Origin: Candidatus Latescibacterota bacterium
GTDB taxonomy: Bacteria > Latescibacterota > UBA2968
Direction of reading: 5' to 3'
Assembly (NCBI GenBank): GCA_965214925.1
Contig: OZ244028.1
Location: 3,863,009 to 3,927,008 of the forward strand
Length of the DNA stretch: 64,000 nt
Part shown: piece after piece, positions 1 through 64,000 of the stretch
Position numbering within the stretch: the first letter of the stretch is position 1
Layout: every line of letters begins with the position of its first letter
Made by a program: the position numbers and the translations under genes
The notes under the pieces: generated by a model
What the model saw: only the letters and a program-made list of their open reading frames with translations
The model's database searches: none
What the model was told of the DNA's origin: nothing

Positions 1-101
1 CCACAGGTGCGACTGGCTGGCACGCCAAATCCCATCGAAGGTATCAAAGCGCAGATTGAATTGATTTTCAGCCGAAAGCTGGACAAATTGGAGAAAGCCC
101 A

Positions 102-2057
102 ATGAGCTTGGCTTTTGAGACCCCTGTTGCGATTCAGTCCGAAACGCGGGGCGTGACCGCGCGCGCGGTGTTGTTGGGCGTGGTGCTGGTGTGTGTCGAG
201 GTCGCGGTGATTACATTTTCCGAGCCGGTGGCGCGGTCGTCGTCTATGAATGTGAGCCACTTTCCCGTGGGGTTTTTCATGTGGTTTGTGGCTGTGGTTC
301 TGGGTTTGAACCCGCTCTTGACATGGATTTATCCGGGGTACAGGCTCTCGCGTTCTGAGCTTTTGGCGGTTGCCGCGATGGGATTGATTGGGGCGCATAT
401 CCCCGGCAGCGGTCTGTTGGGATTTTTCCTGGGGGTGCTGGCAGCACCTTATTATTTTGCCTCGCCAGAGAATCAATGGGACGCCCTGCTGCATCCGACC
501 ATCCCGTCGTGGTTGGCGCCTTTGAACGCGCGCGGCGCAATGCAGGGGTTTTTTGAAGGCGTACCCTCGGGCGCGATTCCATGGTCCGTGTGGATCATGC
601 CCCTGTTCTGGTGGATGTGTCTGATCGGCGGCCTGACCTTTGTGCTGTTGTGCATCGCGGTGATGCTCAGAAAGCAGTGGGTGGAAAACGAGCGTCTGGT
701 TTATCCCCTGATTTCGCCGGTGTCCGACCTCATCGAAGATGCCAAAGCCGAAGGGGTGTGGTCTGCCCTGATCCGCAACAAGCTGTTTTGGGTCGGATTT
801 TTTTTGGGATTTGGACTGCTGGCATGGAATATCGCGTGGTATTTCTGGGATGCCTGGCCCCGCATCAACTACTTTGGGCGCAAAGACTTGGTGTTTATCA
901 ATGGGTTCCCCGCGATGACCAACCGCGTCAATTTGTACATTATCGGATTTGGTTATTTTGCCAATCTGGATGTGTTGTTCAGCCTCTGGTTTTTCTATCT
1001 CATCTACTGGACGCAGAACGGGATTTTCAACCGCATTGGTCTGGATTTGGGGCCAGGCACGGGCGCGGCGAGTGCATGGGAAAATCTGGGCGCGCTGTTC
1101 GCGCTGGTCTGGTGGGCACTGTGGAGCGCGCGGCAGCACCTGCGAGATGTCGCGCGAAAAGCCATAAATACGACCTGCAGCGTCGATGATTCGGGGGAAA
1201 TGGTCTCTTACCGCACAGCCGTATTGGGCGCGATTTTGGGATCGGGATTTTGTCTGCTGTGGCTGTGTATGGCCGGGATGGCGTGGTACATCGGCGTTCT
1301 GTTTTTGCTCGCCCTCTACGGGGTGTGTTTGGGCCTGGCAAAGGTGGTGTGCGAGAGCGGGTTGCTCTATCTGGCTTGGGGGGTGAGTCCACAGGTGTTG
1401 GTGACCAATCTTCTGGGGTCGGCATCTCTGTCCGGGGGAACTGTGACAACGCTGGCATTTACAGAAGGCATGTTTTTTCACGGCAAGGGCATGTTTATGT
1501 CGTCTTTGGCCAATGGCGCGAAGATGGGCGATCTCGCGGGCACAGATCAGAGGCGACTGGGCAAGAGCATGGGGCTGGCCCTGCTGGTGGGCATTCCCCT
1601 GTGTGTTTATTTGAGCCTGGGATGGGGCTACGAACAGGGCGCGTACAATTTTGGGGGATTTCCCTTTCGCTACGGACGCGACAGCGTGTTTGCGCGCGCG
1701 GTGACCCTGATGCAAAGCCCTCAGGAACCAGCGTCCTCTCGCTTGGGTTTTTTCGGGATTGGCGTGGTGGGCATGACGCTGTTGACAGTGTTGCGCTACC
1801 GCTTGCCCTGGTGGCCCTTGCACCCCATTGGATTTGCCGTGGGTGGAAGCGGTCGGGCGATGAAATCGACGTGGTCTATTTTTATTGCCTGGGCGTGTAA
1901 GTTTTTGATTGTGAAAATGGGAGGCGTCACCCTTTATCGACGATATCGCCCCTTGTTCACGGGGTTGCTGGCCGGTTATTCGCTGGGGGTCGGCGTGTCG
2001 TTTGCCGTGGATGTGTTGTGGTTTATGGGCCGCGGGCACTGGATTCACCTGTATTGA
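102..2057 (+). CDS. Polytopic integral membrane protein of unknown function (651 aa, >12 predicted TM helices)
   Basis: Long ORF with GC-rich codon usage and numerous hydrophobic helices rich in W/F/L/G. No catalytic motif recognised. Confidence 0.55.
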   Translation: MSLAFETPVAIQSETRGVTARAVLLGVVLVCVEVAVITFSEPVARSSSMNVSHFPVGFFMWFVAVVLGLNPLLTWIYPGYRLSRSELLAVAAMGLIGAHIPGSGLLGFFLGVLAAPYYFASPENQWDALLHPTIPSWLAPLNARGAMQGFFEGVPSGAIPWSVWIMPLFWWMCLIGGLTFVLLCIAVMLRKQWVENERLVYPLISPVSDLIEDAKAEGVWSALIRNKLFWVGFFLGFGLLAWNIAWYFWDAWPRINYFGRKDLVFINGFPAMTNRVNLYIIGFGYFANLDVLFSLWFFYLIYWTQNGIFNRIGLDLGPGTGAASAWENLGALFALVWWALWSARQHLRDVARKAINTTCSVDDSGEMVSYRTAVLGAILGSGFCLLWLCMAGMAWYIGVLFLLALYGVCLGLAKVVCESGLLYLAWGVSPQVLVTNLLGSASLSGGTVTTLAFTEGMFFHGKGMFMSSLANGAKMGDLAGTDQRRLGKSMGLALLVGIPLCVYLSLGWGYEQGAYNFGGFPFRYGRDSVFARAVTLMQSPQEPASSRLGFFGIGVVGMTLLTVLRYRLPWWPLHPIGFAVGGSGRAMKSTWSIFIAWACKFLIVKMGGVTLYRRYRPLFTGLLAGYSLGVGVSFAVDVLWFMGRGHWIHLY

Positions 2058-2071
2058 GGAGGATGCGATTT

Positions 2072-3588
2072 TGAAAGGATTCGGTTATGCGCTGGCAGTG
2101 TGGATGCTGTTTGTCTCGCATGTCCGCGCGGTTGAACCGTCGCAGATGGATTCCGTGCTGATCGATATCATCGCGCGCGATTATTACGGGGCTATGGCGC
2201 GGTGTGAAGATGTGATCGCGGGCGATTCGACCGCCGCGGATGCCCACCGATTTTTGGGATGGCTGCAAATTGTGACGCGGCAGGGCGACCTCCGCGAGGC
2301 GGGGGAGAATTTGCGGCGGGCCATTGATGTGAAACCCGAGGATGCAGGTGCCCACAACGACTTGGGCGTTGTGTATGTTTTTCAGCGCAATTTCAGCCCG
2401 GCAATGGCGGCATTTGAGCGGGCAGTCGCGCGCAAACCAGACGAGACGCTCTTTCATCGCAATTTGGGATTTGCGGCTGAAATGGCCGGCGCCTATCCAG
2501 TTTCAGAATCCGCGTTTGAGGCGGTTTTGGCGCGCGACCCCACGGATGACTTGGCGGTTTACGGGTATGGGCTTGCACTGCGCCAACAGGCGCGTTACGA
2601 CGAGGCGTTAGACGCGTTTCAAAAGGCCGTTCACCTGTTTTCAGATCGCAAAGAAGCGCATGTGGAAATGGGAAAAATTTGGATGATGCAGGGCGATTAT
2701 GCGTCGGCCGCGTCGGCTTATGAACGGGCAAAAAAGATCGACTTTGAAGACCCCAAGCCCCACTACGCGCTGGCACAGGCTTATCGACAACTGGGCGATT
2801 CCCTAGCCGCGCGGCAGGCGTGGGAGACGTTCAAGTTTTTTGACAAACGCCACCGGCACGCAGTTCGGGACCAGTACGTATTGCCCGCGCGTTTTGATAA
2901 AACAACCGACTTGCTGGATCGCGCGGAAAGGCTTGTGCGACTGGGGCGACACGAAGATGCCATCGCGGTTTATCAAAAAGCCATCGCGCTGGTGGAAGAC
3001 CCAAATTCGCCCTTGCGGTTCAGTCCAGAGGTGCCCATGGTCTATCTGGCTATGGGCCAGTCCTATCGGGCCTTGGGCGAAGTGAAACGGGCGCGGTGGG
3101 CTTATGATGCGGCTTTTGCGCTCGGCGAAGGGGGCATGGTGTCCGACGAGGCATTGCGACACAGAGCAGATATGTTTTTGTGTACCGAGGGGGTGTCCGG
3201 CGAACACGTGGCGGGGTATGAGCGAATAGTGGCGATAGACCCGATCTCCTATGCCGCGTTCTATATCTACGATCAGATAAGCCAAGCTCAGGTGAAGACA
3301 GGCCATCTGGACACGTGCATCTCGACCTATACGACCAAGGTCGATCAAGTGGCGTATGCCGCGGGATTGCTGGTGCGGTTGGGCGTGGCACAGGCGGTGG
3401 CCGGGGATATCGACGCGGCACAGGCGGTGTATGATCGGGTGATTCAGGAGACACAAGACCCGCGCGGGTTGTATCTCCAATTGTCAATTCTCTATCGCCG
3501 GGCGGGCAGGGCAACAGAGGCCGAGGCGATGGCCGCAAAGGCGCGAGACGAATCTATGAATCAGCGAGTCAATGAGCCAACGAACTGA
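2072..3588 (+). CDS. Secreted tetratricopeptide (TPR) repeat protein
   Basis: Repeated 34-aa TPR-like units (e.g. AHNDLGVVYVFQRNFSPAMAAFERAV, YALAQAYRQLGD). Likely TTG start at 2072, 6 nt after GAGGAGGA, giving signal peptide MKGFGYALAVWMLFVSHVRA. The ORF track's ATG start at 2002 overlaps the preceding gene. Confidence 0.7.
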
Positions 3589-3699
3589 AGCAACGGGGTA
3601 CAGCCCTGGCGTCCCGCCAGAGTTGTACCAGTCCTGTCTGTCTGCCAAATCCTCTACACACGAGCCGAGCCTACGTCAGGATTTTCGCGTCTTTTACTG

Positions 3700-5361
3700 A
3701 TGTTGTGCTTCGCGCGATTTTCATTTTTTATGATGAAGCATTTCACAAAAGACTGCGTAATACCAGCGATGACGCAGGCGCGAAAAATAGCCATTGGCAT
3801 GCTTTTTGTGTTTTTATTCTTCAGTTCCGGTGGCGCGGAACAATTTGTGGAAGTTGCAGAGGCGGCCGGCATATCGTTTGTGCATCAAACGGGCGCGCGG
3901 GGGAACTGGCATTATTTGGAAACCATGGGGTCGGGCTGTGCGGTGTTTGATGCCGATGGGGATGGCGATCTCGACCTGTACTTTGTCAATGGCGAACACG
4001 GGCACGCGGGCGGGGCGAACGCGCTGTATGAAAACAAAGGCGGGTTTCGGTTTTCGGCTGTTTCGACCGCGCCGGGTGTGGGCTATGGCATGGGGTGTAC
4101 GGTTGGAGATTACGACAACGATGGCGATCTCGACCTTTATACGACGGGTTATGATGCCAATGTGTTGTATCAAAACAATGGTCAAGGCGGTTTTATCGAA
4201 AAAAAGGCAGGGGTGGCAGGGGGCGGGTGGTCTTCAGGCGCGGTTTTTTTTGATGCCGATGGGGATGGCGATCTCGACCTGTATGTGGCGCGCTATTTGA
4301 CGTACGATGTGACAACCGAACCCCATTGCGAGCGCGTGGGCATTCGCACCTATTGCGATCCAGGCTATTTCGAAGGTGCGCCGGACTTGCTTTATCGGAA
4401 CAATGGAGATGGCGCGTTTACAGATGTGTCCTTTGAGATGGGCGTGGCAGATGCTTCGGGAAAAGGGCTTGGGGTGGTCAGTTTGGATTACGACGGAGAT
4501 GGGGATACGGATCTCTATGTTGCAAATGATACGACGCCAAATTTTTTGTACCGCAACGCGGGCGCGCGGTTTGAGGATGTGGGTTTGGAGGCGGGGGTGG
4601 CGTTTAATGCCGACGGACAGACGCAGGCGGGGATGGGGGTCGATGTGGGCGACATAGATGGGAATGGGCGACCGGATATTTTTGTGACGAATTTTTCCTA
4701 CGAGACCAATGCGCTCTACCAGAACGAGACGGGCGGATTTTTTATGGAAGTCAGCGTTCCGCGCGGCATTGCCGGGGCATCCCTGTTGCCGCTGGGATTT
4801 GGCGCGCATTTTTTCGATTATGACAACGATGGCGACCTGGATTTGTTTGTGGCGAACGGGCATATTTTTCCAAATGTGACGGCATTTTCCGCGGCAGAGT
4901 CCTATCCACAAGCCGATCAAGTGCTCCGCAACGCGGGCGGCCGATTTGAGGTCGTCAACGCGGGCGTTGAAGCACCGGGGGTGAGCCGCGGGTCCGCCAT
5001 TGGCGATTTGGACGAAGATGGCGATTTGGATCTGGTGGTTCTGCATTCGGGGCAGCGGGCGCGGGTGTTTCGCAACCGAGGTGGGAACAAAGGACACTGG
5101 GTGGTTGTGAAACTGGTGGGCGGCACGCGCTCAAACAGAGATGGGATCGGCGCGGTGGTACACATGACCGCCGGGGGAAAGACGCAGTCGCGCGAAGTGC
5201 GGAGCCAGTCGAGCTATTTGTCGGCGAGCGATTTGCGACTGCACTTTGGGTTGGGGCATGCAAACCGCGTGGAACGGCTCGAGGTGCATTGGCCATCCGG
5301 GCGCGTGCAGGTGTTGAAAGACATCGCGGTGGATCGGGTTGTCGTCGTGGAAGAAAAATGA
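3700..5361 (+). CDS. CRTAC1-family protein: FG-GAP/VCBS repeats plus C-terminal ASPIC/UnbV domain
   Basis: Multiple DADGDGDLDLY / DYDNDGDLDL calcium-binding FG-GAP repeats followed by the ASPIC/UnbV signature (GHWVVVKLVGGTRSNRDGIGAVV...HFGLG). Probable true start at 3769 (MTQARKIAIGMLFVFLFFSSG signal peptide). Confidence 0.8.
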   Translation: MLCFARFSFFMMKHFTKDCVIPAMTQARKIAIGMLFVFLFFSSGGAEQFVEVAEAAGISFVHQTGARGNWHYLETMGSGCAVFDADGDGDLDLYFVNGEHGHAGGANALYENKGGFRFSAVSTAPGVGYGMGCTVGDYDNDGDLDLYTTGYDANVLYQNNGQGGFIEKKAGVAGGGWSSGAVFFDADGDGDLDLYVARYLTYDVTTEPHCERVGIRTYCDPGYFEGAPDLLYRNNGDGAFTDVSFEMGVADASGKGLGVVSLDYDGDGDTDLYVANDTTPNFLYRNAGARFEDVGLEAGVAFNADGQTQAGMGVDVGDIDGNGRPDIFVTNFSYETNALYQNETGGFFMEVSVPRGIAGASLLPLGFGAHFFDYDNDGDLDLFVANGHIFPNVTAFSAAESYPQADQVLRNAGGRFEVVNAGVEAPGVSRGSAIGDLDEDGDLDLVVLHSGQRARVFRNRGGNKGHWVVVKLVGGTRSNRDGIGAVVHMTAGGKTQSREVRSQSSYLSASDLRLHFGLGHANRVERLEVHWPSGRVQVLKDIAVDRVVVVEEK

Positions 5362-5483
5362 CGTTCTTGAGGTTTATATGCGGAGACAAACCATGCTGGG
5401 GAGAGAAGCGCGTTTCCCGTGGACGTGAGGGGTATATACTCCCTTTTCTAACCCGCCAACTGCTAACTGCTTAAGGAATAAAA

Positions 5484-7394
5484 ATGGCTTATATCGACAC
5501 ATTATTTGACCGGTATTTTTTGGAACACGCGTCTTATGTTGTCAAAGACCGCGCCATTCCCGACATTGACGATGGGCTCAAACCCGTACAGCGACGCATT
5601 CTCCACGCGCTCAAAGAACAGGACGACGGCAAATATCACAAAGTCGCCAATGTCGTGGGCCAAACCATGAAATACCACCCGCACGGCGACCAATCCATTT
5701 CCGGCGCGCTGGTTCATCTGGCGAACAAGGATCTCTTCATCGACAAACAGGGCAACTTTGGCAACATCTTGACTGGCGACGAAGCCTCAGCCGCGCGCTA
5801 CATCGAATGCCGACTCACCCCGCTCGCCAAAGACACGCTCTTCAATCCCGAAATCACGGACTACATCGAATCCTACGACGGACGCAACACAGAACCTGTG
5901 GTTTTCCCGGCCAAAATTCCCGTCCTTCTCGCGCAGGGCACTGAAGGCATTGCCCCTGGCATGACCACGCGGGTGTTGTCCCACAACCTGATCGAATTGT
6001 TACGCGCGCAAATCGCCTATCTCCAGGGAAAAGCATTTCAGGTCTTCCCCGACTTTCCCACCGGCGGTCTTGTCGATGTCACCGAATACGCCGACGGCAA
6101 TGGCAAAGTGCTCGTGCGCGCCAAACTCGACACCAAAAATCCCAAACGCATTGTCGTGTGCGAACTGCCCTTTGGATCCACGTCCGAATCCCTCATCGCC
6201 TCCATTGAAAACGCCGCGCGCAAAAACAAACTCAAAATCGCGGGCATCAGCGATTATACGGGTGAACATGTCGAAATTGAAATCTGCCTCGCCCGCGGCG
6301 TGCATGCCAAAGATACCATAGACGCGCTCTATGCTTTCACGGACTGCGAGCAATCCATCAGCACCCACGCCCTCGTCATCAAAGAAAACCGCCCCCACAT
6401 CACCACCATTGGCGATATTCTCAAACACAATGCGGACCGCCTGATCGATGTTCTCACAGCCGAACTCAAAATTGAACAGCGGCAGGTGCGCGACAAATTG
6501 CACGCCAAAACCCTCGAACAGATCTTCATCGAAAATCGCATTTACCAAGCCATTGAGACCGTCTCCAAACCCAGTGCCATTCACACAGCCGTGCGCGAGG
6601 GCCTCAAACCCTTTCAGTCCAAAATCAAACTCAAAGTCGCGCGAGAAGACCTCGACGCGCTCTTGCAAATTCCCATTCGCCGCATTTCGCGCTACGACCT
6701 CGCCAAAGCCAAAACAGACATGCGCGCGCTGCGCGCCCGGCTCAGGGAAATCAAGGCCAACCTCAACAACATCATCGGCTTTACCATTGGCTTCTTAGAA
6801 TACCTGATCGACCAATACAAAGACCAGTACCCCCGCCGCACCGAAATCGCGTCCTTTGATCGAGTTGATGTGCGCGAAGTGGCACAGCGCAATCTCAAGT
6901 TGCGCTATGACAAAAAGACGGGCTACCTCGGTTACAACGTCAATGGCAACGTGCTCATGGATGTCTCGCAATACGATCGCGTGCTCGTCATTCGCAAAAA
7001 TGGCACGTATGCTCTGCACGAAGCCCCTGACCGTCTCTTTGTCGATAAGGGCATGCTCTTTTGCGGCTCGGTCGATTCCGAGCGCGTGTTCACCGTGGTC
7101 TACCGAGAAAAAAAGACCAACTACCCCTGCATCAAACGCTGCGTGCTCGACAAATTCATTCTGAACAAAGGCTACGAACTCGTGCCGCCGGAATGCCGCG
7201 TGCTCAAACTGACGACCGCGCGCGAGGTCTCGGTACACGTATCTTACAAACCCAAACCCCGCGCGCGCATCCTCAAAGAAGAATTTGGCATCGAAGACTA
7301 TGCGATTCGCGGCAAAACCGCCAGGGGCATACGCCTGGCCCCGCGCGAAGTCAAAAGCGTCAAATTCACAAAATCTCGCGCCCAAAAAAAATGA
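5484..7394 (+). CDS. Type IIA DNA topoisomerase A subunit (GyrA/ParC-like), unusually short at 636 aa
   Basis: LKPVQRRIL, KYHPHGD and active-site AARYIECRL (catalytic Tyr) motifs of GyrA/ParC. RBS AAGGAA precedes the ATG. Only a reduced C-terminal beta-pinwheel-like region is present, and no B-subunit gene is adjacent. Confidence 0.8.
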   Translation: MAYIDTLFDRYFLEHASYVVKDRAIPDIDDGLKPVQRRILHALKEQDDGKYHKVANVVGQTMKYHPHGDQSISGALVHLANKDLFIDKQGNFGNILTGDEASAARYIECRLTPLAKDTLFNPEITDYIESYDGRNTEPVVFPAKIPVLLAQGTEGIAPGMTTRVLSHNLIELLRAQIAYLQGKAFQVFPDFPTGGLVDVTEYADGNGKVLVRAKLDTKNPKRIVVCELPFGSTSESLIASIENAARKNKLKIAGISDYTGEHVEIEICLARGVHAKDTIDALYAFTDCEQSISTHALVIKENRPHITTIGDILKHNADRLIDVLTAELKIEQRQVRDKLHAKTLEQIFIENRIYQAIETVSKPSAIHTAVREGLKPFQSKIKLKVAREDLDALLQIPIRRISRYDLAKAKTDMRALRARLREIKANLNNIIGFTIGFLEYLIDQYKDQYPRRTEIASFDRVDVREVAQRNLKLRYDKKTGYLGYNVNGNVLMDVSQYDRVLVIRKNGTYALHEAPDRLFVDKGMLFCGSVDSERVFTVVYREKKTNYPCIKRCVLDKFILNKGYELVPPECRVLKLTTAREVSVHVSYKPKPRARILKEEFGIEDYAIRGKTARGIRLAPREVKSVKFTKSRAQKK

Positions 7395-7419
7395 GCCGAC
7401 CGCGACCGAGTCGGCTCAT
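7391..7419. terminator. Perfect 10-bp hairpin (ATGAGCCGAC-N9-GTCGGCTCAT) flanked by A8 upstream and so by T8 on the minus strand; bidirectional terminator-like element
   Basis: The inverted repeat is read directly. On the minus strand the hairpin is followed by TTTTTTTT, a classic intrinsic terminator. It sits exactly at the parC-like stop and 30 nt upstream of the MTase start. Confidence 0.45.
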
Positions 7420-7450
7420 GATGTATGTGCATCGACATAAGGAAAAATTT

Positions 7451-8893
7451 ATGGCAAATTCTGAATGGACATTGAAAGCGGAATGCGGGAACGAAAAACA
7501 CACTGTACACAGAGACCTGATCAAAAAGAAATACGAGCACCTGATCACCCACAATCCCCAACTCACGAGAACCCTTGTCAGCTTTCAGGCGAATAAAAAC
7601 ACACCGTATTATCGGTGGTTCAAATACAAAGAGGGCTTCTCCGCGCGGATGGTTCACTATCTCTTGAAAACACTGACCGCGAAACAAGGGGCGTTATTGG
7701 ATCCATTCTCGGGAACAGGGACTGCGTTATTTGCATCGCGGGAATTTGGATGGAAAGCAACTGGCATCGAGCTTCTCCCGGTGGGATGTGCGATCACCAA
7801 AGCGAGACAAGCAGCCGATCATGTGGATATGGCAATGCTAATAAAAGAAGTTGAGACCATCGGCAACATCGATTTCTCGACGATCAAATCCAACAACCCT
7901 CCCATTCGGCACATCGCGATTACCAAAGGGGCGTTTTCTCGAGAGACAGAAGATCAACTGAATGGTTATTTAACCTATTGCGAAAATCAGATTGAAGATT
8001 CTCACCTCAAAACCCTGCTTCGTTTTGCGGCTTTTTGCATTCTGGAAAGCATCAGTTATACCCGGAAGGACGGTCAGTATCTGCGCTGGGATTATCGCGC
8101 GGGAAGAACCCGAGTCAAAGCGAAATTTGACAAGGGAAAAATTTACCCGTTCAAAGAAGCACTGCAATTTCAGCTCGATGTGATGGTTGAGGACCTGCTC
8201 CACGATGACATGGATCTTTTCAAACCGAAGAGATTACCACAAAACGGACAGCGCATCCGGTTGATTCAAGGCTCCTGTCTCGAAGAACTGTGCAAATTCA
8301 ACACCGAGCATTTTGATTTTATTGTGACATCTCCCCCGTATTGTAACCGCTATGATTACACGCGCACCTACGCGCTTGAACTGATATTTTTGAACAAGAA
8401 CGAGGAGGCAGTCAAGCACCTGCGACAACAAATGCTATCCTGTACCGTTGAAAACAAAGAAAAAGTGGAATCTCTGAAAACCCAATATGCAAACCGTAAA
8501 GACTTTTTTCAGAAGGTCGTTTCTGCTTTCGAAAACCATCATGCACTTCAGGAAGTCCTCTATTGGCTGAACACATACAAGCGAGAAGGCCAGTTGAACA
8601 ACTCGAATATTCCGCGCATGATCACAAATTATTTTTTTGAAATGGCCCTGGTCATATTTGAAATGAGCAGGGTGCTAAAGCCAGGTGGAAAGGTCGCTAT
8701 GGTCAATGACAATGTCAGGTACGCAGGAGAAGAGATACCTGTCGATTTAATCCTTTCCGACTTTGCAGAGGCTGCTGGCTTATCCACCAAGAATATCTGG
8801 ATTCTGGGGACAGGCAAAGGCAATAGCAGCCAGCAGATGGGCAAATACGGTCGCGCAGAGTTGCGAAAATGCGTGTATATCTGGGAAAAATAA
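7451..8893 (+). CDS. Type II DNA methyltransferase (N6-adenine or N4-cytosine; motif I then motif IV order)
   Basis: Motif I LLDPFSGTGT and motif IV FIVTSPPYCNRYDY, with a large intervening region that is the putative TRD. RBS AAGGAAA lies 8 nt upstream of ATG 7451. The track's longer ORF from 7061 overlaps the topoisomerase gene and is GC-discordant. The gene is AT-rich relative to its flanks. Confidence 0.8.
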   Translation: MANSEWTLKAECGNEKHTVHRDLIKKKYEHLITHNPQLTRTLVSFQANKNTPYYRWFKYKEGFSARMVHYLLKTLTAKQGALLDPFSGTGTALFASREFGWKATGIELLPVGCAITKARQAADHVDMAMLIKEVETIGNIDFSTIKSNNPPIRHIAITKGAFSRETEDQLNGYLTYCENQIEDSHLKTLLRFAAFCILESISYTRKDGQYLRWDYRAGRTRVKAKFDKGKIYPFKEALQFQLDVMVEDLLHDDMDLFKPKRLPQNGQRIRLIQGSCLEELCKFNTEHFDFIVTSPPYCNRYDYTRTYALELIFLNKNEEAVKHLRQQMLSCTVENKEKVESLKTQYANRKDFFQKVVSAFENHHALQEVLYWLNTYKREGQLNNSNIPRMITNYFFEMALVIFEMSRVLKPGGKVAMVNDNVRYAGEEIPVDLILSDFAEAAGLSTKNIWILGTGKGNSSQQMGKYGRAELRKCVYIWEK

Positions 8894-8894
8894 T

Positions 8895-9869
8895 TTACAG
8901 ATCAACCAGCCAGTTCACCAGATTTTCAATCTGTTTTGGTTTACAGAGATTTGCTACGCCAGACAATTTTCCATTCTTCAGGCGTCCGATGATTTCCCGA
9001 GCCATTGCAACCTCTATAGCAGCACCGATAAAAATCAATCCGAGAGAATGAGTTGAAAAACTTCCCGCGATCCGATCGAGAGCGGCCCTTGCAGTCTTCC
9101 AGTGTTCATCCGCCCCAGCCGGATCAATACCTCCCTTTAACTCCCCACACAGGATGTAATTTTCTTTTTTTTTTAACAATGCCCTTATTTCAGTTCGCGT
9201 AAAAATTGTCCTGGGCGTTCTCAATAGTATGATGTCCACATTATTTCCCGTTGAACCGATAAAAGGGCATTTCATATTGAAAGCGAGAATCCTCCCCGGC
9301 CATTGCAAGGCACTCAGACCACTTTCGAGAAGATCTTTAATATCTGTCCCAAGTAGATTCATGAAATTGTGTACTTTTCTATGCAAGTAGGTCACGCCGA
9401 CCCGTTCATATTTCGTCTGCATCCTCGTCAAAAGGTGTGTTACGAATTTTATCTCAGCCTGCCTACCTATATCGTTGCGCTTGACGCCACCGAGTTGCTC
9501 TCCACAATTCAGGGTATAGCGATACAGAATATTCCCGATCACATCCTGCTTAAGCTGGTCCTTCTCTCTTTCGATGACGAGCCTTTTCAATAGTTCTTTT
9601 GTTTTTTTTTGACCAATCGCGCTTCTGGCCTTCTCTGTAAATCCCGATGCGCCAATGAGTATTTCCAAGATCTTTTGATCTTTTTCTGCTGCATCAAGCA
9701 AAGTTTCTAGATCTGATCCTATATGTTCCAACTTGCTTCTGGCTTCAATTATTCTGCTGACAAATGGCGATGCCAATTCAAACTGTCTCATGGCCTGCTG
9801 AAGAAATCCCTCGGCGGTTTCTTCCCATGTGGTCGTGATCTCTGAAGGGTCATGATAAATGGGTTGCAT
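8895..9869 (-). CDS. Putative Type II restriction endonuclease (cognate of the adjacent MTase)
   Basis: 324-aa ORF convergent with the MTase and ending tail-to-tail 1 nt from it. It shares the same low GC. No family could be assigned from sequence alone (GELKGGIDPAGADEHWK region), so the call rests on context. Confidence 0.5.
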   Translation of the reverse strand: MQPIYHDPSEITTTWEETAEGFLQQAMRQFELASPFVSRIIEARSKLEHIGSDLETLLDAAEKDQKILEILIGASGFTEKARSAIGQKKTKELLKRLVIEREKDQLKQDVIGNILYRYTLNCGEQLGGVKRNDIGRQAEIKFVTHLLTRMQTKYERVGVTYLHRKVHNFMNLLGTDIKDLLESGLSALQWPGRILAFNMKCPFIGSTGNNVDIILLRTPRTIFTRTEIRALLKKKENYILCGELKGGIDPAGADEHWKTARAALDRIAGSFSTHSLGLIFIGAAIEVAMAREIIGRLKNGKLSGVANLCKPKQIENLVNWLVDL

Positions 9870-9996
9870 TTGGTTTTCCTTTACATTATGGGCGTGGGTG
9901 ATTTTTCTTTGTGAACTTCAAATTGTCTCTTAACTTGCCATCAGGGATTTTACAACAGACAAGATACGGCGTCCTTTCCCATAGGAGAATTCCAAA

Positions 9997-11022
9997 ATGA
10001 GACCTTATTCGCGCATCTCATTATTGATCACCGCTGCATTAATAGCTCTGGGGGCATCCCGCGATATGAAAACGAAATACCACCCCGGTCATTATGTGGC
10101 GATACAAGCCTCTGAAAACGTGCAAGATATTCGGCATCTCGATGAAAAAGCTCTGCGCGGCGTGATCAAAAGATATACGTGGAAGCGGTTGGAGCCCGAG
10201 CGGGATAGGTATAACTTCTCGTCTATCGAGCGCGACCTCGACTTTCTCGCAGGGCACAACAAGCAACTCATCGCGTTCATCATCGACAAATCCTTCGGCC
10301 CATACCCGGTTTTGCCAGCGTATCTGGCGAATTACAAATTGCAAAGCGAAGGAGGCGGGATTTGCGCCATGCGATGGGACCCGTTCGTGATTGACCGCAT
10401 GATCGCATTGGGCCACGCGCTCGGCGAGGCGTTTGACGTGCATCCCAATTTTGAGGGCGTCGCCATTCAAGAATCCTCGCTCGGTATTCCGATAGATGTT
10501 TGTATCAAAAACGGCTATACGTCCGAAAAATACAAAACCGCGCTGCTCGACATTTTGATCGGTTTGAAGGGAAATATGAAGCGCAGTCAGGTGTTCTGGT
10601 ACATGAACTTTCTGCCACAAAATCAAGGGGATCTCCGCGAGATAGCCCAGGCCATTGTCCCATACCAAATCGCCATGGGCGGCCCCGATATTTTGCCCCA
10701 TCGCAAATACATGGCGCGGGTTTCCTATCCGCTCTACAAAGCCTTTAAGGACAAAATCCCGCTCTTTTGCTCGGCTCAGAACGACTCGTATAAGCACCAC
10801 AAAAACGACACGAACAACCAAACAAAAAATCGAGTCCAAGTTCACGCAGAAGGGTATCTTTCTATGGAAAAAATTTTCACCTTTGCCCGAGACGACCTGC
10901 ATGTAGATTACGTGTTTTGGCAGCACAAGTACGAGAAAACCAATCCAGCAGAGCGCGATTTCGACGATGCAATCGAAGTGATCCGCAAATATCCGACATT
11001 TAATGCGACTACAAAAAAATAG
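9997..11022 (+). CDS. Secreted hypothetical protein (possible glycan-active TIM-barrel-like enzyme)
   Basis: N-terminal signal peptide MRPYSRISLLITAALIALGASRD. Low-GC gene lying between the R-M cassette and the sulfatases. The antisense 396-aa ORF on the minus strand looks non-protein-like. Confidence 0.5.
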   Translation: MRPYSRISLLITAALIALGASRDMKTKYHPGHYVAIQASENVQDIRHLDEKALRGVIKRYTWKRLEPERDRYNFSSIERDLDFLAGHNKQLIAFIIDKSFGPYPVLPAYLANYKLQSEGGGICAMRWDPFVIDRMIALGHALGEAFDVHPNFEGVAIQESSLGIPIDVCIKNGYTSEKYKTALLDILIGLKGNMKRSQVFWYMNFLPQNQGDLREIAQAIVPYQIAMGGPDILPHRKYMARVSYPLYKAFKDKIPLFCSAQNDSYKHHKNDTNNQTKNRVQVHAEGYLSMEKIFTFARDDLHVDYVFWQHKYEKTNPAERDFDDAIEVIRKYPTFNATTKK

Positions 11023-11394
11023 GGTCGCGAACAGGAGAACGCCATGAACAGTGTTGCTTCTGTCAATTTGAGCGAAGTTCGCAAACAGGACTTGAATCAC
11101 GCCTCGCACCCCATTATGCAACACGAGGGCAGGGGTGAAGACGACCTGTTTGTGATTGTGTCGGCAGACGGGGATGGGCAAAGACAGCCGTGGGCAATTT
11201 TTATTTGGAAACTGGAACGCGTAAAACATCTTTCGCGCGGGTTGTCAACTTCACCTGGGGCATTTATATTAGGCGTAGAGCAAAGTGCTCGCGTTTTTTC
11301 CTCAGGCTGATGTCAGTCGGGCAATGTGAGAAGACTTTGTAACACGTCAATCAAATTTCCAGTGGAGAAAACAAATTCTGGAGGGATACGCTAC

Positions 11395-12792
11395 ATGAGC
11401 AAACCGAATATTCTGATGATTGTGACCGATCAGCAGCGGTGGGACGCGCTCAGTTGTGTGAGCGATTGGTTGGAAACGCCCCACATGGATCGCATTGCAG
11501 CAGAAGGCGTGCGATTTTCAAACTGCGTGAGCAACTCGCCGGTGTGCGTGCCCACGCGGCTGAGTCTGGCAACCGGGCATTATCCGCACAATACGGGGGT
11601 GTGGGACAATCAGAATCACACGCTATCGCCCGACTGCCCAACATGGATGAAGGCCGTGCGCCATGCGGGGTATCGCACGAGCCTGTTTGGCAAAACGCAT
11701 TTACACCCGCACGGGGGCGATTTAAGGGATCGCGAGCATCTGATGAACGCGTATGGATTTGATGATGTCGATGAAATCGGCGGGCCGAGGGCGAGTGCGA
11801 GATGTCTGTCGTATATGACCGCGATGTGGGAAAAAAAAGGGTTGTGGAAAGCGTATCGGGAAGATTATGCCGAACGCTTTGGCAACAAGCCATGGGTTGT
11901 GCGTCCATCAACATTGCCCCTAGAAGATTATGCAGATGTGTATGTGGGGCAGCAAGCAAAAAAATATTTGGCGGGATATGACCGCGATCAGCCCTGGTTC
12001 TGCTGCGTGAGTTTTGGCGGCCCCCACGAGCCATGGGACACGCCAGAACCGTATTACAGCCGATACTCGCCCGAAGATATGCCCGATCCGGTTGCCGCGC
12101 CGGGCGATGATCGCCAGCGGGCACGGGGTTTGTTGGGCGCCAAACAAAGCGTGCCGTTTGAACCCGGGGAAGAGAAATTGCTGCGCGCAAATTACGCGGG
12201 CAATATGGCGTTGATCGATGATCAAATTGGTGAAGTTTTCGATGTGATCGAAACGCGCGGCGAAATGGAGAATACGGTCGTTGTTTTGATGTCGGATCAC
12301 GGCGAGATGAATGGCGATTATGGCTTTATTTATAAGAGCAATTTCTTAAATGGCGCGGTGCGGGTGCCCTTGCTGATTCGCACGCCCGAGACCGCGAGTA
12401 GCGATGTGCGCGGGTCTGTATGTGACAGTCCCATTGAGTGGTTTGACGTCGGCCCCACGCTGGTCGAACTCGCGGGCGGCGAACTCGATTTCAAACAGTT
12501 TGCCAAATCGGCCTGTCCCGTGCTCAAAGACCCCGCGCAAGAGCATCGCACGGAAGCACTCTCGGAGTATCGAGGTGAAATCATGTTGTTGAATCGCGAC
12601 TGGAAAATCGCGCTGAATCGCCAAGCGCAACCCTATTTGCTGTTCAACGTGGCAGAAGACCCGCGCGAGGTGAACAATCTCGCGGGGTTGCCCGAGATGG
12701 CTCAGGTCGAAACCCAACTGCGCCTGCAAATTCTCGAGCGCGTGGCGTCGTCTCAGGTCTTGTCGGGCGCGCATTTTGCCTTGGGAACTTGA
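11395..12792 (+). CDS. Sulfatase (formylglycine-dependent; CxPxR type)
   Basis: ILMIVTDQQRWDAL and the sulfatase signature SPVCVPTRLSLATG (C-V-P-T-R). RBS GGAGGG precedes ATG 11395. The track ORF begins earlier at 11326. Confidence 0.85.
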   Translation: MSKPNILMIVTDQQRWDALSCVSDWLETPHMDRIAAEGVRFSNCVSNSPVCVPTRLSLATGHYPHNTGVWDNQNHTLSPDCPTWMKAVRHAGYRTSLFGKTHLHPHGGDLRDREHLMNAYGFDDVDEIGGPRASARCLSYMTAMWEKKGLWKAYREDYAERFGNKPWVVRPSTLPLEDYADVYVGQQAKKYLAGYDRDQPWFCCVSFGGPHEPWDTPEPYYSRYSPEDMPDPVAAPGDDRQRARGLLGAKQSVPFEPGEEKLLRANYAGNMALIDDQIGEVFDVIETRGEMENTVVVLMSDHGEMNGDYGFIYKSNFLNGAVRVPLLIRTPETASSDVRGSVCDSPIEWFDVGPTLVELAGGELDFKQFAKSACPVLKDPAQEHRTEALSEYRGEIMLLNRDWKIALNRQAQPYLLFNVAEDPREVNNLAGLPEMAQVETQLRLQILERVASSQVLSGAHFALGT

Positions 12793-12801
12793 GGAGGCAG
12801 G

Positions 12802-14295
12802 ATGTTTGAAGACAAACCCCACATTATTTTGGTGATGACCGATCAGCAGCGGTTTGATACCATCCGCGCTTGGGGATATGAGCACATGGTGACGCCGACG
12901 CTGGACCGGCTGGCGAGAGAGAGTGTCTCGTTTCGCCAGGCATACTGCCCTGGGGCAACGTGTGTGGCGTCGCGCGCGGCAATTTTTACGGGCATGTACC
13001 CGCACACAACGGGCGTCTATAGCTTTGATCACTGGGCGAACCATCGCAACTGGGTGCAGGACTTATCAGACGCGGGCTACTATTGCGCGAATATCGGCAA
13101 AATGCACTTTAGCCCGCGCGATATCCCCGGTGGATTTCACGAGCGCGTCATTGTGGAAAATCCCACCAATAAGGCACTGGCCAATGGCGGATCCGATGAC
13201 GATTGGGGCAAGTACATGACGTTTCACCGCGTGACGCGGCCCAATGATCGAAACAAAACAGACCCCGAATGGCTCGGCAAATGTCAGGGCGTTGTGTGGC
13301 ACGAAGAGGAGCGGTTTCACAGCGATGTGTTTATCGGCAATGCGGCGTTGAACTGGATTCGCAATCACCGAGGCGATAAACCGCTGTTTCTCCAGATCGG
13401 ATTTACGGGGCCTCATGAACCGTGGGATCCCTTGCCGCGACATTTGGATCTGTATCGCGGTCGCGCGATGCCCCCATGTGTGACGCGGGAGGGCGAATTG
13501 GCGGAAAAACCGCCCCAACACCTGTCGCATCTCGATATGCACGCGACAACAGATCACGAGTCGCAAATCGATTTGCGCGGGCGCACAGACGATGAACTCG
13601 CGGAAATGAAGCGACATTATTACGGCAATATTTCGACGGTCGATGAAAAACTCGGCGAAATTTTGGATGCCCTGGAAGAACGGGGTTGGTTGGCGAACAG
13701 TATGTTGATTTTTTGTTCAGATCACGGTGAATTGCTCGGCGACCACGGGTTGGCGTATAAGTGGTTGATGTACGATCCGATTGTGCATATCCCCCTGATG
13801 ATTCGCACGCCCAAGTCCGTGCATCAGCCCTGCGAAACACGCGATCTCGTATCGCTCATAGATCTGGGGCCGACCATTCTAAACGCCGCGGGCATCGCTG
13901 TTCCCACCTATCTGGAGGGCCGATCCCTCATGCCGTATTTGAATGGCGAAGATCCCGCGCCGCGCAAATGCGTTTTCTGCGAGGATAACTATCAGATCAT
14001 GATGCGGTGCAAGACCCACAAAATGGTGTATTACATCGGGCAAGCAGAGGGCGAGTTGTACGACTTAAACGCAGACCCCGGAGAATTGTGGAATGTTTGG
14101 GACACGCCCGAATACGCCGAGGTGAAAAGCGGTCTGCTCGCGGATTTGCTGGCCTGGATGGCGACGAGCAATTACTACAACGCGGGATACAAACGCCAGC
14201 GCAGCAAACAGTATCTCATGCGATGGCCCACGCCAAACAATGCGTACTTGCACGGACGCAAAGGACAGCCCAAACCCCGCATGGTCGATTTATAG
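12802..14295 (+). CDS. Sulfatase (formylglycine-dependent; CxAxR variant)
   Basis: IILVMTDQQRFDT and TCVASRAAIFTG (C-V-A-S-R). RBS GAGGAGG lies 5 nt upstream. It is arranged in tandem with the preceding sulfatase. Confidence 0.85.
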   Translation: MFEDKPHIILVMTDQQRFDTIRAWGYEHMVTPTLDRLARESVSFRQAYCPGATCVASRAAIFTGMYPHTTGVYSFDHWANHRNWVQDLSDAGYYCANIGKMHFSPRDIPGGFHERVIVENPTNKALANGGSDDDWGKYMTFHRVTRPNDRNKTDPEWLGKCQGVVWHEEERFHSDVFIGNAALNWIRNHRGDKPLFLQIGFTGPHEPWDPLPRHLDLYRGRAMPPCVTREGELAEKPPQHLSHLDMHATTDHESQIDLRGRTDDELAEMKRHYYGNISTVDEKLGEILDALEERGWLANSMLIFCSDHGELLGDHGLAYKWLMYDPIVHIPLMIRTPKSVHQPCETRDLVSLIDLGPTILNAAGIAVPTYLEGRSLMPYLNGEDPAPRKCVFCEDNYQIMMRCKTHKMVYYIGQAEGELYDLNADPGELWNVWDTPEYAEVKSGLLADLLAWMATSNYYNAGYKRQRSKQYLMRWPTPNNAYLHGRKGQPKPRMVDL

Positions 14296-14422
14296 AGGAT
14301 AACGATCATGACATGGTCGGAAGTGATTGCAGAAAAAAATTTGCAAGACCTATAAAGGGGCAAAATATCAAAGTCTGTCCTGTTTCCAAACTTTCCCAGA
14401 TCAATTAACATACCCTTTGTGA

Positions 14423-15304
14423 ATGAGCCAGCGCATCCAACAAGAAAAGAGACCAGAGAAAGCACCGCCAGAGAAGGCACAGATGCACGCACGCGTTTGG
14501 GGCCATATCATGTCCATGCGGTTCTTCAACACGGCAGGTACCATCATCTTTTGGGTGGGATTCAGGTTCGCGGGGCACCGGGAATTTAGCAAAGGCAGGA
14601 TCGAATTGTGGCAACCTTATAACAAAGTTGCAGATGGGCTGATTTCGCATGATACGGTAACTGCCGTGAGTGCCGCCGGCATTATGCCCTACTACCTTTC
14701 CGGACTGACCGTCATTGACTTGCACGGGCTGAATGACAAGACCATTACCCGTAACCCGGTCACGCTTCCAAATAATCAGCGGCGAATCGCCCATGACCGC
14801 ACCCCCCCGCCCGGCTACCTGGAAAAACGGGGCGTCAACTTTATACCCTATCCGGCGGCCACCAGCGCGGCAGAGGCTCATCGCATCGCGCCCTATGCCG
14901 TTCCTGTCGGCCCTAATCTGAGGCTCCCTTTCGATACCAACAACCCGCAGTGGGCCGAGGAAAGCTTTGCGACGTTTTCCCACATCGAGCGATGGCGGAT
15001 AGATACAGTGCCAGCCGTTATCGTCAGTACAGGAACTCCGGTGGTCGGCGAGCGGTTCACCGTCAGGCTATCCGACGCAACGCGCCGTGCCGGCTTTATC
15101 CAAAGGGCACAGTGGCAATGGGAGCGGGGGAGCGACGCCGAGGGCTGGCGTTTGGCAATTGACGGCTGTGGCGCATCCTACCAATACGTTCCATCCGCGG
15201 ACGAAGTCGGTCTCCGCCTCCGTGCCTACACCTACTACACCGACGCCGAGGGCAACCGGATCAAGGCTATTACCCCGGCCTCGGCACCCGTAGCGGCAAA
15301 ATGA
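14423..15304 (+). CDS. Hypothetical protein; possibly a C-terminal gene fragment
   Basis: 293-aa ORF with no recognisable motif and an odd Pro/Lys-rich N-terminus. An alternative minus-strand ORF (14405..14983) competes with it. It lies in a junk-like region between the sulfatases and the orphan MTase. Confidence 0.3.
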   Translation: MSQRIQQEKRPEKAPPEKAQMHARVWGHIMSMRFFNTAGTIIFWVGFRFAGHREFSKGRIELWQPYNKVADGLISHDTVTAVSAAGIMPYYLSGLTVIDLHGLNDKTITRNPVTLPNNQRRIAHDRTPPPGYLEKRGVNFIPYPAATSAAEAHRIAPYAVPVGPNLRLPFDTNNPQWAEESFATFSHIERWRIDTVPAVIVSTGTPVVGERFTVRLSDATRRAGFIQRAQWQWERGSDAEGWRLAIDGCGASYQYVPSADEVGLRLRAYTYYTDAEGNRIKAITPASAPVAAK

Positions 15305-15379
15305 ATGACCGGGCCGCCGGTCATTACCTGAGCGCGAAGGGAAATACAAAAATCTGGCAGAGTTCAGGAGATGGAGACA

Positions 15380-16300
15380 TCATCCCTGAAAAGAGAGGGC
15401 GAATTGCTCCTGAAAGGCGGGGGACAGACTGGCTTTTTCATTCTCTGCGACACAATCGGGTGACATCACCAGTGCTTCTTCCATCGCGTTGCGGAGCGAT
15501 TCTTGGGCACCGACGTGATAGAAATGCGCGGTTGTCGCTGTGGGATAATTAGAGAAATGCTTTGTCAGGTGTTCATTTGTGCGATATTTGTTTTGCTTCC
15601 AAGTGGAGTAAGCAAAACGCGCTGTTAAGTTTTTGACTTCTCGCGCCAACCCGTCGGCATCCTCGCCGCGCCACGAGTTGTAATAATCCGTATGTCTGTC
15701 GTTGTACGGCGGGTCGAGATAGACGAAATCTGAATCTTCAATTTGGCTTAGCGTCTCGCGCCAATCCTGAACAATGAAGTGCCAATCCTTCCCCTTGATT
15801 CTCTCCACTGCCCAAGCGACTTGATTGCATATTTTGGTGATATAAGCACGCGCAAATCTTTCGGGCTTCCTACAGAACGGAACATTGAATTTGCCCTGTG
15901 CGTTGAATCGCATCATGCCGTTAAAACACGCCCGGTTCAACAAGAGAAAGTCAAAGGGTGAATGCTGTGCATTAAAACGCTCGCGCACTTTATAGTAGTG
16001 CGCTTGGCCTCTTTCACTGAGCGCACGGCCTTCTCGCTGCAAGAAGCAGCGCAAATCATAGGGATTCATGTCGCCGGTTTGTATCGCGCGGTAAAAGCGG
16101 ATGATGTGTTCATTCGCATCTGCGAGCAAGGCGCGCTCTGGATTGACATTGAGAACCACAACGCCCGAGCCCAAGAAGGGTTCAACCCATCGCCCGCGTC
16201 CATCCCATTTCACATTGTGCCTAATAAATGGCACGAGCTTTGTTTTAATGCCCTGAATTTTGAGGGGTGGTGCCTTTACATGGTTTGCATTCTTATTCAT
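15380..16300 (-). CDS. Dam-family (D12-class) N6-adenine DNA methyltransferase, solitary
   Basis: PLKIQGIKTKLVPFI is KWAGGK-like, EPFLGSGVV is motif I, and FVYLDPPYN is motif IV DPPY. I place the start at internal Met (MNKNANHV...). The track's TTG-initiated N-terminal extension is Arg/Pro-rich and unlikely to be coding. No cognate nuclease is adjacent. Confidence 0.75.
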   Translation of the reverse strand: MNKNANHVKAPPLKIQGIKTKLVPFIRHNVKWDGRGRWVEPFLGSGVVVLNVNPERALLADANEHIIRFYRAIQTGDMNPYDLRCFLQREGRALSERGQAHYYKVRERFNAQHSPFDFLLLNRACFNGMMRFNAQGKFNVPFCRKPERFARAYITKICNQVAWAVERIKGKDWHFIVQDWRETLSQIEDSDFVYLDPPYNDRHTDYYNSWRGEDADGLAREVKNLTARFAYSTWKQNKYRTNEHLTKHFSNYPTATTAHFYHVGAQESLRNAMEEALVMSPDCVAENEKASLSPAFQEQFALSFQG

Positions 16301-16529
16301 CTTTATCCCCTGAGATTTTGAAAAAACTCGGCGAATTGCGTCACGCGGGAGGGTATGAAACCATCGCGCAAGGTTTGGAACACGCCATTGACCATCATCT
16401 TTTGGAGTTGCGCTGTCAAAGAGCAAAAAAATGAAAAAAAACTACAAGAAAAAGGGTTGACAGAGGATGAAATTCTCAAAGACTTTGAAATATTTCGCGA
16501 GCAATTGAGGCAAGGGGATGCAGCGACTT
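16283..16529 (+). pseudogene. Ribbon-helix-helix (CopG/VapB-like) antitoxin, apparently frameshifted in an A-run
   Basis: One frame gives SLSPEILKKLGELRHAGGYETIAQGLEHAIDHHLLEL, the RHH signature. The adjacent frame gives KLQEKGLTEDEILKDFEIFREQLRQGDAAT, and its stop overlaps the PIN gene start. The track shows no intact 60-aa ORF here. Confidence 0.35.
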
Positions 16530-16940
16530 GAGCTTGTTGTTGATGCAAACCCATTGATTTCCGCGCTCATGGGCAGGCAAGCATTAAAATTGTTGTTCAG
16601 TCCATTATTTTTTTTATAACAGAACGCACAACATGGAAAGTCAAAAGATATATCCCAGAGATTGCACAGCGTCTTGAAATCGCAGAAATTGAAATCCCAG
16701 ATACATTTAAAGACTTTCCATTAATCGCTTACCAATCAAATCTCTATAGCCCTGCTCTTAGTCGCGCAACAAATACAATTGGGCTTCGCGATCCAAAAGA
16801 TATAGACATTCTCGCTCTCGCATATCATCTGAGAACACCATTGTGGCCCCATGATCTCGATCTAATAGAAATAGAAGATATTCAAACTGTTACCACGCGA
16901 GATTTGCTAACAGTCATAGGCTACATAGAACAAAACAAAG
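16518..16940 (+). pseudogene. PIN-domain (VapC-like) toxin gene, disrupted near a T8 homopolymer
   Basis: N-terminus MQRLELVVDANPLISALMGRQALKLL is a PIN signature. After a frame change, DIDILALAYHLRTPLWPHDLDL gives the C-terminal PIN acidic motif. ATG 16518 overlaps the antitoxin stop (ATGcagcgacTTGA). Confidence 0.4.
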
Positions 16941-16941
16941 A

Positions 16942-16979
16942 AGCCCTCCTGTTTTCGCAGGAGGGCTTTTGTGTTTGTG
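16942..16979. terminator. Bidirectional rho-independent terminator
   Basis: AGCCCTCCTG-ttttcg-CAGGAGGGCT followed by TTTTGTGTTTGTG. On the minus strand it is followed by TTCTTTGTTTTGTTC. It lies between convergent genes. Confidence 0.6.
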
Positions 16980-17000
16980 ATTGCCGCGTGAGCGTGCCGT

Positions 17001-18197
17001 TTAGACAGAAGCGGTTTGGCGCGCGTCTTCAATTTCCGCATCGAGATTGCCCGACAGGTCGTTGTTGCTGAAGTGAACGCGCGCTGCTTTTTCGCCAATG
17101 TGAACGCCAATGCGTTGGGTTGTCGTCTCGCTGTTGCCAATGCGATTGTTTGTGAACGTGAGATCGTGCGTTTCCCCCAAGATACGCACGCCATACCCCT
17201 CCTGTTCATTGCCATTGTCAAGAATCTGATTGTTCTCAAACGCGTTTCGATGCCCGCCCATGGGTTCGGATTCATCGCGAAAGAGGATGCCTTCACAGCC
17301 ATTGCGCAAAGATCGGTTGTTTGAAAACATATTGTCGGTGTCTTTGTGACCGATGGAGATGCCCGTGTTGCCATTGCCGATGAGATCGTTGTTTTCAAAA
17401 ATTCCGTGTTTTACGCGCCAGCACAGGAACAGACCGATGCGACCATTATTTTCTGAGCGACAGTTGCGAATGGTGGGGTGTTGACTGCCACTGCCCGGGT
17501 GCAAGCCCAGGTGGGTATTGCCCCTACAGGTACAGTTTTCGACCATGACGTGCTGGCTCTGCTGGAAACTGATGCCGTCGCCGTGGTAATTTTTGACCAC
17601 ACAGTTTTGCAAAGCAGTGCGGTGCCCCCGATAGAGAAAAATGCCCGCGCCTCGGCACCCATTGAGGTACGGATTGTTTTCGCCATTGCCATCTACAACC
17701 AGATTTTCGACTCGAGCATTTTCGATGTGATATCCGCTGATGACCGGAAACGCGGTCGCCGCACGCGCATTGCGAGAAATGAGATAATCACTCCCCATGG
17801 GCACATTGACCCCAAAGGTACTGTCCCGTTGCCAGAGAAGTGTGCCAACGGCTGTGTGAAATCCGCCCGCGCGATCATCCGTGATGCTCACGCCATAGCC
17901 AACCTTAAATCCGTCGGGGTTTTCAAGGGTGATCTGTTCTTCCCCAAAATCTCCGTCGAGATGAAGTAGGCATTCCACGCCATCTGCCTTCCGCAATACG
18001 GTATTTTCGCCCTGCCCCCTGACTGTGATGTTGCTGCGAAGATGCAGCGCGTCGCGCATGATGTACGTGCCGGACAGGATTGTAACAGTGCCGCCACCGA
18101 GTGGAGAAATATAATCAACCGCAGCTTGCAAAGCGCGATGGTCATTGCCGATGATGTCGGCGTCCCGTTGCCCAACCGTGATGTGTAAGCCAGTCAT
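17001..18197 (-). CDS. Right-handed parallel beta-helix repeat protein (pectate-lyase-fold / NosD-like)
   Basis: Many short N-x-(I/V/L)-x-x-N repeats (NNDLIGNGNTGISIG, FENNQILDNGNE, FTNNRIGNSE, FSNNDLSGN) typical of beta-helix proteins. Confidence 0.7.
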   Translation of the reverse strand: MTGLHITVGQRDADIIGNDHRALQAAVDYISPLGGGTVTILSGTYIMRDALHLRSNITVRGQGENTVLRKADGVECLLHLDGDFGEEQITLENPDGFKVGYGVSITDDRAGGFHTAVGTLLWQRDSTFGVNVPMGSDYLISRNARAATAFPVISGYHIENARVENLVVDGNGENNPYLNGCRGAGIFLYRGHRTALQNCVVKNYHGDGISFQQSQHVMVENCTCRGNTHLGLHPGSGSQHPTIRNCRSENNGRIGLFLCWRVKHGIFENNDLIGNGNTGISIGHKDTDNMFSNNRSLRNGCEGILFRDESEPMGGHRNAFENNQILDNGNEQEGYGVRILGETHDLTFTNNRIGNSETTTQRIGVHIGEKAARVHFSNNDLSGNLDAEIEDARQTASV

Positions 18198-18212
18198 GAA
18201 AGTCTCTCCAAA

Positions 18213-19256
18213 TTACGCAATGTGGATTTCCCGTCGCGTCTCACCGCTTTTGAGAAGGGCTTCCATCATCTGCTGCACCTGAAACCCGTGGCGCAGGGGG
18301 GCTTCGCAGGGCGTGCCATCGAGGATGCAGTCAATAAAGTGAGCGGCAATGCGATCCCATGACTGGGTCCGGCGCGGCATGTCGACGGCGATGTCGTGTG
18401 GGGCACCATCCTGTGTTTTGAAAAGTTTGAGCGGGCGGAACTGCGCACCGGCCTCGTCGCCAAAGAGTTCGATCTGGAGTTCATTGGGCTGGTGCGACGC
18501 CCAGAAACTCTCGACCTGGAGACCCGCGCCATTTTCAAAGCGAATAAAGCCCCCGGCATAGTCGTCAGCAGCGTATTGTTCCCATGTGCTTTGCGGCACG
18601 TCCCGAAAGCCCCAATAGCCCCGCCCGCGCGGGCCAAATTTTGCACCGCATACACCGGTGACCGTGACGGGTTTGGGCATGCCGAGCAAGTACCACACAG
18701 CGTCGAGAACGTGGACGCCCATATCGCGAAATGCACCGCCCCCTTTTTGGATGAATCCGAGGTTCCATGCGGGAATGCCGCTTCGCCGCACACTGCGCGC
18801 GCGCGCGTAGTAAAGGTCGCCAAAATAGCCTTTGCGCGCGAGGTCCGCAAGGTACTGGCAATTGTCGGAAAATCGCGTGGAAAGCGACATCATGTTGACC
18901 ACGCCAGATGCTTCCGCGGCTTCCACGAGTTGTTTTGCCGCGTCCTCGGAATCCGCCAAGGGTTTGGTGACTAGCACATGCTTGTCGTTGCGAACGGCTT
19001 CGAGCGCAATGGGCACGTGCCACTGGTTGGGCGTGCCGACAAAAACCGCGTCGATGTCCGCGTCTTTGCACATTGCTTTGTAATCGGTGTAGAACTTCTG
19101 TTCGCCGGGCAAGTCGCGGGCAAATTCTTCCATTCTGTCCGGCAAGAGATCGCACAAAGCAACGACTTCGCCTCGCGCATTTCCAGCAAGCGCGCGACCA
19201 TTGGGTTTTCCAATGCCCATACCCACGACGCACACGCGAACTCTGTTGTCTGACAT
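18213..19256 (-). CDS. Gfo/Idh/MocA family oxidoreductase
   Basis: N-terminal Rossmann VRVCVVGMGIGK plus C-terminal Gfo/Idh/MocA domain. Start chosen at MSDNRVRV, with AGGAG 7 nt upstream. Confidence 0.85.
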   Translation of the reverse strand: MSDNRVRVCVVGMGIGKPNGRALAGNARGEVVALCDLLPDRMEEFARDLPGEQKFYTDYKAMCKDADIDAVFVGTPNQWHVPIALEAVRNDKHVLVTKPLADSEDAAKQLVEAAEASGVVNMMSLSTRFSDNCQYLADLARKGYFGDLYYARARSVRRSGIPAWNLGFIQKGGGAFRDMGVHVLDAVWYLLGMPKPVTVTGVCGAKFGPRGRGYWGFRDVPQSTWEQYAADDYAGGFIRFENGAGLQVESFWASHQPNELQIELFGDEAGAQFRPLKLFKTQDGAPHDIAVDMPRRTQSWDRIAAHFIDCILDGTPCEAPLRHGFQVQQMMEALLKSGETRREIHIA

Positions 19257-19360
19257 GGTGTACTCCTGTTGTTGAATTGACTTGACGATAAAAACGCGCG
19301 CCCTATCATGCATAAAATCAGGAGAATGACCAACAGAATTTTGCAGAAAGGACGGGCGTT

Positions 19361-20485
19361 ATGCTCACTTTGGAAGGATGTCAAAGCCGACAACAGCGAT
19401 TTCGAGAACGCCTCTCGGCAGCGGAGATTGACGCGGCAATCATCACGGACCATCGGGATATTTATTATTTTACCGGCGCGTTGTTGTCGGCCTATCCGGC
19501 ATTTTATTTTCCCGCGCTTCTGTATCTGGAAACCGATGGGGAATCATGGCTGGCGTCGTCAACCCACGAAGGCGATGCAGCAGTTGATGCGCGCGTGATC
19601 TACGACTCGCATGTGCTCTACACGATGAACCCCGACCCCATGCAATTGCTCAATGCCGCTGTTGCTCAGAAATTGCGCCACGTCCGGGGTGTTTCGCGTT
19701 TGGGCTGGCAGCGGGAAGCCATCCCCAAGTTGCTCGCAGACACAGTGGCCGATGCGGTGGGCGGTTCGTGGATCGGCATAGACGATCTGCTGATCGATCA
19801 GCAAATGAAGAAAGACGCAGATGAAATTGCCCTGCTGCAAAAGGCCATTGACATCAACCTGCGAGCTTACGACCGCGTGCAAGAGGTGATTGCGCCAGGC
19901 GTGAATGAGTTGGATGTGCTCTCGGCCGGGCAACAGGTGGCACTGCATTCGGCAGGCGAGGTGCTGCACCACGGAGGCGATTACCAGTGCGGGCAATTGG
20001 GCGGGCCTGCCAGAGATCGCGTAATCGAAGATGGAGAGTTGTACATTATTGATGCCCAGACCGCGTATCGCGGCTATTGGTCAGACCTGTGCCGAACCTT
20101 TGCCGTGGGCGACCCCACGGATTTGCAGGCATCGGTGTACGATCACTTAAAAGCGATTTTAGAGGATATTCCCAATCTGGTCAAACCCGGTGGCCGAGGG
20201 ACAGTGCTGTGGCAGACCCTCGACGCCAGAATCCGCGAGCATCCCCATCTGTCCGATGTGGGCCTGATTCACCACGCGGGGCACGGCGTGGGGATTCGCG
20301 CGCACGAACCACCCGATCTGAATCGCGATCGCGAGGGCATTTTTGAGGTGGGCAATGTGTTTTCATGTGAACCGGGTGCTTATAGCGAGGCATTGAATGG
20401 GGGCATTCGATTGGAGAACACGTTTCTCGTAACAGCAGATGGGGTCGAAAACCTAACGGATTATCCGCTGGTATTAAAACGCTGA
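19361..20485 (+). CDS. M24-family metallopeptidase (Xaa-Pro aminopeptidase/creatinase-like)
   Basis: Creatinase-like N-domain followed by a pita-bread fold with HHAGHGVGIRAHEPP and metal-ligand E/D motifs (FSCEPGAY). Confidence 0.8.
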   Translation: MLTLEGCQSRQQRFRERLSAAEIDAAIITDHRDIYYFTGALLSAYPAFYFPALLYLETDGESWLASSTHEGDAAVDARVIYDSHVLYTMNPDPMQLLNAAVAQKLRHVRGVSRLGWQREAIPKLLADTVADAVGGSWIGIDDLLIDQQMKKDADEIALLQKAIDINLRAYDRVQEVIAPGVNELDVLSAGQQVALHSAGEVLHHGGDYQCGQLGGPARDRVIEDGELYIIDAQTAYRGYWSDLCRTFAVGDPTDLQASVYDHLKAILEDIPNLVKPGGRGTVLWQTLDARIREHPHLSDVGLIHHAGHGVGIRAHEPPDLNRDREGIFEVGNVFSCEPGAYSEALNGGIRLENTFLVTADGVENLTDYPLVLKR

Positions 20486-20489
20486 CAAC

Positions 20490-21479
20490 TCAGAGCGCGA
20501 TGACCTCGCCCGTGTCCGCGGCTTCGCGCGCGTACAGGCTGATGCGCGTGACTTTGATGGCTTCCTCCGGGCCAATGATGTGGGGTGCTTTACCCGTGCG
20601 CGCGCCGTAGAGGTTGACGAGAAAGTTCTCCTCAGGTGGCAAGGGCAAGTCGCGGGGGGCTTCGCCCGCGCGCATCAGGTGCGCGCGGGTGTCAATGACT
20701 TCAATGACGCCTTCTGACCCGGCGATTCGGAGGCGGTCATCGCCGTGTGTGGGTGCTGTTGATGGCCGCAAATAATCGAAGTTGACCATTGCTGTTCCGC
20801 CATTGGCAAAGCGAAAGAGCAGGCCGCCGTGGTCTTCGCAGCCAGGATAGTCGGGATGGGCGAGGTTGCCGTGCAGCGCGGCGACTTGAGTATATTCTCG
20901 TGCAGTTGTCCAACGCGTGTAATCAATGGCGTGGATTGCGACCCAGGGAATGGTCCCGCCGTAAGTTGCTCGGTGTTTGAAAAAGTCCGCGCGCGTGCCA
21001 AAGCAATAGGATTTTTGGGCGGTTGCCAAAATGGGTTCGCCAATCAGACCGTCTCGCACTGCTTTGTGTACCGCGCGAAATGCAGGCGAAAGCCGCATGC
21101 CAAACATGGCGGTGAGGCGAATGCCGTTGGCTTTGACCGCGGTTTCAAGCGCGTCCAAATCCTCCAACGTGGTCGCAACGGGTTTTTCGCTGACAATATC
21201 GATCCCGCGTTTTGCAGCGGCAATCGAGGCTTCGGCATTGAGATAATAGGGACGACATATACTGACCAAATCGATCTCTTCGGCGTGGAGCATGTCGCGG
21301 TAGTCGCCATACACGCGGGTGCGCGCGGTGACTGCCGCGTGCTTTTTAACGCTGGCGAGGGTGTCGCCGGCGTGCCCCTTGGCGCAGGCGACCAATTGTG
21401 CCTCTTTGATATCCGCGATGCCGTCGAGCACCATGTTCTGATGCCCGTCAGAACCGATTTGTGCGATCTTAAGTGCCAT
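20490..21479 (-). CDS. Gfo/Idh/MocA family oxidoreductase
   Basis: MALKIAQIGSDGHQ Rossmann N-terminus and EKP motif (VSEKPVATT) typical of the family. Confidence 0.85.
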   Translation of the reverse strand: MALKIAQIGSDGHQNMVLDGIADIKEAQLVACAKGHAGDTLASVKKHAAVTARTRVYGDYRDMLHAEEIDLVSICRPYYLNAEASIAAAKRGIDIVSEKPVATTLEDLDALETAVKANGIRLTAMFGMRLSPAFRAVHKAVRDGLIGEPILATAQKSYCFGTRADFFKHRATYGGTIPWVAIHAIDYTRWTTAREYTQVAALHGNLAHPDYPGCEDHGGLLFRFANGGTAMVNFDYLRPSTAPTHGDDRLRIAGSEGVIEVIDTRAHLMRAGEAPRDLPLPPEENFLVNLYGARTGKAPHIIGPEEAIKVTRISLYAREAADTGEVIAL

Positions 21480-21571
21480 GGTGTTCCTTTCCGATGGGGA
21501 TTCCCGTGGACAGTGAAACGCAAAAAATATATCTTACCGTTCACACTCTGTCCCAAAAAAGGAGAAAAAAA

Positions 21572-23491
21572 ATGCTTTCGCAAAAGCATTCGGAAGAGGT
21601 CGTGAGAGACATTTTGATTTCGCGAGATGAATGGCGGCCATTTCCAACCGCGTCAACGCGCGAGGCGTGGGCGGCGTTGCCCCCCCGCGTTCGGCAGACG
21701 CAAATTGTGCGGGGGGAAGAACGCCTGAATTTTGAATGGCCCGCAGTGCCCGCGGTGCGATTTTTGGATTACGCGCGCAACGGCAATCGATCGCGATACG
21801 AAGCCTTGAGTTTTGGGCGGCGCACAGCATTGGCCGACTTGGTTCTAGCCGAATGCGTGGAGGGCAAAGGCCGATTTTTGGACGATATTACAAATGGCTT
21901 GTGGTGTATCTGCGAAGAGTCTTTTTGGGGCGTGCCCGCGCATATTGGCGTGCAAAAGGCGGGCAAAGGACTGCCCGATACGGCTGAGCCGATTGTCGAT
22001 CTGTTTGTCGCAGAGACGTCGGAATTGTTGGCGTGGACCGCGTATTTGCTCGGCTCGCAACTCAACTCGGTTTCGCGTTTGATCGCGCCTCGCGTTGCGC
22101 GCGAAATTCAATCTCGCGTATTGACGCCCCTATTGGAACGCGATGATTTTGGATGGATGGGCTATTCGGGGGCTCGCGTGAACAACTGGAATCCGTGGAT
22201 CGTATCGAACTGGCTGACCTCAAATTTGTTGATGGAAACTGATGGCGCGCGGCGAGTTGCCGCGGTGTATAAGGCGATGAAAACAGTGGATAATTTCATC
22301 GATCCCTATCCAAAAGACGGCGGATGCGACGAAGGCCCGGGCTATTGGGGGCGAGCGGGCGCATCGCTTTACGACTGTTTGGAATGGCTTCACAGTGCAA
22401 CCGATGGCGCGATGGATGTGTACGATGAACCGCTCGTTCAGAATATCGGCAAATTCATCTATCGCGTGCAAATTGCCGATCAGTACTTTATCAACTTTGC
22501 CGATGCCTCGCCTGTGGTCATGCCCGCCTTTGCCGTGGTCTATGGCTATGGCAAGCGCATCGGCGATGAATCTATGGTGGCACTCGGCGCGTGGGCTGCA
22601 AAACAACAAGGGGTTGCCGAGAAAGGCGTGACAGAAGCCTTTGGGAGCATGGGACGCGCGTTGCCCGCCCTGTTTTCACTGCGCGAAATTCTCGATACAG
22701 ACGCCCGACTGCCATTGCCGCGCGATGTGTTTTTGGACGAGATCGAAGTGTTTGTCGCGCGCGATCAAGGCGGATCGACCAAGGGATTTTTTGTGGGGGC
22801 AAAGGGTGGGCACAATGCCGAGAGTCACAATCACAACGATATTGGGCAAGTGGTGGTCTATGTGGATGGCAAACCCGTGATCGTGGATGCGGGTGTCGAG
22901 ACCTATACGGCCAAGACGTTTAGCAGCGAGCGGTATGCGATTTGGACGATGCAATCGCAATACCACACCTTGCCAACGGTGAATGGACAGATGCAGATTC
23001 CCGGGCGGGTGTATTCCGAGGCGGGAATTGACTATCACTACGATATTGCCGCGCGGGATGTGTCCCATACCGCAAGCGATGCGAAAGCCACATTCACACT
23101 GGATATCGCGCGAGCCTATCCGCCAGAGGCGCGGATCGATTCGTGGGTCAGAATCGTCGCATTGGATCGCGGCGAAGGCGTGACGATAACAGACCAGTAC
23201 GCTTTGAAAGCCGTGACCGCAGAAACGACATTGAATGTGTTGACGGCATGTGCCGTTGAAGATAGAGGTGATGGCACGCTGGCGTTGAACGAGGTGACAT
23301 TGGCGGATGGACGCATGTCAGGCGCCGCGCGCTTGCACTACGACGCCAACTTGTTCGATCTGGCGATTGAGGACATCGCCCTGGAAGACGCGCGCTTGCA
23401 AGCCGTATGGGGCGATGCGTTGAGACGGATCGCGCTGACGGTTAAAAATCCCGAGATGCAGGGCGCGTGGACAATTCGGGTAACGCGGTGA
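21572..23491 (+). CDS. Heparinase II/III-like family protein (polysaccharide lyase-like)
   Basis: C-terminal Hepar_II_III signature GGHNAESHNHNDIGQVVVYVDGKPVIVDAGVETYT and an alpha/alpha-toroid-like N-domain. Start at MLSQKHSEE with RBS AAAGGAG; the track's upstream extension overlaps the divergent gene. Confidence 0.75.
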   Translation: MLSQKHSEEVVRDILISRDEWRPFPTASTREAWAALPPRVRQTQIVRGEERLNFEWPAVPAVRFLDYARNGNRSRYEALSFGRRTALADLVLAECVEGKGRFLDDITNGLWCICEESFWGVPAHIGVQKAGKGLPDTAEPIVDLFVAETSELLAWTAYLLGSQLNSVSRLIAPRVAREIQSRVLTPLLERDDFGWMGYSGARVNNWNPWIVSNWLTSNLLMETDGARRVAAVYKAMKTVDNFIDPYPKDGGCDEGPGYWGRAGASLYDCLEWLHSATDGAMDVYDEPLVQNIGKFIYRVQIADQYFINFADASPVVMPAFAVVYGYGKRIGDESMVALGAWAAKQQGVAEKGVTEAFGSMGRALPALFSLREILDTDARLPLPRDVFLDEIEVFVARDQGGSTKGFFVGAKGGHNAESHNHNDIGQVVVYVDGKPVIVDAGVETYTAKTFSSERYAIWTMQSQYHTLPTVNGQMQIPGRVYSEAGIDYHYDIAARDVSHTASDAKATFTLDIARAYPPEARIDSWVRIVALDRGEGVTITDQYALKAVTAETTLNVLTACAVEDRGDGTLALNEVTLADGRMSGAARLHYDANLFDLAIEDIALEDARLQAVWGDALRRIALTVKNPEMQGAWTIRVTR

Positions 23492-23509
23492 GAAGCGAGG
23501 AGTGAGGAG

Positions 23510-24595
23510 CTATGCAATCAGGGCCTCGGATATTGCGTCGTGAAATTCGGGTCGGAGGTGCTTGATTTGCGCGTTCTCGCGGGTGGGGTGTACGCGGTTG
23601 GTGAGCAGGATAACGCCGAGGTCGCGGATGGGATCTGCCCATAAGGATGTCCCGGTGAATCCGAGAGAGCCAAAGGATTGCGCGCTAAAATGGCGTCCGG
23701 CTGAACTCCTGCCGGGCGAGACCGTGTCCCAGCCGAGGGCCCAGGTGCTGTTGGGCGCGATATTCGCCCGAGTGGTGAATTGTCGAATGGTCTGCCCGGG
23801 AAAGATGTCTGCGCCGAGCCATGCGCGAAGAAATTTCGCCAGATCCCCCGCTGTGGAAAATAGACCCGAGTGGGACGCAATGCCCCCCATTGCCGCGGCG
23901 TTTTCATCGTGGACTTCGCCGTGTACGAGGCCCTCGCGCAAGTGGGTGCTGTTTTCAGTGGGGGGAATGCGGTGCTTGAGACGAGGACGCGGACAGTACA
24001 ATGTGTCGTTCATTTGAAGCGGTTCGAATACGAGCTCCTCGGCGAGATGATCCAAGCGATTATTGCCGATGGTCTCGAGGATCACGCCCAGGACGAGAAA
24101 ACCCATATCGCTGTACGCGGTCTCTGTTCCGGGTTCATAAGCCAAGGGCAGTTGACATGCCGCGTTGAGTATTGCATCGCGATGCCTCACCCCTCGCGTC
24201 TCGCGGTAGAGATGGACATGCGCGGGCAAGCCACTGCAATGCGCCAGAAGATGCCGAACCGTGACGCGATCTTTGTTTTTCCCGGTAAAAACGGTCAGAT
24301 GGGATTGCACGGGCGCGTCGAGATCCAGGCGACCCTCGCGGACAAATAACATGCAGAGCGTTGTTGTGACCACGACTTTGGTGACAGAAGCCAAGTCGTA
24401 GAGGGCATGGATTTGCACGGGTAACGCGTTCGGTCCGTACGTGTGATTGCCCACCGCCCAACACGCGACAATGCCTTTGCGACGCAAGACGAGACCAACA
24501 GCGCCGGGTGTGGTACGCAATCGCACATGGCGTTGTAAAATTTGCCTGGCCCGGTCGAGTTTTAGCGAATCAAAACCGAATTGTTCCGGTATCAT
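23510..24595 (-). CDS. Serine hydrolase, beta-lactamase (class C/esterase) family
   Basis: S-x-x-K active-site motif LYDLASVTKVV. Start at MIPEQFGF with RBS AGGAG. The track's N-terminal extension is unlikely to be coding. Confidence 0.8.
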   Translation of the reverse strand: MIPEQFGFDSLKLDRARQILQRHVRLRTTPGAVGLVLRRKGIVACWAVGNHTYGPNALPVQIHALYDLASVTKVVVTTTLCMLFVREGRLDLDAPVQSHLTVFTGKNKDRVTVRHLLAHCSGLPAHVHLYRETRGVRHRDAILNAACQLPLAYEPGTETAYSDMGFLVLGVILETIGNNRLDHLAEELVFEPLQMNDTLYCPRPRLKHRIPPTENSTHLREGLVHGEVHDENAAAMGGIASHSGLFSTAGDLAKFLRAWLGADIFPGQTIRQFTTRANIAPNSTWALGWDTVSPGRSSAGRHFSAQSFGSLGFTGTSLWADPIRDLGVILLTNRVHPTRENAQIKHLRPEFHDAISEALIA

Positions 24596-24779
24596 TTGGC
24601 TCCTAGGTGAGGAGTGAGAAGCCCGCCTGACGCCAAGCAGAAAAACAGGCACTGTTTTCCTTCGCGTCGTGGAACTGCTGGCTTCGCGGATAACCCATCC
24701 AACGCCCCTCGCCACTTGGCACATGGCGTTTATGTGCCATATATTGCCGAAAGTGCGAGACAAAAACAAAGGAAATTTT

Positions 24780-25478
24780 ATGCAACATCAGAAGACGCGC
24801 TCGGCCGCCTTTGCAAAAATCTCGCTTTTTGCTTTGTTCGTTGCCGGCAGCGCGCCGGCGGGAGGGCAGGAGCGGGATGGCGTTCAAGCGCAGGTGCAGA
24901 TCGAACAGGTCGAAGCGATTGCGCGACATGTGGCGCGGGCGGTTTTGACAACAGGCGATTCACTCACCGCAGAACAAGAGGCATTGGTCAAACGCCTGAC
25001 ATTGCAATTGGCAGCGGATGTGGCATTTCTTGAAGACCAAAAACAGCGCGCGGAAAAAGTGCGCGAAGAAAGGAACGAGGCGATCCGCAACACCGCGAGC
25101 TACATTGCCAAAGGAATTGCCATTCTCATTGCTCTGCTGGTCTTGTGGTCAATTCTCCGCGCCATCGGCAAGGGCGTGCGCGCAGAATCGGGCGACGCGC
25201 CCTTGGGGGTGTTGATCGCCACGCGCACCGAAGCACAGGCTCGCAAATTCGGCACAACCCTCGTTGAAGAAAACCTGGCCACAGGCGGAACCGTCGCGCC
25301 GAGCATTCGGTCGATCTACCGTCGGGAGGATGGGATTCGCGAAGCGTCAGAAGCGATGGTTTTTTTGAAGACGACCCATGCACAACTCCGCGATCTAATT
25401 GGCCGCGCGGATGAATTGGGCGGGGGCAAGACGCTGGAACTCGTCGCAATATCACGAGTTTCGGGTCGCAAAAAATAA
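24780..25478 (+). CDS. Membrane-anchored CutA1-like protein (signal peptide, TM helix, truncated CutA-like domain)
   Basis: Signal peptide MQHQKTRSAAFAKISLFALFVAGSAPAGG and TM IAKGIAILIALLVLWSIL. The C-terminal region LVEENLATGGTVAPSIRSIYRREDGIREASEAMVFLKTT matches the CutA core (LVEerLAAC.n..p.i.SiYrWeG.i.e..E..l..KTt). Confidence 0.55.
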   Translation: MQHQKTRSAAFAKISLFALFVAGSAPAGGQERDGVQAQVQIEQVEAIARHVARAVLTTGDSLTAEQEALVKRLTLQLAADVAFLEDQKQRAEKVREERNEAIRNTASYIAKGIAILIALLVLWSILRAIGKGVRAESGDAPLGVLIATRTEAQARKFGTTLVEENLATGGTVAPSIRSIYRREDGIREASEAMVFLKTTHAQLRDLIGRADELGGGKTLELVAISRVSGRKK

Positions 25479-25566
25479 GGGTAGATAGCTCAAAATTTCT
25501 GCGAAGAAATACACGAGAAGTCGCGGATCGCGGTTGGATCCGCGACGCCGAGAGGCTGCCGATAAG

Positions 25567-26244
25567 ATGATGAAAGTCTGCATTGTTATACTTTTTAGTT
25601 TTTGCGCTGCTTCCGCATGGGCTGTGGATCAAGTGCGGGAAGAATATGCCCTGCATCTCGCGCGCGAGATTGTTCGCGCGCTGTACGGTTTTGAACGCGG
25701 GACGCGGTTGCCGCCTGCTGCGAATGCACAAGTGCGCGTCATTGCAAAAAAAATAGCTGCGGAATCAAAAGCGGATTTTCAGCCTGCGGTTTTCCCCGCA
25801 GAAGATCGCAAACTTTATCGCACGCTTATGAAACATGCGGGTATCGGGCTGATCTTATGTCTGGTAATTTTTGTGGTACACACGGTTATTCAAAAAATTT
25901 ATGACTCGCGGGACAATGGCAAAACCGATCTAAAAGTTGCGGTTCACAATGTGTTGCGAACCGCGCCTTATATACGCATTATCCCCATGCGATCAGAAGC
26001 GGAAGCACACCGCGTTGGCCGCGCGCTCATTGCCGAACGATTGGCCGCGCGGGCGGATATTTTTCCGCAGTATTCTCTGTCGAAAAATAAATACGCGGTG
26101 CTATTTGTGACAACTGTGAAAGGCCGCTTAAAGACGCTCGACAAACGCCTGAAGGATTTGTCTGTGTCCGTTTCGTTTCCGGTTTTGCATGGGCACAGAG
26201 CCTATTTGACCCATATTGCCGATGCGGCTGATGGGAGGGGTTAG
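25567..26244 (+). CDS. Membrane-anchored CutA1-like protein, paralog of the preceding gene
   Basis: Signal peptide MMKVCIVILFSFCAASAWA and TM GIGLILCLVIFVVHTVI. The C-terminal region ARADIFPQYSLSKNKYAVLFVTTVKGRLKTL...FPVLHGHRAYLTHI resembles the CutA motifs, including G..YL.WI. Confidence 0.55.
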   Translation: MMKVCIVILFSFCAASAWAVDQVREEYALHLAREIVRALYGFERGTRLPPAANAQVRVIAKKIAAESKADFQPAVFPAEDRKLYRTLMKHAGIGLILCLVIFVVHTVIQKIYDSRDNGKTDLKVAVHNVLRTAPYIRIIPMRSEAEAHRVGRALIAERLAARADIFPQYSLSKNKYAVLFVTTVKGRLKTLDKRLKDLSVSVSFPVLHGHRAYLTHIADAADGRG

Positions 26245-26414
26245 GGACGGGCGCGCTATCCGAATTTGATTTCACCCTGCAACTATTTCACGCGCAAACA
26301 ATGGATCTTTTTTTTCAACCACTGCGCGTCAATCCCAATTCTCTGGCTGTATGCGTTATCGCCGATCCAGCCATATTCCCCGACAATGTCAGGGACTTGA
26401 GATAACCCGGAGTT

Positions 26415-27086
26415 TTACAACAAGGCAATGGCCGCATCGAGGCGGGTAAAAATGTGGTCGGCTTCGTCGTGACTCTGATGTGCGGTAAAGAAATTGGGCA
26501 CCGCGAAAACCGTCATGCCAGCAGCTTTGCCAGATTGCACACCCGCAGCACTGTCTTCAAACACAACACAGGCTTTGGGCGCGACGTTTAGTTTTGCGGC
26601 GGTTTTGAGATAGATTTCTGGATCGGGTTTGGTATGCGTAACATCGCTGCCTGAAAAAATGGCCCCAAAAATGTCGTGGAGCGCGGGAGCATTGATGTGC
26701 GGCAAGACGCCATTTTGGAGCGTGGCGCGCATGCGCTGACGCGGCGTGGAAGATGCAATGCCGAGTTTGTAGTTCTTGTTTTGAAGGTGTGCAAGTAAGT
26801 CGAGAAAGCCGGGCATGAGGTCAATTTGATCGGGATCTGCAATGGCGGTTTCAAACCGCGTCATCCACGATTCGAGAAAGTCTTCGGGACGAATCGGCAA
26901 ATTGTGGTGCTCAACCGCATCCGCGCTGTTGTTTTCCACAGGATGTCCAACACAGCGCACATAACCCTCGCGTGGAATGTCAACCCCTAGTTCATTGAGG
27001 GTCTGGTTATAGGTATTGTAATAGATGGTTTCCGTATCGACAATCAGGCCGTCCATATCAAAGATGACGGCCTGGCACGGTTCGAA
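26415..27086 (-). CDS. HAD-superfamily hydrolase (subfamily IA, beta-phosphoglucomutase-like)
   Basis: Motif I VIFDMDGLIVDTE, motif II SST and motif III/IV K...FEDSAAGVQSGKAAG. Start at MFEPCQAV. Confidence 0.8.
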   Translation of the reverse strand, partial: FEPCQAVIFDMDGLIVDTETIYYNTYNQTLNELGVDIPREGYVRCVGHPVENNSADAVEHHNLPIRPEDFLESWMTRFETAIADPDQIDLMPGFLDLLAHLQNKNYKLGIASSTPRQRMRATLQNGVLPHINAPALHDIFGAIFSGSDVTHTKPDPEIYLKTAAKLNVAPKACVVFEDSAAGVQSGKAAGMTVFAVPNFFTAHQSHDEADHIFTRLDAAIALL

Positions 27087-27108
27087 CATGATTTCCCCTG
27101 TGACTTTT

Positions 27109-29040
27109 TTACAATCCGTATTCAATGGGTTCTTTTGCCACAACGCGCCGCGCAGTCGCTGCAATAGCATCGGGCGAGAGGCCCGCTTCATCGCGCAAGT
27201 CGCCCTGTGAGCCGTGCGAAAAAAAACGGTCGGGAATGCCCAGCGTATAGACGCGCTGCCCGTCTCTCATTCGATCGCTCAAATAGCGCGCCACAGCAGC
27301 ACCAAACCCGCCTTCAATGGTATTTTCTTCGACGGTAATCAGCACCTCATAGCAGTCGGCCAGATCATCGAGCATCGCCAGATCCATGGGTTTCACAAAT
27401 CGACAGTTGATCACAGCGGCAGAAATGCCGACTTCCAAGAGTTTTTCACGCGCCTGACACGCGTGATCCACCATAGTGCCCACCGCCAGGAATACCACAT
27501 CCTCACCCTGGGCCAATGCCTCCCACGAACCAATTGTCAACACTTCGGGGTCGCGCCCTGAAAGCGGGGTATGCACATTGCCGCGCGGATACCGAATGGC
27601 AAAGGGGTTATCGACTTGTTGCACCGCGGTATAGAGCAGATCGCGCAACTCATCGCCGTCCTTTGGCGCGGTCACGATCATGTTGGGCACACAGGTGAGA
27701 TACGACAGATCAAAATCGCCGTGATGCGTTGGTCCATCCGCCCCCACCAACCCGGCGCGATCCATACAGAAAATCACCGGTGCCGACTGCAGTGCCACGT
27801 CGTGAATGATCTGATCATAAGCCCGCTGCAAAAACGTGGAATAAATCGCGGCGACAGGGCGCATGCCCTCAAGTGCCATCCCGGTTGAAAATGTCACTGC
27901 GTGCTGTTCGGCAATGCCCACATCAAAAAAGCGGTCGGGATGCGCTTTGGCAAAAATATCCAGACTCGTGCCTTCAGACATCGCGGCTGTCACGCCCACA
28001 ATCCGGCTATCGCAATTGGCCAGTTCGATCAATGCCTCGCCAAAAACCGACTGATATTTGGGCAGGAGCGTTTTGGGCGACGGCGGGCTAATCGCATGGT
28101 ACTTTGTCGAATCCGCGCTATACGGGTCTTCCTCGCCCTCTTGCAGCGCGCCCTTGCCCTTGATGGTATGCACGTGCAACAGCACGGGGCCCTTCAAATC
28201 CCGCACATTCTTTAAGGTCTGCACCATCGTTTGCAAATTATTGCCATCGAGAGGCCCCAAATACCGAAATCCCAGTTCCTCAAAAAGAATGCCCGGCACC
28301 AGCATGCCCTTCAACCCCTCTTCAAACCCACCCAGCGCGCGGCGCAAATTTTCGCCCACAACGGGAATGCGCCCCGCCAAATTCCACGCTTCTTCTTTAA
28401 TTTTTTTGTAAAGCGGATCATTTGTAATCCGATCCTTCACGCGATTGTAAATCGGATCCGTAATCACGCGCGTCAAATAATGCGAAATCGCACCCACGTT
28501 GGGCGAAATGGACATGCGATTGTCGTTGAGAATCACCAGCAAATCGCGATTGGCAGCACCGGTATTGTTCAACCCTTCGAGCGCGATCCCACTGGTCATG
28601 GCGCCGTCGCCAATAACCGCGACCACCTTGTGTTGTTCACCCATCAAATCGCGCTGTGTCGCAAATCCCAATGCCGCGGAAATTGACGTGCCCGCATGTC
28701 CTACGGCAAATGTGTCGTACGGACTCTCTGTTCGCAGCGGGAACCCGCTAATGCCGCCCGGCTGCCGAATGGTCTTGAGTGCTTCACGCCGCCCGGTCAG
28801 CACCTTGTGCCCATAAGCCTGATGCCCCACGTCCCACACAATTTTGTCCTGTGGCGTATTGTATAGGTGATGCAAGGCCACTGTCAATTCTGCTGCCCCT
28901 AGGCTGGACCCAAAATGTCCACCAATTTCAGTCACCACGTCGATGATATATTGCCGCAATTCCGCGCAGACTTGCTGCAATTCTTCCATTGATAGGGGCT
29001 TTAAGTCATCGGGTGAATTGATCGTTTCGAGAAGGGTCAT
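27109..29040 (-). CDS. dxs: 1-deoxy-D-xylulose-5-phosphate synthase
   Basis: N-terminus MTLLETINSPDDLK, the TPP-binding GDGAMTSGIALEGLN motif and transketolase-like domains. RBS GGAGA lies upstream. The track's extension from 29205 is not needed. Confidence 0.9.
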   Translation of the reverse strand: MTLLETINSPDDLKPLSMEELQQVCAELRQYIIDVVTEIGGHFGSSLGAAELTVALHHLYNTPQDKIVWDVGHQAYGHKVLTGRREALKTIRQPGGISGFPLRTESPYDTFAVGHAGTSISAALGFATQRDLMGEQHKVVAVIGDGAMTSGIALEGLNNTGAANRDLLVILNDNRMSISPNVGAISHYLTRVITDPIYNRVKDRITNDPLYKKIKEEAWNLAGRIPVVGENLRRALGGFEEGLKGMLVPGILFEELGFRYLGPLDGNNLQTMVQTLKNVRDLKGPVLLHVHTIKGKGALQEGEEDPYSADSTKYHAISPPSPKTLLPKYQSVFGEALIELANCDSRIVGVTAAMSEGTSLDIFAKAHPDRFFDVGIAEQHAVTFSTGMALEGMRPVAAIYSTFLQRAYDQIIHDVALQSAPVIFCMDRAGLVGADGPTHHGDFDLSYLTCVPNMIVTAPKDGDELRDLLYTAVQQVDNPFAIRYPRGNVHTPLSGRDPEVLTIGSWEALAQGEDVVFLAVGTMVDHACQAREKLLEVGISAAVINCRFVKPMDLAMLDDLADCYEVLITVEENTIEGGFGAAVARYLSDRMRDGQRVYTLGIPDRFFSHGSQGDLRDEAGLSPDAIAATARRVVAKEPIEYGL

Positions 29041-29205
29041 GGTTTCTCCGGCTGATAAAGTCAAAAATGCCATTGCTTCAATATAATCAACACGCAGAAA
29101 ATCCCAAAGTTGAAAAAAACAGACTGGCGGATCATTGCCAGAATGCAAAAACAAAAAAAGCGGATGGTCGACCTTCACCATCCGCTTTACAGCAGACCTC
29201 GCCAT

Positions 29206-30381
29206 CTAAAAATATGTCGCAACACTGCACAACACACCCGCGCCGAGCTCTTCGACATTGTTGCGGTCGCGGCCCCAATTGTAGAAATAGTTGAATTTGA
29301 ATACCGAATCTGGTGAAGACCTGAAATTGACCCCCAATGTCAGGCGCGTTTGGTGATCTCCTGTTATGTCGGCATCAAAATCAACCCAATCGCAGCGTAC
29401 AACACCTTCAAAATGACCATCTGGGATCGCGGGCAGTGCATCTTTGAGAAACGATGCACTCCCTTGAACATAAAAACCCCGCTGCTTAGACGCGTAAATC
29501 GTTCCCATCAATCCAGGAGGCAAATCTATGGACGCGCGTGCGTATTCGCCTAAAAAATGAAATCGGTTCCAGGCATAATCAGCGTCGAGTGCAAAAAGCG
29601 TCACATGCCGGGCCTCATCGACCGAAATATCTTCTAAAAACGTCGTATTGTATTGCCCCCGGTGAAAGGAGACCCCAAAATCTGCTTCGGGTGTTGGGCT
29701 AATGCCAAATCGTCCGGTAATTGCCGGGCTGTTGTTGTTGTCTTCGATATTACGGCGTCCTTCGGCAATGCGCGTCCCTTCATCGCTCTCTCCGACCACA
29801 TCGCTATCCAGGCCATTCACAGCGTAAAATTCATACGTCAGACGCGTTTTAGGTAATGGATAAAACGCGCCAAAAATCCCCGCGCCAGGCTCTGATAACG
29901 CCGTTGGAATAATCTGGGTACTCACCAGAGGTCGATCTGTCATCTTATTGGAAGGACTGTCATGGGCCAAATTGAACTTTCCCAGTGGCGAAAGCAACAT
30001 GCCTGCCCGAACTGTGAGTGCTGGATGAAGTTCAAAATCGAGAATGGCCAACTCGAGCAAAATTTCCTCAGTCCCTTCCTCAAACTCCAACTCAGCCGCC
30101 ATCCTGAAACGCTCAGATACAAAAGAGTGAAAAAACATATTGAACCGCTTGGGGACAAATGTGCGTTCTTCCACAATGCCATCTACTTTCTCAAATCGAA
30201 AATGCACCTCGGCGTATCCACCAAAATTTGCCTTACCCGAAGCGAGCTTAAACAAATGGGGCTTGTCGTAGAATCCACCTTTTACAAAGAGCCGGGGCGC
30301 GTTTTCACCTTCTGTTTGGGCATCGACACGCGCACCCAAACAAATGAACACCCCCAACAAAGTGAGACCGAACCGTTTCAT
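29206..30381 (-). CDS. Outer-membrane beta-barrel protein (porin-like)
   Basis: Signal peptide MKRFGLTLLGVFICLGARVDAQ, alternating amphipathic beta-strands, and a C-terminal aromatic ending ...VATYF. Confidence 0.6.
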   Translation of the reverse strand: MKRFGLTLLGVFICLGARVDAQTEGENAPRLFVKGGFYDKPHLFKLASGKANFGGYAEVHFRFEKVDGIVEERTFVPKRFNMFFHSFVSERFRMAAELEFEEGTEEILLELAILDFELHPALTVRAGMLLSPLGKFNLAHDSPSNKMTDRPLVSTQIIPTALSEPGAGIFGAFYPLPKTRLTYEFYAVNGLDSDVVGESDEGTRIAEGRRNIEDNNNSPAITGRFGISPTPEADFGVSFHRGQYNTTFLEDISVDEARHVTLFALDADYAWNRFHFLGEYARASIDLPPGLMGTIYASKQRGFYVQGSASFLKDALPAIPDGHFEGVVRCDWVDFDADITGDHQTRLTLGVNFRSSPDSVFKFNYFYNWGRDRNNVEELGAGVLCSVATYF

Positions 30382-30385
30382 TGCC

Positions 30386-30829
30386 CTACTCTTCTTTTTT
30401 GATGTAAATCTCAATGCCTTCGGCAGACATTTTTGTTTTGTAACGCGCCAGAGGTTGCTCTGCAGGACCGCGAACAGCATTGCCCTCTAAATCAAACGTC
30501 GACCCGTGACAGGGACACAACAAGAAATGCTTTGACGGCCTGATAAAACAGCGCAAATGTGTGCAAACAGCCGAAAATGCTCGATAAGCGTCTTTTTGCC
30601 GGATAAGAATGAGCGGGTCTGCAACACCACGGACGCGAAGCTGAATCATCCCGCCCCACTGCCCCAGTTCGGAATAGTCTGTCGGGTCGATCAGAACCCG
30701 ACCATCTGTAGAGTTAACCCGGTAAACAGACGCGGTTGCACACCCAAAAACCACACCGACAATCAACGCATTTGAAGTCGCCAAAAACTCGCGGCGCGTT
30801 GGGCAAAATTCGCATGCGGATCGATTCAT
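30386..30829 (-). CDS. Rieske [2Fe-2S] domain protein with Tat signal
   Basis: Twin-arginine motif RREFLATS. Rieske boxes CTHLRC and CPCHGS. Confidence 0.8.
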   Translation of the reverse strand: MNRSACEFCPTRREFLATSNALIVGVVFGCATASVYRVNSTDGRVLIDPTDYSELGQWGGMIQLRVRGVADPLILIRQKDAYRAFSAVCTHLRCFIRPSKHFLLCPCHGSTFDLEGNAVRGPAEQPLARYKTKMSAEGIEIYIKKEE

Positions 30830-30847
30830 AAATCGCTCCTACAGATC

Positions 30848-32062
30848 CTACAGCGAAAGCAAAAACGCCAGAAGTGCCTCTCGATCCGCTACACTCAATC
30901 TCGCAAATCGATCGCGTGAAGCCCGCGCTTCGCCATCGTGCATCAAAATAGCTTCACTCAAATCGGACGTGCGCCCATCGTGCAAATAGTGAACTGTGCC
31001 ACCCAAATTGTCAGCCGCCAGGCGCAAGCCTACAAGCGGTGGGGTGCGCCACTCGCGTCCATTGGCAGTCCAATCGGCTCTGTTGTCAGCCAGACCTGCC
31101 CCCATATCGTGCAAAAGCATATCGGTATAAAGCGGCGCGTCAACGAGATTGAGAGAGGGGATTTCGCTTGGGCCTGTCTTTAACACAGGCACATGGCAAG
31201 ATGCACACCCTATCTGATTGAAAAGCGCGTCTCCTCGTTGAACCTGGGGCGTAATATCGCCCCGTTTGGGCACAGCCAATGTGCGAATGTACATCAACAC
31301 ATCCAGCACTTCAGTCGCAGGCACCTCGGGATCTGGCGCGGTATCGCTCAAAGACAAATCAGCTACGCGTGGATGCAGTGATTCTTCGGGCATATAATCG
31401 GTCGTAATGCCTATATCGTCGTGATAAGCCGCCACAATCTGGTGCAACAGCGATGCGACATTGGCCTTAAGGCCGAATCGGCCAACGGCCATGCCAGGTC
31501 CTGCCCCATTCATATAAGGCGGAACAAAATCGGGTGGTTTCACCCAATTCACGCGCCCAGAAATCCCATCGCCATCTGCATCGTCGGGATCGGCAAGCGC
31601 GATAATTGTTTCATCCGGAATAAACTCCATTAAGCCCCGCGCAAAAACCGGGGGAGGCATTCGCACCGAAGTCTCAGCGCCAGGTGGAATGGTTTCGGGA
31701 TCTACTCCGGGAATGCTGTGATCCTGAAGTTGCGGCCCGCCCAGTGTTGGCACGAGATCGCCATTGATGCTAAAACGCGTCAGTGCCATTGCCGGCGTGC
31801 CCCGGCCGTCTGCGGGATGACAGGTTTCACAACTAGGCTGATTAAAAATTGGACCCAACCCATCTGAAATCGTAAAAACCCGTGCAAACTGTTCGTCACC
31901 TCGGGCAAATGCCGCCATAATAGAAGGGGGATTGTCCATGGGGGCATCTGTTGTATCATCAGGCGCAGTCGTCAACAATTTGCCACATCCAAAAAAAAAT
32001 AACAGAGGGACAAAAAAAGGCGTTCCACGCACGAGATGAAAAATATATCGGGGAAAAGTCAT
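30848..32062 (-). CDS. Di-haem cytochrome c family lipoprotein (DUF1111, 'thiol oxidoreductase'/peroxidase-like)
   Basis: Two CxxCH haem-binding motifs (CETCH, CASCH). Lipoprotein signal LLFFFGCG. Confidence 0.75.
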   Translation of the reverse strand: MTFPRYIFHLVRGTPFFVPLLFFFGCGKLLTTAPDDTTDAPMDNPPSIMAAFARGDEQFARVFTISDGLGPIFNQPSCETCHPADGRGTPAMALTRFSINGDLVPTLGGPQLQDHSIPGVDPETIPPGAETSVRMPPPVFARGLMEFIPDETIIALADPDDADGDGISGRVNWVKPPDFVPPYMNGAGPGMAVGRFGLKANVASLLHQIVAAYHDDIGITTDYMPEESLHPRVADLSLSDTAPDPEVPATEVLDVLMYIRTLAVPKRGDITPQVQRGDALFNQIGCASCHVPVLKTGPSEIPSLNLVDAPLYTDMLLHDMGAGLADNRADWTANGREWRTPPLVGLRLAADNLGGTVHYLHDGRTSDLSEAILMHDGEARASRDRFARLSVADREALLAFLLSL

Positions 32063-32301
32063 GGCCTTATATTCTTATGCGACTTTAAAATTTTGTGAAC
32101 ATTAAATTTTTTTTAGCTATAACTAAAAATATATTTTTAACCGATAAAAGTCAAGAAAATTTCTCTGTCGAGCTCAACCTCCCCAAAATTTTTACACGGG
32201 CTTAAAATTCACCTATTAAACACATAATCGGGCATATCGAAATGACTCGACATGCCCGATTTATCACTGCGCCACAGCTCAGCTTATGTCGCAGGTCGCG
32301 T

Positions 32302-33081
32302 TCAAAAAGCAGTGGGACGGCCCTGCGCGCCATCCACGGGAATGGACGCGCCGTTGATCCAACTTGCGCGGTCGGATGAGAGAAATACGACGACATCCGC
32401 GACTTCAAAATCCGTGCCGAGTCGCTGCGCGGGAAATTCGCGCGCGCGGAATGTTTCGTATTGTTCCGGATTTTCATTTTTGAAGCGTTCCCAACCGCCG
32501 CCAGGAAAAAAGAGCGACCCCGGGCACACGGTGTTGACGCGGATGTTGTGCGGTGCCAATTCCCATGCCAGCGCGCCCGCGAGAAAGATCTCAGCCGCTT
32601 TGGTCGCGCCGTATTGCGCGCCCCGGTTTGCGGGTTTCCAGCCAGAGATCGAAGAGATGGTAACAATGCTGCCACCTTTTCTTTTTTTTAATTGGGGAAC
32701 GGCCGCGCGACTAGCGCGAACCGCGTGAAAGAGGTTGAGGTCAAAGGTCTGCTGCCAGTCCGCGTCTGTAGATGTGAGCAATTCGCGCGACCCAGATGTG
32801 CCCCCCACATTGTTGACGAGAATATCCACGCCGCGGAGCGCGGTGGCCGCGGCATGGACAAAACGCTCGATTTCGCCGGGTTTGGCAACGTCGAGGGCGA
32901 GTCCATAAGCCTCAACATTGTGCGCGCGAATTTCTTCGAGTACCCGGTTTATGCCCGCTTGCCCGCGCGCGCACAAGGCGACGCGACAACCTTCTGCGGC
33001 AAATCGCAATGCGGTTGCGCGGCCAATGCCGCGGCTGCCCCCAGTGATGAGGGCGACTTTGTCGGTGAGATTGAGGTCCAT
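32302..33081 (-). CDS. SDR-family oxidoreductase
   Basis: TGGSRGIG nucleotide motif, NNVG, and catalytic YGATK. Start at MDLNLTDK. Confidence 0.85.
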   Translation of the reverse strand: MDLNLTDKVALITGGSRGIGRATALRFAAEGCRVALCARGQAGINRVLEEIRAHNVEAYGLALDVAKPGEIERFVHAAATALRGVDILVNNVGGTSGSRELLTSTDADWQQTFDLNLFHAVRASRAAVPQLKKRKGGSIVTISSISGWKPANRGAQYGATKAAEIFLAGALAWELAPHNIRVNTVCPGSLFFPGGGWERFKNENPEQYETFRAREFPAQRLGTDFEVADVVVFLSSDRASWINGASIPVDGAQGRPTAF

Positions 33082-33097
33082 AATCGGCTCGGGATTT

Positions 33098-34264
33098 TTA
33101 GGATTCGCAGGATACTGTCGGCGGGTTGGCAAAGTCGTGATAGCGTTCGCGGACATTGCCCTCAGTGGCGTCGCCTGCGTGAAAATAATAGCGATATATG
33201 CCCACGAGCGACGCGCCCTGCGGCAAGGTGTGATGCCCGCGACGACTTTCGTCACCAGAGAAATATGACAGGCCAAAGGGATTGGCCGTCATCAACCCGT
33301 AATTTCGCACGTGCCAGTATGTGGGATGCCGAAAACTATCGGGATGATCCATGATCGCAATGCCCGTGACATTGCCATTTACGGGCCCTGAATAATGACA
33401 CCACGGCGCGCGTTTTCCCCAGGTCTCGTCCTCGTTGATACCGCCAATGCCATTCTCAATTTTGCCGCCGAGGCCGCGTTTTACCTCCATCGTCTCTTCC
33501 ACGCGAATAGAGGCCAGACCGCCTTCTTTTGTATCGCCGAACAGCACATCCATATTCCGAGCCATGAGCGTGAGGTGCAAATCCAGGATCCGCACGGAAG
33601 GGGGCGTGTTGTACACGATCCACTCCGCGCGCTGATCCAAAATCTCTCGCTTCCTGCCCGGAGGTCCGGTCCACCCATCCATGCCCACCCAGTCACTTTT
33701 CGATACCATCCGTCCCAAAACAGGGCCCCCCTCCAGCGCGTCAAAGCCCCGATGCAAAATGCGGCCGTGAGAAGCACCCTCTGACCAGTTGTCCGCGCCA
33801 TTCACTTCTCCGTGCGCGATCCATAAAGACCGGTGGTGATGGTGATCCATTTCTCGGCCGTCCCGTGGCGTTGCCAACCGCCGCGTCACCGGATCGCCAT
33901 AAGGGCCGATCACCGGATACAAATGCGGCCGCGCCAGATGCTCGCCATAACAATAGGTCGTAAAATGTTGCCCACCAATCGAGATGGATACCTCATCTCG
34001 ACCTTGCGTGACTTCCACGCCGGGGCCGCTGTGCTTGGGTTTGTGTTCCAATGCAAGGGCGTACTCAGCGGTCTTTTCCGCGTCGAGATTTGCCACGATG
34101 AAATCAACTCGCAACCCACCGCGCACGAGTTTTACCTGACATGGGACTTCTTCGTTGCCCGTGCTCAGTGTTGCGGTTGTAGCACTGTGTGGCACAACCA
34201 CCGAAACCGGACAGTTAATCCGATTGTGTGGGCCCGCGTGAACCGTCAGTTTTACTGTTGCCAT
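33098..34264 (-). CDS. PmoA-family (DUF6807-like) protein
   Basis: Signature WHVRNYGLMTANPFG, typical of the PmoA/'methane oxygenase PmoA-like' family that is often linked to Gfo/Idh/MocA genes. Start at the second ATG of ATGGCAATGGCA, 7 nt after AGGAG. Confidence 0.6.
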   Translation of the reverse strand: MATVKLTVHAGPHNRINCPVSVVVPHSATTATLSTGNEEVPCQVKLVRGGLRVDFIVANLDAEKTAEYALALEHKPKHSGPGVEVTQGRDEVSISIGGQHFTTYCYGEHLARPHLYPVIGPYGDPVTRRLATPRDGREMDHHHHRSLWIAHGEVNGADNWSEGASHGRILHRGFDALEGGPVLGRMVSKSDWVGMDGWTGPPGRKREILDQRAEWIVYNTPPSVRILDLHLTLMARNMDVLFGDTKEGGLASIRVEETMEVKRGLGGKIENGIGGINEDETWGKRAPWCHYSGPVNGNVTGIAIMDHPDSFRHPTYWHVRNYGLMTANPFGLSYFSGDESRRGHHTLPQGASLVGIYRYYFHAGDATEGNVRERYHDFANPPTVSCES

Positions 34265-34422
34265 TGCCATTCTCCTCTCAAGGTGTAAGACGAATATCAG
34301 GTGTATGAGATTACGGAATCTATTTCCAAAGTCAAGCAAAAGCCGTTGACATCCTCCATGGGGGCAATTATCATAGATCAGCAGCGAAAAACCTTCATTT
34401 TCAATTTACCTCGGAGATCAAC

Positions 34423-35352
34423 ATGTCCATTCTCGTCACCGGAGGCTCTGGCTTTGTCGGTTCATGGGTTGCCAAACTCTTGGCTGAAGAAGGCGAAGAC
34501 GTCATCGCCTTTGACGTGTTTGAACGGCGCGACGATTTTTTGTCCCATGTCGCGGATCGCATCACCTTCGTTGAGGGCAATATCCTAGGCATCGCGCATC
34601 TCAATGAAATTGTACGCAACGCGCCCGACCTCACGGGCATTGTTCACACCGCCGCGCTTTTGGGGGGAGACGTGCGCGACAATCCCCATTTTGCAACCCA
34701 GGTCAACGTGGGTGGCACGCACAATGTCCTCGAAGTTGCCCGTCAGGTTGGCGGGCTGAAAGTCGTCTATATATCCAGCGGTGCAGTCTATGGCAAACAA
34801 GAAGGGCCCCTTACCGAAGACATGCCCATGATACCCAGCGACCCCTATGGCGCTACCAAAGCCATGGCCGAACACCTCTGTCACCAGTATTATGCGACTT
34901 ATGGCGTCGATGTGCTATGCGCCCGTCTCTTCTTTCTGTATGGACCACCCAATGCCCCTGGTCCCGACGCGGGCTTTAACACGCGCATTTTTGCCGGGCT
35001 AGATGGGCAGGATGTGCACTTGCCAAAAGGCCGCGAACAAAAGGCCGACTGGACCTACATCGAAGACGCAGCGCGCGGCGCCTTGCTCATGCTCAGGGCG
35101 ACAAACGTCGCCCATCGATCCTTTAACATTGCGACGGGCATGTACAACGCCATTGACGAAATCATCGAAGTCGTGCGCCGGCATTCTCCGGGCACTCCGG
35201 TCTATGAGGTCGGCCCAGGCGTCAACCTCGAGCGCGGCGCGCCTCTCGACATTACCCGCGCCAGAGATCAACTCGGTTACGAACCCCGATACGACCTCGA
35301 AGCCGGTGTTCGGGCTTACCGCGCTTGGTTTGATCAACGGAAAGCCAAATAA
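34423..35352 (+). CDS. NAD-dependent epimerase/dehydratase family protein
   Basis: ILVTGGSGFVGS Rossmann motif and the catalytic YGATK of extended SDRs. Confidence 0.85.
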   Translation: MSILVTGGSGFVGSWVAKLLAEEGEDVIAFDVFERRDDFLSHVADRITFVEGNILGIAHLNEIVRNAPDLTGIVHTAALLGGDVRDNPHFATQVNVGGTHNVLEVARQVGGLKVVYISSGAVYGKQEGPLTEDMPMIPSDPYGATKAMAEHLCHQYYATYGVDVLCARLFFLYGPPNAPGPDAGFNTRIFAGLDGQDVHLPKGREQKADWTYIEDAARGALLMLRATNVAHRSFNIATGMYNAIDEIIEVVRRHSPGTPVYEVGPGVNLERGAPLDITRARDQLGYEPRYDLEAGVRAYRAWFDQRKAK

Positions 35353-35366
35353 ACGAGGAAAAAATC

Positions 35367-36305
35367 ATGCCAAACAAAACCATTCGCTACTTGGATGATG
35401 GCAGCATCGAACTTTTTGAACGGGCAGTTCCCGATCCCGATGTGGGCGAAATTCAAATCAAAGGCGGCGCGTGTGGGATCTGCTCGTGGGATGTGGTGAC
35501 AGCTAAACTCGGCAATCAAATGCACCCCATGGCACCGCCGGGGCACGAAGGGGTTGGGTATGTCGCCAAAGTGGGTGCCGATGTCAAGGGCTTCAAAGAA
35601 GGCGACCGCGTCGCCGGGGGCGGGTTTGCCCACATCCGCAACCTATCGGCACAGCGCGTCCACAAAATCCCGGAATCCGACCTGCCGGACGAATACTGGA
35701 TCGTCGAGCCTGTAGCCTGTGCTGTCACCGGCATTGACCATTGCCAGATTCAGCCCGGCTATCGCATCGCGGTGATCGGCTGCGGATTTATGGGCCTGTT
35801 GATCCTGCAAGGGCTTCTCCACTGTCCTCTCGGCGATTTGATCGGCATGGATATCGTGCAAAGCCGTCTGGACCTCGCGCAGCAACTCGGCGTTGGCGAA
35901 GTCCATAACACCGCGCATGGCGACCTTTCCGATTTGTCTCGTGAACTCAAATCGAGAGAGATTGACGTCGTCGTCGATACCTCTGGCAGCCAGGCTGGTC
36001 TGGACCTCGCCACCGATATTGTGAAACGCGGAGGACGCATCAATCTCTTTGGTTGGATCAAGGGGCAGACCGCGACCTTTGACCCCACAAAGTGGCACTT
36101 GGGCGGCTTTACCGTGGTCAATTCCGCGCCGGCTTCAAAACTGCGCCACACTTTTGGGCCTGCGATTCGCCTCATTCACAAAGGCATTATAGATCTCAAA
36201 CCGCTGGTGACACACACGGCACCTCTCGAAAATTATCCGGCTTTAATGGCGCGAATTTTAGCGGGCGACGCGCGCTATATCAAAGGGGTTGTGACGCTCA
36301 AATAG
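35367..36305 (+). CDS. Zinc-binding medium-chain dehydrogenase (threonine/sorbitol dehydrogenase-like)
   Basis: GGACGICSWD and GHEGVGYV zinc-ligand motifs. GCGFMG nucleotide-binding motif. Confidence 0.85.
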   Translation: MPNKTIRYLDDGSIELFERAVPDPDVGEIQIKGGACGICSWDVVTAKLGNQMHPMAPPGHEGVGYVAKVGADVKGFKEGDRVAGGGFAHIRNLSAQRVHKIPESDLPDEYWIVEPVACAVTGIDHCQIQPGYRIAVIGCGFMGLLILQGLLHCPLGDLIGMDIVQSRLDLAQQLGVGEVHNTAHGDLSDLSRELKSREIDVVVDTSGSQAGLDLATDIVKRGGRINLFGWIKGQTATFDPTKWHLGGFTVVNSAPASKLRHTFGPAIRLIHKGIIDLKPLVTHTAPLENYPALMARILAGDARYIKGVVTLK

Positions 36306-36368
36306 ATTTGGGACACAGGTATGTCACGGGAAGAAAATGATGGGTGTTGGCCTTGTTAGACCACCGCG

Positions 36369-37100
36369 TTACTTCTCAATCGCGTTTGTCCAGTAGGCTT
36401 CGAGTTTGTCCCGAGGTTCAAAGCCGAGTATTGTGCGTGCGCGCGCGTTTGGGAAGCGACAGTGCGGCAGATCTGTGGTGACAAAAAAAACTTCAAAGCG
36501 CGACGGGAGGGTTTGAAGATCTACTTCCAGCGCGCATTGAACGGCCTGTGCGGCATCTCGCGCCGAGACGCTGAGGGTGCTGTCATCGAGGTTCTGCGGG
36601 TCAGCAGTGGGTTCTCGAAAGCGCGAAAAGATGAGTGAGAGGACGTATAGCGGATGCTGTTCGCTGAAGAGTCGGCAGATTTCAAGGCCGAGTCCTTTGC
36701 TCATCGCATAGAGACCTGTGCCGGGTTGGGGCGGTATGTTTTCGGAAATGGTATGGTCGTAGTCGAGATAGGACGGGCCGACGAGTGAGAAGCGCGGGCC
36801 CGTGTTGATAAAGTGCTTCATGTTGAATGCAACCGCGGCGCGGAGTGCATGGTGCGTTCCCATTGTGTTCACACCGAAAGCGATTTTGCGATGCGAGCGT
36901 TGAACCGCGCAATTGATGATGGCGTCCATGCCTTCGGCAGCAGACATGACTTGCGCGAGGTCGGACACGTCGACTTGTCGCGTGTCGTGAGGGGAATCAA
37001 TGGGCATGAGGTCGGTAATGCGAAGTTGATGGCGGTCTTCAAGAGCTTTGACCAGATATGGGCCGAGAAACCCATTGCCACCGAGAAGGAGAACGTTCAT
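36369..37100 (-). CDS. NAD-dependent epimerase-like (atypical SDR) protein
   Basis: Start at MNVLLLGGNGFLGPYL (Rossmann), with a YAMSK catalytic dyad. The track's 447-aa ORF has an Arg/Pro-rich 5' extension that is unlikely to be coding. Confidence 0.7.
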   Translation of the reverse strand: MNVLLLGGNGFLGPYLVKALEDRHQLRITDLMPIDSPHDTRQVDVSDLAQVMSAAEGMDAIINCAVQRSHRKIAFGVNTMGTHHALRAAVAFNMKHFINTGPRFSLVGPSYLDYDHTISENIPPQPGTGLYAMSKGLGLEICRLFSEQHPLYVLSLIFSRFREPTADPQNLDDSTLSVSARDAAQAVQCALEVDLQTLPSRFEVFFVTTDLPHCRFPNARARTILGFEPRDKLEAYWTNAIEK

Positions 37101-37117
37101 GGCATAAATGTTAAACG

Positions 37118-37921
37118 CTAAATGACGCGCGGGCGTCGGGGTCGATAAGGGGGTTCGAGCAGGGCGCGTTGTGTGGGTGTAAATTCGTCGAGCACCGCTT
37201 CTACATCTGGCGGCAAATAGCGCGCGGAATAGGTCAGCGGGCCGGGGGAATATTTGTAGAGAATGGATCGGCGTTGGTGGTCGGCTATCCAGGGGAGCGT
37301 TCCATGTGCGAGTGCTTCGGTGAAGATGATCGCGGATCCAGCTTTTGCAGGGACCTGCTTTACAACCCCCATATCGCGATCTAAGAGTGCCACATCGCGG
37401 GGCGTTTTGTAATTGGATTTGTGGCTGCCTGGAATGCAGGCAAATCCGCCATCGCCGGGGTTGCAGTCGGTGAGCACCCACGAGACCACGGTGAGGCCAC
37501 AGCGCATGCGCCCGTTGTGAAATTGATAGAAGTGCGTCAGGTCGTCGGCAGTGCCACCGCCGTGCATGACATGGCCCTCGGCGCCTTTTTCCATGACGAT
37601 GCCGTAGAGGTGGTCGAGACGGCAGTCTTCGCGCAACAATTCTGTGAGGTAGGGCACGATGTTTGGATGGGCGAGCAAATCGCGGAAGGGTTGGCACCAG
37701 GGTTTGGGCCACGTGAGCATGCCGCCCAAATCCGTGCGCCCGTGTTTGCCTTTGAGTACTCTAGATTCGCCAGAGAGCGATTGCTCTTTGGGGCGAACGC
37801 GCATCTTGTCGGGGTTGTGGTCAATGGCTGTGTTGCACGCGGCAACTTCGTCGGGCGTGAGCGCGTTTTTAACGACGAGGTAGCCATTGAGGTCAAAGAA
37901 AAATTTTTCGTGTTCGTTCAT
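37118..37921 (-). CDS. Phytanoyl-CoA dioxygenase (PhyH) family Fe(II)/2OG oxygenase
   Basis: N-terminus FFFDLNGYLVVKNALTPDEV, typical of PhyH, with the H-x-D...H facial triad region. It forms an operon with the downstream epimerase. Confidence 0.8.
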   Translation of the reverse strand: MNEHEKFFFDLNGYLVVKNALTPDEVAACNTAIDHNPDKMRVRPKEQSLSGESRVLKGKHGRTDLGGMLTWPKPWCQPFRDLLAHPNIVPYLTELLREDCRLDHLYGIVMEKGAEGHVMHGGGTADDLTHFYQFHNGRMRCGLTVVSWVLTDCNPGDGGFACIPGSHKSNYKTPRDVALLDRDMGVVKQVPAKAGSAIIFTEALAHGTLPWIADHQRRSILYKYSPGPLTYSARYLPPDVEAVLDEFTPTQRALLEPPYRPRRPRVI

Positions 37922-38093
37922 GGGCGGGTTCCTATGGTGAAATTTCCAAGTCGCATTTTACACCGCTTAAATTCGCTCATTTTTTTTCATGAGTCAAATT
38001 AAACTTGTTGACTGAACAAATGTATAGTATATTGAGAAACACAATTTCGCGCAATAATACCGCCAATGATAAGGCGAGATTGGAGATTTAGCA

Positions 38094-39749
38094 ATGCCAA
38101 CTTTGGATTTCAAAGGCAAGCAACACATCTACGCCCATCACATGGCCGTCCCTTACCGGCCGCTGGTTCCTGACCCCGACCGCTCGCTGAACTCGGCCGG
38201 TGCCGATGACAACCTCATCATCCACGGCGACAACCTGCACGCCCTGAAGGCATTGCTCCCCCGCTACATCGGGCGCGTCAAGTGCATCTACATTGACCCG
38301 CCGTATAACACCGGCAACGAGGGCTGGATCTATAACGACAAGGTGAACAGTCCGTTGCTCAAAGAGTGGTTCAAGCACCAAAGTCCGGTTGACGGCGAGG
38401 ATTTAGAACGCCACGACAAATGGTGCTGCATGATGTGGCCCCGGTTGCAGTTGCTCAAGGAATTGCTCTCAGATGATGGCGTTATCTTCATCTCCATCGA
38501 CGACAACGAGCAACACCACCTGCGGATGCTGATGGATGAGGTTTTTGGAGAGGGGAATTTTCTCGCGGATATCATCTGGCAACATCGTTACGGCAGAAGT
38601 AACAACGCCAAATTGTTCTCAAATCAGCGTGAACACATAATCGCGTACAGAAAGTCCTTCAGTCTCTCTCACATTCGAGTGAAGCGCGACGAAAAACTGA
38701 ACTTGACTTATCAAAACCCCGATAATGATCCGCGCGGCAGTTGGATATCGAGTTCATACGTCAATCCCGCGACCAAAGAGCAACGGCCAAATTTGGTCTA
38801 TTCAGTAGTGAATCCACGTACAGACGCAATAATCGATCATCCGACTCACGCATGGAAATATGAGTATGCTACTTACGAGGAGCACGTTAAAGACAACAGG
38901 CTTTGGTGGGGCATAAACGGGAATCTACGATACCCTCGCCTCAAAAACTTCCTCAGTGAATCCGAGGCGAAAGGCATCGTTCCTATTGACCTTATGTTAG
39001 CGGATGTTGCTGGCACTACTGATGAAGGCACTCGTCAGTTACAGGCAATTTTTCAAAGCAACACCGTTGATTTCAATAATCCGAAACCCACAAAGCTGAT
39101 CCAAAACTTGATAGCGGTTGCCGAAGGGACATCCGACAAAGATGCCATCGTCCTCGACTCCTTCGCCGGTTCCGGCACCACCGGCCACGCTGTCCTCGCG
39201 CTGAACAAAGCGGATGGCGGCAATCGCAAGTTTATCCTCGTGGAGTGCGAGGGCTATGCGGATACCATTACCGCCGAGCGCGTGCGCCGCGTCATCAACG
39301 GCGTTCCAAACGCCCGCGACAAGTCGCTGCGCGAAGGCCTGGGCGGTTCGTTCACCTATTGCACGCTGGGCGACGCCATTGACACGGAAGGGATGCTAAC
39401 AGGCAAAGCACTTCCGGATTATCCGTCGCTGGCGGCGTACTTGCTGCATATCTCGGCGGGCATTTCCGCAGGTCACGCCGCGCTACAGTCGCAAAACAAA
39501 GATGGCCTGTTTTACAGCACGGACACGACCAACTACTACCTGCTGTACGAACCGAGCGTTGATTACTTGGGCAGCAGCGAAGCGATGCTGAACCAGGATC
39601 GGGCGCGGCGCATGAGTGCTGCAAGCCAACAGGAAGGCAAAAATGCCATTGTGTTTGGGCCGGGCAAGTACATCGGACAGCGCGACCTGAGCACGCTGGG
39701 CATCACTTTTTGTCAACTGCCCTACGAAATCCACAAAGCCGGGCAGTGA
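38094..39749 (+). CDS. mod: Type III restriction-modification system methyltransferase (Mod)
   Basis: Beta-class order: motif IV IYIDPPYNTGNEGW precedes motif I VLDSFAGSGTTGHAV. The central approx. 550 nt (TRD) is AT-rich. RBS GGAGA is present. Confidence 0.85.
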   Translation: MPTLDFKGKQHIYAHHMAVPYRPLVPDPDRSLNSAGADDNLIIHGDNLHALKALLPRYIGRVKCIYIDPPYNTGNEGWIYNDKVNSPLLKEWFKHQSPVDGEDLERHDKWCCMMWPRLQLLKELLSDDGVIFISIDDNEQHHLRMLMDEVFGEGNFLADIIWQHRYGRSNNAKLFSNQREHIIAYRKSFSLSHIRVKRDEKLNLTYQNPDNDPRGSWISSSYVNPATKEQRPNLVYSVVNPRTDAIIDHPTHAWKYEYATYEEHVKDNRLWWGINGNLRYPRLKNFLSESEAKGIVPIDLMLADVAGTTDEGTRQLQAIFQSNTVDFNNPKPTKLIQNLIAVAEGTSDKDAIVLDSFAGSGTTGHAVLALNKADGGNRKFILVECEGYADTITAERVRRVINGVPNARDKSLREGLGGSFTYCTLGDAIDTEGMLTGKALPDYPSLAAYLLHISAGISAGHAALQSQNKDGLFYSTDTTNYYLLYEPSVDYLGSSEAMLNQDRARRMSAASQQEGKNAIVFGPGKYIGQRDLSTLGITFCQLPYEIHKAGQ

Positions 39750-39760
39750 GGAGTTGAGCA

Positions 39761-42295
39761 ATGGAGATGAAAGAATATCAGGCTGCCGCGCTCGATGCCT
39801 TCACCCGCTGGCACGATGCGCTGGATAAGGCGCGAGTGCAGTCGGAAACCGTTATGACCACGCTGAAAGAGGTCGGGGCGGACATTCCCGATGACATCCG
39901 CAACTATCCCAAAGCCGCTTGGCAACAGTTGGCTCAATCGGGCGGCGTGGCCGAGAGCGCGGGCGACTATGTGAGCCGCACCGATGACGCGGGCCGTCCG
40001 ATCCCGCATGTCTGCTTCAAAGTGCCCACCGGCGGGGGCAAGACCCTGCTCGCGGCCGCTGCGCTGGGGCGGCTGCATCGACAGACCGGACTCACGCTGT
40101 GGGTAACGCCGACCCGCGCCATCTACGAACAGACGGAACGCGCGCTCAGAAATCGGGAGCATCCCTACCGGCAACTGCTGGAAATAGCCAGCGGCGGGCG
40201 GGTCAAGTTGCTGGAAAAGGACGACCTCTTCACGCGGTCAGATGTCGCCAACTACATGTGCGTGATGCTGCTGATGCTGCCCGCGGCCAACCGTCAAAGG
40301 GGACGGGACTTTCTGCGGATGTTCCGGGATTCCGGGCGTTATCCCACGCTTTTCCCCGATAGCGACGACGTCTTTGGCGACGCTCGCCTGTTGCATACCT
40401 ACCCCGATTTGGAACGCACGTCGGCCGATGGCCCGGTCAAGCACAGCCTGTTCAATGTATTCAAAATGCTGCGTCCCGTCGTGGTGCTCGACGAAGCGCA
40501 CAAAGCTTATGGGATCAAGCGGAAAGGGGCAAACGAAGAGTTCGTGCGCTCTGTCAACCGCCTTGACCCCCGCATGGTGATTGAGTTGTCCGCCACGCCC
40601 AACCGAGGTATCAGCAATCTTTTGGTTGACATCACCGGTAGAGAACTCAAAAACGAGGAGATGATCAAACTGCCCGTGCAGGTCACGTCCTTCACCAACG
40701 CGGATTGGTACAACACATTGGCACAGGCGCATGACGAATTGGAGCGACTCGCTGCCGAGGGACAATCACTCCAGCAGAGCGAGGGACGCTACATTCGTCC
40801 CATCGCGGTCGTCCGCGTGGAGCGCACCGGCAAAGACCAGCGCGATGGCGAGCGCGTCCACGCCGAAGACGTGCGGGAGTATCTGGTTCACAACTTGGGC
40901 GTTCCCGATAATGCCGTGGCGGTCAAATCATCTGAACTGGACGAGTTGGCGGGCGTGGATCTGCTGTCGGAGTTTTCGCCCGTGCGCTGGATCATCACCA
41001 AGTCGGCACTGATGGAGGGTTGGGACTGTCCCTTTGCTTATGTATTGGTGATGCTGGACAATACGCAGGCGCAGCGCGCCATCACGCAGTTGGTCGGGCG
41101 CGTGATGCGCCAGCCGCACGCGCGGCGCACTGAGCGAGAAGCACTCGACCAATGCCAAGTCTATTGCTACAATACCGATGTTGGCAAAGCCGTGGCGCAA
41201 GTCAAACAGGGGCTGGAAGAGGAAGGGTTGACCGGCTTGGACGACGCGGTGACCAGCGGTGCATCCGGATTTCGGCGGGTCAGTGTGCAACGACGCGGGA
41301 AGTTTCGGGATAAGGACATATTTCTGCCGCTGGTTTTGCACAAAGATGGCGACGAGTGGGGCGAGTTGAATTACCAGTGCCACATTCTACCCAGCATCAA
41401 TTGGGATGCGATTGACGCCCCAGACCCGCAAAACAGTCTTCCCGACCGAGCCACGCGGCAGTCGGCAACCGTTGATGTGGGCGATGCGCTGCCCGTTTTT
41501 CACGCGGACCGGGAGCTATATATCGACAAAACAGTGAAAATAGCGTGGTTTGCCCGCCGTCTGTCCGATGTTGTTCCAAACCCGTGGCAGGCCACCCGAA
41601 TCGCGCAGCAGTTGATAGAGAAATTGCAGGCGGATGGCGACACCGACGATGAAATCTATGATCGTCGCTCGTATTTGGGGTTCGCGTTGAGGGAATATGT
41701 CACCGATGCGGTGGAAAAGCAGGCTGAACAGGTCTTTCGCAAAAAATTGAAGGTGGGTGAAATCCGTTTTAACTTGGAGGCTGGGCAACCGAGTTTTCGC
41801 ATGGTGGAAAACTACGAAATACCTGTGACAGACGACGCGGGGCTACTCGCGGGAAATGACGGTCACCCGGTACAACTCAGTCTGTTTGAGCCGATATACA
41901 CGCAACAATTCGATTCTACCTTGGAGCGCAATTTCGCCCGCTATCTCGACGAACAAAAGGCACTGAAATGGTGGCACCGGGTGGCTGTGCGCCAGCGAGG
42001 CGATTACTACCTGCGAGGCTGGAAACAAGAGCGCGTCTGGCCCGACTTCGTCGCCATGGGCGGCGAAACCGATGGCAAGCCGCGCGTGCTGATTTTCGAG
42101 ACAAAGGGCGAGCACCTGCGCGATAATCCGGATACCGATTACAAGTGTCGCGTGCTGGATACCCTACAAAATGCTTTCAACTGCGGAACGATGATCGTGC
42201 GGGATGGGCCAGCCAAAGGCAGTTTCCGGCTGGTGTTCAATGAGGCGGAGTTCCCGGCAGCATTGGCTGTTCTGAGCGACGCCAATAGCCCCTAA
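39761..42295 (+). CDS. res: Type III restriction endonuclease subunit (Res), SF2 helicase ATPase plus endonuclease
   Basis: Walker A KVPTGGGKT, DEAH box VVLDEAHK, and helicase motif VI QLVGRVMRQPH. It lies immediately downstream of mod. Confidence 0.85.
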   Translation: MEMKEYQAAALDAFTRWHDALDKARVQSETVMTTLKEVGADIPDDIRNYPKAAWQQLAQSGGVAESAGDYVSRTDDAGRPIPHVCFKVPTGGGKTLLAAAALGRLHRQTGLTLWVTPTRAIYEQTERALRNREHPYRQLLEIASGGRVKLLEKDDLFTRSDVANYMCVMLLMLPAANRQRGRDFLRMFRDSGRYPTLFPDSDDVFGDARLLHTYPDLERTSADGPVKHSLFNVFKMLRPVVVLDEAHKAYGIKRKGANEEFVRSVNRLDPRMVIELSATPNRGISNLLVDITGRELKNEEMIKLPVQVTSFTNADWYNTLAQAHDELERLAAEGQSLQQSEGRYIRPIAVVRVERTGKDQRDGERVHAEDVREYLVHNLGVPDNAVAVKSSELDELAGVDLLSEFSPVRWIITKSALMEGWDCPFAYVLVMLDNTQAQRAITQLVGRVMRQPHARRTEREALDQCQVYCYNTDVGKAVAQVKQGLEEEGLTGLDDAVTSGASGFRRVSVQRRGKFRDKDIFLPLVLHKDGDEWGELNYQCHILPSINWDAIDAPDPQNSLPDRATRQSATVDVGDALPVFHADRELYIDKTVKIAWFARRLSDVVPNPWQATRIAQQLIEKLQADGDTDDEIYDRRSYLGFALREYVTDAVEKQAEQVFRKKLKVGEIRFNLEAGQPSFRMVENYEIPVTDDAGLLAGNDGHPVQLSLFEPIYTQQFDSTLERNFARYLDEQKALKWWHRVAVRQRGDYYLRGWKQERVWPDFVAMGGETDGKPRVLIFETKGEHLRDNPDTDYKCRVLDTLQNAFNCGTMIVRDGPAKGSFRLVFNEAEFPAALAVLSDANSP

Positions 42296-42345
42296 ACCTC
42301 GCCGCCGTTAGCTGAGTGAGAAGGCGAATTGCAAATGGAGTGCGG

Positions 42346-42786
42346 ATGATGAATGACGATAAAGCAAATGTCAAGCGAGCCGTTCCATTTTTTGCGGTGT
42401 CAAATATCGAAGCCTCTGTTCGCTTCTACATGGATGGTCTCGGTTTTGCGATGAGCAATAAATGGGTCAAGGATGGCGCGCTGCGCTGGTGCATGCTCCA
42501 ACGCGGAGACGCCGCGCTGATGTTGCAACAATTCAATACAGAAGGCCCCAATGCTTATGTGCCCGAAGGAAAAGTGGGAGAAGGCGTCTCGATTGTGTTT
42601 TTTTGCGAAGATGCCCTGGCGATTTATCGCGAGGTCGCATCTCGGCGCATTGAGGCGTCAAAACCCTTTGTCGGGAACGGGATGTGGGTCACGTCTCTAA
42701 GCGATCCGGATGGATTTCGCATCTACTTTGAGAGCGAGACAGACGTGCCGGAAGGCACCGAGTTTTCAGAGGATCTCAGTCCATGA
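42346..42786 (+). CDS. VOC-family (glyoxalase/bleomycin-resistance fold) protein
   Basis: FFAVSNIEASVRFYMDGLGF and a second beta-alpha-beta-beta-beta module. Start at MMNDDK. Confidence 0.7.
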   Translation: MMNDDKANVKRAVPFFAVSNIEASVRFYMDGLGFAMSNKWVKDGALRWCMLQRGDAALMLQQFNTEGPNAYVPEGKVGEGVSIVFFCEDALAIYREVASRRIEASKPFVGNGMWVTSLSDPDGFRIYFESETDVPEGTEFSEDLSP

Positions 42787-42827
42787 GATTTCGCGTATCC
42801 GCGCGCAGACGGTTGAATTGAAGTTCG

Positions 42828-43019
42828 ATGACCCACACCGCTTGGGACAATGCCATGGACTGGGACGATCCCCGACGAAACCCTTATCACGATTCAGACG
42901 CTCGCCCCCCGGGCTGGCTGCTGTGTCTGATCGCCTTGGGCGTGGCATTTGCAGTGACGGCACTTGGGTGGGTGTTCATGTATTTGCGAGACGTGTTCAA
43001 TGCTCAACCGCTGGGATAG
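42828..43019 (+). CDS. Possible small membrane protein (63 aa)
   Basis: Single hydrophobic helix WLLCLIALGVAFAVTALGWVFMYL. No clear RBS. Confidence 0.25.
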   Translation: MTHTAWDNAMDWDDPRRNPYHDSDARPPGWLLCLIALGVAFAVTALGWVFMYLRDVFNAQPLG

Positions 43020-43065
43020 TGCGCCGGAACGGAGCATCCGTCTTTGCGTCTTTGCGTTCCCCTCA

Positions 43066-43818
43066 TCAATACGTTGCCCTGCCTCCGCTGATGTCATAAC
43101 ACTGCCCGGTGACAAAAGAGGCATCGTCGGACGCGAGAAAATGAACAACCGCGGCGACTTCTTCGGGCTGGCCGAGACGGCCGAGGGGGATTTTGGAGGT
43201 CATGTAGTCGCGCTGCACTGGCTCGACATGTGCCAGGAGTGGGGTTTCGATCAAGGCTGGAGAGACGCAGTTGACGCGAATATTGTCCCGGAGATGTTCT
43301 TTGGCGAGGGCCTTGGTAAAGCATATTATACCGGCTTTAGAGACCGAATAGGGCGCCATGCTCGGGTTGCCTTCTTTGCCAGATATGGAAGCGACCGAGA
43401 CAATGGTGCCTTTTTTTTGTTTCAGCATGGACGGTAGTACCGCGCGCGAACAGAGAAATGTGCCCTTGAGATTGACAGCGAGAACTCGATCCCAGTCTTG
43501 TTCTGTGAGATCTTTGACGGGCACATCGCGCCCGACAATGCCCGCGTTGTTGACGAGAATGTCGATGTGCCCCCATGTGTTGAGACAGGCGTCAATGGCA
43601 TTTTGCACACTGTCCGCGCGGGCGACATCGAGGGGCAAGGCCAATGCGCCCGCTCCGATCTCTCGAGCCGTTTTCCGAGCCTCGCCGACATTGAGGTCGG
43701 CTATCGCCACCCTCGCGCCCGCTTCGGCAAGGCGTGTGGCAATGGCTTTTCCAATGCCCTGCGCGGCACCGGTGACAAGGGCTGTTCTGTTCGCCAGATT
43801 TTTTGGGATTTCATTCAT
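43066..43818 (-). CDS. SDR-family oxidoreductase (FabG-like)
   Basis: TGAAQGIGKAIA, NNAG, and catalytic YSVSK. Confidence 0.85.
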   Translation of the reverse strand: MNEIPKNLANRTALVTGAAQGIGKAIATRLAEAGARVAIADLNVGEARKTAREIGAGALALPLDVARADSVQNAIDACLNTWGHIDILVNNAGIVGRDVPVKDLTEQDWDRVLAVNLKGTFLCSRAVLPSMLKQKKGTIVSVASISGKEGNPSMAPYSVSKAGIICFTKALAKEHLRDNIRVNCVSPALIETPLLAHVEPVQRDYMTSKIPLGRLGQPEEVAAVVHFLASDDASFVTGQCYDISGGRATY

Positions 43819-43851
43819 GGTACTTTCCGCGTTGTCGGGAAAACGGCACTA

Positions 43852-44670
43852 TTATTTTGGATCCGGGTCGTCTGGCAAAACCGGATGGTCTTGCGATTTG
43901 AGTTCCGTGGGCGTGCTGTCAGACAAATAACCACCATCCACGTAGATAATTTGACCGGTGATGTAGCGCGCGTCTTCTGATGCGAGAAACGCGGCAACAG
44001 TTGCAATGTCGCGGGTGTGCCCGCGCGCCCCCCATGGAATGCGTTTGCGGTAGGCTGCGATAATTTCAGGGCCCAGTGACGCGCCCATGCCTTCGGATGC
44101 AATGGCACCGGGGCCAATGGCATTGACGTTGATTTTGTAAGGGGCGAGTTCCACGGCAAGGGTTCGCGTGAGCATGACCACAGCGGCTTTGGAGGGCTGA
44201 TACGCAGACGCGTCAAAATGCGCGACTTCGGCCTGCACAGACGAGATGTTGATGATTTTGCCGCCTTGCTCGCGCTCGATCATGTCTTTGACAACCGCGC
44301 GACAGCAATAGAAAGGGCCATTGAGGTTGACATCGAGAATGCGCTGCCACGCTTCATCTGTAATGGCTGTGAATCCACCGTCTTGGGGGATGTACACACC
44401 GGCATTGTTGACCAAGATGTCAATGTGTCCGAAGCGATTGCGCGTTTGCCGAACCACGTCTTCTACCTGATCGGAGTCGGCCACGTCCGCGGGAATGACG
44501 AGCGCGTCGCGCCCGAGGGATTCGACCGCGCGCGCCGTGGTTTCGGCTGTTTCAGCGGAGAGGTCATTGATGGCGATATGCGCGCCTGCCTCGGCCATTT
44601 CGAGGGCAATGGCTTTGCCAATGCCGGATCCTGCGCCCGTGATGAGCGCGATTTTGTCTTTGAGTTTCAT
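43852..44670 (-). CDS. SDR-family oxidoreductase
   Basis: TGAGSGIGKAIA, NNAG, YQPSK. Start at MKLKDK with GGGAGG 7 nt upstream. Confidence 0.85.
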   Translation of the reverse strand: MKLKDKIALITGAGSGIGKAIALEMAEAGAHIAINDLSAETAETTARAVESLGRDALVIPADVADSDQVEDVVRQTRNRFGHIDILVNNAGVYIPQDGGFTAITDEAWQRILDVNLNGPFYCCRAVVKDMIEREQGGKIINISSVQAEVAHFDASAYQPSKAAVVMLTRTLAVELAPYKINVNAIGPGAIASEGMGASLGPEIIAAYRKRIPWGARGHTRDIATVAAFLASEDARYITGQIIYVDGGYLSDSTPTELKSQDHPVLPDDPDPK

Positions 44671-44693
44671 CGTGAACCTCCCTGAGATTGCGT

Positions 44694-45830
44694 TCAAATC
44701 CCGGCTTTACCCACGCCGGAATTTGATGGAGAAAACAGGTCGCGTTGGTCGTCTTGTTGAAGATAGTCAATGAGTTTGCGGCTCGTGCGGGAGAAGGCGT
44801 AAGCGTTGAGACGCGCGAGGGCAACCCAGGCGAGATTGTCGCAGGTGAGTGCGCGCGCTTTGCCTTTGACATAGCGACACTGAAAGGTGTGGAGGGTGAT
44901 GCTAAAGTGGGTAAACGCGTGTTTGACGGTGCGATAGCGGTCGTCAATGGCGATGTGGATGCCCGCGGTTTCTCGGATGCCGCGCATGCAAGTGTCTTGC
45001 AGAGATTCCCCAGCCTGTTGCGTGCCCGCGGGAAATTCCCAGAGGCCGCCGAGCAAGCCGTTTTCCGGGCGTTGTGCAATGAGCACTTTGTCTTTGTGCC
45101 ATACAATGCCCGCGCACAGCGCGTGATGGGCGCGGGGTTTTTGTTTGGCTTTGACGGGCAGACGCTGAGGGTCGCCGGCTTTGTAGGCTGCACAGTATGT
45201 TTGCAGGGGACAGCGGTTGCACGCCGGGTTTTTGGGGGTGCAGACGGTCGCGCCGAGTTCCATGATCGCCTGATTGTAGGTGCCGGCGTCGCCTTTGGGC
45301 AATAGGGCCTCGGCGAGATTCCAGAGTTGGTTTTTGACGCGGGTTTGCGCCACGTCATCGCGGATGTCAAAAACGCGCGTGACAACGCGAATGACATTGC
45401 CGTCGAGCACGGCGTGGTCGCGGTCATAGGCAATGCTCAACACCGCGGCTGTGGTATAAGGGCCAAAGCCGGGCAGGGATTTGAGTTCGTCATACGTATC
45501 GGGCACCGCGCCGGCAAAGTCGGTGGCAATGGCATGCGCGGCTTTGTGCAGGTTGCGCGCGCGAGCGTAATAGCCCAATCCCTCCCAGGCTTTGAGCACG
45601 TCATCCCGCGAGGCATTGGCGAGGTCGCAAACTGTGGGAAAGCGATCGAGAAAGCGATGGTAGTAGGGAATAACCGTGGCCACCTGCGTTTGCTGAAGCA
45701 TAAACTCCGCGAGCAGGATGCGATAGGGGTCATCCGTGTGTCGCCAGGGCAAGTCGCGTTTGTGTTTGCTGTACCACGCCAAGAGGCGGGCGGCGATCTG
45801 TTTTTGCGATGAGATTTTGAAACGGGTCAT
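44694..45830 (-). CDS. mutY: A/G-specific adenine DNA glycosylase
   Basis: HhH-GPD domain (LPGFGPYTTAAV), the 4Fe-4S cluster loop C-x6-C-x2-C-x5-C (CTPKNPACNRCPLQTYC) and a C-terminal NUDIX-like domain. Confidence 0.9.
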   Translation of the reverse strand: MTRFKISSQKQIAARLLAWYSKHKRDLPWRHTDDPYRILLAEFMLQQTQVATVIPYYHRFLDRFPTVCDLANASRDDVLKAWEGLGYYARARNLHKAAHAIATDFAGAVPDTYDELKSLPGFGPYTTAAVLSIAYDRDHAVLDGNVIRVVTRVFDIRDDVAQTRVKNQLWNLAEALLPKGDAGTYNQAIMELGATVCTPKNPACNRCPLQTYCAAYKAGDPQRLPVKAKQKPRAHHALCAGIVWHKDKVLIAQRPENGLLGGLWEFPAGTQQAGESLQDTCMRGIRETAGIHIAIDDRYRTVKHAFTHFSITLHTFQCRYVKGKARALTCDNLAWVALARLNAYAFSRTSRKLIDYLQQDDQRDLFSPSNSGVGKAGI

Positions 45831-45833
45831 AAA

Positions 45834-46151
45834 TCACGATTTCTCGGCGATAGTGCGCGCGTGTTCGCGGACGATATCCGGCGGACTCGCCGCGATTAGG
45901 TTGCGAATCGCAAGGATATTGAGCGCGATGTCTTCGCCAAATCCAAGGTGGGGAAGAATGGCTTCGGGGATCAAATCGAAAGGAGAAAGGCCGTATAGCA
46001 CAGCCAAGATGACGAGCACTTTGGGCAATAGGGGAACGCGGGCATCCCAAAAGAGCCGCCATGCAAGGCGCAAGTACTGCGGGAGGCGACGGATGATTGA
46101 GAAAACGCCGCGCATCCGCAAGAGACGAAAAAGAGCAAAAAGGCCACGCAC
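45834..46151 (-). CDS. DUF1232 (YkvA-like) membrane protein
   Basis: LSPFDLIPEAILPHLGFGEDI motif characteristic of DUF1232. Confidence 0.55.
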   Translation of the reverse strand: MRGLFALFRLLRMRGVFSIIRRLPQYLRLAWRLFWDARVPLLPKVLVILAVLYGLSPFDLIPEAILPHLGFGEDIALNILAIRNLIAASPPDIVREHARTIAEKS

Positions 46152-46383
46152 GATAAATCACCGGGGAGATTACGCAACGCGATCAGGACATCTGCGGATT
46201 AAAATAAAATGATATGATATACCGCGCATTGTGTCAATGCAATGAATATCCTCTCCTGCCGTGACCGCTTTTCACTAGGCGCGCGACGGGCGCAGCGAGT
46301 TCATCTCGCACAATCTTTTCATCCCAAAAATAATTGAATGTCTCTAACGCCAATTGCGCGGCGTACAACGCCAGTAATCCCAT

Positions 46384-48069
46384 TCAATCCTCAAATCCTG
46401 AAAATCCCGATCTGTTTTGGATGATCTCTCGCAGGGCCCTGCGCTGGACTTTGCCCGTAGAGGTCAAGGGACAGTCGTCGCGCGCAATGGGGATCACGCG
46501 CGACGGGGCTTCGTAGATGCTCAAGTTCGGGATTTGACCGGTTTGCCCGCGCCGAAGAATATCCGAGGCTGTTTGTTCGGGATGTTTGATCTCGGGTTTG
46601 AAAATGGCTGCTGCACAGATGTCTTCGCCCCACCTATCGTGACGGAGGCCGATCACGTAAACCGCGTCGAGTTCAGGACAGGCGTGGCGCAGGGCGTTTT
46701 CCACGGCGATGGGTGAGATGTTGACGCCGCCTTTGATGATGATTTCCTTTTTGCGACTGTGAAAGAAGTAGAAACGGCGGCCGTAGATGTCGCGGTAATA
46801 CCCCATGTCGCCGGTGTAGAACCAGCCCTTGCAGAAGACCTCCGCGGTGGCTTTGGGCCGGTTGAGGTAGCCATTGGCAACTACGGCACCGCGCACGAGG
46901 ATTTCGCCAATATCGCCTTCGCCTGCCTCACCTTCAATACACAAGTTGTTGTTGGCGAGCTCAACGCCGAGGGCGTTTTGTTCGAGCACGTCGCGGTATT
47001 GCTCATCGGGTAAGTTGGGTGGCACACCCGTCACGCGCAAGCTGACTTCGGTCGAGCCATATCCCTGAACGAGGCGAACGCCAAAGCGGTCGACAAACTG
47101 ACAGGCGATGTTGGGCGGCACAGGTGCAGAGCCGATCATGATTTTTTTTAGTGAAGATGTGTCATGGCCTTCGCGCTCAAAGTCGTCCGCGCGGGCGATC
47201 AGGTCGGCCATGATGGTCGGTACAATGCTGGCAGAGGTCGCGCGTTCCCGCGAGATGACGCGCCAGAACGCGGAGACACTGTAGCGCGAATTGAGGATGA
47301 GTGTGCCGCCCGCCATGAGGCAGGCTATCGAGAATGTGGTGGAATTGATGTGGTGGAGCGGCAAGACGAGATCGAGGCGTTCGCGAACATCAAATCCGAG
47401 CCAGCGAATGATGCCATCGGCATTGGATGTGAGGCTTTGTCGGGTGATGCGCGCGCCTTTGGGTTGGCCCGTTGTGCCAGATGTGTAGAGCACGATGTTG
47501 GGGTGTTGTTCGCATGCGATATCGCCAGACCACTCGGGCTCGAGATCTGCGTCAGGTGCATCGGAGGCGAGCAACTGATCCGTTGTTGCAATTTGGATAT
47601 CGGGCAATGACCTATTCGCGCAGTGGTGGCCTAGTTCTCGGCGTTGGGTTTCGGCATGGCCGGGCAAAACGACGAGCAGGCGGGCCGCGGCGTTTGCCAT
47701 TTTGTAGCGTTTGCGCGCGGGAACGTCTTTGGCGAGGTCGAGGGGAACAGCGGTCGCGCCGAGCCGAAAGAGGGCGAGGGTGAGCAGGGGGATTTCCGCG
47801 CAGTTGGGCATCGCAAGCCCAACGCAGTCCCCGCGTTGGATGCCAAAGTCGCGGTGCATTGTGCCCGCAAGCGCGGCGGTGCGCCGTTCAAATTCAGAAT
47901 AGGTGATAACGGTGCGCGCGTCCGTATCGCAATCGCGAAAGATCAGCGCGGGTTTGTCGGGCTGATGTTCCGCGCGATCTTTTAAGAGATGCGTGAAGTT
48001 GCGCCACGCAAAGCGGTAGGTGTGGGGTTTGCCGTTTTTTGTGCAGGTGAAAATTTTGGAGTCGATCAT
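46384..48069 (-). CDS. AMP-dependent acyl-CoA synthetase/ligase
   Basis: AMP-binding motif LYTSGTTGQPKG and a C-terminal ligase domain. Start at MIDSKIF. Confidence 0.85.
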   Translation of the reverse strand: MIDSKIFTCTKNGKPHTYRFAWRNFTHLLKDRAEHQPDKPALIFRDCDTDARTVITYSEFERRTAALAGTMHRDFGIQRGDCVGLAMPNCAEIPLLTLALFRLGATAVPLDLAKDVPARKRYKMANAAARLLVVLPGHAETQRRELGHHCANRSLPDIQIATTDQLLASDAPDADLEPEWSGDIACEQHPNIVLYTSGTTGQPKGARITRQSLTSNADGIIRWLGFDVRERLDLVLPLHHINSTTFSIACLMAGGTLILNSRYSVSAFWRVISRERATSASIVPTIMADLIARADDFEREGHDTSSLKKIMIGSAPVPPNIACQFVDRFGVRLVQGYGSTEVSLRVTGVPPNLPDEQYRDVLEQNALGVELANNNLCIEGEAGEGDIGEILVRGAVVANGYLNRPKATAEVFCKGWFYTGDMGYYRDIYGRRFYFFHSRKKEIIIKGGVNISPIAVENALRHACPELDAVYVIGLRHDRWGEDICAAAIFKPEIKHPEQTASDILRRGQTGQIPNLSIYEAPSRVIPIARDDCPLTSTGKVQRRALREIIQNRSGFSGFED

Positions 48070-48095
48070 TTTGACATTTCCATTGAGCCTTTTTG

Positions 48096-48434
48096 TTATC
48101 CCAAAAGAATATTTCGGCATTTCTCAATCAGATCGGGAAGATGATTTTTGATGATATCCCAGACGATTTCATTGTCGACAACACCGTAACCATGGGCAAT
48201 CACATTTCGGAAGTCAATTATGTCACGTAGATTTGAAATTTGTGTAGCAAGACTTGGATCATAACGAGAAATACGGTTTAAAGCTTCCCCAATAATCTCA
48301 AATTGACGCTCAATGGCAGACCGAATCAAAAGATCGCCAACATAATCTTCATAGGACCATCCAGATACAAATGTTTGTATGTTTTCGACTGCTGATATGA
48401 CATCATGCAGATAAGCGCGAGAATCATGCTGCAT
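48096..48434 (-). CDS. hepT: HepT-like (DUF86) ribonuclease toxin
   Basis: Rx4HxY motif RNVIAHGY. It overlaps the upstream MNT gene by 11 nt. Confidence 0.8.
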   Translation of the reverse strand: MQHDSRAYLHDVISAVENIQTFVSGWSYEDYVGDLLIRSAIERQFEIIGEALNRISRYDPSLATQISNLRDIIDFRNVIAHGYGVVDNEIVWDIIKNHLPDLIEKCRNILLG

Positions 48435-48726
48435 AAAGTGTTTTCCTGGTTGCCTTAGCGATTTGTTCTTTGATAAATGGATTTTGGATCTGATTTTCTT
48501 TGAGCAAATCTACCCTTCTCCCAAACAAGCTTTCCAACTCTCTTTTTAAGATCATAAAGCGTTTGAAGATATCCTCTGTGCTTTCAAACTCATAAAAAAA
48601 ATCGATATCGCTGGTCGCCGAATCAAAATCATCGCGCAATGAAGAGCCAAACACTTCCAAACGCTTGACTTCCAAACGCACACAGATTTCAGTTATTGCC
48701 TCGGTATAATGATCTAAATTTAGCAT
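48424..48726 (-). CDS. mntA: MNT-type nucleotidyltransferase antitoxin
   Basis: Minimal NTase motif FGSSLRDDF...SDIDF. Start at MLNLDHY with RBS AAGGAAAG. The track's longer N-terminal extension is unlikely. Confidence 0.8.
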   Translation of the reverse strand: MLNLDHYTEAITEICVRLEVKRLEVFGSSLRDDFDSATSDIDFFYEFESTEDIFKRFMILKRELESLFGRRVDLLKENQIQNPFIKEQIAKATRKTLYAA

Positions 48727-48876
48727 CTCATACTTTCCTTTTTTTGTCTGCGGAAATTTAATGCTTGCCCGCCCATGATAGCACACCGTGTGAAGAATCT
48801 GTTTTTTTTCGTATTCTCCAGGGCATCCTTTCAGGCTACATGTCATTTTGATCGGCCTCTTTGTGTGATCCATTTT

Positions 48877-49959
48877 TTATCCTCTTTGCCCACGCTGGCG
48901 CAAATAGTGATCCGCCAGGACAAGGGCTATCATGGCTTCGACAATGGGAACCGCGCGAGGTAGGACGCAGGGGTCGTGGCGACCGCGGCCTTTGAGGGTG
49001 GTGGGGTTGCCGTGGATATCGACGGTTTCTTGTTCGGGCAAAATCGTGGCGGTGGGTTTGAAGGCCGCGCGGATGACGATGGGTTCGCCGTTGGAGATGC
49101 CTCCCTGAATGCCGCCCGAATGATTCGTGCGCGTGTGAATGCTGCTGCCATCGTTGTAAAAGGGGTCGTTGTGTGCAGTGCCGGTCATGGCAGTGCCGCC
49201 AAAACCAGAACCGGACTCAAAGCCTTTGCACGCGGGCAAAGAGAGCATGGATTTGGCGAGGTCGGCTTCGAGTTTGTCAAAAATGGGTTCCCCCCAACCG
49301 GGGGGGACGCGATGGGCAATGGCTTCGACCACGCCGCCGAGAGAGTCCCCGTCTTTGCGCGCGGCATCGATGCGCCGAATGATTTGCTCGGCAATGTCGG
49401 GTTTGGGCACGCGGGCGATGTTCGACTCGACCTGTTCTCGGGTCACCGCGAGGGGGTCCACATTGGCAACGAGGGTGTGAACCTGGCGAACATACGCGAT
49501 AATGTTGATGTTGCAATCGCGTTTGAGCAATTTGCGCGCAACAGCACCTGCTGCAACGCGCCCGATTGTTTCGCGCGCACTGGCTCTGCCGCCGCCTTTC
49601 CAGTTGCGAATGCCGTATTTTTCCTGATAGGTATAGTCCGCGTGCGAGGGACGGTATTTGGTGCGTATTTCTTCATAGTCTTTGGCACGTGCATCCTTGT
49701 TCCACACCATCATCGAGATGGGCGTGCCCAGGGTGTGCCCTTCAAAGAGACCCGAATGGATTTCCACGCGGTCTTCTTCTTTGCGCTGCGTGGTGATTTT
49801 GCTCTGCCCCGGCCTGCGGCGGTCGAGTTCCACTTGGATGTCTGCTTCGCTGATCGCCAAACCGGGCGGGCATCCATCCAAGACAACGCCAACGCCGCCG
49901 CCGTGTGATTCTCCCCATGTGGTGATGCGAAATGCACGGCCATAAGTGCTGCTCATAAC
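48877..49959 (-). CDS. aroC: Chorismate synthase
   Basis: N-terminus [30 protein letters not shown] and the conserved RPGH/SARE motifs. Confidence 0.9.
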
Positions 49960-50055
49960 AAGCTCCTTTTTGCACAAAAAGTCCCGATTTTGGCCGATTT
50001 TTGTGCAAAGCCGACGAAAAATGTGATAGAGGATGCAGCAAGCACTGTTGAGCCA

Positions 50056-50702
50056 CTAGATGTTGTCGGCGTGAGGCCACACCCTCATCGCGGCCCGGCA
50101 GAGCCGTTTGGCGCGCGCTGCAATCGCCTCTTCGTCCCATATCTCTGGCGCATCGTCTATCAGGATCTTGTTGAGGAAAAGGACACTGTGCTCACCAAGC
50201 ACCGCCCGTTTGTCTTCCCATGCAGCGTTGGAGAGGGTTGGGTTGAGTCGATTGTTCACAAGGGTCAGATTGCCTATTGAGTGAATGAGGTTATCGCGGT
50301 TGCGCTCCCACTCTGTCTCCGTGTCGTCTTCAACTTCGGCGGGCGGTGCCCAGTATTGCCGCCACTGCTGAGGCATGATGTGCTCGATCGTCAGGTTGGG
50401 TGCACGCACGGACTGATATTCCGCTTTTTCCGTCCGCAACTCTTCCTCTATACCTTCAAGGACAATTCGCAGGCGTCCCTGCGTCAACAGCCTGTATAGG
50501 GGCTCGCTCCTGAAGGCTTGCTCCAGCTGTTGGTCGTCTGGCCACAGACGATATCTGGCCGTCTGGCCACTGAGATAGTTGATTATGGTATCACCGGCGT
50601 GGGTTGCACCTGATTCCAAATATATGGACGCTGAAACTGTGGAATCTCGTAGCGCACAGGCTGGGCGAAAAGCTTTTGCAAATTCAAAATGTTGACATCC
50701 AT
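50056..50702 (-). pseudogene. GmrSD-family (DUF262 + DUF1524) type IV restriction-like gene remnant
   Basis: Minus-strand ATG at 50702 (RBS AAGAGG) encodes MDVNILNLQKLFAQPVRYEIPQFQRPYIWNQ, the DUF262 hallmark, then stops. The track ORF 50056..50619 in another frame carries the DUF1524 His-Me finger motifs IEHIMPQ and NLTLVNNRLNPTLSN. Most of the DUF262 domain is missing. Confidence 0.55.
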
Positions 50703-51016
50703 ATTATTGCCTCTTTTTATTTTTAATAATGCGAATTAAGAGTTACGAGCAACTTTCCCCTCCTAGACGCCTGCTTTGACGCGCATCCGCATCCCTCGTC
50801 ATTGCGGCATGCTTAAAGCCGCAATCCCGTTGTCTTTTCGTCATGACTATCGGTGAGCCCACGGCATGCCGGATTTCAAAAATAGTTTTGACAAAAAAGT
50901 GTAGTTCAAGCAGATTGGATGTTGAATATTCCAATTGAGGTACCCGCAACGCGCGAGATGACACCATGATAATCGCAGACAAAATACTCAATCGCATCCC
51001 AATTTCCAAACCCCAA

Positions 51017-51526
51017 ATGAGAATCGCAACATATAAGTTGATACCCCCCATCCTCTTTTTGATTTTTCTGGCGTGTGTGCCCGAACCGCCCGAAGCCCCC
51101 GGCCGCGTGATGGAAAGACCTGAATTTGAACAGTTTGCGGTTCCCGAGTACCAAATTTACAAAGACAAACCGCGTCCCGTCAATCTCGTGAGCCATCCGC
51201 GCGCGATTCGATTTAAGGACCGCTTAATTCAAGGTGCTCAAATCGGGCCCAATTTTGCCGGGGATCAAACCATTGTGCGGTGGTTTTGCGGCGAGGAATG
51301 CCAGCAACTCGCGGTCATTGACGTGAGAATGGGCAGTGTGATCTTTGCCCCTTTTGTCACGCACTTGGGCTTTCGCTTTCGCCTAGACAGCAAACTCCTG
51401 ATCGTCAATCCACCCGAAGCCGTTGAACGGGCCGCCCGAGCAGGCAAATCCAAATCGCACTATCGCACGGCGTATTACGTCTGGCACTACGGCGAATTTG
51501 TCGAAATCTATGCGATTGAGAATTGA
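51017..51526 (+). CDS. Hypothetical lipoprotein
   Basis: Lipobox-like LFLIFLACVPEP after MRIATYKLIPPI. No known domain recognised. Confidence 0.5.
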   Translation: MRIATYKLIPPILFLIFLACVPEPPEAPGRVMERPEFEQFAVPEYQIYKDKPRPVNLVSHPRAIRFKDRLIQGAQIGPNFAGDQTIVRWFCGEECQQLAVIDVRMGSVIFAPFVTHLGFRFRLDSKLLIVNPPEAVERAARAGKSKSHYRTAYYVWHYGEFVEIYAIEN

Positions 51527-51571
51527 AATCGCATAGCCCCGCGCGGGGTTGGGGGTCAGACTCAAAAAACC

Positions 51572-51608
51572 AAAAGGCCATCTCGCAGTGGAGATGGCCT
51601 TTTCAATT
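51572..51608. terminator. Bidirectional rho-independent terminator between convergent genes
   Basis: AAAAGGCCATCTC-gcagtg-GAGATGGCCTTTT with flanking A/T runs on both sides. Confidence 0.65.
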
Positions 51609-51654
51609 GCCTAGAGACTAAATACAATCCCTTCAGCACATGCAGTGTTCCGCG

Positions 51655-52212
51655 TCAAACTTCCATAATTTCTTCTTCTTTTTTTTTCAGTACCTCATCA
51701 ATTTTTGCGACAAACTCGTCGGTCAAATCCTGCACGCGCCCTGTTGCGCGCCGGGCATCGTCTTCGGGAATCTCGCCTTCTTTTTGGGCATCTCGAAGGA
51801 GTTCATTGGCATCGCGGCGGGTATTGCGTACTGAAACGCGGCTTTCTTCGGCATATTGCTTCACCACCCGCACCAGTTCTCGCCTGCGTTCTTCGGTCAA
51901 CTGAGGGATGGGCAACCGAATAATTGTGCCGTCGTTGGATGGCGTCAATCCCAAATTCGATTCCTGAATCGCTTTTTCAATCAATGGGATCGCCGACTTA
52001 TCCCAGGGTTGAATCGCGATCAAACGCGGTTCTGGCACGCCCACGGTGGCGACTTGATTGATCGGTACCTGCGCGCCGTAATATTCAACCCGAATTTGAT
52101 CCAGCAAATGCGCGTTCGCCCGCCCAGTTCGCACCGTCGCCATCTCGTTTTGCAAGGCACTTACAGATTTTTGCATGGACACTCGTGCTTCAGCCATAAT
52201 ATCATCTATCAC
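51655..52212 (-). CDS. frr: Ribosome recycling factor
   Basis: Full-length RRF with conserved VRTGRANAHLLD and PIPQLTEERRREL. Confidence 0.9.
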   Translation of the reverse strand: MIDDIMAEARVSMQKSVSALQNEMATVRTGRANAHLLDQIRVEYYGAQVPINQVATVGVPEPRLIAIQPWDKSAIPLIEKAIQESNLGLTPSNDGTIIRLPIPQLTEERRRELVRVVKQYAEESRVSVRNTRRDANELLRDAQKEGEIPEDDARRATGRVQDLTDEFVAKIDEVLKKKEEEIMEV

Positions 52213-52242
52213 TGCCCACCTCCTCTGGGCGTTTGGAGACGC

Positions 52243-52842
52243 TCAACTGTTTTCGCCCAAGACAAAACGGGTGAATCGACGAATGGTGATGTTTTCGCCG
52301 CACTTGGCTACCAGTTCCGAGTGCAAATCCCGAATGGTTTTGTTCGGATCTTTTACAAAAGCCTGTTCCATCAAGACCACCTCTTGATAGTACTTTTCAA
52401 CACGGCCATCTACGATTCGGTCGACGATATGCTCGGGTTTGCCTTCGCCTAGGGCCTGCTCGCGATAAATATTCTTTTCTTTTTTCAGGATTTTGGGATC
52501 CAAATCCTCGCGGTTCACAACGAGAGGGGCAGCAGCGGCAATATGCATGGCAATGTCTTTTGAAAACGCTTGAAATTCATCGGTGCGCGCCACAAAGTCG
52601 GTCTCGCTGTTGATCTCGAGCAAAACACCCAATTGGTTTCCCGCATGGATATAAGACGCTATCGCCCCTTCTTTGGCCTGACGCCCCGCCCTGCTTTCGG
52701 CTTTGGCAATGCCCCGTTTACGCAACAACTCAACGGCCTGATCCACGTCGCCGCTCGCCTCTTCGAGTGCCCGTTTACAATCCATCATGCCCACATTGGT
52801 TCTGGCGCGCAACTCCTGAACCATTTTTGCAGAAATTGCCAT
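52243..52842 (-). CDS. tsf: Elongation factor Ts (short form)
   Basis: VQELRARTNVGMMDCKRAL UBA-like N-terminus and a coiled-coil dimerisation region. Start at MAISAK. Confidence 0.9.
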   Translation of the reverse strand: MAISAKMVQELRARTNVGMMDCKRALEEASGDVDQAVELLRKRGIAKAESRAGRQAKEGAIASYIHAGNQLGVLLEINSETDFVARTDEFQAFSKDIAMHIAAAAPLVVNREDLDPKILKKEKNIYREQALGEGKPEHIVDRIVDGRVEKYYQEVVLMEQAFVKDPNKTIRDLHSELVAKCGENITIRRFTRFVLGENS

Positions 52843-52859
52843 TTCAGTCTCCATCTTTT

Positions 52860-53618
52860 TTAATTTTTCCTGGGATCGATTTCCGTAATCTCAGGGCCTG
52901 CGGTTGGCGCAGAGCCTTCCTCCCGTTCGTCCTGCCGGGCAGTTGTACCTTCGACCACAGCCTCGGCCATCAAATTCGTAATGAGCGCGATGGACCGCAT
53001 CGCATCATCATTGCCCGGAATGGGATGGTCAACTTCATCTGGATCGCTGTTGGTATCGACAATCGCCACGAGCGGAATTTCCAAGCGGCGGGCTTCGGCG
53101 ACTGCGATTTTTTCCTTTTTCGTATCCACGACATAGACGAGCCCTGGCAAACGCCCCATGCTGCGGATGCCGCCCAGGGATTTTTGCAACTTCTCGCGCT
53201 CGCGCTCCAAGCGCAACACTTCCTTTTTGGTCAACTGCTGGTACGTGCCATCGCCGGCCATTTTATCCAGCGTGTCCAGCCGGCGGATGCTCTGGCGAAT
53301 GGTCTGAAAATTTGTCAGCATGCCACCCAACCAGCGATTGTTGACATAGAACATGTCGCAGCGTTCAGCCGCGTCTACAATGATGTCTTTGGCCTGTTTC
53401 TTCGTGCCAACAAAAAGAATCGGTTGACCCATTTCTGCAGCCTTGCGGACGACGTAATATGCCGTTTCAATTTGCGCCTGCGTCTTTTGCAAATCGACAA
53501 TGTAAATCCCATTGCGCTCGGTAAAAATGTACTTCTTCATCTTTGGGTTCCACCGTCGGGTTTGATGCCCGAAATGAACCCCAGATTCGAGCAGTTGCCT
53601 CATTGAAACAACGGCCAT
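52860..53618 (-). CDS. rpsB: 30S ribosomal protein S2
   Basis: [37 protein letters not shown]. The track's longer ORF is unlikely. Confidence 0.9.
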
Positions 53619-53856
53619 GTCACCTCCATTGGGTTTGTCCTCTGCATCCCTCACCTTGCCGCCCGTTGGCACCCATGAAGCAATTGGGATGCATGTGATA
53701 TATAGATGCGATACGCGATTGCGGAGGTCCTAATTCTTTTTTTCCGTCACACCTGCCAAAGTAAGCGTCCAATCCCATGCCGGTCTGGATTACTGCGTTG
53801 TGCCTGCGCGCCGGAATGACTTTTCAGACAGCCTAAATCGCTATTGATACGCGGGT

Positions 53857-54253
53857 TTAACGTTTGGAAAACTGGAATTTTTTGCGCGCGCCGGGCTGGC
53901 CGGGTTTTTTGCGCTCGACTTTGCGCGGGTCGCGGGTGAGCAACCCCGCATCGCGCAGGGGTTTGTGATTGGCCGTGTTCACCCGCTGCAAACCGCGCGC
54001 AATGCCCAATCGCACGGCGCCAGCCTGACCGGTTAAACCGCCCCCCTTTGCTCTGGCGACAATATCGTACGTCCCTTTGGTATCGGTCACATCTAAGGGC
54101 TGTTCGATAATCATCACGAGGGTCTCACGCTTGAGATAATTGAGCGCGGAAAGCCCATTGATGATAACCTTTCCCGTTCCAGAAAAGAGTTTTACGTGTG
54201 CTGTCGATGTCTTGCGACGTCCCGTCGCATAACTCAGTGGTTCAACTGCCAAA
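53857..54253 (-). CDS. rpsI: 30S ribosomal protein S9
   Basis: YATGRRKTSTAHV...KFQFSKR. Probable TTG start 5 nt after GAGGAGGTG. The track's ATG-started ORF would overlap rplM by 56 nt. Confidence 0.85.
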
Positions 54254-54265
54254 CAATCACCTCCT

Positions 54266-54697
54266 CTACAAATCAATAGGCTCAGGAGACTGAGCTTGGT
54301 GTGGGTGTTCTGGCCCGGCATAAATCCGGACTTTTTTGATCATCTGTCGCCCCAATCTGTTGTGGGGCAACATGCCACGAATCGCGTGCTCGAGTACAAA
54401 TGCAGGTCGCTTTTCGAGCGCATCTTCCAGCGTTTGCTTCTTAAGCCCGCTGGGATACCCACTGTAGCTCGTATAAACCTTCTTCTTGGTTTTGTTATTG
54501 CCTTTGACCTGAATTTTTTCGGCATTTACAATCACCACATGATCCCCCATGTCGATGTGGGGGGTATAAAAGGGCTTGTGTTTGCCGCGCAAAATCCGAG
54601 CCACGCCACTGGCAAATCGCCCCAGCACCTTGCCTTCTGCATCCGCGACATACCAGACTTGCTCGACATCACCTTTTTTGGCACTCGGTGTCATCAT
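54266..54697 (-). CDS. rplM: 50S ribosomal protein L13
   Basis: VWYVADAEGKVLGRFASGVARILRGKHKPFYTPHIDMGDHVVIVNAEK. Confidence 0.9.
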   Translation of the reverse strand: MMTPSAKKGDVEQVWYVADAEGKVLGRFASGVARILRGKHKPFYTPHIDMGDHVVIVNAEKIQVKGNNKTKKKVYTSYSGYPSGLKKQTLEDALEKRPAFVLEHAIRGMLPHNRLGRQMIKKVRIYAGPEHPHQAQSPEPIDL

Positions 54698-55396
54698 GGT
54701 CTCAATTCCTCTCCAATTTTTGAAATCTCAAGCCATTTAAGCCCTTGAAGGTACAGCATAATCCGGTTTTGTCAAGTTAGAAAGCCCACAAAAAAGCGCC
54801 GCACGACGGATGTCGAAAAATCGGCCCATCTCCGTGCGGCGCATCGTCTGACGGATGTTTCTGCCTCGCGATGGTCAAAAAATCGCCGATGTGGCAGATA
54901 ACAAACCGCTCGATGGCTGTGTTGGATTGCCAGGTGCGCTACCATTCAAGATGCTGTTTCCGCTCCTGGCAGGCGCACCTAACGACAGCCACCTCCACTG
55001 GTCATGTCACTCATTCGACCACCTCCTTTCTCGTGTGACTCCAATATAGCGCATACAAAAGCGAAAGTCAACCCATGAAAGGCGAGACGTCTGGGCGCGA
55101 CAGACTCTGTTCGTCAGGCTATATATCCTTTGTCGTTGCATCATGCCCGCCACAGAACACCCAGCACATCGGGCAGCCTGTGAGGATACACAATGACAAC
55201 CAAAACAAAGACAGATGCAGTTGCAAATATCGTCAGCGAAACCCTGGCCCAACGCTTTGAGGACAAATTTGTGTTCGACCCGATTATCGTAGAACCTGAA
55301 ATAGATCGCGATGCCGAGGAGTACCTATGCATCTCTGATGAGAAAATCCGAACTGCGAGAACCCGTGACTACCATGTTCATCAGCAGCACGCTCCT

Positions 55397-56272
55397 TCAT
55401 CTCCTCCTTTTAAGCCGCGTCTGTGCCTTTTGCAGTAAATCTCTTGGATCTATTTTGGAGTGTGTTTCAATCATCTTTGACCTTGTATTTTGTGAGGAGC
55501 GTTTCTCTCGTTTGTCGGTACTGTCCAATTGTGACAATGAAGCATCTTTCAATAAAAGGTCCAAAACGCGATGTGCTTGTTTGCGTTTCAACAACCCTCT
55601 ACTTACGACTATTTGTGCATCAATGCCCAAAAGACAATCCAAACAGGCAGTCTCACAATGGTTATGATGTTCCTGGTTGACATAAAGAACGCGCAACGCT
55701 TCTTCAAGCCCTAAACGACCTAGCCCTAACAATTCTCGAACATGACCAGCACCACCGGCGACATTGTCATAAAGTACAACACCCCATCCAGAGCCATTCT
55801 TGCCAGTCGGTATAGTCATCACGCCAAGTTCACGTGTATCCAGTTCAAGCACCTGAACTCCTGCTCTTTGCAATGCATATCCCAACGTTGTAATCAAAGC
55901 AAGGTCCCGTGCCTGAGCATCTAGACATCCCACAAAATCAACCATCAATACATCCGTAATTTCACGAGCCGCTAACACTTGCCTTCGGAGAATATGGGAT
56001 TCTCCATCATGCCAGCAACGACTCCAAGGGTTTGAAGAATGTAAAGGCGCATGGTTGACAAAATTAGGGGGAAGGTTCTGAATGCCATTGCCGTAACCCG
56101 TTTCACTTTCGGCAAAACCACACTTGAGACAAATAGCAAATCCTCGGTGGTTTTCGCCTTTATTGTACACCAATATTTCCCCATCTTCCTGATAGTAACA
56201 AGTCAACCCTCGTATATCTCCCAAATTTTCGACGGATATATTTGCCTCATTGCGACCCTGTAAAAACGCCAT
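55397..56272 (-). CDS. DUF1998-like zinc-ribbon protein (MrfA/DrmB-type C-terminal module) as a separate ORF
   Basis: Cys clusters CLKCGF and HHNHCETACLDC. It lies immediately downstream of the SF2 helicase. AT-rich. Confidence 0.45.
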   Translation of the reverse strand: MAFLQGRNEANISVENLGDIRGLTCYYQEDGEILVYNKGENHRGFAICLKCGFAESETGYGNGIQNLPPNFVNHAPLHSSNPWSRCWHDGESHILRRQVLAAREITDVLMVDFVGCLDAQARDLALITTLGYALQRAGVQVLELDTRELGVMTIPTGKNGSGWGVVLYDNVAGGAGHVRELLGLGRLGLEEALRVLYVNQEHHNHCETACLDCLLGIDAQIVVSRGLLKRKQAHRVLDLLLKDASLSQLDSTDKREKRSSQNTRSKMIETHSKIDPRDLLQKAQTRLKRRR

Positions 56273-56301
56273 GGTAGCTGTCTCAACAGAACCAATGCGT
56301 T

Positions 56302-58308
56302 CTACATCGGTGCTAAATTAATGGGAAAGCCATAATGAGGCAAAAATTGCCGATCAGCCAAACCCTCAATAACCGTAATTGCATGCAGAGCGCGCAATTG
56401 ATAATGAATTGCGTTAGCCTGTGCCTGCTGTTCTTCTCCAGTCGTACGCCAACTTGACAGTAAATTCTCATATTCTTCGCGCCAACTGTAAATGCCCTCG
56501 CGAAAACCATCAATGGAATGTTGTAAAAAGCTGTGCCAATCCTCTAATTCTTTCAACAACTGGGTTTCACGCAACAAGATCTCAATCGCATTACCCAGTA
56601 CCTCTTGTCCCTTGTCTCGTACCCAATTCATATAGCTTAAAAACTGTGTCTCCAGACCAGGTACCTCCGACTCGGGATTCCACCAAGGCAAATCAAGCTG
56701 ATATTCCGATGCAATAGGTGTTTGAATACTCGGTTTGGGATCTCCCTTCTTCCAGTATGCCACCTTTGGCACACCACAAAAATTGCCCATGTTGCCAAAT
56801 GCGTTCATTGCTCTCACATGTTGATCTTCAGGATAAATGGCCCGGAAAAATTCTCCGAGTAAAAAGGAGTGAAAATGACGCTTCACGACCCGATTGCGAT
56901 CGAGAAAGACCAAAGGTTTGCGTAAAGGACGCTCAAGGTAGTCGCCAACGCGATTGAAAACTTCTCGATCATAGGGCTGTGGTCGGGCATAGGTTATCAC
57001 AGCAGAAGAGCCATCAGACCGACGGCCGGCACGGCCGGCACGCTGTAAATAGTTGGCCTTTCCTGGCGGCACATTGCTCATTAAAACCGCGTTCAAACCG
57101 CCAATGTCAATGCCCAATTCCAGGGTCGTTGTCGCACTCAAAATATTGCGAATGCCATATTTGAAAAGGTCCTGTAATCGCCTATTTTCATGGGGCGATA
57201 ACTGTGCACTGTGTTCTTCTGCCCACAACCCCATCTGAAAAACTTCTGAATTGCGATACTCGCGCCGCTGCCGCCCGACGCGAGCATCTTTGTCCAGTTC
57301 GTCATCTGATATGGGTCTTAACGTGCGATTACAACCCAATTCGGGCGCACAGTTCAAGATGCTACGATACCAGAGGTGTCCCGTCTTTTCACAGCGATAG
57401 AGATCGGCGGGACGCCGCAGGCCCAAATGGTCAAAAACCAACTGAATGGCATCTTGTGTTGGTCCAGTGCCAGACTGTCTTATGTGGTACTGAAGCCAGG
57501 GCAATTCTCCATCCGAAGGTTTTTGCCCCGCAAGATGCGCCGCTTTCATCAACTGCCCAAATGCCATTCTGAGCATCCGACCAGCCAAGTCTTCTATGTC
57601 ATCTGAAACACCGCAGGCCCTCAATACCTGGGCGGCAAACCACAATCTGCGTTGCCGCAGAGATTGTCCCACGAAACTAACCAATCGGTTGCCAGATGTT
57701 TGTTCTGCACACCAATAGCCTATATAGGGCACATCAAACGAACCATTTTTCAAGGCACCTGAATCTTCAAGCGCAATAATCCCATTGGATCTAAGCGTGT
57801 CACACAATGCTTTAAGGAAATCTCCCCATACCCTAATCAGTTGATCTCGAACCTTCTCATAGGGCAAAATACCAAGTAATTGATTGGGCACTTTCAATTC
57901 ATCAATCCCGGGATAGGTCACTTCAATTAGACCGAGGTTTTCCAATGAATTGAAGCCGCGATAGGTACGGGCAAATTCGCATGCCAAATACGATCTAGCA
58001 TGCCGCTTCACTTGTTCATGATTCTTTTCCCATTCTTGTTGCCCCCAAATTTGTCCATCTTTTTCAGGCAGGTGATGAGAGGCTGACGCGCGGTCCAGCA
58101 ATTCTGATAGGAGGAGTTGACGAGCCAGTTTTTTACACCAGTCATCAATAGAACCACCTGCGGCTGCGCTTTGTGCCTGTAATCTCCAAATTTGCAGGGT
58201 GTTTTCGATTATGTGCCTTAACCCAGGATCAAGATCAGGATTTTCAAGTTGCTTTTCTTGTTCCCTGATCATTTTCTCAATGCCAGCAACCGTTTCTTCT
58301 CCTCCCAA
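56302..58308 (-). CDS. SF2 DEAH helicase, C-terminal part (RecA-like domain 2 plus large insertion and C-terminal domain)
   Basis: Helicase motif V/VI: ILSATTTLELGIDIGGL and YLQRAGRAGRR. The frame remains open upstream of the track's TTG start, which suggests a 1-nt frameshift relative to the upstream ORF. Confidence 0.65.
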   Translation of the reverse strand: MGGEETVAGIEKMIREQEKQLENPDLDPGLRHIIENTLQIWRLQAQSAAAGGSIDDWCKKLARQLLLSELLDRASASHHLPEKDGQIWGQQEWEKNHEQVKRHARSYLACEFARTYRGFNSLENLGLIEVTYPGIDELKVPNQLLGILPYEKVRDQLIRVWGDFLKALCDTLRSNGIIALEDSGALKNGSFDVPYIGYWCAEQTSGNRLVSFVGQSLRQRRLWFAAQVLRACGVSDDIEDLAGRMLRMAFGQLMKAAHLAGQKPSDGELPWLQYHIRQSGTGPTQDAIQLVFDHLGLRRPADLYRCEKTGHLWYRSILNCAPELGCNRTLRPISDDELDKDARVGRQRREYRNSEVFQMGLWAEEHSAQLSPHENRRLQDLFKYGIRNILSATTTLELGIDIGGLNAVLMSNVPPGKANYLQRAGRAGRRSDGSSAVITYARPQPYDREVFNRVGDYLERPLRKPLVFLDRNRVVKRHFHSFLLGEFFRAIYPEDQHVRAMNAFGNMGNFCGVPKVAYWKKGDPKPSIQTPIASEYQLDLPWWNPESEVPGLETQFLSYMNWVRDKGQEVLGNAIEILLRETQLLKELEDWHSFLQHSIDGFREGIYSWREEYENLLSSWRTTGEEQQAQANAIHYQLRALHAITVIEGLADRQFLPHYGFPINLAPM

Positions 58309-59606
58309 TCTTTTTCTAACACATGGATCGAAGGCGCGGCTCCCAATGTCTTATTGAGCAGACGGGCTGGCACCTCCAGTTCTTTTACCCGATCCACCAA
58401 ATCCGAATTGACCAAAACCGGCAATTGTTGTCGCAACTGGTGACACATATCTCTATCTTTAGCCAGTGTAGGCTGCATATCTTCATCATAGGTCATCAAA
58501 GGGCGGTCCAGCCAGTCCTGTTGAATCAAGTCGTCTGGCGTACTATCCCACTTTGGCGGCGCAGGAATGTCCAGATCAACACGGGTTGAGCGTCCCTCTA
58601 TAACCCGAACCTGATCAATTGATTTTGAAAAAAGCCTTGCGGCAAATCTCTTGAGATCATTTTGATTGCCCGACCCAAGCGTTGCAGAGGTCGCCATTTG
58701 TAGAATATCCGAAGAAGAAACCCCACAACGAAGGGCAAGACGCCGCAATAAGAGCGTGATTTCAGCAGCCAATGTTCCCGTGTATAAATGCGCTTCATCC
58801 AGAACCACGGCACGTAGCCCTGGCCCAAAGAATACGGAATCTTGTGGCCTACATAGCATGTATTCCAGCATGGAATAATTCGTCACAAGAATATCTGGAA
58901 CTTGGTCGAGATTAGGTGGACTTTGCTTTCCTCCTGTTTTTGGTTTTTCCTGCCCTCTGGCCTCTTGTCTGGTGCGGACGCGGCAGGCGTCCCAATCGGA
59001 TATGCCCTGACGGTCTGCCGTTCTTTTATTTTCTGGCGTTTCACTGGTAAAATGAAAAAGACGGACGTGTGTTTGGCCCTGAAGCCAACTATAGAGTCGA
59101 TTTACCTGATCATTGACCAGCGCATTCATAGGATATAAGATGATGCACTGCACACCTTCTTGTTTCGTCGGGGACGCGTAGAGCGCGTTTAGAATGGGTA
59201 ACAGAAACGCCTCTGTTTTACCTGCGCCAGTACCAGCAGTTATAACCACGGCTGGCTTTTTATCCTGTTTTTCCAAATCCTCAGCACAACATATGGCCTC
59301 ATATTGATGGGTATAGAGAGGCCGGTCAGGAGGTACAGCCCCAGTTCTATTCAATTGCTCGAGAAGCAGAGCGTCAAATCTTCCGGCATCAACCAACTTG
59401 CCCAGTGTCCAGTCAGACTGCTCTGCTGGGAAATTTCCCTCAACCCACAGATCGCTCAATAACCCGCCATTTTGTGGCGTTGAAGACCATAACTCGCGAC
59501 AAATATCGACTAACTGCGGATCATTTACAAAGTTGTTGTCCACACAAAAATCAGTCAACCTTTGACGGATATTTTCAGACAATTGTAGCGCGTCAAGTTG
59601 TGACAT
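58269..59606 (-). CDS. SF2 DEAH helicase, N-terminal part (RecA-like domain 1)
   Basis: Walker A ITAGTGAGKTEAF, motif II VVLDEAHLYTG, motif III MATSAT. It overlaps the next ORF by 40 nt. Confidence 0.7.
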   Translation of the reverse strand: MSQLDALQLSENIRQRLTDFCVDNNFVNDPQLVDICRELWSSTPQNGGLLSDLWVEGNFPAEQSDWTLGKLVDAGRFDALLLEQLNRTGAVPPDRPLYTHQYEAICCAEDLEKQDKKPAVVITAGTGAGKTEAFLLPILNALYASPTKQEGVQCIILYPMNALVNDQVNRLYSWLQGQTHVRLFHFTSETPENKRTADRQGISDWDACRVRTRQEARGQEKPKTGGKQSPPNLDQVPDILVTNYSMLEYMLCRPQDSVFFGPGLRAVVLDEAHLYTGTLAAEITLLLRRLALRCGVSSSDILQMATSATLGSGNQNDLKRFAARLFSKSIDQVRVIEGRSTRVDLDIPAPPKWDSTPDDLIQQDWLDRPLMTYDEDMQPTLAKDRDMCHQLRQQLPVLVNSDLVDRVKELEVPARLLNKTLGAAPSIHVLEKDWEEKKRLLALRK

Positions 59607-59615
59607 AAAATACTC

Positions 59616-61112
59616 CTAAAGATTGCGGATTACATCGCTAAGGATATTGACGCAAAGATAGCGATTAAAAGGCTGCACATTCATTGCTATTTCAAGGTTT
59701 TCTCGCTCAATTGCTGGCAGGGACCGCTTGTGTCCAGCTTTTACCAATTTCATACCATTTTTTGCTATATGTAAAATAAAAAAAGTGTTGACCATCATGC
59801 TTTGAGCGGCTTCATCAAGACGCTTTTTCTCCTCAATTCTGATGTCTCGGTCAGAAGTTCGTGATGGCAAATGCAGAAAGCGGCACTTAGCACTTTGCAA
59901 ATGATCAATCCATTCGGATTCCTCGAAATTTCTGTAACCCGAAACCAACAATGCCTGCAACATACGCCCCATAAAAATGGGGTTTATTATGTGTCCCAGA
60001 CGATGGAGTGCCTCTCCTAAGTTGACCAGAGGTTGATCGTGCATCATCAAATCAACAATGGCCGATGCGTGTTCAGGTGCAACATGAACCTGAGAGAATA
60101 ATCCTCCAACATTGGCAAACCATATTTCATCCTTGTCAAAGCACAGTCCTTCCGGAAGTCCTTGATTCTGTACCCAAGCGGAAAGCACAGCGACCAAGTT
60201 TGTTTCGATGAAGCGGATAACTTGCTCTTTCCATGTTGGCTTGAGGATGGGGAAATGTAACCATCGCATCATCGCTGCCACATTTTGGACGCGTTCAGTA
60301 TCCAGAAAATCCAAAATATCTATGAGATCTTCGCACCAACTTCCCATACGCTCTCCACGATACGCAATGCCGCAGGCAATCAAAGGGCTATTGACTTTCA
60401 CGAACCATTGCCGACCATTATACGCCCCGATTTCAAATTGAGACACAAGTCCATTGGGTGATACACCAATTAAGAAATGATCAGGACCTAGCTCTACATC
60501 TCTGTGCATGAAAATCTCAACAAGAGTTTCATCTATCAGCACCCGATCTATAATCCCACGGTCAATTACTTCTGTCGCTAGCGTCAACAGCTTTTCTTCT
60601 GGCAAACAGTTATAAGGTTTTTGGACTTTCAAAGGTGCGCCCAATCCCATCAATCCGCTGAGTGTTCTAGGTCGCTTCCATAACCTGCGTAAGAACCCAC
60701 TGCCTTCCATCAAAGCGAGACCTTTGAAACGCTCCCCTTGCCAATACTTTGGAACGAAAATTTGCACAGGATCGGATTCCAGTTCTTTAACTGTTATACC
60801 GCGTCCCATAAACATCGGCTCCCAATGAGCCTTTCGATCAATGACCGATCCCCTGAAGTCTAAATCAATTGGCAATCGAACCCGCTTTTTTTCTCCGTTG
60901 CGGTCCAAACGAAGCTCAATTTTGCTCCCTCGCCAGACAGCGAATGCGACCTCTGGTGTCAACTCAATCTTTTCAATTCGCCCCACCCCTGGTAGGGCTG
61001 TGACTGCGACGGGCCTTTTACAGAAAATGGCGTGCGAAATTTTGACTTTAGGAGGGATATTTTCGATAATCACATCAAATTTGTCTCCAAACTCCAATGT
61101 GGTATTTGGCAC
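59616..61112 (-). CDS. Hypothetical protein (498 aa), island component
   Basis: Long AT-rich ORF co-oriented with the helicase and tightly spaced. No recognisable motif. Confidence 0.55.
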   Translation of the reverse strand: MPNTTLEFGDKFDVIIENIPPKVKISHAIFCKRPVAVTALPGVGRIEKIELTPEVAFAVWRGSKIELRLDRNGEKKRVRLPIDLDFRGSVIDRKAHWEPMFMGRGITVKELESDPVQIFVPKYWQGERFKGLALMEGSGFLRRLWKRPRTLSGLMGLGAPLKVQKPYNCLPEEKLLTLATEVIDRGIIDRVLIDETLVEIFMHRDVELGPDHFLIGVSPNGLVSQFEIGAYNGRQWFVKVNSPLIACGIAYRGERMGSWCEDLIDILDFLDTERVQNVAAMMRWLHFPILKPTWKEQVIRFIETNLVAVLSAWVQNQGLPEGLCFDKDEIWFANVGGLFSQVHVAPEHASAIVDLMMHDQPLVNLGEALHRLGHIINPIFMGRMLQALLVSGYRNFEESEWIDHLQSAKCRFLHLPSRTSDRDIRIEEKKRLDEAAQSMMVNTFFILHIAKNGMKLVKAGHKRSLPAIERENLEIAMNVQPFNRYLCVNILSDVIRNL

Positions 61113-61161
61113 TGCCTTGATCTGAATTTTTTGTTCCCAATCGGAGAGACCAGATGTGGAT

Positions 61162-63480
61162 TTATCCGACTTTATAAAGAGGCGACCAAAAATCTTCTCC
61201 TTCCCAGGTAATTTTTAAGTCAGACGACCAACCTTTTTGCAATAAAATCAACCGCCACTTTCCTTCCCCAACAAGCCGCCAGGGATCAACAGGCGGTTCA
61301 ATATCGAGGTCTGCCAAAGTAATCAGTCCATATTGTGACTGCGTGTCCATCTGTCTTTCCCAAGCATTGATTTTGCGCCCTGATGGAAACTGAAAGACAC
61401 TGACAGCACAATCATCTTCTTCATTCCAGAGTTGGATTTCCTGCGTATAACATGTTCTGCCTCCCAAATCACATAGATGGATGACCTGCTGAGGGCTTTC
61501 AAGAGGTATATGGACTGTCTCCGGACCGCGATAGCCGCCATTGACATCTCTAAAAAGCGATCCCAAATGCCGTTCGCCTACAAAAAGATCGTAGTGATCG
61601 TCGATGAGGTCGATTAAATCAAGCCGTTGCAGAGTGCATTCAAAAAATGGCACGTCAACACCATCCCATTGAAGCCTAGGTTTCTCAATTAGCAAAATAT
61701 GTTGCTCATTATCCTCAATGTTAGGCTCGTCACCCCCATCTGCTGATCCTGTGGCAAGCTTGTTGTTAAGTTTCTCAGCCGACTTTGCAGCATCCAGCAC
61801 ATCCTTTGTTTTTTGAGGTAAAACCCAGGGATTGATATCGAGAATTTTAGCAGCCTGATCCCGCGATATGCGGTTGAAGCGAAAATCTCTCAACGTTTGG
61901 AATAGCTGATGGAAACTCTCACTTTTTAAGTGCGCTCCTAACAACAACTCGAACGCTCGAAGATTTTTATGTCCCGTCAACATCAGAGGGAGTTGTTTAA
62001 GATGGGATAAAGCAAAGCCATATTGTAATGTCATGGTGATGTAATAACTTTGCGTACCTTCCCGACCCAAAACATGCCGCAGATTAAATTTTCGACATGT
62101 AGTCTCTATCACATCTTTGAATCTTGGATTGATCCCCTGTTCACCCTGAAAAACAATTTTTCTGGCATCCTCATTTAATCGTCTGCGTACAAACGGCCAG
62201 AGCATGCTTGATACAGCTTCTCTGCGACCAATCTCCGCAGCAAAAAGAAGCAGTAAAAGACCGGTTCCCAAAGCAACTGGAGTGACATTTCCTTCCCCCC
62301 ATTCAAAGTATTGGTCATAATCATCTAGCAATGCGCGCAAAGTAGATGCGTCAATATGCTTTGCCCATAAAATCAACCATTGATACCCCTCTCGATCGAG
62401 ATGCAATTCGCATAAAGAGCGAGGCTTTGGCATAGCCTCGATGGCTTTAATAATTCGCAAGATGGCCTCACGCACTGCACTGGGATCTTTTGGATTCAAT
62501 CCACTAAAAATATTTTTGTAATGGTTTTCCTCATTTTCCATTTCTGCCAAAATCGCGTCATAATCTAAACTGCTATCCCACCGGGGGAGTGTTGTGTCTT
62601 CCAACTTGGATTCAGATGGGTTTTGTAAAATTTCCTCTTCTGCATATTTACGTAAGGCATAAACAGCACGATCTACTTTTATCACATGTGTGCCTTGCCG
62701 TGCTAAATTTTGAAGCACAGAATTGATTCTGCTGGTTGACAATCCGCCGGGAAAGTTTGGAAATAACTCCTGGGCCTTTTCTGCGATTACTTTAAAGTGG
62801 GCGGGGCATTTCAGAAAATTCAGCGTTCGAATGATGCAAGGTCTCAGGCCTTTAGGGGAGCGGTGGCTTTTCTCTGCATATAGAAATAGAATATTCCCTT
62901 CTGCTTTGCTAAGCCCGCCAGCACATGTGCTTGCAGCAATTGATAGATAGTTTTCTTTTTTTCTGTCGTATTCATTCTCCCAAAATTCCAATCCGGGAGG
63001 CCCTCCTAAGTTCTTTCCCCAATTTATCCACAGCCAGTCACTATCATAGACTTGAATTGGTTCTACCATTGCAATTGTTTTCAAAATCTGGCACAAGCCA
63101 CGACTTGTAATCCGTTTTTGAAAATAATCTTCCATCTTTTCTGCAATCATATCAGGATGCACAAGGCGCATGGATGGCAAATCAAAAAGGTTTTGTCCCA
63201 AAACATAACCAAATGTTTTCCGAAATGAAGGGCGCAAGAGCCGATCAACTGCTTTGTTAAGCCTTTGGCGTGCTCTTTCTCTTGTAACCCCCAACAACTG
63301 GCCCAATTCTTCAAGTTTATGTCCATCGAGCAACCTTCTCTCTAACAAAGTCCTTTCTTCGTCATCAAACTGAGATAACCAATAACCGTCATGGACGCGA
63401 TCAACAGGGATAGGTTTTGAATTTTGACATTGAGCACGCACTTGAAATCCATCCCAGGAAAGCACCACTTCAGCTTGCAA
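61162..63480 (-). CDS. Large hypothetical protein (772 aa) with N-terminal sigma-70 region-4-like HTH
   Basis: EERTLLERRLLDGHKLEELGQLLGVTRERARQRLNKAVDRL resembles sigma-70 r4 / LuxR-type HTH. The remainder is unassignable. Confidence 0.55.
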   Translation of the reverse strand: MQAEVVLSWDGFQVRAQCQNSKPIPVDRVHDGYWLSQFDDEERTLLERRLLDGHKLEELGQLLGVTRERARQRLNKAVDRLLRPSFRKTFGYVLGQNLFDLPSMRLVHPDMIAEKMEDYFQKRITSRGLCQILKTIAMVEPIQVYDSDWLWINWGKNLGGPPGLEFWENEYDRKKENYLSIAASTCAGGLSKAEGNILFLYAEKSHRSPKGLRPCIIRTLNFLKCPAHFKVIAEKAQELFPNFPGGLSTSRINSVLQNLARQGTHVIKVDRAVYALRKYAEEEILQNPSESKLEDTTLPRWDSSLDYDAILAEMENEENHYKNIFSGLNPKDPSAVREAILRIIKAIEAMPKPRSLCELHLDREGYQWLILWAKHIDASTLRALLDDYDQYFEWGEGNVTPVALGTGLLLLLFAAEIGRREAVSSMLWPFVRRRLNEDARKIVFQGEQGINPRFKDVIETTCRKFNLRHVLGREGTQSYYITMTLQYGFALSHLKQLPLMLTGHKNLRAFELLLGAHLKSESFHQLFQTLRDFRFNRISRDQAAKILDINPWVLPQKTKDVLDAAKSAEKLNNKLATGSADGGDEPNIEDNEQHILLIEKPRLQWDGVDVPFFECTLQRLDLIDLIDDHYDLFVGERHLGSLFRDVNGGYRGPETVHIPLESPQQVIHLCDLGGRTCYTQEIQLWNEEDDCAVSVFQFPSGRKINAWERQMDTQSQYGLITLADLDIEPPVDPWRLVGEGKWRLILLQKGWSSDLKITWEGEDFWSPLYKVG

Positions 63481-64000
63481 TCCCCAATATTGAGAAAAAA
63501 AAAAAACGTACGCATATAGGAGGCGGATATGTTCTTATCGCCTAATTTTTCGACCATCCCGACCAGTTCCAAAAGGCCCCATAGCTTGTCTGTCTCCAAT
63601 TGATAGGGACTGGATATCAACCGGCAGATTCTCTCGCCAAGCGTATCAGTGATAGGTTCTTTTAAGTCTGCATGCAAGCACCATGTCAGCAGATATCCAC
63701 AGGCCGACTCGATCAGCGTTTTTAGCGGTATAAATCCCTTGGGCGGAAATTTGTCTTTGGGCTCAAGCGCAACATAAGCGGGATGATGAAGCAAAACCTT
63801 TTCCACTTGTGATAGCGAGACAACATATTCATCGTTTCCATGATCAATCCAATCATAGATTCGTGCTGCTGTACGCGCAGGCGCAGAAATTTTTGCGGTC
63901 CAACCGAGCAATCTTTCAAGATGTTTTGAGGCTACGGGCACTGAACTGTCAAAGCTGTTATCCACACCCTCAACTGTTGTTTTAACGGTCTTGTACGGAT
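63342..64000 (-). CDS. Hypothetical protein, 5' partial (frame open to window edge)
   Basis: ORF continues upstream beyond 64000. Its 3' end overlaps the start of the 772-aa gene across an A13 homopolymer (63494-63506), so the true stop is uncertain. Confidence 0.3.
   Translation of the reverse strand, partial: PYKTVKTTVEGVDNSFDSSVPVASKHLERLLGWTAKISAPARTAARIYDWIDHGNDEYVVSLSQVEKVLLHHPAYVALEPKDKFPPKGFIPLKTLIESACGYLLTWCLHADLKEPITDTLGERICRLISSPYQLETDKLWGLLELVGMVEKLGDKNISASYMRTFFFFLNIGDCKLKWCFPGMDFKCVLNVKIQNLSLLIASMTVIGYLSLMTKKGLC

What the first reader, a model, noticed from the sequence alone, without database searches (positions are those of the whole stretch)
7391..9869. Low-GC convergent Type II R-M cassette inserted directly after the topoisomerase gene, insulated by a perfect hairpin
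MTase (motif I DPFSGTGT, then motif IV TSPPY) and a 324-aa putative REase end tail-to-tail 1 nt apart. Both are markedly AT-rich. A perfect 10-bp hairpin with A8/T8 flanks sits exactly over the topoisomerase stop and would terminate antisense readthrough from the REase gene. An ATGA stop/start overlap would also allow an N-terminally extended, translationally coupled MTase isoform.
Basis: partly seen in the sequence, partly recalled or inferred. Interest (0 to 1): 0.55.

Follow-up and report, generated by a model that had tools for sequence, protein, structure and literature searches.

The report
BsoBI/AvaI-type restriction-modification gene pair
This is an intact but ordinary bacterial restriction-modification gene pair, related to the well-studied enzymes BsoBI and AvaI, sitting next to the topoisomerase IV gene of an uncultured Latescibacterota bacterium.

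Summary
A 480-aa amino-methyltransferase (7451-8893, +) and a 324-aa endonuclease (9869-8895, -) end tail to tail with 1 nt between their stop codons. Cassette GC is 45%, against 53% for the window. The endonuclease is a full-length BsoBI-family enzyme (Pfam E 9e-56; PDB 1DC1 E 4e-41) and keeps every catalytic and degenerate-base-contact residue of BsoBI. Its most likely site is therefore C^YCGRG, with N4-cytosine protection by the partner methyltransferase. A homologue of this methyltransferase lies next to a BsoBI-family endonuclease in 72 of 83 loci from many phyla, so it is not an orphan.

Three corrections apply.
- **Hairpin:** the 10-bp stem has an A8 run on one side only. It is a minus-strand terminator, is absent from relatives, and is probably what remains of parC's own bidirectional terminator.
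- **Extended isoform:** the ATGA-coupled methyltransferase isoform is not supported. The start at 7451, with its ribosome-binding site, is conserved in 7 of 7 loci.
- **Age of the insertion:** it is not recent. The cassette sits after parC in several Latescibacterota genomes whose ParC is 84% identical, and it is decaying in two of them.

Verdict: a new member of a known kind, of low interest.

The parts
5484..7394 (+). parC-like gene (DNA topoisomerase IV subunit A, 636 aa). It is the host gene upstream of the cassette; its last two codons are the A8 run.
   Evidence: NCBIfam NF007209 E 6e-275 and Pfam PF00521 E 9e-106.
7384..7419 (-). Intrinsic-terminator-like element read on the minus strand. 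The stem is 7419-7410 / 7400-7391 (10 perfect pairs, 9-nt loop), followed by T8 (7391-7384). On the plus strand it is A8 plus a hairpin with no T-tract. It covers the parC stop codon (7392-7394).
   Evidence: dG -26.6 kcal/mol, z -4.6. It is one of the four strongest minus-strand hairpin+T sites in the 64 kb. It is absent from relatives.
7391..7450 (+). In-frame upstream ATG (7391, overlapping the parC TGA) and a 20-codon possible extension of the methyltransferase. It is probably not used.
   Evidence: In frame by sequence. It is not conserved in any of 6 related loci.
7440..7443 (+). Ribosome-binding site (AGGA) of the methyltransferase gene, 7 nt before ATG 7451.
   Evidence: A GGAG/AGGA block is conserved in 7 of 7 aligned loci.
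7451..8893 (+). Methyltransferase gene, 480 aa. It is an alpha-class amino-methyltransferase (motif I at aa 84-91, a target-recognition region of about 200 aa, then motif IV TSPPY at aa 293-297). It is predicted to make N4-methylcytosine.
   Evidence: PADLOC MTase_II PDLC03224 E 2e-145 over the full length; Pfam PF01555. It is circularly permuted relative to beta-class PDB methylases. A homologue is adjacent to BsoBI-family R genes in 72 of 83 loci.
8895..9869 (-). Restriction endonuclease gene, 324 aa, BsoBI family (PD-(D/E)XK). Residues K80, D212, E243, K245, D249 and H256 correspond to BsoBI K81, D212, E240, K242, D246 and H253.
   Evidence: Pfam PF09194 E 9e-56, covering 10-313 of 313 model positions. 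PADLOC REase_II E 6e-54. PDB 1DC1 E 4e-41 with alignment. Residue positions; residue roles from PMC1920265.
9870..9938 (-). Conserved non-coding leader and promoter-like region of the endonuclease gene. It holds AGGA (9880-9877), a -10-like CATAAT (9890-9885; TATAAT in relatives) and a -35-like TTCACA (9915-9910, 19-nt spacer). It marks the right-hand end of cassette homology.
   Evidence: Alignment with L001, L002 and L004. blastn homology to L004 and L001 stops at 9938.

Best explanation
The region holds an intact Type IIP restriction-modification system of the BsoBI/AvaI family, in an uncultured Candidatus Latescibacterota chromosome.

**Endonuclease (9869-8895, minus strand).** It is predicted to act as a homodimeric PD-(D/E)XK enzyme. 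It most probably recognises CYCGRG and cuts after the first C.

**Methyltransferase (7451-8893, plus strand).** It is an alpha-class amino-methyltransferase with an SPPY catalytic motif. It is inferred to protect the host by making N4-methylcytosine in the same site.

**Gene layout.** The two genes converge, with 1 nt between their stop codons. This layout is shared with about 40% of the family members sampled. With no room for a terminator between the genes, each transcript must run antisense into the other gene.

**Expression (inferred).**
- The endonuclease gene carries its own weak promoter-like region, conserved within the cassette (9870-9938).
- The methyltransferase gene carries only a conserved ribosome-binding site. 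It is probably transcribed from within or through the 3' end of parC, because no plus-strand terminator separates the two genes.
- Minus-strand transcripts that cross the methyltransferase gene would meet the hairpin+T8 terminator at 7419-7384 before entering parC.

**History.** The cassette entered the parC-downstream position in an ancestor of a Latescibacterota clade. It has been inherited there since and is already decaying in two sister lineages.

**Shown versus inferred.** Shown: family membership, intact catalytic residues, gene arrangement, synteny and the terminator-like structure. Inferred: the recognition site, the m4C chemistry, the promoter use and the insulation role.
For: **Family and active site.** Pfam PF09194 gives E 9e-56 over the full length, and PADLOC REase_II and MTase_II models match over their full length. 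PDB 1DC1 (BsoBI) matches at E 4e-41, and the block GELKGGIDPAGADEHWKTA is identical. The equivalents of K81 and D246, the residues proposed to read the degenerate base pair, and of H253 are present (roles from PMC1920265).

**Cognate pairing.** A homologue of this methyltransferase (35-84% identity, near full length) lies directly beside the endonuclease homologue in 72 of 83 loci. Of these, 32 are convergent, 34 are M->R and 6 are R->M.

**Motif order.** The order I -> IV, permuted relative to beta-class methylases, appears.

**Recognition site.** CYCGRG occurs 46 times against 75.5 expected (O/E 0.61). All four variants are depleted, and the site ranks 6th lowest of 96 degenerate palindromes.

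**Synteny.** The cassette follows parC in L001, L002, L004, L005 and L015 (ParC 84%, M 82-84%, R 75-84% identity). It is absent from 80 more distant parC loci.

**Gene starts and regulation.** The M start and its ribosome-binding site are conserved. The R upstream region is conserved.

**Terminators.** No plus-strand terminator-like site lies in 7000-10200, and a strong minus-strand one lies at 7419-7391.
Against: - Identity to BsoBI is only about 37%, so the recognition site could differ from CYCGRG.
- The depletion of CYCGRG is moderate. Palindromic hexamers in general are depleted in this window (median O/E 0.71), and several others are far more depleted.
- No REBASE comparison, methylome or activity data were available.
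- The promoter assignments are consensus matches only. The scan found 9 sites against 4.1 +/- 2.2 expected in shuffles.
- In the wider family, the gene upstream of M is co-oriented with it in only 17 of 27 loci. Read-through expression of M is therefore not a family rule.
- The terminator lies 1.48 kb beyond the R stop codon and is not conserved in relatives.
Confidence: 0.85

Rival explanations
1. The system is a BsoBI-family R-M pair whose recognition sequence differs from CYCGRG. Examples would be a non-degenerate subset such as CCCGGG or CTCGAG, or another palindrome.
For: Identity to BsoBI is only about 37%. A remote relative, TspMI, has the narrower specificity CCCGGG (PMC1920265). Site depletion in the window is moderate and not unique to CYCGRG.
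Against: In TspMI the narrower specificity goes with loss of K81 and H253. Here K81, D246 and H253 are all retained. All four CYCGRG variants, including the non-palindromic CCCGAG/CTCGGG, are depleted to a similar degree (0.49-0.65).
Confidence: 0.25
2. The cassette is a silent or decaying relic. The endonuclease is no longer expressed or active, and the methyltransferase acts as a solitary enzyme.
For: Sister lineages show decay at the same locus. In L005 the R gene has lost its first 61 codons and most of M is gone. In L015 only the last 100 codons of R remain and M is interrupted. The R promoter-like element is weak (CATAAT, 19-nt spacer).
Against: Both ORFs are full length relative to their HMMs, and all catalytic residues are intact. 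The R upstream region is conserved with L001 and L004. Because disrupted copies exist at this locus in two sister lineages, an intact copy suggests continued selection.
Confidence: 0.1
3. The hairpin is an element that evolved or was recruited to insulate parC from antisense transcription coming out of the R gene. The alternative is that it is simply the leftover of parC's own terminator.
For: On the minus strand it is a textbook terminator: a 10-11 bp G+C-rich stem followed by T8. The convergent genes leave no room for a terminator between them, so R transcripts must continue across M. L003 and L006 have a weaker A6+hairpin at the equivalent place.
Against: It is absent from L001, L004, L005 and L015. 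Only 1 of 29 convergent family loci has such a terminator. Outgroup parC genes carry A6-hairpin-T6 terminators at the same position, which explains the A-run and hairpin without invoking the cassette. It lies 1.48 kb past the R stop codon, a distance over which Rho-dependent termination of untranslated RNA would be expected (established knowledge).
Confidence: 0.3

Closest known systems
BsoBI R-M system (Geobacillus stearothermophilus; endonuclease structure PDB 1DC1)
   Same: The endonucleases are homologous over their full length (E 4e-41, about 37% identity). The catalytic D212/E240/K242 and H253, and the degenerate-base contacts K81 and D246, are all conserved. The partner is an amino-methyltransferase.
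   Different: Sequence identity is low. The genes here converge with 1 nt between the stop codons. From my own recollection of Ruan et al. 1996 (Mol Gen Genet 252:695), which I could not read here, bsoBIM precedes bsoBIR in the same orientation. That M->R form was found in 34 of 83 family loci. Specificity here is untested.
AvaI (Anabaena variabilis) and NspIII, isoschizomers of BsoBI (C^YCGRG)
   Same: They belong to the same endonuclease family, with the EXK motif, the conserved histidine, K81 and D246 (PMC1920265).
   Different: The host phylum differs (Latescibacterota against Cyanobacteria).
TspMI (C^CCGGG), a remote BsoBI relative
   Same: It shares the fold, the EXK motif and the cleavage position (PMC1920265).
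   Different: TspMI has phenylalanine in place of K81, serine in place of H253, and an m5C methyltransferase partner. The window protein keeps both BsoBI residues and has an amino-methyltransferase partner.
EcoRI and Eco29kI antisense / convergent-promoter regulation of R-M genes
   Same: Opposed transcription across R-M genes is a documented way of setting the M:R ratio (PMC3141266; PMC12707154). The abutting convergent genes here force antisense overlap.
   Different: In EcoRI and Eco29kI the genes are in tandem and the antisense RNAs come from internal reverse promoters. Here the whole genes converge, and no antisense regulation has been shown.

Membership tests
BsoBI-family Type IIP restriction endonuclease (Pfam PF09194) | Full-length match to the family profile above the curated cut-off | tested here: met
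   190 bits against a cut-off of 25, E 9e-56, residues 10-324 on model positions 10-313 of 313. PADLOC REase_II E 6e-54.
BsoBI-family Type IIP restriction endonuclease (Pfam PF09194) | PD-(D/E)XK catalytic residues (BsoBI D212, E240, K242) and the proposed general base H253 | tested here: met
   D212, E243, K245 and H256 align to them. The block GELKGGIDPAGADEHWKTA is identical to BsoBI.
BsoBI-family Type IIP restriction endonuclease (Pfam PF09194) | Residues that read the degenerate Y:R pair (BsoBI K81, D246) | tested here: met
   K80 and D249 align to them. Their roles are as stated in PMC1920265.
BsoBI-family Type IIP restriction endonuclease (Pfam PF09194) | Recognition of CYCGRG and cleavage after the first C | not testable with these tools
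   Indirect evidence only: CYCGRG O/E 0.61 in the window, with all four variants depleted.
Alpha-class N4-cytosine/N6-adenine amino-methyltransferase (Pfam PF01555 N6_N4_Mtase) | AdoMet-binding motif I (FxGxG) and catalytic motif IV ((S/D/N)PP(Y/F)) | tested here: met
   DPFSGTGT at aa 84-91 and TSPPY at aa 293-297. PF01555 scores 38.3 bits against a cut-off of 26.7.
Alpha-class N4-cytosine/N6-adenine amino-methyltransferase (Pfam PF01555 N6_N4_Mtase) | Motif order I, then target-recognition region, then IV (alpha permutation) | tested here: met
   About 200 aa separate motif I from motif IV. The N-terminal part aligns to the C-terminal part of beta-class PDB methylases, and the reverse also holds.
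Alpha-class N4-cytosine/N6-adenine amino-methyltransferase (Pfam PF01555 N6_N4_Mtase) | Product is N4-methylcytosine | not testable with these tools
   Inferred. The SPPY motif is typical of N4C enzymes, and CYCGRG has no invariant adenine. A weak PDB match to N4C methyltransferases exists (8s9n, E 0.0025).
Type II R-M system (cognate M + R pair) | Adjacent M and R genes that co-occur across unrelated genomes | tested here: met
   The stop codons are 1 nt apart here. An M homologue lies beside the R homologue in 72 of 83 loci from many phyla.
Type II R-M system (cognate M + R pair) | Controller (C) protein gene, which defines the C-regulated subset | tested here: not met
   Between 7395 and 9996 there is no room for another gene beside M and R, and no further ORF there stands apart from the two genes. 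The system is not of the C-protein-regulated kind.

The most novel reading that the evidence does not exclude
The parC neighbourhood of this Latescibacterota clade is a long-lived docking site for defence genes. The same R-M family has been kept or replaced there since before the species diverged. Other modules have been inserted around it: a DUF4160/DUF2442 pair, and a Dam-like methylase with or without a SacI-like endonuclease between parE and parC. The methyltransferase gene has no promoter of its own and is expressed by read-through from the essential parC gene. That became possible when parC's bidirectional terminator lost its T-tract and became one-directional. Under this reading, host protection is tied to the expression of an essential gene.
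Probability: 0.2. Interest if true: 0.4.

Novelty: new member of a known kind. Interest (0 to 1): 0.2.

Why it matters
It matters little beyond annotation.
- These proteins are labelled 'hypothetical' in the one related Latescibacteria record that carries a source name. They can instead be named as a BsoBI/AvaI-type endonuclease and its methyltransferase.
- For anyone wanting to manipulate or clone DNA from this uncultured lineage, CYCGRG (m4C) is a probable restriction barrier.
- The set of related loci gives a small, clean series for the R-M life cycle. It shows intact, truncated and nearly erased copies at one chromosomal position, next to an essential gene.

Tried and rejected
- **Exact-sequence look-ups failed.** Look-ups of the window's REase, its identical database entry P0001 and ParC returned nothing. 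The cluster listing gave no accession or name. The source organism is therefore inferred only from relatives.
- **No mobility signature.** I found no flanking direct or inverted repeats that would mark a transposon or integration site.
- **No known RNA element.** There was no Rfam match anywhere in the window.
- **Far-side terminator as a family feature: rejected.** Only 1 of 29 convergent loci has an R-direction terminator near the M start. My first, looser terminator detector was too permissive to be useful.
- **Promoter-less M read through from a co-oriented upstream gene, as a family rule: not supported.** A crude ORF-based count gave 17 co-oriented against 10 divergent.
- **ATGA-coupled extended M isoform: rejected on conservation**.
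- **Literature gaps.** The BsoBI structure paper (PMID 11250198) is not held. Searches found no open text stating the methylated base for M.AvaI or M.BsoBI. The m4C assignment therefore rests on inference and my own recollection.
- **Deliberately not done.** I ran no further search on the methyltransferase, because gene adjacency in 72 of 83 loci already answers the orphan question.
Full report
**1. What is in the sequence**

ORF listing and direct reading show three adjacent genes.
- A 636-aa gene at 5484-7394 (+) is a short-form topoisomerase IV subunit A (NF007209, E 6e-275; PF00521, E 9e-106).
- An ORF in the same direction ends with TAA at 8891-8893.
- A 324-aa ORF on the opposite strand spans 9869..8895.

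Exactly one base (8894) separates the two stop codons.

A perfect 10-bp inverted repeat (7391-7400 / 7410-7419, 9-nt loop) covers the parC stop codon (7392-7394) and is preceded by A8 (7384-7391). It folds far better than shuffled sequence (z -4.0 on the plus strand, -4.6 on the minus strand).

There is no T-run after the hairpin on the plus strand. The consensus scan reports it only as a minus-strand terminator, a stem followed by TTTTTTTT.

With a stricter detector of my own, it is one of the four strongest hairpin+T sites on the minus strand of the whole 64 kb. The other three sit at the ends of minus-strand genes.

The cassette has 45.2% GC against a window mean of 52.9% (sd 3.8% for windows of equal size). 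GC3 is 53% in M and 45% in R, against 60-67% in neighbouring genes.

**2. What the two proteins are**

*Endonuclease.* The 324-aa protein matches Pfam Endonuc-BsobI over the whole model (E 9e-56) and a PADLOC Type II REase model (E 6e-54). It aligns end to end with the solved BsoBI structure 1DC1 (E 4e-41).

The alignment shows that BsoBI D212, E240 and K242, the proposed general base H253, and the two residues proposed to read the degenerate Y:R pair (K81, D246) are all present. Here they are K80, D212, E243, K245, D249 and H256. The residue roles are as summarised in PMC1920265. That paper also notes that the remote relative TspMI, with the narrower site CCCGGG, has lost K81 and H253. The window protein has not.

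*Methyltransferase.* The 480-aa protein matches one PADLOC Type II methyltransferase model over its whole length (E 2e-145) and passes the Pfam N6_N4_Mtase threshold.

Motif I (DPFSGTGT, aa 84-91) precedes motif IV (TSPPY, aa 293-297) by about 200 residues. The protein aligns to beta-class PDB methylases in permuted order. It is therefore an alpha-class amino-methyltransferase.

CYCGRG has no invariant adenine, and SPPY is the usual N4-cytosine form of motif IV. N4-methylcytosine is thus the inferred product. This is inference, supported by my recollection that M.AvaI and M.BsoBI are N4C enzymes; I could not find an open text to cite.

**3. Is the methyltransferase the endonuclease's partner?**

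A genome-collection scan with the endonuclease returned 80 loci from many phyla, and three more came from contig look-ups.

A tblastn with the window's methyltransferase finds a near-full-length homologue (35-84% identity) directly beside the endonuclease homologue in 72 of these 83 loci. Of these, 32 are convergent with a few bases or none between the genes, 34 are M->R tandem and 6 are R->M tandem.

The pair is therefore a co-inherited unit. The abutting tail-to-tail layout is a common, old form of the family rather than a peculiarity of this window.

**4. History of the locus**

The closest relatives are complete or near-complete Candidatus Latescibacterota MAG chromosomes.

- **Same position.** In L001, L002, L004, L005 and L015 the cassette lies in the same place, downstream of parC. 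Identities are ParC 84%, M 82-84% and R 75-84%.
- **Boundaries.** DNA homology between the window and L004 runs without a break from parC to window position 9938 and then stops. The right boundary is therefore about 70 nt upstream of the R start. On the left, homology among cassettes begins only about 30 nt before the M start.
- **Other contexts.** In L003 and L006 the same cassette (M 70%, R 57-66%) sits in a different context, after an rsgA-like gene.
- **Absence in outgroups.** None of 80 metagenomic loci with more distant parC relatives (54-85% identity) has the cassette. In 68 of them parE lies next to parC.
- **Decay.** In L005 the R gene lacks its first 61 codons and most of M is deleted. 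In L015 only the last 100 codons of R remain, fused to the same downstream glycosidase-like gene as in the window, and M is interrupted.

The cassette is thus a real insertion, but an old one shared by a clade. The window carries an intact copy. The low GC is also seen in relatives: 39-46% for the cassette genes against 48-57% for their loci.

**5. The hairpin**

The hairpin is absent from all relatives. Among 29 convergent family loci, only one has a strong terminator oriented in the R direction near the M start. Background is 0.083 per kb per strand.

Two outgroup parC genes (L085, L086) end in canonical bidirectional terminators: A6, an 8-10 bp stem, then T6. In the window, A8 and the stem are present and the sequence after the stem is where cassette homology starts.

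The simplest reading is that this is parC's own terminator, which has lost its downstream T-tract. As it stands, it should terminate minus-strand but not plus-strand transcription.

It would also let parC transcription continue into the methyltransferase gene. Both effects are inferred and neither is shown.

**6. Start of the methyltransferase gene**

The ATG at 7391 overlaps the parC stop codon and is in frame. However, in all seven aligned loci the conserved features are the ATG equivalent to 7451 and a GGAG/AGGA ribosome-binding site 7 nt before it. Nothing further upstream is conserved, and in relatives parC ends 60-800 nt away. The 7391 ATG is also buried in the stem. The coupled long isoform is not supported.

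**7. Expression model (inferred)**

The 69 nt upstream of the R gene are conserved with L001, L002 and L004. They include a -10-like (C/T)ATAAT and a -35-like TTCAC(A/C) with an 18-19-nt spacer. This suggests a weak promoter carried by the cassette.

The M gene has only its ribosome-binding site conserved. No plus-strand terminator-like site exists between parC and the end of the region. A weak promoter-like match (TTCACA-16-AAAAAT, 7365-7392) lies in the parC 3' end.

M is therefore probably expressed from, or through, the end of parC. Transcription of M and R necessarily collides, because there is no spacer between the genes.

Opposed transcription is a documented way of tuning R-M expression in other systems (PMC3141266; PMC12707154). 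There is no controller-protein gene.

In the wider family the gene upstream of M is co-oriented with it in only 17 of 27 loci by a crude count. Read-through is therefore not a general rule.

**8. Recognition site**

CYCGRG occurs 46 times in the window against 75.5 expected from a fourth-order Markov model (O/E 0.61). All four variants are depleted (0.49-0.65). The site ranks 6th lowest of 96 degenerate palindromes of this form.

This agrees with restriction pressure on that site but is weak evidence. Palindromic hexamers as a class are depleted here (median O/E 0.71 against 1.00 for non-palindromes), and several are nearly absent.

**9. Verdict**

This is a well-preserved but ordinary Type IIP R-M system of the BsoBI/AvaI family, a new member of a known kind.

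Three of its embellishments are corrected or downgraded: the symmetric A8/T8 flanks, the purpose-built insulator and the coupled long isoform.

Interest is low. The only mildly unusual aspects are the long residence of the cassette beside an essential gene and the clustering of other defence genes around parC in this clade.

Noticed in passing
window 15380-16426 (-), with low-GC patch 16250-16750: A second DNA methyltransferase is present, of the D12 class (Dam-like, N6-adenine): PF02086 E 1e-36 and PADLOC MTase_II PDLC03264 E 9e-124. No recognisable endonuclease lies beside it. The convergent 293-aa ORF at 14423-15304 has no Pfam or PADLOC match. It is not closely related to the D12 methylase found between parE and parC in relatives (no tblastn hit at E<1e-5).
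   Followed up: partly
window 55397-63480 (-): Three consecutive ORFs (445, 668 and 291 aa) match successive parts of the Druantia helicase DruE (type III models, E 1e-30 to 1e-72). This looks like a split or frameshifted DruE. Upstream of them, in the direction of transcription, lie two large ORFs (498 and 772 aa) with no defence-model match. The whole region is the other low-GC stretch of the window (43-46%).
   Followed up: partly
whole window: Palindromic hexamers are strongly avoided: AGCGCT 0 against 11.4 expected, GTATAC 0 against 5.5, TGCGCA 2 against 25.8, GAATTC 1 against 13.2, CATATG 1 against 8.8. Median O/E is 0.71 for palindromes and 1.00 for non-palindromes. AGCT and CTAG are at 0.55. 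This suggests a long history of many restriction systems in the lineage.
   Followed up: partly
L001 8504-9151; L002 4383-5030; L005 and L015 between parC and M: In four related loci a two-domain DUF4160/DUF2442 module lies between parC and the methyltransferase gene. It is called as one 215-aa gene in L001 and L002. I take these domains to be toxin-antitoxin-like from memory, not from a test here. The window and L004 lack the module.
   Followed up: partly
L015 12476-12545: Directly after the parC stop codon there is a 70-nt remnant, 81% identical to window 8861-8930, which is the junction of the M and R 3' ends. It is in addition to the main, decayed cassette further on. L005 keeps about 15 nt of the same remnant. 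This suggests that a cassette of this family was lost and regained, or duplicated, at this site.
   Followed up: partly
L001 11356-12273; L002 7118-8854; L004 14619-15536; L005 about 15014-15922: In these relatives a D12-class methyltransferase is inserted between parE and parC. In L002 it is accompanied by a gene with a SacI-type endonuclease domain (RE_SacI_N). parE and parC are otherwise adjacent in 68 of 80 metagenomic relatives. The window and L015 have no parE next to parC.
   Followed up: partly
L085 about 4925-4962; L086 about 7918-7955: Outgroup parC genes end in canonical bidirectional intrinsic terminators (A6, an 8-10 bp stem, then T6). This is the probable ancestral form of the window's one-sided hairpin.
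   Followed up: yes
L003 and L006, about 25-60 nt upstream of the M start: An A6 run followed by an imperfect 7-bp hairpin (CCTGTCA/TGTCAGG) lies just before the ribosome-binding site of M. It is a weaker analogue of the window's minus-strand terminator in a different genomic context. It did not pass my strict terminator filter.
   Followed up: partly

What the first reader, a model, noticed from the sequence alone, without database searches (positions are those of the whole stretch)
38570..39130. Compositionally foreign target-recognition region inside the Type III mod gene
The mod gene is GC-rich at its conserved N-terminus (DPPY) and C-terminus (FAGSGTT), but the central roughly 550 nt drops to about 45% GC. 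This mosaic pattern is what would be expected if a TRD cassette had been swapped in from elsewhere. That would imply the system's specificity was acquired or changed recently.
Basis: partly seen in the sequence, partly recalled or inferred. Interest (0 to 1): 0.6.

Follow-up and report, generated by a model that had tools for sequence, protein, structure and literature searches.

The report
Swappable recognition cassette in mod gene
The low-GC stretch is the exchangeable DNA-recognition cassette of an intact Type III restriction-modification methylase gene; but almost every relative of the gene has the same GC dip, so the dip does not show that the cassette arrived recently.

Summary
Inside mod (38094-39749, +), GC falls to 0.46 and third-codon-position GC (GC3) to 0.51 over nt 38562-39134. 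The flanks have GC 0.55/0.60 and GC3 0.77/0.73. Amino-acid composition does not explain the dip (expected GC3 0.69, z = -6). It is the largest internal dip among the 16 long ORFs of the window.

The segment is aa 157-347, the target-recognition cassette. mod and res are full-length Type III genes.

The cassette reading is supported:
- 86 homologues carrying unrelated cassettes (22 clusters) have flanks closer to this gene (up to 83% identity) than any homologue with the same cassette (at most 78%).
- Identity to the 20 nearest frames is 0.88-0.98, then 0.11-0.50 across aa 151-350, then 0.84-0.97.
- The closest cassettes (84-86%) sit in more distant frames.

"Recent" and "low GC means foreign" are not supported:
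- 75 of 77 homologous mod genes show the same dip, whatever their cassette type or host GC.
- Cassette GC3 tracks host GC3 (r 0.80) at about -0.15.
- Synonymous sites are saturated against every relative found.

A low-GC recognition domain was already reported for Neisseria modA12. This is a new member of a known kind. The cause of the family-wide offset is unexplained.

The parts
38094..39749 (+). mod gene, Type III DNA methyltransferase (551 aa), beta-class motif order IV - TRD - X - I
   Evidence: ORF and translation. Pfam PF01555, E 3.6e-32. PADLOC MTase_III PDLC03644, full length, E 1.3e-156. PDB sequence hits to three Type III Mod subunits: 6k0w 2.7e-55, 4zcf EcoP15I 5.8e-42, 7dsu 3.2e-31. 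The same three are the top Foldseek hits.
38094..38561 (+). 5' frame of mod (aa 1-156): N-terminal domain and MTase motifs IV-VIII, with DPPY at nt 38295-38306. GC 0.55, GC3 0.77.
   Evidence: 88-90% amino-acid and 82-83% nucleotide identity to the nearest frames L084-L087, which carry other cassettes. Nucleotide similarity to other-cassette loci stops at 38548-38587, mostly at 38561.
38562..39134 (+). Target-recognition cassette (aa 157-347): the low-GC segment (GC 0.464, GC3 0.508). It also contains the conserved NPDNDPRG (nt 38715-38738) and motif X NPKPT (nt 39078-39092).
   Evidence: GC3 breakpoints at 38535/39143. Identity to the nearest frames collapses across aa 151-350. Junctions read in the alignment as ...FGEGNF|LADIIWQ and ...AEGTS|DKDAIVLDSFAGSGTT. 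By position it corresponds to the insertion between motifs VIII and X, which is the TRD in EcoP15I Mod (aa 263-384; PMC4490356).
39135..39749 (+). 3' frame of mod (aa 348-551): motif I FAGSGTT at nt 39162-39182, the rest of the MTase fold, and the C-terminal domain. GC 0.595, GC3 0.73.
   Evidence: Nucleotide similarity to other-cassette loci resumes at 39133-39153. Amino-acid identity to the nearest frames is 85-92% for aa 353-430. The tail (aa 431-551) is the least conserved part (53% among same-cassette homologues) yet has normal GC3.
39761..42295 (+). res gene, Type III restriction subunit (844 aa): SF2 helicase followed by a C-terminal nuclease motif
   Evidence: Pfam PF04851 ResIII. PADLOC REase_III PDLC03653, residues 1-825, E 6.9e-190. 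Motifs GGGKT aa 91, DEAH aa 244, SATP aa 277, QxxGRxxR aa 443, PD aa 761, ExK aa 780. It starts 11 nt after the mod stop. It is 77% identical to the Res of both same-cassette and other-cassette loci.
37922..38093 (.). AT-rich intergenic region upstream of mod, next to a divergently oriented PhyH-family gene; presumed promoter region
   Evidence: GC 0.365 for 37900-38099. The neighbouring ORF 37118-37921 (-) is PF05721. No promoter was demonstrated; the only consensus matches were on the minus strand.

Best explanation
The segment nt 38562-39134 encodes the target-recognition domain cassette (aa 157-347) of an apparently intact Type III restriction-modification system (mod 38094-39749, res 39761-42295).

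By analogy with EcoP15I, a Mod dimer reads the DNA site with the TRD of one subunit and methylates an adenine with the other. Res, an SF2 ATPase with a PD-ExK nuclease, rides on this Mod dimer. The cassette therefore sets the specificity of both methylation and restriction.

In this gene family the cassette is an exchangeable module. It is flanked by conserved 5' and 3' frame sequences, where recombination can replace it as a block. This gene is such a mosaic: its frame belongs to a group whose members carry many unrelated cassettes, while its cassette is closest to cassettes in more distant frames.

The exchange is old or undatable. The low GC3 is not a leftover of a foreign donor. It is a standing property of cassettes in this family: they follow the host's composition but settle about 0.15-0.25 lower in GC3.

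Shown: the anatomy, the mosaicism, the family-wide dip, and saturation of synonymous sites. Inferred: the recombination mechanism, the lineage in which the swap happened, and the cause of the offset. My preferred guess for the offset is that cassettes behave as poorly recombining allele classes, in which GC-favouring forces (biased gene conversion or weak selection) work less well against the AT-biased mutation reported for bacteria generally.
For: Type III identity: Pfam, PADLOC full-length MTase_III and REase_III, PDB sequence and fold matches to Type III Mod subunits, Res motifs, and adjacency in the same orientation.

Cassette boundaries agree across four independent measures:
- GC3 change-points at 38535/39143.
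- Loss and return of nucleotide similarity to other-cassette loci at about 38561 and 39133-39153.
- Identity profile to the 20 nearest frames.
- Alignment junctions.

Modularity:
- 32 cassette clusters among 83 genomic loci and 26 among 234 proteins.
- Frames 73-81% identical carry cassettes only 23-32% identical (L002, L010, L036). Conversely, frames 39-40% identical carry cassettes 46-52% identical (L031, L039, L045).

Mosaic in this gene:
- 86 other-cassette proteins have closer flanks than the best same-cassette protein. The column bootstrap difference is 0.052, CI 0.026-0.080.
- Within the same-cassette set, aa 24-126 group with P0003/P0006/P0032 and aa 133-304 with P0007/P0002. Max chi-square is 43, against a maximum of 20 in 300 site permutations.

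Not recent and not foreign:
- 75/77 homologues show the dip after correcting for amino-acid composition, mean -0.17.
- Flank GC3 equals host GC3 (+0.03, slope 1.02), while cassette GC3 is host -0.15 in 63/66 loci, r 0.80.
- Within the query's own cassette type, cassette GC3 spans 0.29-0.76 following the host (rho 0.78) and is always lower than the flanks, 10/10.
- pS is 0.51-0.93 in all regions.
Against: - The direction of the swap is not resolved. This gene might keep an ancestral cassette while its nearest frame relatives replaced theirs; no rooted phylogeny was made.
- The two protein sets were each selected by similarity to the query, which biases the comparison of flank and cassette identity. 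The bootstrap addresses sampling of columns, not of taxa.
- The pairs and the groups were chosen after looking at the data. Only the permutation test corrects for that.
- In the block scan, the N-frame versus the rest scored higher (53) than the cassette block versus the rest (42.5). The 3' breakpoint within the same-cassette set is therefore weak.
- Activity and specificity of the enzyme are untested.
- The proposed cause of the standing AT offset is conjecture. No population data were available to test it.
Confidence: 0.78

Rival explanations
1. One reading: the cassette was imported recently from a lower-GC donor and has not yet adjusted to the host, so the system's specificity changed recently.
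For: - The GC3 dip is real, sharp and confined to the cassette.
- Cassette exchange does happen in the family.
- The same argument was made for modA12 in Neisseria (PMC3311624).
Against: - The dip is present in 75/77 homologues, including every cassette type examined, the nearest frames and AT-rich hosts.
- Cassette GC3 tracks host GC3.
- The closest cassettes (84-86%) sit in GC-rich hosts and have the same dip (L081, L083).
- Synonymous sites are saturated against all relatives.
- No frame closer than 83% and no cassette closer than 86% exists in 5.8 billion proteins.
- Nothing closer than 54% was found on plasmids or phages.
Confidence: 0.07
2. No swap occurred in this lineage. The gene descends intact from the ancestor it shares with the 106 same-cassette homologues (>=60% cassette identity). 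The mosaic appearance arises because the more closely related frames replaced their own cassettes.
For: Divergence from the same-cassette group is similar in the cassette (75-86% identity) and in the catalytic frame (N 79%, C 82% on average). This is compatible with co-descent. No rooted tree was built.
Against: - Within the same-cassette group the N frame and the cassette of this gene have different nearest relatives, and informative sites are significantly clustered.
- Pairwise distances in the cassette correlate poorly with those in the other regions (0.24-0.47, against 0.53-0.70 among N, C and tail).
- The query's frame sits among at least 22 cassette clusters. Many independent replacements around an unchanged query would be needed.
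Confidence: 0.15
3. The dip is a by-product of protein-level or translation-level constraints rather than of cassette history. Candidates are amino-acid composition, relaxed constraint in a variable region, or rare codons that slow translation while the domain folds.
For: - The cassette is richer in Asn, Ser, Ile, Tyr and Lys than the flanks.
- GC1 is slightly lower in cassettes family-wide (-0.06).
Against: - After correcting for composition the deficit remains: 0.48 observed against 0.69 expected, z = -6. At four-fold sites it is -0.21 family-wide.
- The least conserved part of the protein, the C-terminal tail, has the same GC3 as the catalytic flanks (difference 0.002, p 0.65).
- A rare-codon effect would raise GC3 in AT-rich hosts, yet cassettes are lower there too (18/20, p 8e-5).
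Confidence: 0.05

Closest known systems
modA allele family of Neisseria and Haemophilus influenzae (Gawthorne et al. 2012, PMC3311624)
   Same: - A Type III mod gene with conserved 5' and 3' regions around a variable central DNA-recognition domain.
- Alleles arise by block exchange of that domain.
- The domain's GC content is reported as lower than both flanks for modA12.
   Different: - Those genes switch on and off through simple-sequence repeats and act as phasevarions. No repeat tract is present here.
- There the alleles share more than 90% identical flanks within a species. Here the nearest frames are only about 83% identical, so no swap can be dated.
- That paper reads the low GC as evidence of horizontal acquisition. 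The family-wide analysis here argues against that inference.
Movement of recognition domains between mod genes in Helicobacter pylori (Furuta et al. 2012, PMC3467074; seen in the search list, not read)
   Same: The same recognition domain is found in non-orthologous methyltransferase frames. Here cassettes 46-52% identical sit in frames only 39-40% identical.
   Different: That work concerns strains of a single species with high sequence identity. The evidence here spans phyla, and only diverged copies are available.
EcoP15I (Mod2Res1 structure 4zcf, PMC4490356)
   Same: - Beta-class Mod with the TRD inserted between motifs VIII and X.
- Res is an SF2 ATPase plus nuclease.
- Mod matches by sequence (E 5.8e-42) and by fold.
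   Different: - Mod is shorter here (551 against 644 aa), as is Res (844 aa; the EcoP15I model covers Res residues 7-810 and lacks the nuclease domain).
- The Res sequence gives no significant PDB match to EcoP15I Res.
- The exchangeable cassette (191 aa) is larger than the structural TRD of EcoP15I (122 aa). It includes adjoining strands and motif X.

Membership tests
Type III restriction-modification system | Mod is a beta-class amino-methyltransferase: motif IV (DPPY), then the TRD, then motif X and motif I (FxGxG) | tested here: met
   DPPY at aa 68, NPKPT (motif X) at aa 329, FAGSGTT at aa 357. PF01555. PADLOC MTase_III full length, E 1.3e-156. Top sequence and fold matches in the PDB are Type III Mod subunits.
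Type III restriction-modification system | Res subunit with SF2 helicase motifs and a C-terminal PD-(D/E)xK nuclease | tested here: met
   PF04851. PADLOC REase_III PDLC03653, residues 1-825 of 844, E 6.9e-190. Motifs I, II (DEAH), III and VI, plus PD...ExK at aa 761/780. Caveats: there is no significant sequence match to EcoP15I Res in the PDB, and NCBIfam PRK15483 matches only partially, below its cut-off.
Type III restriction-modification system | mod directly upstream of res on the same strand | tested here: met
   mod stops at 39749 and res starts at 39761. The same arrangement is seen in L081-L087.
Type III restriction-modification system | Hemi-methylation of a short asymmetric site; ATP-dependent cleavage needing two inversely oriented unmethylated sites | not testable with these tools
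   Needs methylome sequencing and biochemistry.
Mosaic mod alleles with an exchangeable recognition domain (modA-like) | Conserved 5' and 3' regions, with identity collapsing only in the central domain between alleles | tested here: met
   Identity to the 20 nearest frames is 0.88-0.98, then 0.11-0.50, then 0.84-0.97. For L084: N 0.90, cassette 0.35, C 0.92.
Mosaic mod alleles with an exchangeable recognition domain (modA-like) | Many different recognition domains on one frame, and the same domain on different frames | tested here: met
   22 cassette clusters among the 86 nearest frames. The query's cassette type occurs in frames only 39-40% identical.
Phasevarion (phase-variable mod) | Simple-sequence repeat tract in or before the mod reading frame | tested here: not met
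   Tandem Repeats Finder found no array in mod. The only array in 37500-42500 is two copies of a 9-mer inside res.
Recently acquired foreign DNA (unameliorated insert) | A near-identical donor, or a near-identical recipient frame lacking the insert | tested here: not met
   The best cassette is 86% and the best frame 83% identical at the amino-acid level. pS is 0.51-0.93. There are no near matches in the E. coli, plasmid or phage collections.
Recently acquired foreign DNA (unameliorated insert) | A compositional anomaly peculiar to this copy and unrelated to host composition | tested here: not met
   The dip is present in 75/77 homologues. Cassette GC3 correlates with host GC3, r 0.80, and does so within single cassette types as well.

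The most novel reading that the evidence does not exclude
The synonymous AT shift confined to recognition cassettes is an equilibrium state, not a fossil of transfer. Each cassette type behaves as a poorly recombining allele class. It can be replaced as a block through the conserved flanks, but it rarely pairs with a homologous partner. GC-favouring forces (biased gene conversion or weak selection on codons) are then less effective there, and AT-biased mutation pulls GC3 down in every host. If so, GC dips in the specificity domains of restriction-modification genes cannot be used as evidence or clocks of horizontal transfer. These cassettes would also offer a natural within-gene test of what maintains bacterial GC content.
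Probability: 0.3. Interest if true: 0.5.

Novelty: new member of a known kind. Interest (0 to 1): 0.3.

Why it matters
For this genome, the result locates the part of the Type III system that sets its specificity. It also shows that the system is probably functional and is not phase-variable.

More generally it is a caution. A sharp GC dip over a recognition domain is the normal state of this gene family. It does not by itself indicate recent acquisition, although it has been read that way in the literature for modA12.

The family-wide, host-tracking offset at synonymous sites is a small but clean evolutionary puzzle. Population data could resolve it.

Tried and rejected
- **Amino-acid composition as the cause of the dip:** rejected.
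- **Low conservation or relaxed constraint as the cause:** rejected. The more variable C-terminal tail has normal GC3.
- **Rare-codon pausing:** rejected. The shift goes towards AT in AT-rich hosts too.
- **GC elevated in the flanks rather than depressed in the cassette:** rejected. Flanks equal the host proxy (+0.03), while cassettes are -0.15.
- **First homologue comparison:** The list was ranked on full length and therefore held only same-cassette proteins. Searching again with the cassette deleted reversed that conclusion.
- **Near-identical DNA in E. coli genomes and plasmids:** none found.
- **The cassette as a protein query against plasmids and phages:** nothing above 54%.
- **Naming the organism:** failed. 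The exact protein is not in the contig index and its cluster carries no name or accession. Relatives come from Poribacteria, Latescibacteria and other marine or host-associated MAGs and from Tara metagenomes.
- **dS dating:** uninformative because of saturation.
- **AlphaFold model:** only moderate (pLDDT 67, with parts of the cassette below 50). It was used only for fold-level matches.
- **Promoter-like matches at the cassette edges (38546-38575, 39052-39080):** judged to be chance hits in AT-rich sequence.

Full report
**The observation**

The ORF 38094-39749 (+) encodes a 551-aa protein with DPPY at aa 68-71 and FAGSGTT at aa 357-363. A 200-nt sliding window shows GC of 0.52-0.60 at both ends of the gene and 0.455-0.475 between about 38500 and 39100.

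The contrast lies mainly at third codon positions: GC3 is 0.50 against 0.77 and 0.73. A two-breakpoint likelihood fit on the GC3 series puts the low segment at codons 148-350, nt 38535-39143. 2*deltaLL is 39.5, and the largest value in 300 permutations was 20.4.

Amino-acid composition does not explain the dip. Using the per-residue codon use of the flanks and of res, the cassette should have GC3 of 0.69; it has 0.48 (z = -6).

As raw GC the value is not unusual for this heterogeneous window, since 14% of 561-nt windows are as low. As a dip inside one gene it is exceptional. It is the largest 190-codon deficit among 16 long ORFs of the window (-0.25; next -0.16). Only 3% of 157 unrelated long ORFs in the homologue loci reach -0.26.

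**What the genes are**

- Mod matches PF01555 and the PADLOC Type III methyltransferase model over its full length (E 1.3e-156).
- Its best matches among solved structures, by sequence and by fold, are three Type III Mod subunits: 6k0w, EcoP15I 4zcf and Mbo45V 7dsu. The AlphaFold model is only moderate (pLDDT 67).
- The next ORF, 39761-42295 (+), starts 11 nt after the mod stop.
- That ORF matches PF04851 and the PADLOC Type III restriction enzyme model over residues 1-825 (E 6.9e-190).
- It carries helicase motifs I, II (DEAH), III and VI and a PD...ExK motif near the C-terminus.
- It has no significant sequence match to EcoP15I Res in the PDB.
- There is no simple-sequence repeat in mod, so it is not a phase-variable allele.

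[quoted passage not shown] The TRD of one Mod subunit reads the site while the other subunit methylates (PMC4490356). The low-GC segment occupies that position.

**Is it a swapped cassette?**

The first search, ranked on the full protein, returned 119 full-length homologues at 65-80% identity. Among these the central region was as conserved (75%) as the catalytic parts (79% and 82%), and the C-terminal tail was the variable part (53%). However, such a ranking can only return proteins that share the cassette.

Genomic loci gave the first contrary sign. L002, L004, L006, L010, L012 and L036 have 70-78% identical N frames and 71-86% identical C frames, but only 17-24% identity in the centre. Their nucleotide similarity to the window stops at 38548-38587 (mostly 38561) and resumes at 39133-39153.

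I then searched with the Mod protein from which aa 157-346 had been deleted. This gave the following.
- 86 proteins carrying other cassettes, in 22 clusters, have flanks more similar to the query (up to 0.83) than the best same-cassette protein (0.78). The bootstrap over columns gives a difference of 0.052, CI 0.026-0.080.
- Identity to the 20 nearest frames is 0.88-0.98 up to aa 150, 0.11-0.50 across aa 151-350, and 0.84-0.97 from aa 351.
- In the alignment the junctions read ...MDEVFGEGNF|LADIIWQ... and ...AEGTS|DKDAIVLDSFAGSGTT.... The cassette is therefore aa 157-347, nt 38562-39134 (GC 0.464, GC3 0.508).

The converse also holds. The query's cassette type occurs in frames only 39-40% identical while the cassette itself is 46-52% identical (L031, L039, L045).

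Within the same-cassette set, the query's aa 24-126 agree with P0003/P0006/P0032 and aa 133-304 agree with P0007/P0002. The clustering of informative sites exceeds every one of 300 site permutations (43 against at most 20). The pairs and groups were chosen post hoc. In the block scan the 5' breakpoint is the stronger one.

The gene is therefore a mosaic in a family where the cassette is exchanged as a block. This is the known pattern of Type III mod alleles (PMC3311624).

**Is the change recent, and does low GC mark foreign DNA?**

Neither is supported.
1. Nothing close exists. The best cassette is 86% and the best frame 83% identical in amino acids. The proportion of synonymous differences is 0.51-0.93 in every region and every pair, which is saturation. 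Plasmid and phage collections hold nothing above 54% for the cassette.
2. The dip is a family trait. In 75 of 77 homologous mod genes, cassette GC3 is below the expectation corrected for amino-acid composition, by 0.17 on average.
3. The four nearest frames, each with a different cassette, show the dip: 0.45-0.59 against 0.64-0.85 in their N and C frames.
4. AT-rich hosts also show it (18/20), as do four-fold degenerate sites (-0.21).
5. Flank GC3 equals that of neighbouring host genes (+0.03, slope 1.02, r 0.90). Cassette GC3 is 0.15 lower in 63 of 66 loci, yet still follows the host (slope 0.77, r 0.80).
6. Within the query's own cassette type, cassette GC3 ranges from 0.29 to 0.76 according to the host (rho 0.78) and is lower than the flanks in 10 of 10 loci. 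In the largest other type it is lower in 29 of 30.

A cassette whose synonymous sites are saturated and whose composition follows its host has adjusted to that host. It simply settles at a lower level.

**Why do cassettes settle lower?**

This is not resolved. The following explanations were excluded here.
- Amino-acid composition.
- Low conservation, because the tail serves as a control with a difference of 0.002.
- Rare-codon pausing, which predicts the wrong direction in AT-rich hosts.
- Elevated flanks.

Symmetric exchange among hosts would pull cassettes towards the family mean, not below AT-rich hosts. My inference, untested, is that cassettes are allele classes that seldom meet a homologous partner. 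GC-favouring conversion or weak selection would then act less on them than on the shared flanks, and AT-biased mutation would prevail.

**Verdict**

The cassette interpretation is correct. The inference of recency is not supported. The phenomenon, a mosaic Type III mod gene with a low-GC recognition domain, is already described.

Noticed in passing
window 7061-9869: A second restriction-modification pair lies in another low-GC patch (8-10 kb, GC 0.44-0.45). ORF 7061-8893 (+, 610 aa) has a partial N6_N4 methylase match, and it abuts 8895-9869 (-), a BsoBI-family restriction endonuclease (PF09194, E 9e-56).
   Followed up: partly
window 15380-16426 (-): A D12-class N6-adenine DNA methyltransferase (PF02086, E 1.4e-36) sits beside the 16-17 kb low-GC patch (GC 0.45). 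No partner endonuclease was looked for.
   Followed up: no
window 55397-63480 (-): A low-GC block (0.43-0.49) contains three consecutive ORFs that match successive parts of the Druantia helicase DruE. ORF 58269-59606 matches model positions 8-337, ORF 56302-58308 matches 1033-1293, and ORF 55397-56272 matches 1460-1705, out of 2055. This is either a split or decayed DruE or a multi-gene variant. Upstream are a 498-aa ORF with no family match and a 772-aa ORF with a sigma-70 region 4 helix-turn-helix.
   Followed up: partly
window 39384-39749 (Mod aa 431-551): The C-terminal tail is the least conserved part of Mod among same-cassette homologues (53%). Its divergence follows that of the N frame (rho 0.70) and not that of the cassette (0.24). 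In EcoP15I the C-terminal domain of Mod contacts Res, so the tail may co-evolve with Res.
   Followed up: partly
homologue loci L001-L083, cassette region: Family-wide, cassettes also differ from flanks at the other codon positions. GC1 is lower (-0.06, 70/75 loci) and GC2 is higher (+0.045, 64/75). Part of the contrast is therefore in the protein composition of recognition domains.
   Followed up: no
L084 6717-7112: In the nearest frame relative (a Tara metagenome scaffold), a 131-aa ORF with no family match lies between mod and res. The window has only an 11-nt gap at that place.
   Followed up: no
L040 6001-7639: In this Poribacteria chromosome, nucleotide similarity to the window's mod runs from 38208 to 39416. 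My automatic ORF extraction gave only 402 aa with an unrelated N-terminus. This may be a frameshifted mod pseudogene.
   Followed up: no
window 36369-37921 (-): Two long ORFs overlap by about 600 nt in different frames. One is 447 aa, with an epimerase domain only in its second half. The other is a 267-aa PhyH-family protein. The longer ORF probably starts well downstream of its first start codon.
   Followed up: no

Follow-up and report, generated by a model that had tools for sequence, protein, structure and literature searches.

In the GmrSD family of type IV restriction enzymes, NTP hydrolysis is assigned to the DGQQR motif and DNA cleavage to the E/D-H-N-N signature of GmrD (PMC4619093). 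Single-chain members such as Eco94GmrSD carry PF03235 (DUF262) and PF07510 (DUF1524) together, and split GmrS and GmrD systems also exist (PMC4619093). BrxU, which is encoded in a BREX island and has a solved structure, shows the order DUF262, linker, DUF1524; in its DGQQR mutants Q101A and R102A, DNA cleavage and phage resistance are both abolished with the nuclease domain intact (PMC8565348). SspE (PDB 6JIV, 7DRS), a family member of about 770 aa that is linked to sspABCD, senses phosphorothioates and is an example of the other triggers found in the family.

The DNA analyzed here, referred to as the window, is a 64-kb stretch of a metagenome-assembled contig. Upstream of aroC it carries two short ORFs that overlap in different frames, which an earlier note had read as a decayed GmrSD gene at 50056-50760. 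The region is confirmed, with the correction that the gene lies on the minus strand. The two ORFs are read here as the remains of a GmrSD gene of about 600 residues that was killed by one out-of-frame internal deletion, with a probability of roughly 0.88. The features of the locus are collected in Table 1.

Table 1. Coordinates of the features of the gmrSD remnant and its surroundings in the window.
Feature	Position	Strand	Basis or remark
GAGG, Shine-Dalgarno-like	50710..50713	minus	7 nt 5' of the stub ATG; direct sequence reading
Stub ORF, 39 codons, ATG at 50702	50702..50583	minus	reads MDVNILNLQKLFAQPVRYEIPQFQRPYIWNQVQPTPVIP and stop
Ancestral GmrSD codons 1-31, MDVNILNLQKLFAQPVRYEIPQFQRPYIWNQ	50610..50702	minus	Pfam, PADLOC, tblastn, nucleotide identity, alignment
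Deletion junction, 11 nt, TTGGAATCAGG	50609..50619	minus	overlap of the two tblastn matches at 50610-50616
Eight out-of-frame codons VQPTPVIP + TAA	50583..50609	minus	C-site DNA in the wrong frame; closes the stub ORF
C-terminal remnant, 187 codons + stop, opens at TTG 50619	50056..50619	minus	Pfam, PADLOC, tblastn
Window-specific segment with the remnant, 1049 bp	49968..51016		blastn against syntenic relatives
HepT/MntA pair ORFs	48096..48434, 48424..48873	minus	Pfam

Comparison with described systems

Both ends of the remnant are homologous to and colinear with single-chain GmrSD proteins, and in the intact relatives of its clade the two Pfam domains follow each other in canonical order. The C-terminal domain of the remnant, a GmrSD_C His-Me domain, keeps the E/D-H...N...N signature. 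Unlike GmrSD enzymes, however, the window copy is without about 95% of GmrSD_N, without DGQQR and without most of the linker, and its pieces lie in different frames. Only 27 of the 199 GmrSD_N profile positions remain, and there is no other GmrSD_N-like sequence in the 64 kb. The two domains are found neither in one polypeptide nor in adjacent GmrS and GmrD genes, as the window holds no separate gmrS. A stand-alone GmrD would have its own start and an adjacent gmrS, whereas the DNA upstream of this nuclease ORF is the 5' end of the same fused gene. Judged by its colinear homology at both ends to relatives of about 600 aa, the remnant is a GmrSD member by descent that lacks the functional features by which the family is defined.

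The PADLOC models Orf5 (PDLC02693), mREase_IV (PDLC03655) and HEC-06 (PDLC04154/04155/04157) are matched by the window pieces only at their termini. A literature search for the defense system behind the PADLOC name Orf5 found nothing. BrxU has its domain architecture in common with the ancestral gene, but the sequence relation is distant: BrxU is absent from the matches in searches of solved structures, and there are no BREX genes near the remnant. Likeness to SspE and to PDB 7DRI ("DUF1524 domain") is confined to the His-Me core, LTIEHI.PQ...GNL.L. Sequence searches against these structures gave E values of 1.7e-4 to 3e-3, and PADLOC SspE matches are at 1e-8 and weaker, far below those to Orf5, HEC-06 and mREase_IV. 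The relatives of the clade, at about 600 aa, are also shorter than SspE, and the neighbors of the remnant are aroC, a lipoprotein-like gene and frr, with no ssp genes.

Two colinear pieces of one gene

When seven intact relatives were used as tblastn queries against the whole window, each of them produced exactly two matches, in colinear order on one strand. The N-terminal match takes query residues ~1-37 to 50717..50607 (E down to 7e-12, 72-74% identity with the best queries, L005 and L006), and the C-terminal match takes residues ~405-600 to 50616..50059 (E 1e-63 to 1e-72, 60-66% identity). Residues ~40-420 of the intact relatives have no tblastn match anywhere in the window. The other checks that the earlier note had proposed, profile searches for DUF262 and DUF1524 and a comparison of related-genome loci, agree with this picture: GmrSD_N is matched at positions 1-27 of 199 and GmrSD_C at positions 1-137 of 138, and the slot upstream of aroC is empty or holds other cargo in related genomes.

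The N-terminal piece is the short DUF262-like ORF with a preceding ribosome-binding site that the earlier note had described, and the GAGG upstream of its ATG is the translation-initiation region of the ancestral gene, still in place. Codons 1-31 encode the strand and helix with which DUF262 (GmrSD_N) begins and correspond to residues 1-31 of L006 in an alignment of 61 sequences. The Pfam match (E 1.1e-3) scores under the gathering cut-off because 27 positions remain. Against the PADLOC models the stub matches the extreme N-terminus (e.g. HEC-06 positions 9-39 of 569, E 1.7e-5), and at the DNA level it has 84-85% identity with the 5' ends of the related genes L084 and L085. No sigma-70-like promoter was found upstream of the stub on the minus strand, and a scan for promoters and terminators gave nothing exceeding shuffle expectation.

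The second ORF overlaps the stub ORF by 37 nt and lies in the -1 frame relative to it. It reads ...NLTIEHIMPQ...IGNLTLVNNRLN... and encodes ~25 residues from the end of the linker, followed by the whole of the DUF1524 (GmrSD_C) His-Me (HNH) nuclease domain, in line with the earlier assignment of the adjacent frame (Pfam GmrSD_C, E 2e-27, 96 bits where the cut-off is 23). With PADLOC models of ~550-630 positions, it matches the extreme C-terminus (Orf5 positions 397-542 of 543, E 7.9e-30). The His-Me signature residues E79-H80, N117 and N126 are invariant in the relatives and kept in the remnant, as are all 33 invariant columns of a separate alignment of 21 sequences. There is no Shine-Dalgarno-like motif before the TTG at 50619, the first in-frame start of this frame, and no ATG in the frame upstream of the catalytic EH. 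An AlphaFold2 model of the 187-aa ORF from the 21-sequence alignment has a mean pLDDT of 49, below use for a fold search.

The deletion and its junction

In the 61-protein alignment, the remnant covers residues 1-31 and 411-595 of the 595-aa L006, and ~379 codons (~1.14 kb) are gone. The missing part takes in almost all of the DUF262 NTPase domain and of the helical linker, with 95 columns of at least 90% conservation, including DGQQR and FETLNARG. The earlier statements that intact GmrSD proteins have roughly 600 aa and that most of DUF262 is missing here are thus borne out.

The junction reads (I)WNQ in the N-terminal frame and LESG in the C-terminal frame. On the N-terminal side, L084 is identical through ...TGGAATCAGG (Y-I-W-N-Q-E); on the C-terminal side, the relatives have L-E-E/K-A/S-G where the window encodes L-E-S-G. 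Because TTGGAATCAGG fits both frames, the breakpoint is placed no more finely than these 11 nt. A few bases of microhomology at the breakpoints are possible, and the junction is what a microhomology-mediated deletion would leave. In the search for a near-identical intact orthologue on which microhomology could be assessed, the best matches reached 66% identity in the GTDB scan and 55% in a JGI metagenome scan. Past the junction, the bases that close the stub ORF read GATHAGDTII in the C-terminal frame, homologous to the relatives.

The C-terminal frame lies one base upstream of the N-terminal frame, so one deletion with a length of 1 mod 3 covers both the loss and the change of frame. Most simply, then, both would have arisen in one event. 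The earlier note had proposed an internal deletion plus a frameshift; the deletion holds, but a separate frameshift mutation becomes unnecessary, since the single deletion suffices.

The history suggested by these comparisons begins with a single-chain GmrSD-family type IV restriction gene that would have been acquired horizontally and would have sat upstream of aroC in the same orientation. Its product of ~595 aa would have consisted of an N-terminal DUF262 ParB/Srx-like NTPase domain, a helical linker and a C-terminal DUF1524 His-Me nuclease domain. One internal deletion of ~1.14 kb (1 mod 3), with breakpoints within 50609-50619, probably then took codons ~32-410, and the DGQQR motif for NTP hydrolysis would have gone with nearly all of DUF262 and the linker. 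Codon 31 would thereby have met the final third of the gene in another frame. Translation from the original start now yields 39 codons, and the nuclease domain has no ribosome-binding site of its own. As for the earlier description of the locus as the remnant of a modified-DNA restriction enzyme, its GmrSD origin is supported by the colinear homology; that the ancestral gene carried out modification-dependent restriction is presumed from its family membership.

Intact relatives and broken copies

A scan of one genome per species (GTDB) yielded 80 loci; as it was seeded on C-terminal motifs, it is biased to copies that keep the C-terminus. The loci are mostly from Dehalococcoidia and other Chloroflexota, with further ones from Latescibacterota, Vicinamibacterales, Bryobacterales, Pseudomonadales and others. 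Sixty-one of them have one ORF of about 590-620 aa, with Y.IP.FQR at residues ~20-30, DGQQR at ~90-100 and IEH..P at ~490-500. Pfam analysis of three intact relatives places GmrSD_N at residues ~11-243 and GmrSD_C at ~436-583, with a linker of ~190 residues between them. L004 and L006, both intact, align with PADLOC Orf5 along its full length (positions 8-542 of 543, E 1e-92 to 1e-96) and have further matches to the mREase_IV and HEC-06 models. The nearest relatives of the remnant show 66-69% protein and 75-85% nucleotide identity.

An exhaustive HMMER search found many representatives of ~600 aa that match the query at their residues ~420-600. In a word-index protein search, all the proteins returned were 104-325 aa long and carried PF07510 alone, despite the abundance of such long relatives; its bias to short proteins is a matter of search method, not biology. 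The short proteins are pieces of full-length genes, broken by an IS3-type element (L001/L002), by DDE_Tnp_1_4 (L084) or by frameshifts (L003, L085, L086). A stand-alone DUF1524 family, first suggested by the short matches, was ruled out by the contig contexts and the abundant ~600-aa relatives.

Breakage is common in the clade: IS insertions, frameshifts and 5' truncations are seen among the 80 loci and the metagenome contigs. Further copies listed as broken are L011, L029, L037, L046, L048, L053, L056, L058 and L060. Some of the frameshifts in the clade come from long-read contigs of low coverage and may reflect sequencing errors. Other C-terminal remnants found in the C-terminal-seeded scan begin at residues 158-418 and have no N-terminal stub, and the arrangement of stub plus C-terminal domain was not found in another genome by the same scan. 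The frequent breakage by IS elements, frameshifts and truncations fits a rapid gain and loss of anti-phage genes.

State of the remnant and alternative explanations

At columns that are at least 90% conserved, the remnant deviates at 0 of 59, compared with a mean of 1.6 deviations in intact genes; at a threshold of 80%, it deviates at 1 of 72 columns, compared with a mean of 3.6. This absence of decay means either that the deletion is recent or that the nuclease domain is still under selection, and the perfect conservation of the nuclease domain taken by itself fits continued selection equally well. The second option implies that the remnant is alive: the 187-codon ORF would be translated, starting at TTG 50619 or coupled to the 39-codon stub as an overlapping leader ORF, into a stand-alone His-Me nuclease freed from its NTPase switch, which would be domesticated or would work with a DUF262 partner from another locus, on the model of split GmrS/GmrD systems. 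The ORF is uninterrupted with all of its invariant and near-invariant residues, it is listed as a protein by gene callers, the ancestral start region is still upstream of it, and the split systems provide a precedent (PMC4619093). A milder version is that the remnant is kept as a source of transcription, from its 5' region, for the essential aroC, whose native upstream region was replaced. However, a recent deletion accounts for the lack of decay equally well, and recency is favored because the TTG has no Shine-Dalgarno-like motif, no ATG precedes the catalytic EH, no DUF262 gene is found elsewhere in the window, the arrangement recurs in no other genome scanned, and the BrxU nuclease depends on a working DUF262 domain, as the DGQQR mutants show (PMC8565348). 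In addition, the short relatives are all fragments of broken full-length genes. A living nuclease, or its milder version, therefore appears unlikely, and the deletion is probably young. By the same BrxU mutants, which are inactive, the remnant has most likely lost its function as a restriction enzyme.

The remaining explanations question either the deletion or the gene. That the deletion is an assembly artifact or a minority allele, with an intact gmrSD at this place in the population, gains some credit from the source, a metagenome-assembled contig of 4.7 Mb, and from the frameshifts, possibly sequencing errors, in relatives from similar assemblies. A clean internal loss of ~1.14 kb with a unique junction is nevertheless atypical of consensus error, and there are no long flanking repeats that could collapse in assembly, which makes this explanation quite improbable. 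The earlier note had named full-length stand-alone homologs of the DUF1524 ORF, together with a chance resemblance of the upstream peptide to DUF262, as what would speak against a decayed gene, and the output of the word-index search looked like just such homologs. Those proteins, though, are pieces of disrupted ~600-aa genes, and the peptide is significant and colinear, with 72-74% identity to the exact N-terminus of L005 and L006 (E to 7e-12), in an adjacent position, in the same orientation and in the expected order, and with 84-85% nucleotide identity to the 5' ends of related genes. A genuine stand-alone gene beside a chance peptide is accordingly very hard to credit. Finally, no stop interrupts the C-terminal frame along the entire stub ORF, and the shift needed to enter it is -1, as would suit a programmed -1 ribosomal frameshift that produces a "mini-GmrSD" of ~218 aa from the 31-residue N-terminus and the nuclease domain. 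Yet a scan of the overlap found no X XXY YYZ slippery heptamer, the arrangement is found in no other genome scanned, and the product would still be without the NTPase core; this is the most far-fetched of the explanations.

With the killed GmrSD gene as the preferred reading, the locus is labeled a gmrSD pseudogene (internal out-of-frame deletion), and the two separately called ORFs of 39 and 187 aa are to be annotated together as that one pseudogene. It offers a clean and datable case of the loss of a defense gene, through a single frame-changing deletion at a hot spot that varies between strains and lies beside a housekeeping gene. As an instance of ordinary defense-gene decay, it adds a new decayed member to a well-known family and matters little beyond annotation.

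Genomic slot and neighbors

The chorismate synthase of the window clusters at 90% identity with proteins of which the named ones come from Gemmatimonadota MAGs. Syntenic relatives with 82-88% nucleotide identity share the order rpsI-rpsB-tsf-frr, a small opposite-strand lipoprotein-like gene, aroC and an AMP-binding enzyme gene. In blastn comparisons with them, homology stops on both sides of the remnant and resumes at 51017, in the lipoprotein-like gene, and at 49967, in aroC. The slot in between is empty in L095 (189 bp) and holds a PF00144 beta-lactamase-family gene in L087, a PF00144 gene with an IS605-type TnpB in L088, and TnpB in L092. By this comparison, the intergenic slot that separates aroC from the divergent lipoprotein-like gene is a hot spot whose content varies between strains. 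The slot spans 49957-51016 in the window, 4802-5000 in L095, 3874-5000 in L087 and 2489-5000 in L088. With the host taken as Gemmatimonadota, the variability of the slot and the position of the nearest relatives in other phyla indicate that the gene was acquired horizontally into this hot spot. The window-specific segment is not similar to the empty L095 intergenic region above the level of shuffles, and a search for terminal repeats and target-site duplications around it gave only short repeats at chance level.

A TTGACT-17-TACATT element lies upstream of aroC in L095 and L087 and is absent in the window, so that aroC is now 100 bp downstream of the co-oriented remnant. Where the window-specific segment ends, between the stop codon of the remnant and the start of aroC, there is a perfect 12-nt inverted repeat (49969-49980 and 49998-50009, TTTGCACAAAAA and TTTTTGTGCAAA, with a 17-nt spacer). 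Its stem is AT-rich, unlike a typical intrinsic terminator. On the other side of the slot, a 186-aa ORF (50966-51526, plus strand) has no Pfam match and has orthologues of 171-175 aa; its true start is probably the ATG at 51017, where homology with the relatives begins. The MRIATYKLIPPILFLIFLAC of this ORF resembles a lipoprotein signal.

A second insertion is seen on the far side of aroC. A toxin-antitoxin pair at 48073-48870 of the window consists of a HepT-like RNase (Pfam, 9.7e-23) and an MntA-like nucleotidyltransferase (7.8e-12). It lies between aroC and the AMP-binding enzyme gene; the syntenic relatives do not have it, and in them these two genes abut. The GC content of the pair is 37-40%, compared with 55-60% in the surrounding DNA.

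Follow-up and report, generated by a model that had tools for sequence, protein, structure and literature searches.

A probable Druantia type III-like two-gene cassette, disrupted by deletions, in a Candidatus Latescibacterota genome

The minus-strand region at 55.4-64.0 kb of the window (the whole 64,000-nucleotide stretch of DNA analysed) is likely to be a low-GC cassette of two genes, of Druantia type III-like make-up, that was acquired horizontally and has recently been inactivated. Intact frames of orthologues align colinearly with all six open reading frames (ORFs) of the region, and on this sequence comparison the six are fragments of two genes, not separate genes. The upstream gene encodes a large protein, here called the partner, while the downstream gene encodes the helicase DruE.

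Six reading frames and the two genes behind them

The following ORFs were delineated from the ORF list and the translations:

63342-63965, minus strand, partial upstream ORF
61162-63480, minus strand, 772-aa ORF
59616-61112, minus strand, 498-aa ORF
58269-59606, minus strand, 445-aa helicase ORF, in a frame that differs from that of the 668-aa ORF
56302-58308, minus strand, 668-aa helicase ORF, overlapping the 445-aa ORF in another frame
55397-56272, minus strand, 291-aa ORF

An earlier note on this DNA had described five co-oriented minus-strand genes of low GC in a chromosome of ~60% GC. The coordinates bear out the shared strand, and GC is indeed 42-49% over 55.4-64 kb; the remaining window is about 50-58% GC, averaging about 53-55%. 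The helicase, taken to be a single ORF of roughly 1100 aa, is spread over two ORFs in different frames (445 and 668 aa). The Walker A, DEAH, SAT and QRAGRAGRR motifs reported for it are readable in the translations of these two ORFs, which match the Pfam DEAD (E=8.9e-22) and Helicase_C (E=7e-12) families. Pfam likewise agrees with a sigma-70 region-4 helix-turn-helix (HTH) in the 772-aa ORF (Sigma70_r4, PF04545, residues 34-81, E=7.1e-10) and with the DUF1998 likeness of the 291-aa ORF (MZB/DUF1998, E=2.2e-8). On its downstream side the island borders on rplM and rpsI, with rpsB and tsf coming next. A search of the window for tRNA genes came back empty, and promoter- or terminator-like sites occur in it no more often than expected by chance. 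Exact-sequence look-ups with the 498-aa ORF and with P0001 gave no match.

Comparison with the intact orthologues replaces the proposed five genes with the following fragments and lesions:

63495-64000, minus strand, partner fragment 1, aa 39-182 of the intact 1481-aa orthologue (L003)
63497-63499, minus strand, frameshift 1, a 1-nt deletion in the partner (MAFFT DNA alignment against L003 and L004)
61171-63531, minus strand, partner fragment 2 (the 772-aa ORF), aa 170-957 of the orthologue, 66% identity by tblastn
63238-63381, minus strand, sigma-70 region-4 HTH (PF04545) in the N-terminal extension of the partner
61168-61172, minus strand, frameshift 2, an 8-nt deletion in the partner that divides the 772-aa from the 498-aa ORF
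59613-61169, minus strand, partner fragment 3 (the 498-aa ORF), aa 961-1481, 68% identity by tblastn
58272-59606, minus strand, DruE fragment A, aa 1-444, RecA1/DEAD with Walker A and DEAH
58272-58308, minus strand, junction of deletion 1 in DruE (blastn against L001, L003 and L004)
56314-58308, minus strand, DruE fragment B, aa 690-1358, the remaining inter-RecA insertion and RecA2/Helicase_C (QRAGRAGRR)
56317-56321, minus strand, junction of deletion 2 in DruE (blastn and junction sequences)
55400-56341, minus strand, DruE fragment C, aa 1470-1783, MZB/DUF1998 and the C-terminal tail, lacking a nuclease domain

Partner fragment 1 is 64% identical to the 1481-aa protein over 63926-63495 (tblastn), with the start codon of the gene located ~40 nt past the window end. 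The tblastn frame changes between 63495 and 63531. The final ~80 codons of fragment 2 correspond to the N-terminus of a 599-aa homologue in L001, and aa 2-79 of P0002 map to window positions 61404-61171. In the DNA alignment, the 8 nt missing at frameshift 2 are present in L001, L002, L003 and L004. Going by the AlphaFold model of P0006, fragment 3 would contain the final Ig-like domains as well as the helical domain at the C-terminus.

The DruE fragments all match the PADLOC DruE3 model PDLC00037: fragment A with E=5e-66 (84% to L001 DruE by tblastn), fragment B with E=1e-72 (83%) and fragment C with E=8.5e-30 at profile positions 1460-1705 of 2055 (75%). This agrees with the earlier proposal of a defence-type helicase/DUF1998 locus of low GC, although what had been taken for a helicase gene and a separate DUF1998 gene both derive from a single DruE. 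Deletion 1 removed ~750 bp (DruE aa ~445-689) and carries an imperfect short repeat at its junction, and deletion 2 removed ~365 bp (aa ~1359-1469); both altered the frame. The DruE gene of L004 carries an IS element within the same segment that deletion 2 removes in the window.

Given the 1-nt and 8-nt deletions in the partner and the ~750-bp and ~365-bp deletions in DruE, the window locus is the remnant of a pseudogenised cassette, and this copy should confer no phage defence. All remaining differences between the window and intact L003 are in-frame indels. Between window fragments and intact copies, dN/dS is 0.14-0.26, similar to the 0.15-0.19 among intact copies, and the fragments contain no additional internal stop codons; judged on these two measures, the inactivation is recent.

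It is highly improbable that the window copy is instead a functional, naturally split system with separate polypeptides, on the model of DISARM, in which DrmA supplies the helicase and a distinct protein, DrmB, the DUF1998 part (PMC12458937). Every fragment is open with a possible start codon and its dN/dS is still low, but compared with orthologues at 75-85% protein identity, the breaks are deletions that shift the frame. Furthermore, ~245 and ~111 DruE residues are lost, RecA1 and RecA2 lie on different polypeptides, and the 1-nt and 8-nt deletions fall in conserved sequence of the partner; three other genomes hold intact copies, while further copies are visibly decaying. Only marginally more credible is the proposal that the lesions arose in sequencing or assembly, the cassette of this genome being intact. 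Single-base indels are numerous in the low-coverage relatives (L002, 2x; L004, 4x), but the source contig spans 4.70 Mb, the deposited gene calls are also truncated (P0001, 397 aa; P0004, 662 aa), and clean 8-nt, ~750-bp and ~365-bp deletions would be unusual for errors.

Intact relatives and comparison with named systems

Both genes are whole in three other genomes of Candidatus Latescibacterota, with single open frames of 1481-1490 aa for the partner and 1779-1780 aa for DruE (L003/L009, L008 and L010). On the PADLOC DruE3 model the intact DruE orthologue reaches 736 bits (E=3.6e-221), compared with 513 bits on DruE1 and at most 340 bits on the DruE2 and DruE4 models. Its match to the DruE3 profile stops at position ~1701 of 2055. 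Pfam identifies DEAD, Helicase_C and MZB, the C-terminus lying ~70 aa past MZB, and C-terminal PLD nuclease domains are absent from DruE of the window and its relatives. Among solved structures, the nearest is 9tu7 (E=3.9e-82), a helicase of 2108 aa.

The limits of the cassette can be seen in base composition. In L010, GC is 62-65% around the two genes and 44-49% over them, the change coinciding exactly with their limits; in L008 the corresponding values are 52-55% and 41-46%. Flanking genes vary from genome to genome, and no third conserved gene was found across L001, L003, L008, L010-L015 and L023. On the basis of the GC block and the absence of a third conserved gene, the system is exactly two genes. 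Elsewhere, the neighbours of the cassette encode NERD, HsdR, GmrSD, Dnd-associated proteins, SMC-like ATPases, transposases and an integrase, and further copies are decaying via IS insertion, truncation or fragmentation. A related-locus search with alignment A1 found no match in metagenome or viral contigs; among genome contigs, the same search returned three Latescibacterota genomes only.

These observations also bear on whether the cassette could be a housekeeping DNA-repair module of the MrfA/YprA-like kind and not a defence system. DruE does belong to the YprA/MrfA helicase family (6znp, E=2e-15) and the window locus adjoins ribosomal protein genes. However, the DruE3 score is far above YprA-like scores, the GC is anomalous, insertion sites are variable and decay is frequent, neighbours elsewhere are defence or mobile genes, and an MrfB-type exonuclease is absent, making a repair role very unlikely. 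MrfAB was likewise rejected as a classification.

The closest parallel to the Druantia III-like cassette is subtype III-B, exemplified by M. smegmatis MSMEG_1253/1254 (representative DruE GIH50614.1). Each consists of a closely packed pair of genes in the same orientation, the first for a large partner and the second for a DruE without nuclease, and both are cassette-like and horizontally mobile. The III-B-type and cassette DruE proteins are each ~1670-1780 aa with DEAD, Helicase_C and MZB, and DruE3 is the best HMM. The nuclease-less architecture thus resembles subtype III-B; the likeness derives from DruE and gene order, with the III-B DruH compared by description. III-B differs in the partner, which in Latescibacterota is ~1480 aa, bears a sigma-70 region-4 extension and matches no DruH/YjiT model. 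The operon plan is also shared with subtype III-A of E. coli and P. aeruginosa (9tu7 DruE, 9tud DruH), in which DruE is homologous across the helicase core and DruH has the same domain order as that predicted for the partner. In contrast, III-A DruE is ~2100 aa with two terminal PLD domains that the cassette DruE lacks, and III-A DruH belongs to the YjiT/STY4851-ECs_5259 family (NF038336). The partner fails to match this family, and its sequence resemblance to DruH is limited to a borderline match of motifs in the N-terminal domain.

Other named systems fit less well. In Druantia I and II, DruE is accompanied by DruA-D or by DruM/F/G; PADLOC found none of these in the window or L003, where DruE is the sole Druantia-type match, and types I and II were ruled out for a cassette of only two genes. 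DISARM (DrmA, DrmB with DUF1998, DrmC with PLD, and a methyltransferase) shares the YprA-family helicase and the DUF1998/MZB module. It was rejected as the separate 291-aa DUF1998 ORF is the product of the 365-bp deletion inside DruE, and as the DrmA models score 35 and 64 bits versus 244 and 736 bits for DruE3. No methyltransferase, PLD or SNF2 gene was present in any cassette examined. In ARMADA, a BrxHII-like helicase and a PglX-like methyltransferase accompany the YprA-like helicase (PMC12458937), and neither of these companions lies beside the helicase in the loci examined.

The earlier note held that the gene set matches no named combination. This applies to the partner, which matches no named family in PADLOC or NCBIfam, but the layout is the Druantia III plan: HMM scores identify the helicase as a canonical DruE, even if the partner is not a recognisable DruH. 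As the ORFs are fragments of DruE and of a protein in the DruH position, the locus follows a known two-gene plan and does not represent a new five-gene combination.

The partner family and its relation to DruH

A search using P0006 alone as query, clustered at 50% identity, yielded 585 representative clusters at E<=1e-3 that share a conserved partner core of ~950 aa. The suggestion that homologues of the 498- and 772-aa proteins co-occur with the helicase holds: in 8/8 loci with the downstream region retained (L003, L008, L010, L011 of Gimesia, L012/L013, L014, L015 and L023), a DEAD/Helicase_C(/MZB) gene begins at most ~20 nt from the partner stop. The four linked helicases that were scanned score 645-745 bits on DruE3.

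An AlphaFold2 model of P0006 (48-sequence alignment; mean pLDDT 78.6, pTM 0.70) contains helices at 215-484, beta-sandwiches at 505-950 and helices at 955-1183. The predicted core layout, an N-terminal helical region, an Ig-like array and a C-terminal helical region, would match that published for DruH, a likeness drawn by description. The corresponding model of P0002, built on a 5-sequence alignment, was uninformative (pLDDT 38).

None of 13 PADLOC DruH3 models (PADLOC-DB v2.0.0) matched the partner or its family at E<=1, while 12 models match the positive control, E. coli YjiT (best 1828 bits). Similarly, family members do not match the NCBIfam YjiT_fam model NF038336 (release 20) at E<=1, with the E. 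coli control at 1258 bits. By these PADLOC and NCBIfam searches, the partner appears to match no named protein family. In a PDB sequence search, P0005 matched sigma region 4 only and the family profile matched nothing. Comparison of the family profile to E. coli YjiT by hhalign gave a probability of 0.6%. When the profile was compared with 9 aligned sequences of the N-terminal domain of DruH, hhalign returned E=0.014 and a probability of 3% over 33 columns only, the score of 25.6 compared to a maximum of 24.7 in 150 column shuffles. The partner and DruH have motifs in matching order, RSL...(D/E)Y..L, AAE-xx-RR-x8-W and PxW, and the residues RSL, AAE-xx-RR and W coincide with those reported essential in P. 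aeruginosa DruH. The published DruH size is 1096-1132 aa versus ~950 aa for the partner core. Similarity of the partner to DruH is thus borderline at the sequence level. DruH itself is hyper-divergent, to judge by the alignment of E. coli YjiT with 9tud DruH, which extends over ~250 N-terminal residues only.

There is a substantial chance, if short of even, that the partner is an independent analogue and not a DruH homologue, which would make the cassette a Druantia-like subtype with its own RNA-polymerase-module sensing. DruH HMMs and hhalign all falling short of significance speaks for this, as do the Sigma70_r4, RNA_pol_A_CTD, TerB and Sigma70_r2 fusions in long members. Set against it are an operon position equal to that of DruH, a similar core size, a like layout, the hyper-divergence of DruH, the shared motif order and an hhalign score above all 150 shuffles.

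Proposed mechanism, significance and N-terminal modules

In the proposed architecture, gene 1 would encode the ~1480-aa partner, with a ~500-aa N-terminal extension (sigma-70 region-4 HTH) and the ~950-aa core. Gene 2 would encode the ~1780-aa DruE, a YprA/MrfA-family SF2 helicase with a large inter-RecA insertion and MZB/DUF1998. By analogy, the intact relatives most likely work as published for Druantia III: the partner would sense an infection cue or phage DNA intermediate and then engage DruE, which would load on single-stranded or forked DNA and unwind 3'->5', blocking phage replication. More speculatively, the sigma-4 extension probably adds a DNA or RNA-polymerase contact, or baits phage proteins.

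The window locus itself is a dead remnant that shows defence-gene turnover in Latescibacterota, and little more. Its relatives draw attention to ~950-aa "hypothetical proteins" upstream of nuclease-less DruE3-type helicases, which the tested DruH models miss. Screens in which a DruH model hit is obligatory would thus probably overlook such cassettes, which would leave Druantia III-like systems under-counted in metagenomes, Planctomycetota and Latescibacterota. Should the family prove to be a hyper-divergent DruH, the known range of DruH sequences widens and the few surviving motifs are marked out; if it is not, it is a new partner type.

Among long family members, N-terminal fusions comprise Sigma70_r4 (11/33), RNA_pol_A_CTD (5/33), TerB (2) and Sigma70_r2 (1). 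Proteins with Sigma70_r4 include P0005, P0007-9, P0010 and, more distantly related, P0186. We found no report of such fusions of DruH in the Druantia III literature consulted. The sigma-4/alpha-CTD fusions raise the idea of how some of these systems might sense infection. One conjecture, to which we give little credence, is that the partner family is a distinct infection sensor in which RNA-polymerase fragments serve as decoys for phage proteins, licensing DruE. Sigma-70 region 4, alpha-CTD and sigma region 2 would then mimic phage-hijacked surfaces of host RNA polymerase, and AsiA-like anti-sigma factors or Alt/Mod-like modifiers would bind or modify the bait, upon which DruE is licensed. No description of a decoy-based trigger was found in the Druantia literature consulted.

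A HARE-HTH-like winged helix was also suspected by eye in the N-terminal extension and was discarded, having no Pfam support at E<=0.1. MzaA of the MZA system is likewise a defence-associated protein with a sigma-70-type region-4 HTH, and P0186 matches the MzaA model with E=4.7e-8 and 32 bits (cutoff 800 bits) over the HTH only (~55 residues); the remainder of MzaA and its gene neighbourhood are unrelated to the partner family.

Six ORFs derived from two genes

Six minus-strand ORFs occupy window positions 55397-64000:

63342-63965, minus strand, 207-aa ORF
61162-63480, minus strand, 772-aa ORF
59616-61112, minus strand, 498-aa ORF
58269-59606, minus strand, 445-aa ORF
56302-58308, minus strand, 668-aa ORF
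55397-56272, minus strand, 291-aa ORF

The GC content of this region is 42-49%, compared to ~50-58% elsewhere in the window, and the genes rplM, rpsI, rpsB and tsf lie downstream. Pfam searches of the ORFs identified DEAD (E=8.9e-22), Helicase_C (E=7e-12), MZB/DUF1998 (E=2.2e-8) and Sigma70_r4 (E=7.1e-10), supporting domain assignments previously made by eye. The 445-, 668- and 291-aa ORFs were found to be successive parts of one DruE type III profile (PADLOC PDLC00037), matching positions 8-337, up to 1293, and 1460-1705, respectively. What had been read as a single ~1100-aa helicase is in fact two overlapping ORFs in different frames, and the supposed separate DUF1998 protein is the DruE C-terminus translated from an internal ATG.

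A word-indexed database contained very few homologues of the 498- and 772-aa ORFs (3 and 6 matches, respectively), among them proteins of 1183-1344 aa that span both. On the homologue contigs, a single 1344/1481-aa gene, here termed the partner, is followed by a 1780-aa DEAD/Helicase_C/MZB gene. A tblastn comparison of the intact orthologue proteins to the window gave the following map:

63926..63495, minus strand, partner aa 39-182
63531..61171, minus strand, partner aa 170-957
61169..59613, minus strand, partner aa 961-1481
59606..58272, minus strand, DruE aa 1-444
58320..56314, minus strand, DruE aa 690-1358
56341..55400, minus strand, DruE aa 1470-1783

The start codon of the partner gene is located ~40 nt past the window end. 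DNA alignments revealed four lesions, each of which alters the reading frame:

near 63498, partner, 1-nt deletion
~61170, partner, 8-nt deletion (bases present in 4/4 relatives compared)
58272-58308, DruE, ~750-bp deletion at an imperfect short repeat
56317-56321, DruE, ~365-bp deletion

The dN/dS of the window fragments relative to intact copies (0.14-0.26) resembles that among intact copies (0.15-0.19), and no further stop codons occur within the window fragments, indicating that inactivation is recent. The window copy is thus an inactivated, pseudogenised two-gene Druantia type III-like (III-B-like) cassette. The earlier note had described a candidate novel system of five genes in a ~60% GC chromosome; its ORFs, low GC and domains are confirmed, while the gene count, the single helicase ORF and the GC figure, an overstatement, are not.

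An IS element (DDE_Tnp_1/DUF4096 ORFs) at 9353-10121 of the relative locus L004 splits DruE within the ~365-bp segment lost cleanly from the window. The window deletion at 56317-56321 could be what remains of a comparable insertion and excision. Two further low-GC patches are present in the window (average ~54% GC), at 8001-10000 (44%) and 48000-49000 (40-45%), and may be other acquired segments.

The helicase is a nuclease-less DruE

When scored against PADLOC models, the intact helicase orthologue reaches 736 bits on DruE3 (E=3.6e-221), 513 on DruE1 and ≤340 on DruE2 and DruE4, with the DrmA, DpdJ and BrxH models all below 100 bits. Its closest solved relative is the 2108-aa DruE structure 9tu7 (E=3.9e-82), with YprA/MrfA (6znp) behind. 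The protein extends just ~70 residues beyond MZB, and its match to the DruE3 profile breaks off at position ~1701 of 2055; hence, the PLD nuclease domains borne by DruE of Druantia III-A are absent. In this respect, the Latescibacterota DruE resembles the compact, PLD-less form named III-B by Himpich et al. A Druantia type III-like branch with helicases most often devoid of a nuclease has been described by Bell et al. (PMC12458937), and the reported M. smegmatis pair consists of a 1132-aa DruH and a 1667-aa DruE.

The partner family and its relation to DruH

No PADLOC model matched any partner fragment, any intact Latescibacterota protein or any of ten distant members of the family, whereas the E. 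coli DruH/YjiT positive control matched 12 DruH3 models (best 1828 bits). The NCBIfam YjiT_fam model (NF038336) likewise matched the E. coli control but not the family. Comparison of the family profile with YjiT by hhalign was negative, and a PDB sequence search with the partner and the family profile gave sigma region 4 as the sole match. The partner family is a new element, missed by the DruH models of PADLOC-DB v2.0.0 and NCBIfam release 20, and the original interpretation, though not its five-gene system, is partly supported.

An exhaustive HMMER search with the Latescibacterota partner P0006 yielded 585 representative clusters, 448 of them at E≤1e-10, mostly 850-1060 aa in length. As most of these align to P0006 residues ~232-1180, the Latescibacterota partner comprises a conserved ~950-aa core and a ~500-aa N-terminal extension containing the sigma-4 HTH. 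In 7/7 loci retrieved for distant members, 17-31% identical to P0006 (distant-member loci: Gimesia L011, L012, L013, L014, L015, L023), a DruE-like helicase gene starts ≤~20 nt after the core gene; partner-helicase linkage is strict. Four of the distant-locus helicases score 645-745 bits on DruE3, with the nuclease end likewise missing. Genes near the distant cassettes encode NERD, HsdR, GmrSD, Dnd-associated and SMC-like proteins, transposases and an integrase. Around these cassettes (L011 7329-8996 and 17275-20871; L012/L013 flanks), other defence-type genes include a NERD/AAA_19 protein immediately upstream and HsdR and GmrSD downstream, together with SLFN/AlbA_2, a Dnd-associated protein and SMC-like ATPases; transposases and an integrase also occur there. 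In L011 the cassette itself spans 9001-17073.

The L015 partner (P0186, 1349 aa) also carries Sigma70_r4. In the N-terminal extensions of 33 long family members (set A6; e.g. P0039, P0186 and P0010), Sigma70_r4 is present in 11, RNA_pol_A_CTD in 5, TerB in 2 and Sigma70_r2 in 1. These fusions of the partner family to RNA-polymerase-derived domains are new. More speculatively, the sigma-4/alpha-CTD extensions could serve in DNA binding, in RNA polymerase tethering, or as bait for RNA-polymerase-targeting phage proteins. The family member P0039 (2171 aa) combines HHH_5 with two copies of alpha-CTD and a stretch weakly resembling PglW.

An AlphaFold2 model of P0006 (48-sequence alignment; mean pLDDT 78.6, pTM 0.70, with blocks largely >80 from residue ~215) displays a helical domain (215-484), several beta-sandwich domains (505-950) and a second helical domain (955-1183). 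This predicted layout appears to match the gross architecture of published DruH, for which structure searches also gave ICAM/NCAM-type Ig domains. At the sequence level, DruH itself is hyper-divergent: two E. coli DruH proteins, YjiT (WP_001513100.1; L007 9001-12291) and the 1119-aa DruH of 9tud_A, can be aligned only over ~250 N-terminal residues, pointing to very fast divergence beyond that domain. An alignment of 9 DruH N-terminal sequences (plasmid-borne STY4851/ECs_5259 genes, YjiT and 9tud) was compared by hhalign with the family N-terminal domain, giving E=0.014 and a probability of 3% over 33 columns, with "LLLLaAEvaRReA-EG-lW--v" opposite "F-lf-aEwfRRey----W-Wd". None of the 150 column-shuffled controls (mean 15.4, maximum 24.7) reached the score of 25.6, nor did the reversed (16.9) or the C-terminal (20.6) control. 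A relaxed alignment places family (P)RSL...DY..WL and PWvLPeW opposite DruH R.L..DGR.LY.Y..T..EY..L and P.W....P, in the same order. The P. aeruginosa DruH residues Arg22, Lys28 and Glu64, reported to be essential, seem to correspond by position to the RSL and AAE motifs, and the window sequence retains PRSLCEL, AAEIGRRE and LRHVLGREGTQ. The sequence link is suggestive, not significant, and we lean slightly towards the partner being a true homologue of DruH.

Cassette limits, decay and proposed mechanism

When one genome per species was scanned, full-length relatives were found only in three Candidatus Latescibacterota genomes, with both genes unbroken in loci L008, L009 (identical in sequence to L003) and L010. 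GC content falls exactly over the two genes, from 62-65% to 44-49% in L010, where the intact cassette occupies 9091-18912, and from 52-55% to 41-46% in L008; the flanks vary between genomes. Hence, the unit is a mobile two-gene cassette. Downstream of the cassette, two relatives (L003 16013-18361 and L004 12292-14640) encode a 782-aa protein that has no significant domain match, PIG-L and Glucosamine_iso being its sole, weak ones. By tblastn, this protein has no counterpart in the window, L001, L008 or L010, and is therefore probably host flank outside the system.

Decay of the cassette is common (L001, L004, L005, L023). In L001, DruE is intact and the partner is reduced to its 3' 599 codons, while in L005 a transposase cuts the partner and DruE is absent. 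L023 is an independent decayed copy: at 10873-15488, the DruE that comes after the distant member P0074 (951 aa) is broken into 561-aa DEAD and 758-aa Helicase_C ORFs and has no MZB call.

Gene content, domain make-up, the strict linkage and the window inactivation are direct results of the analysis. Following published Druantia III work, the partner would detect infection or DNA structure, with its C-terminal helical domain engaging DruE, which would bind exposed ssDNA or forked DNA and unwind 3'->5', providing direct defence without cell killing. Given there is no PLD nuclease, clearance would have to rely on unwinding or immobilisation, or on a putative nuclease activity of the partner.

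The E. coli yjiT loci of K-12 MG1655 and ECONIH1 appear to be additional decayed Druantia III cassettes. In K-12 MG1655 (L006 12415-16856), yjiT encodes 505 aa compared to 1096 aa for the full-length YjiT/DruH of ECONIH1, and the adjoining yjiV carries a pseudogene annotation. In ECONIH1 (L007 12304-18637), yjiT has downstream of it a helicase gene whose annotation records a frameshift.
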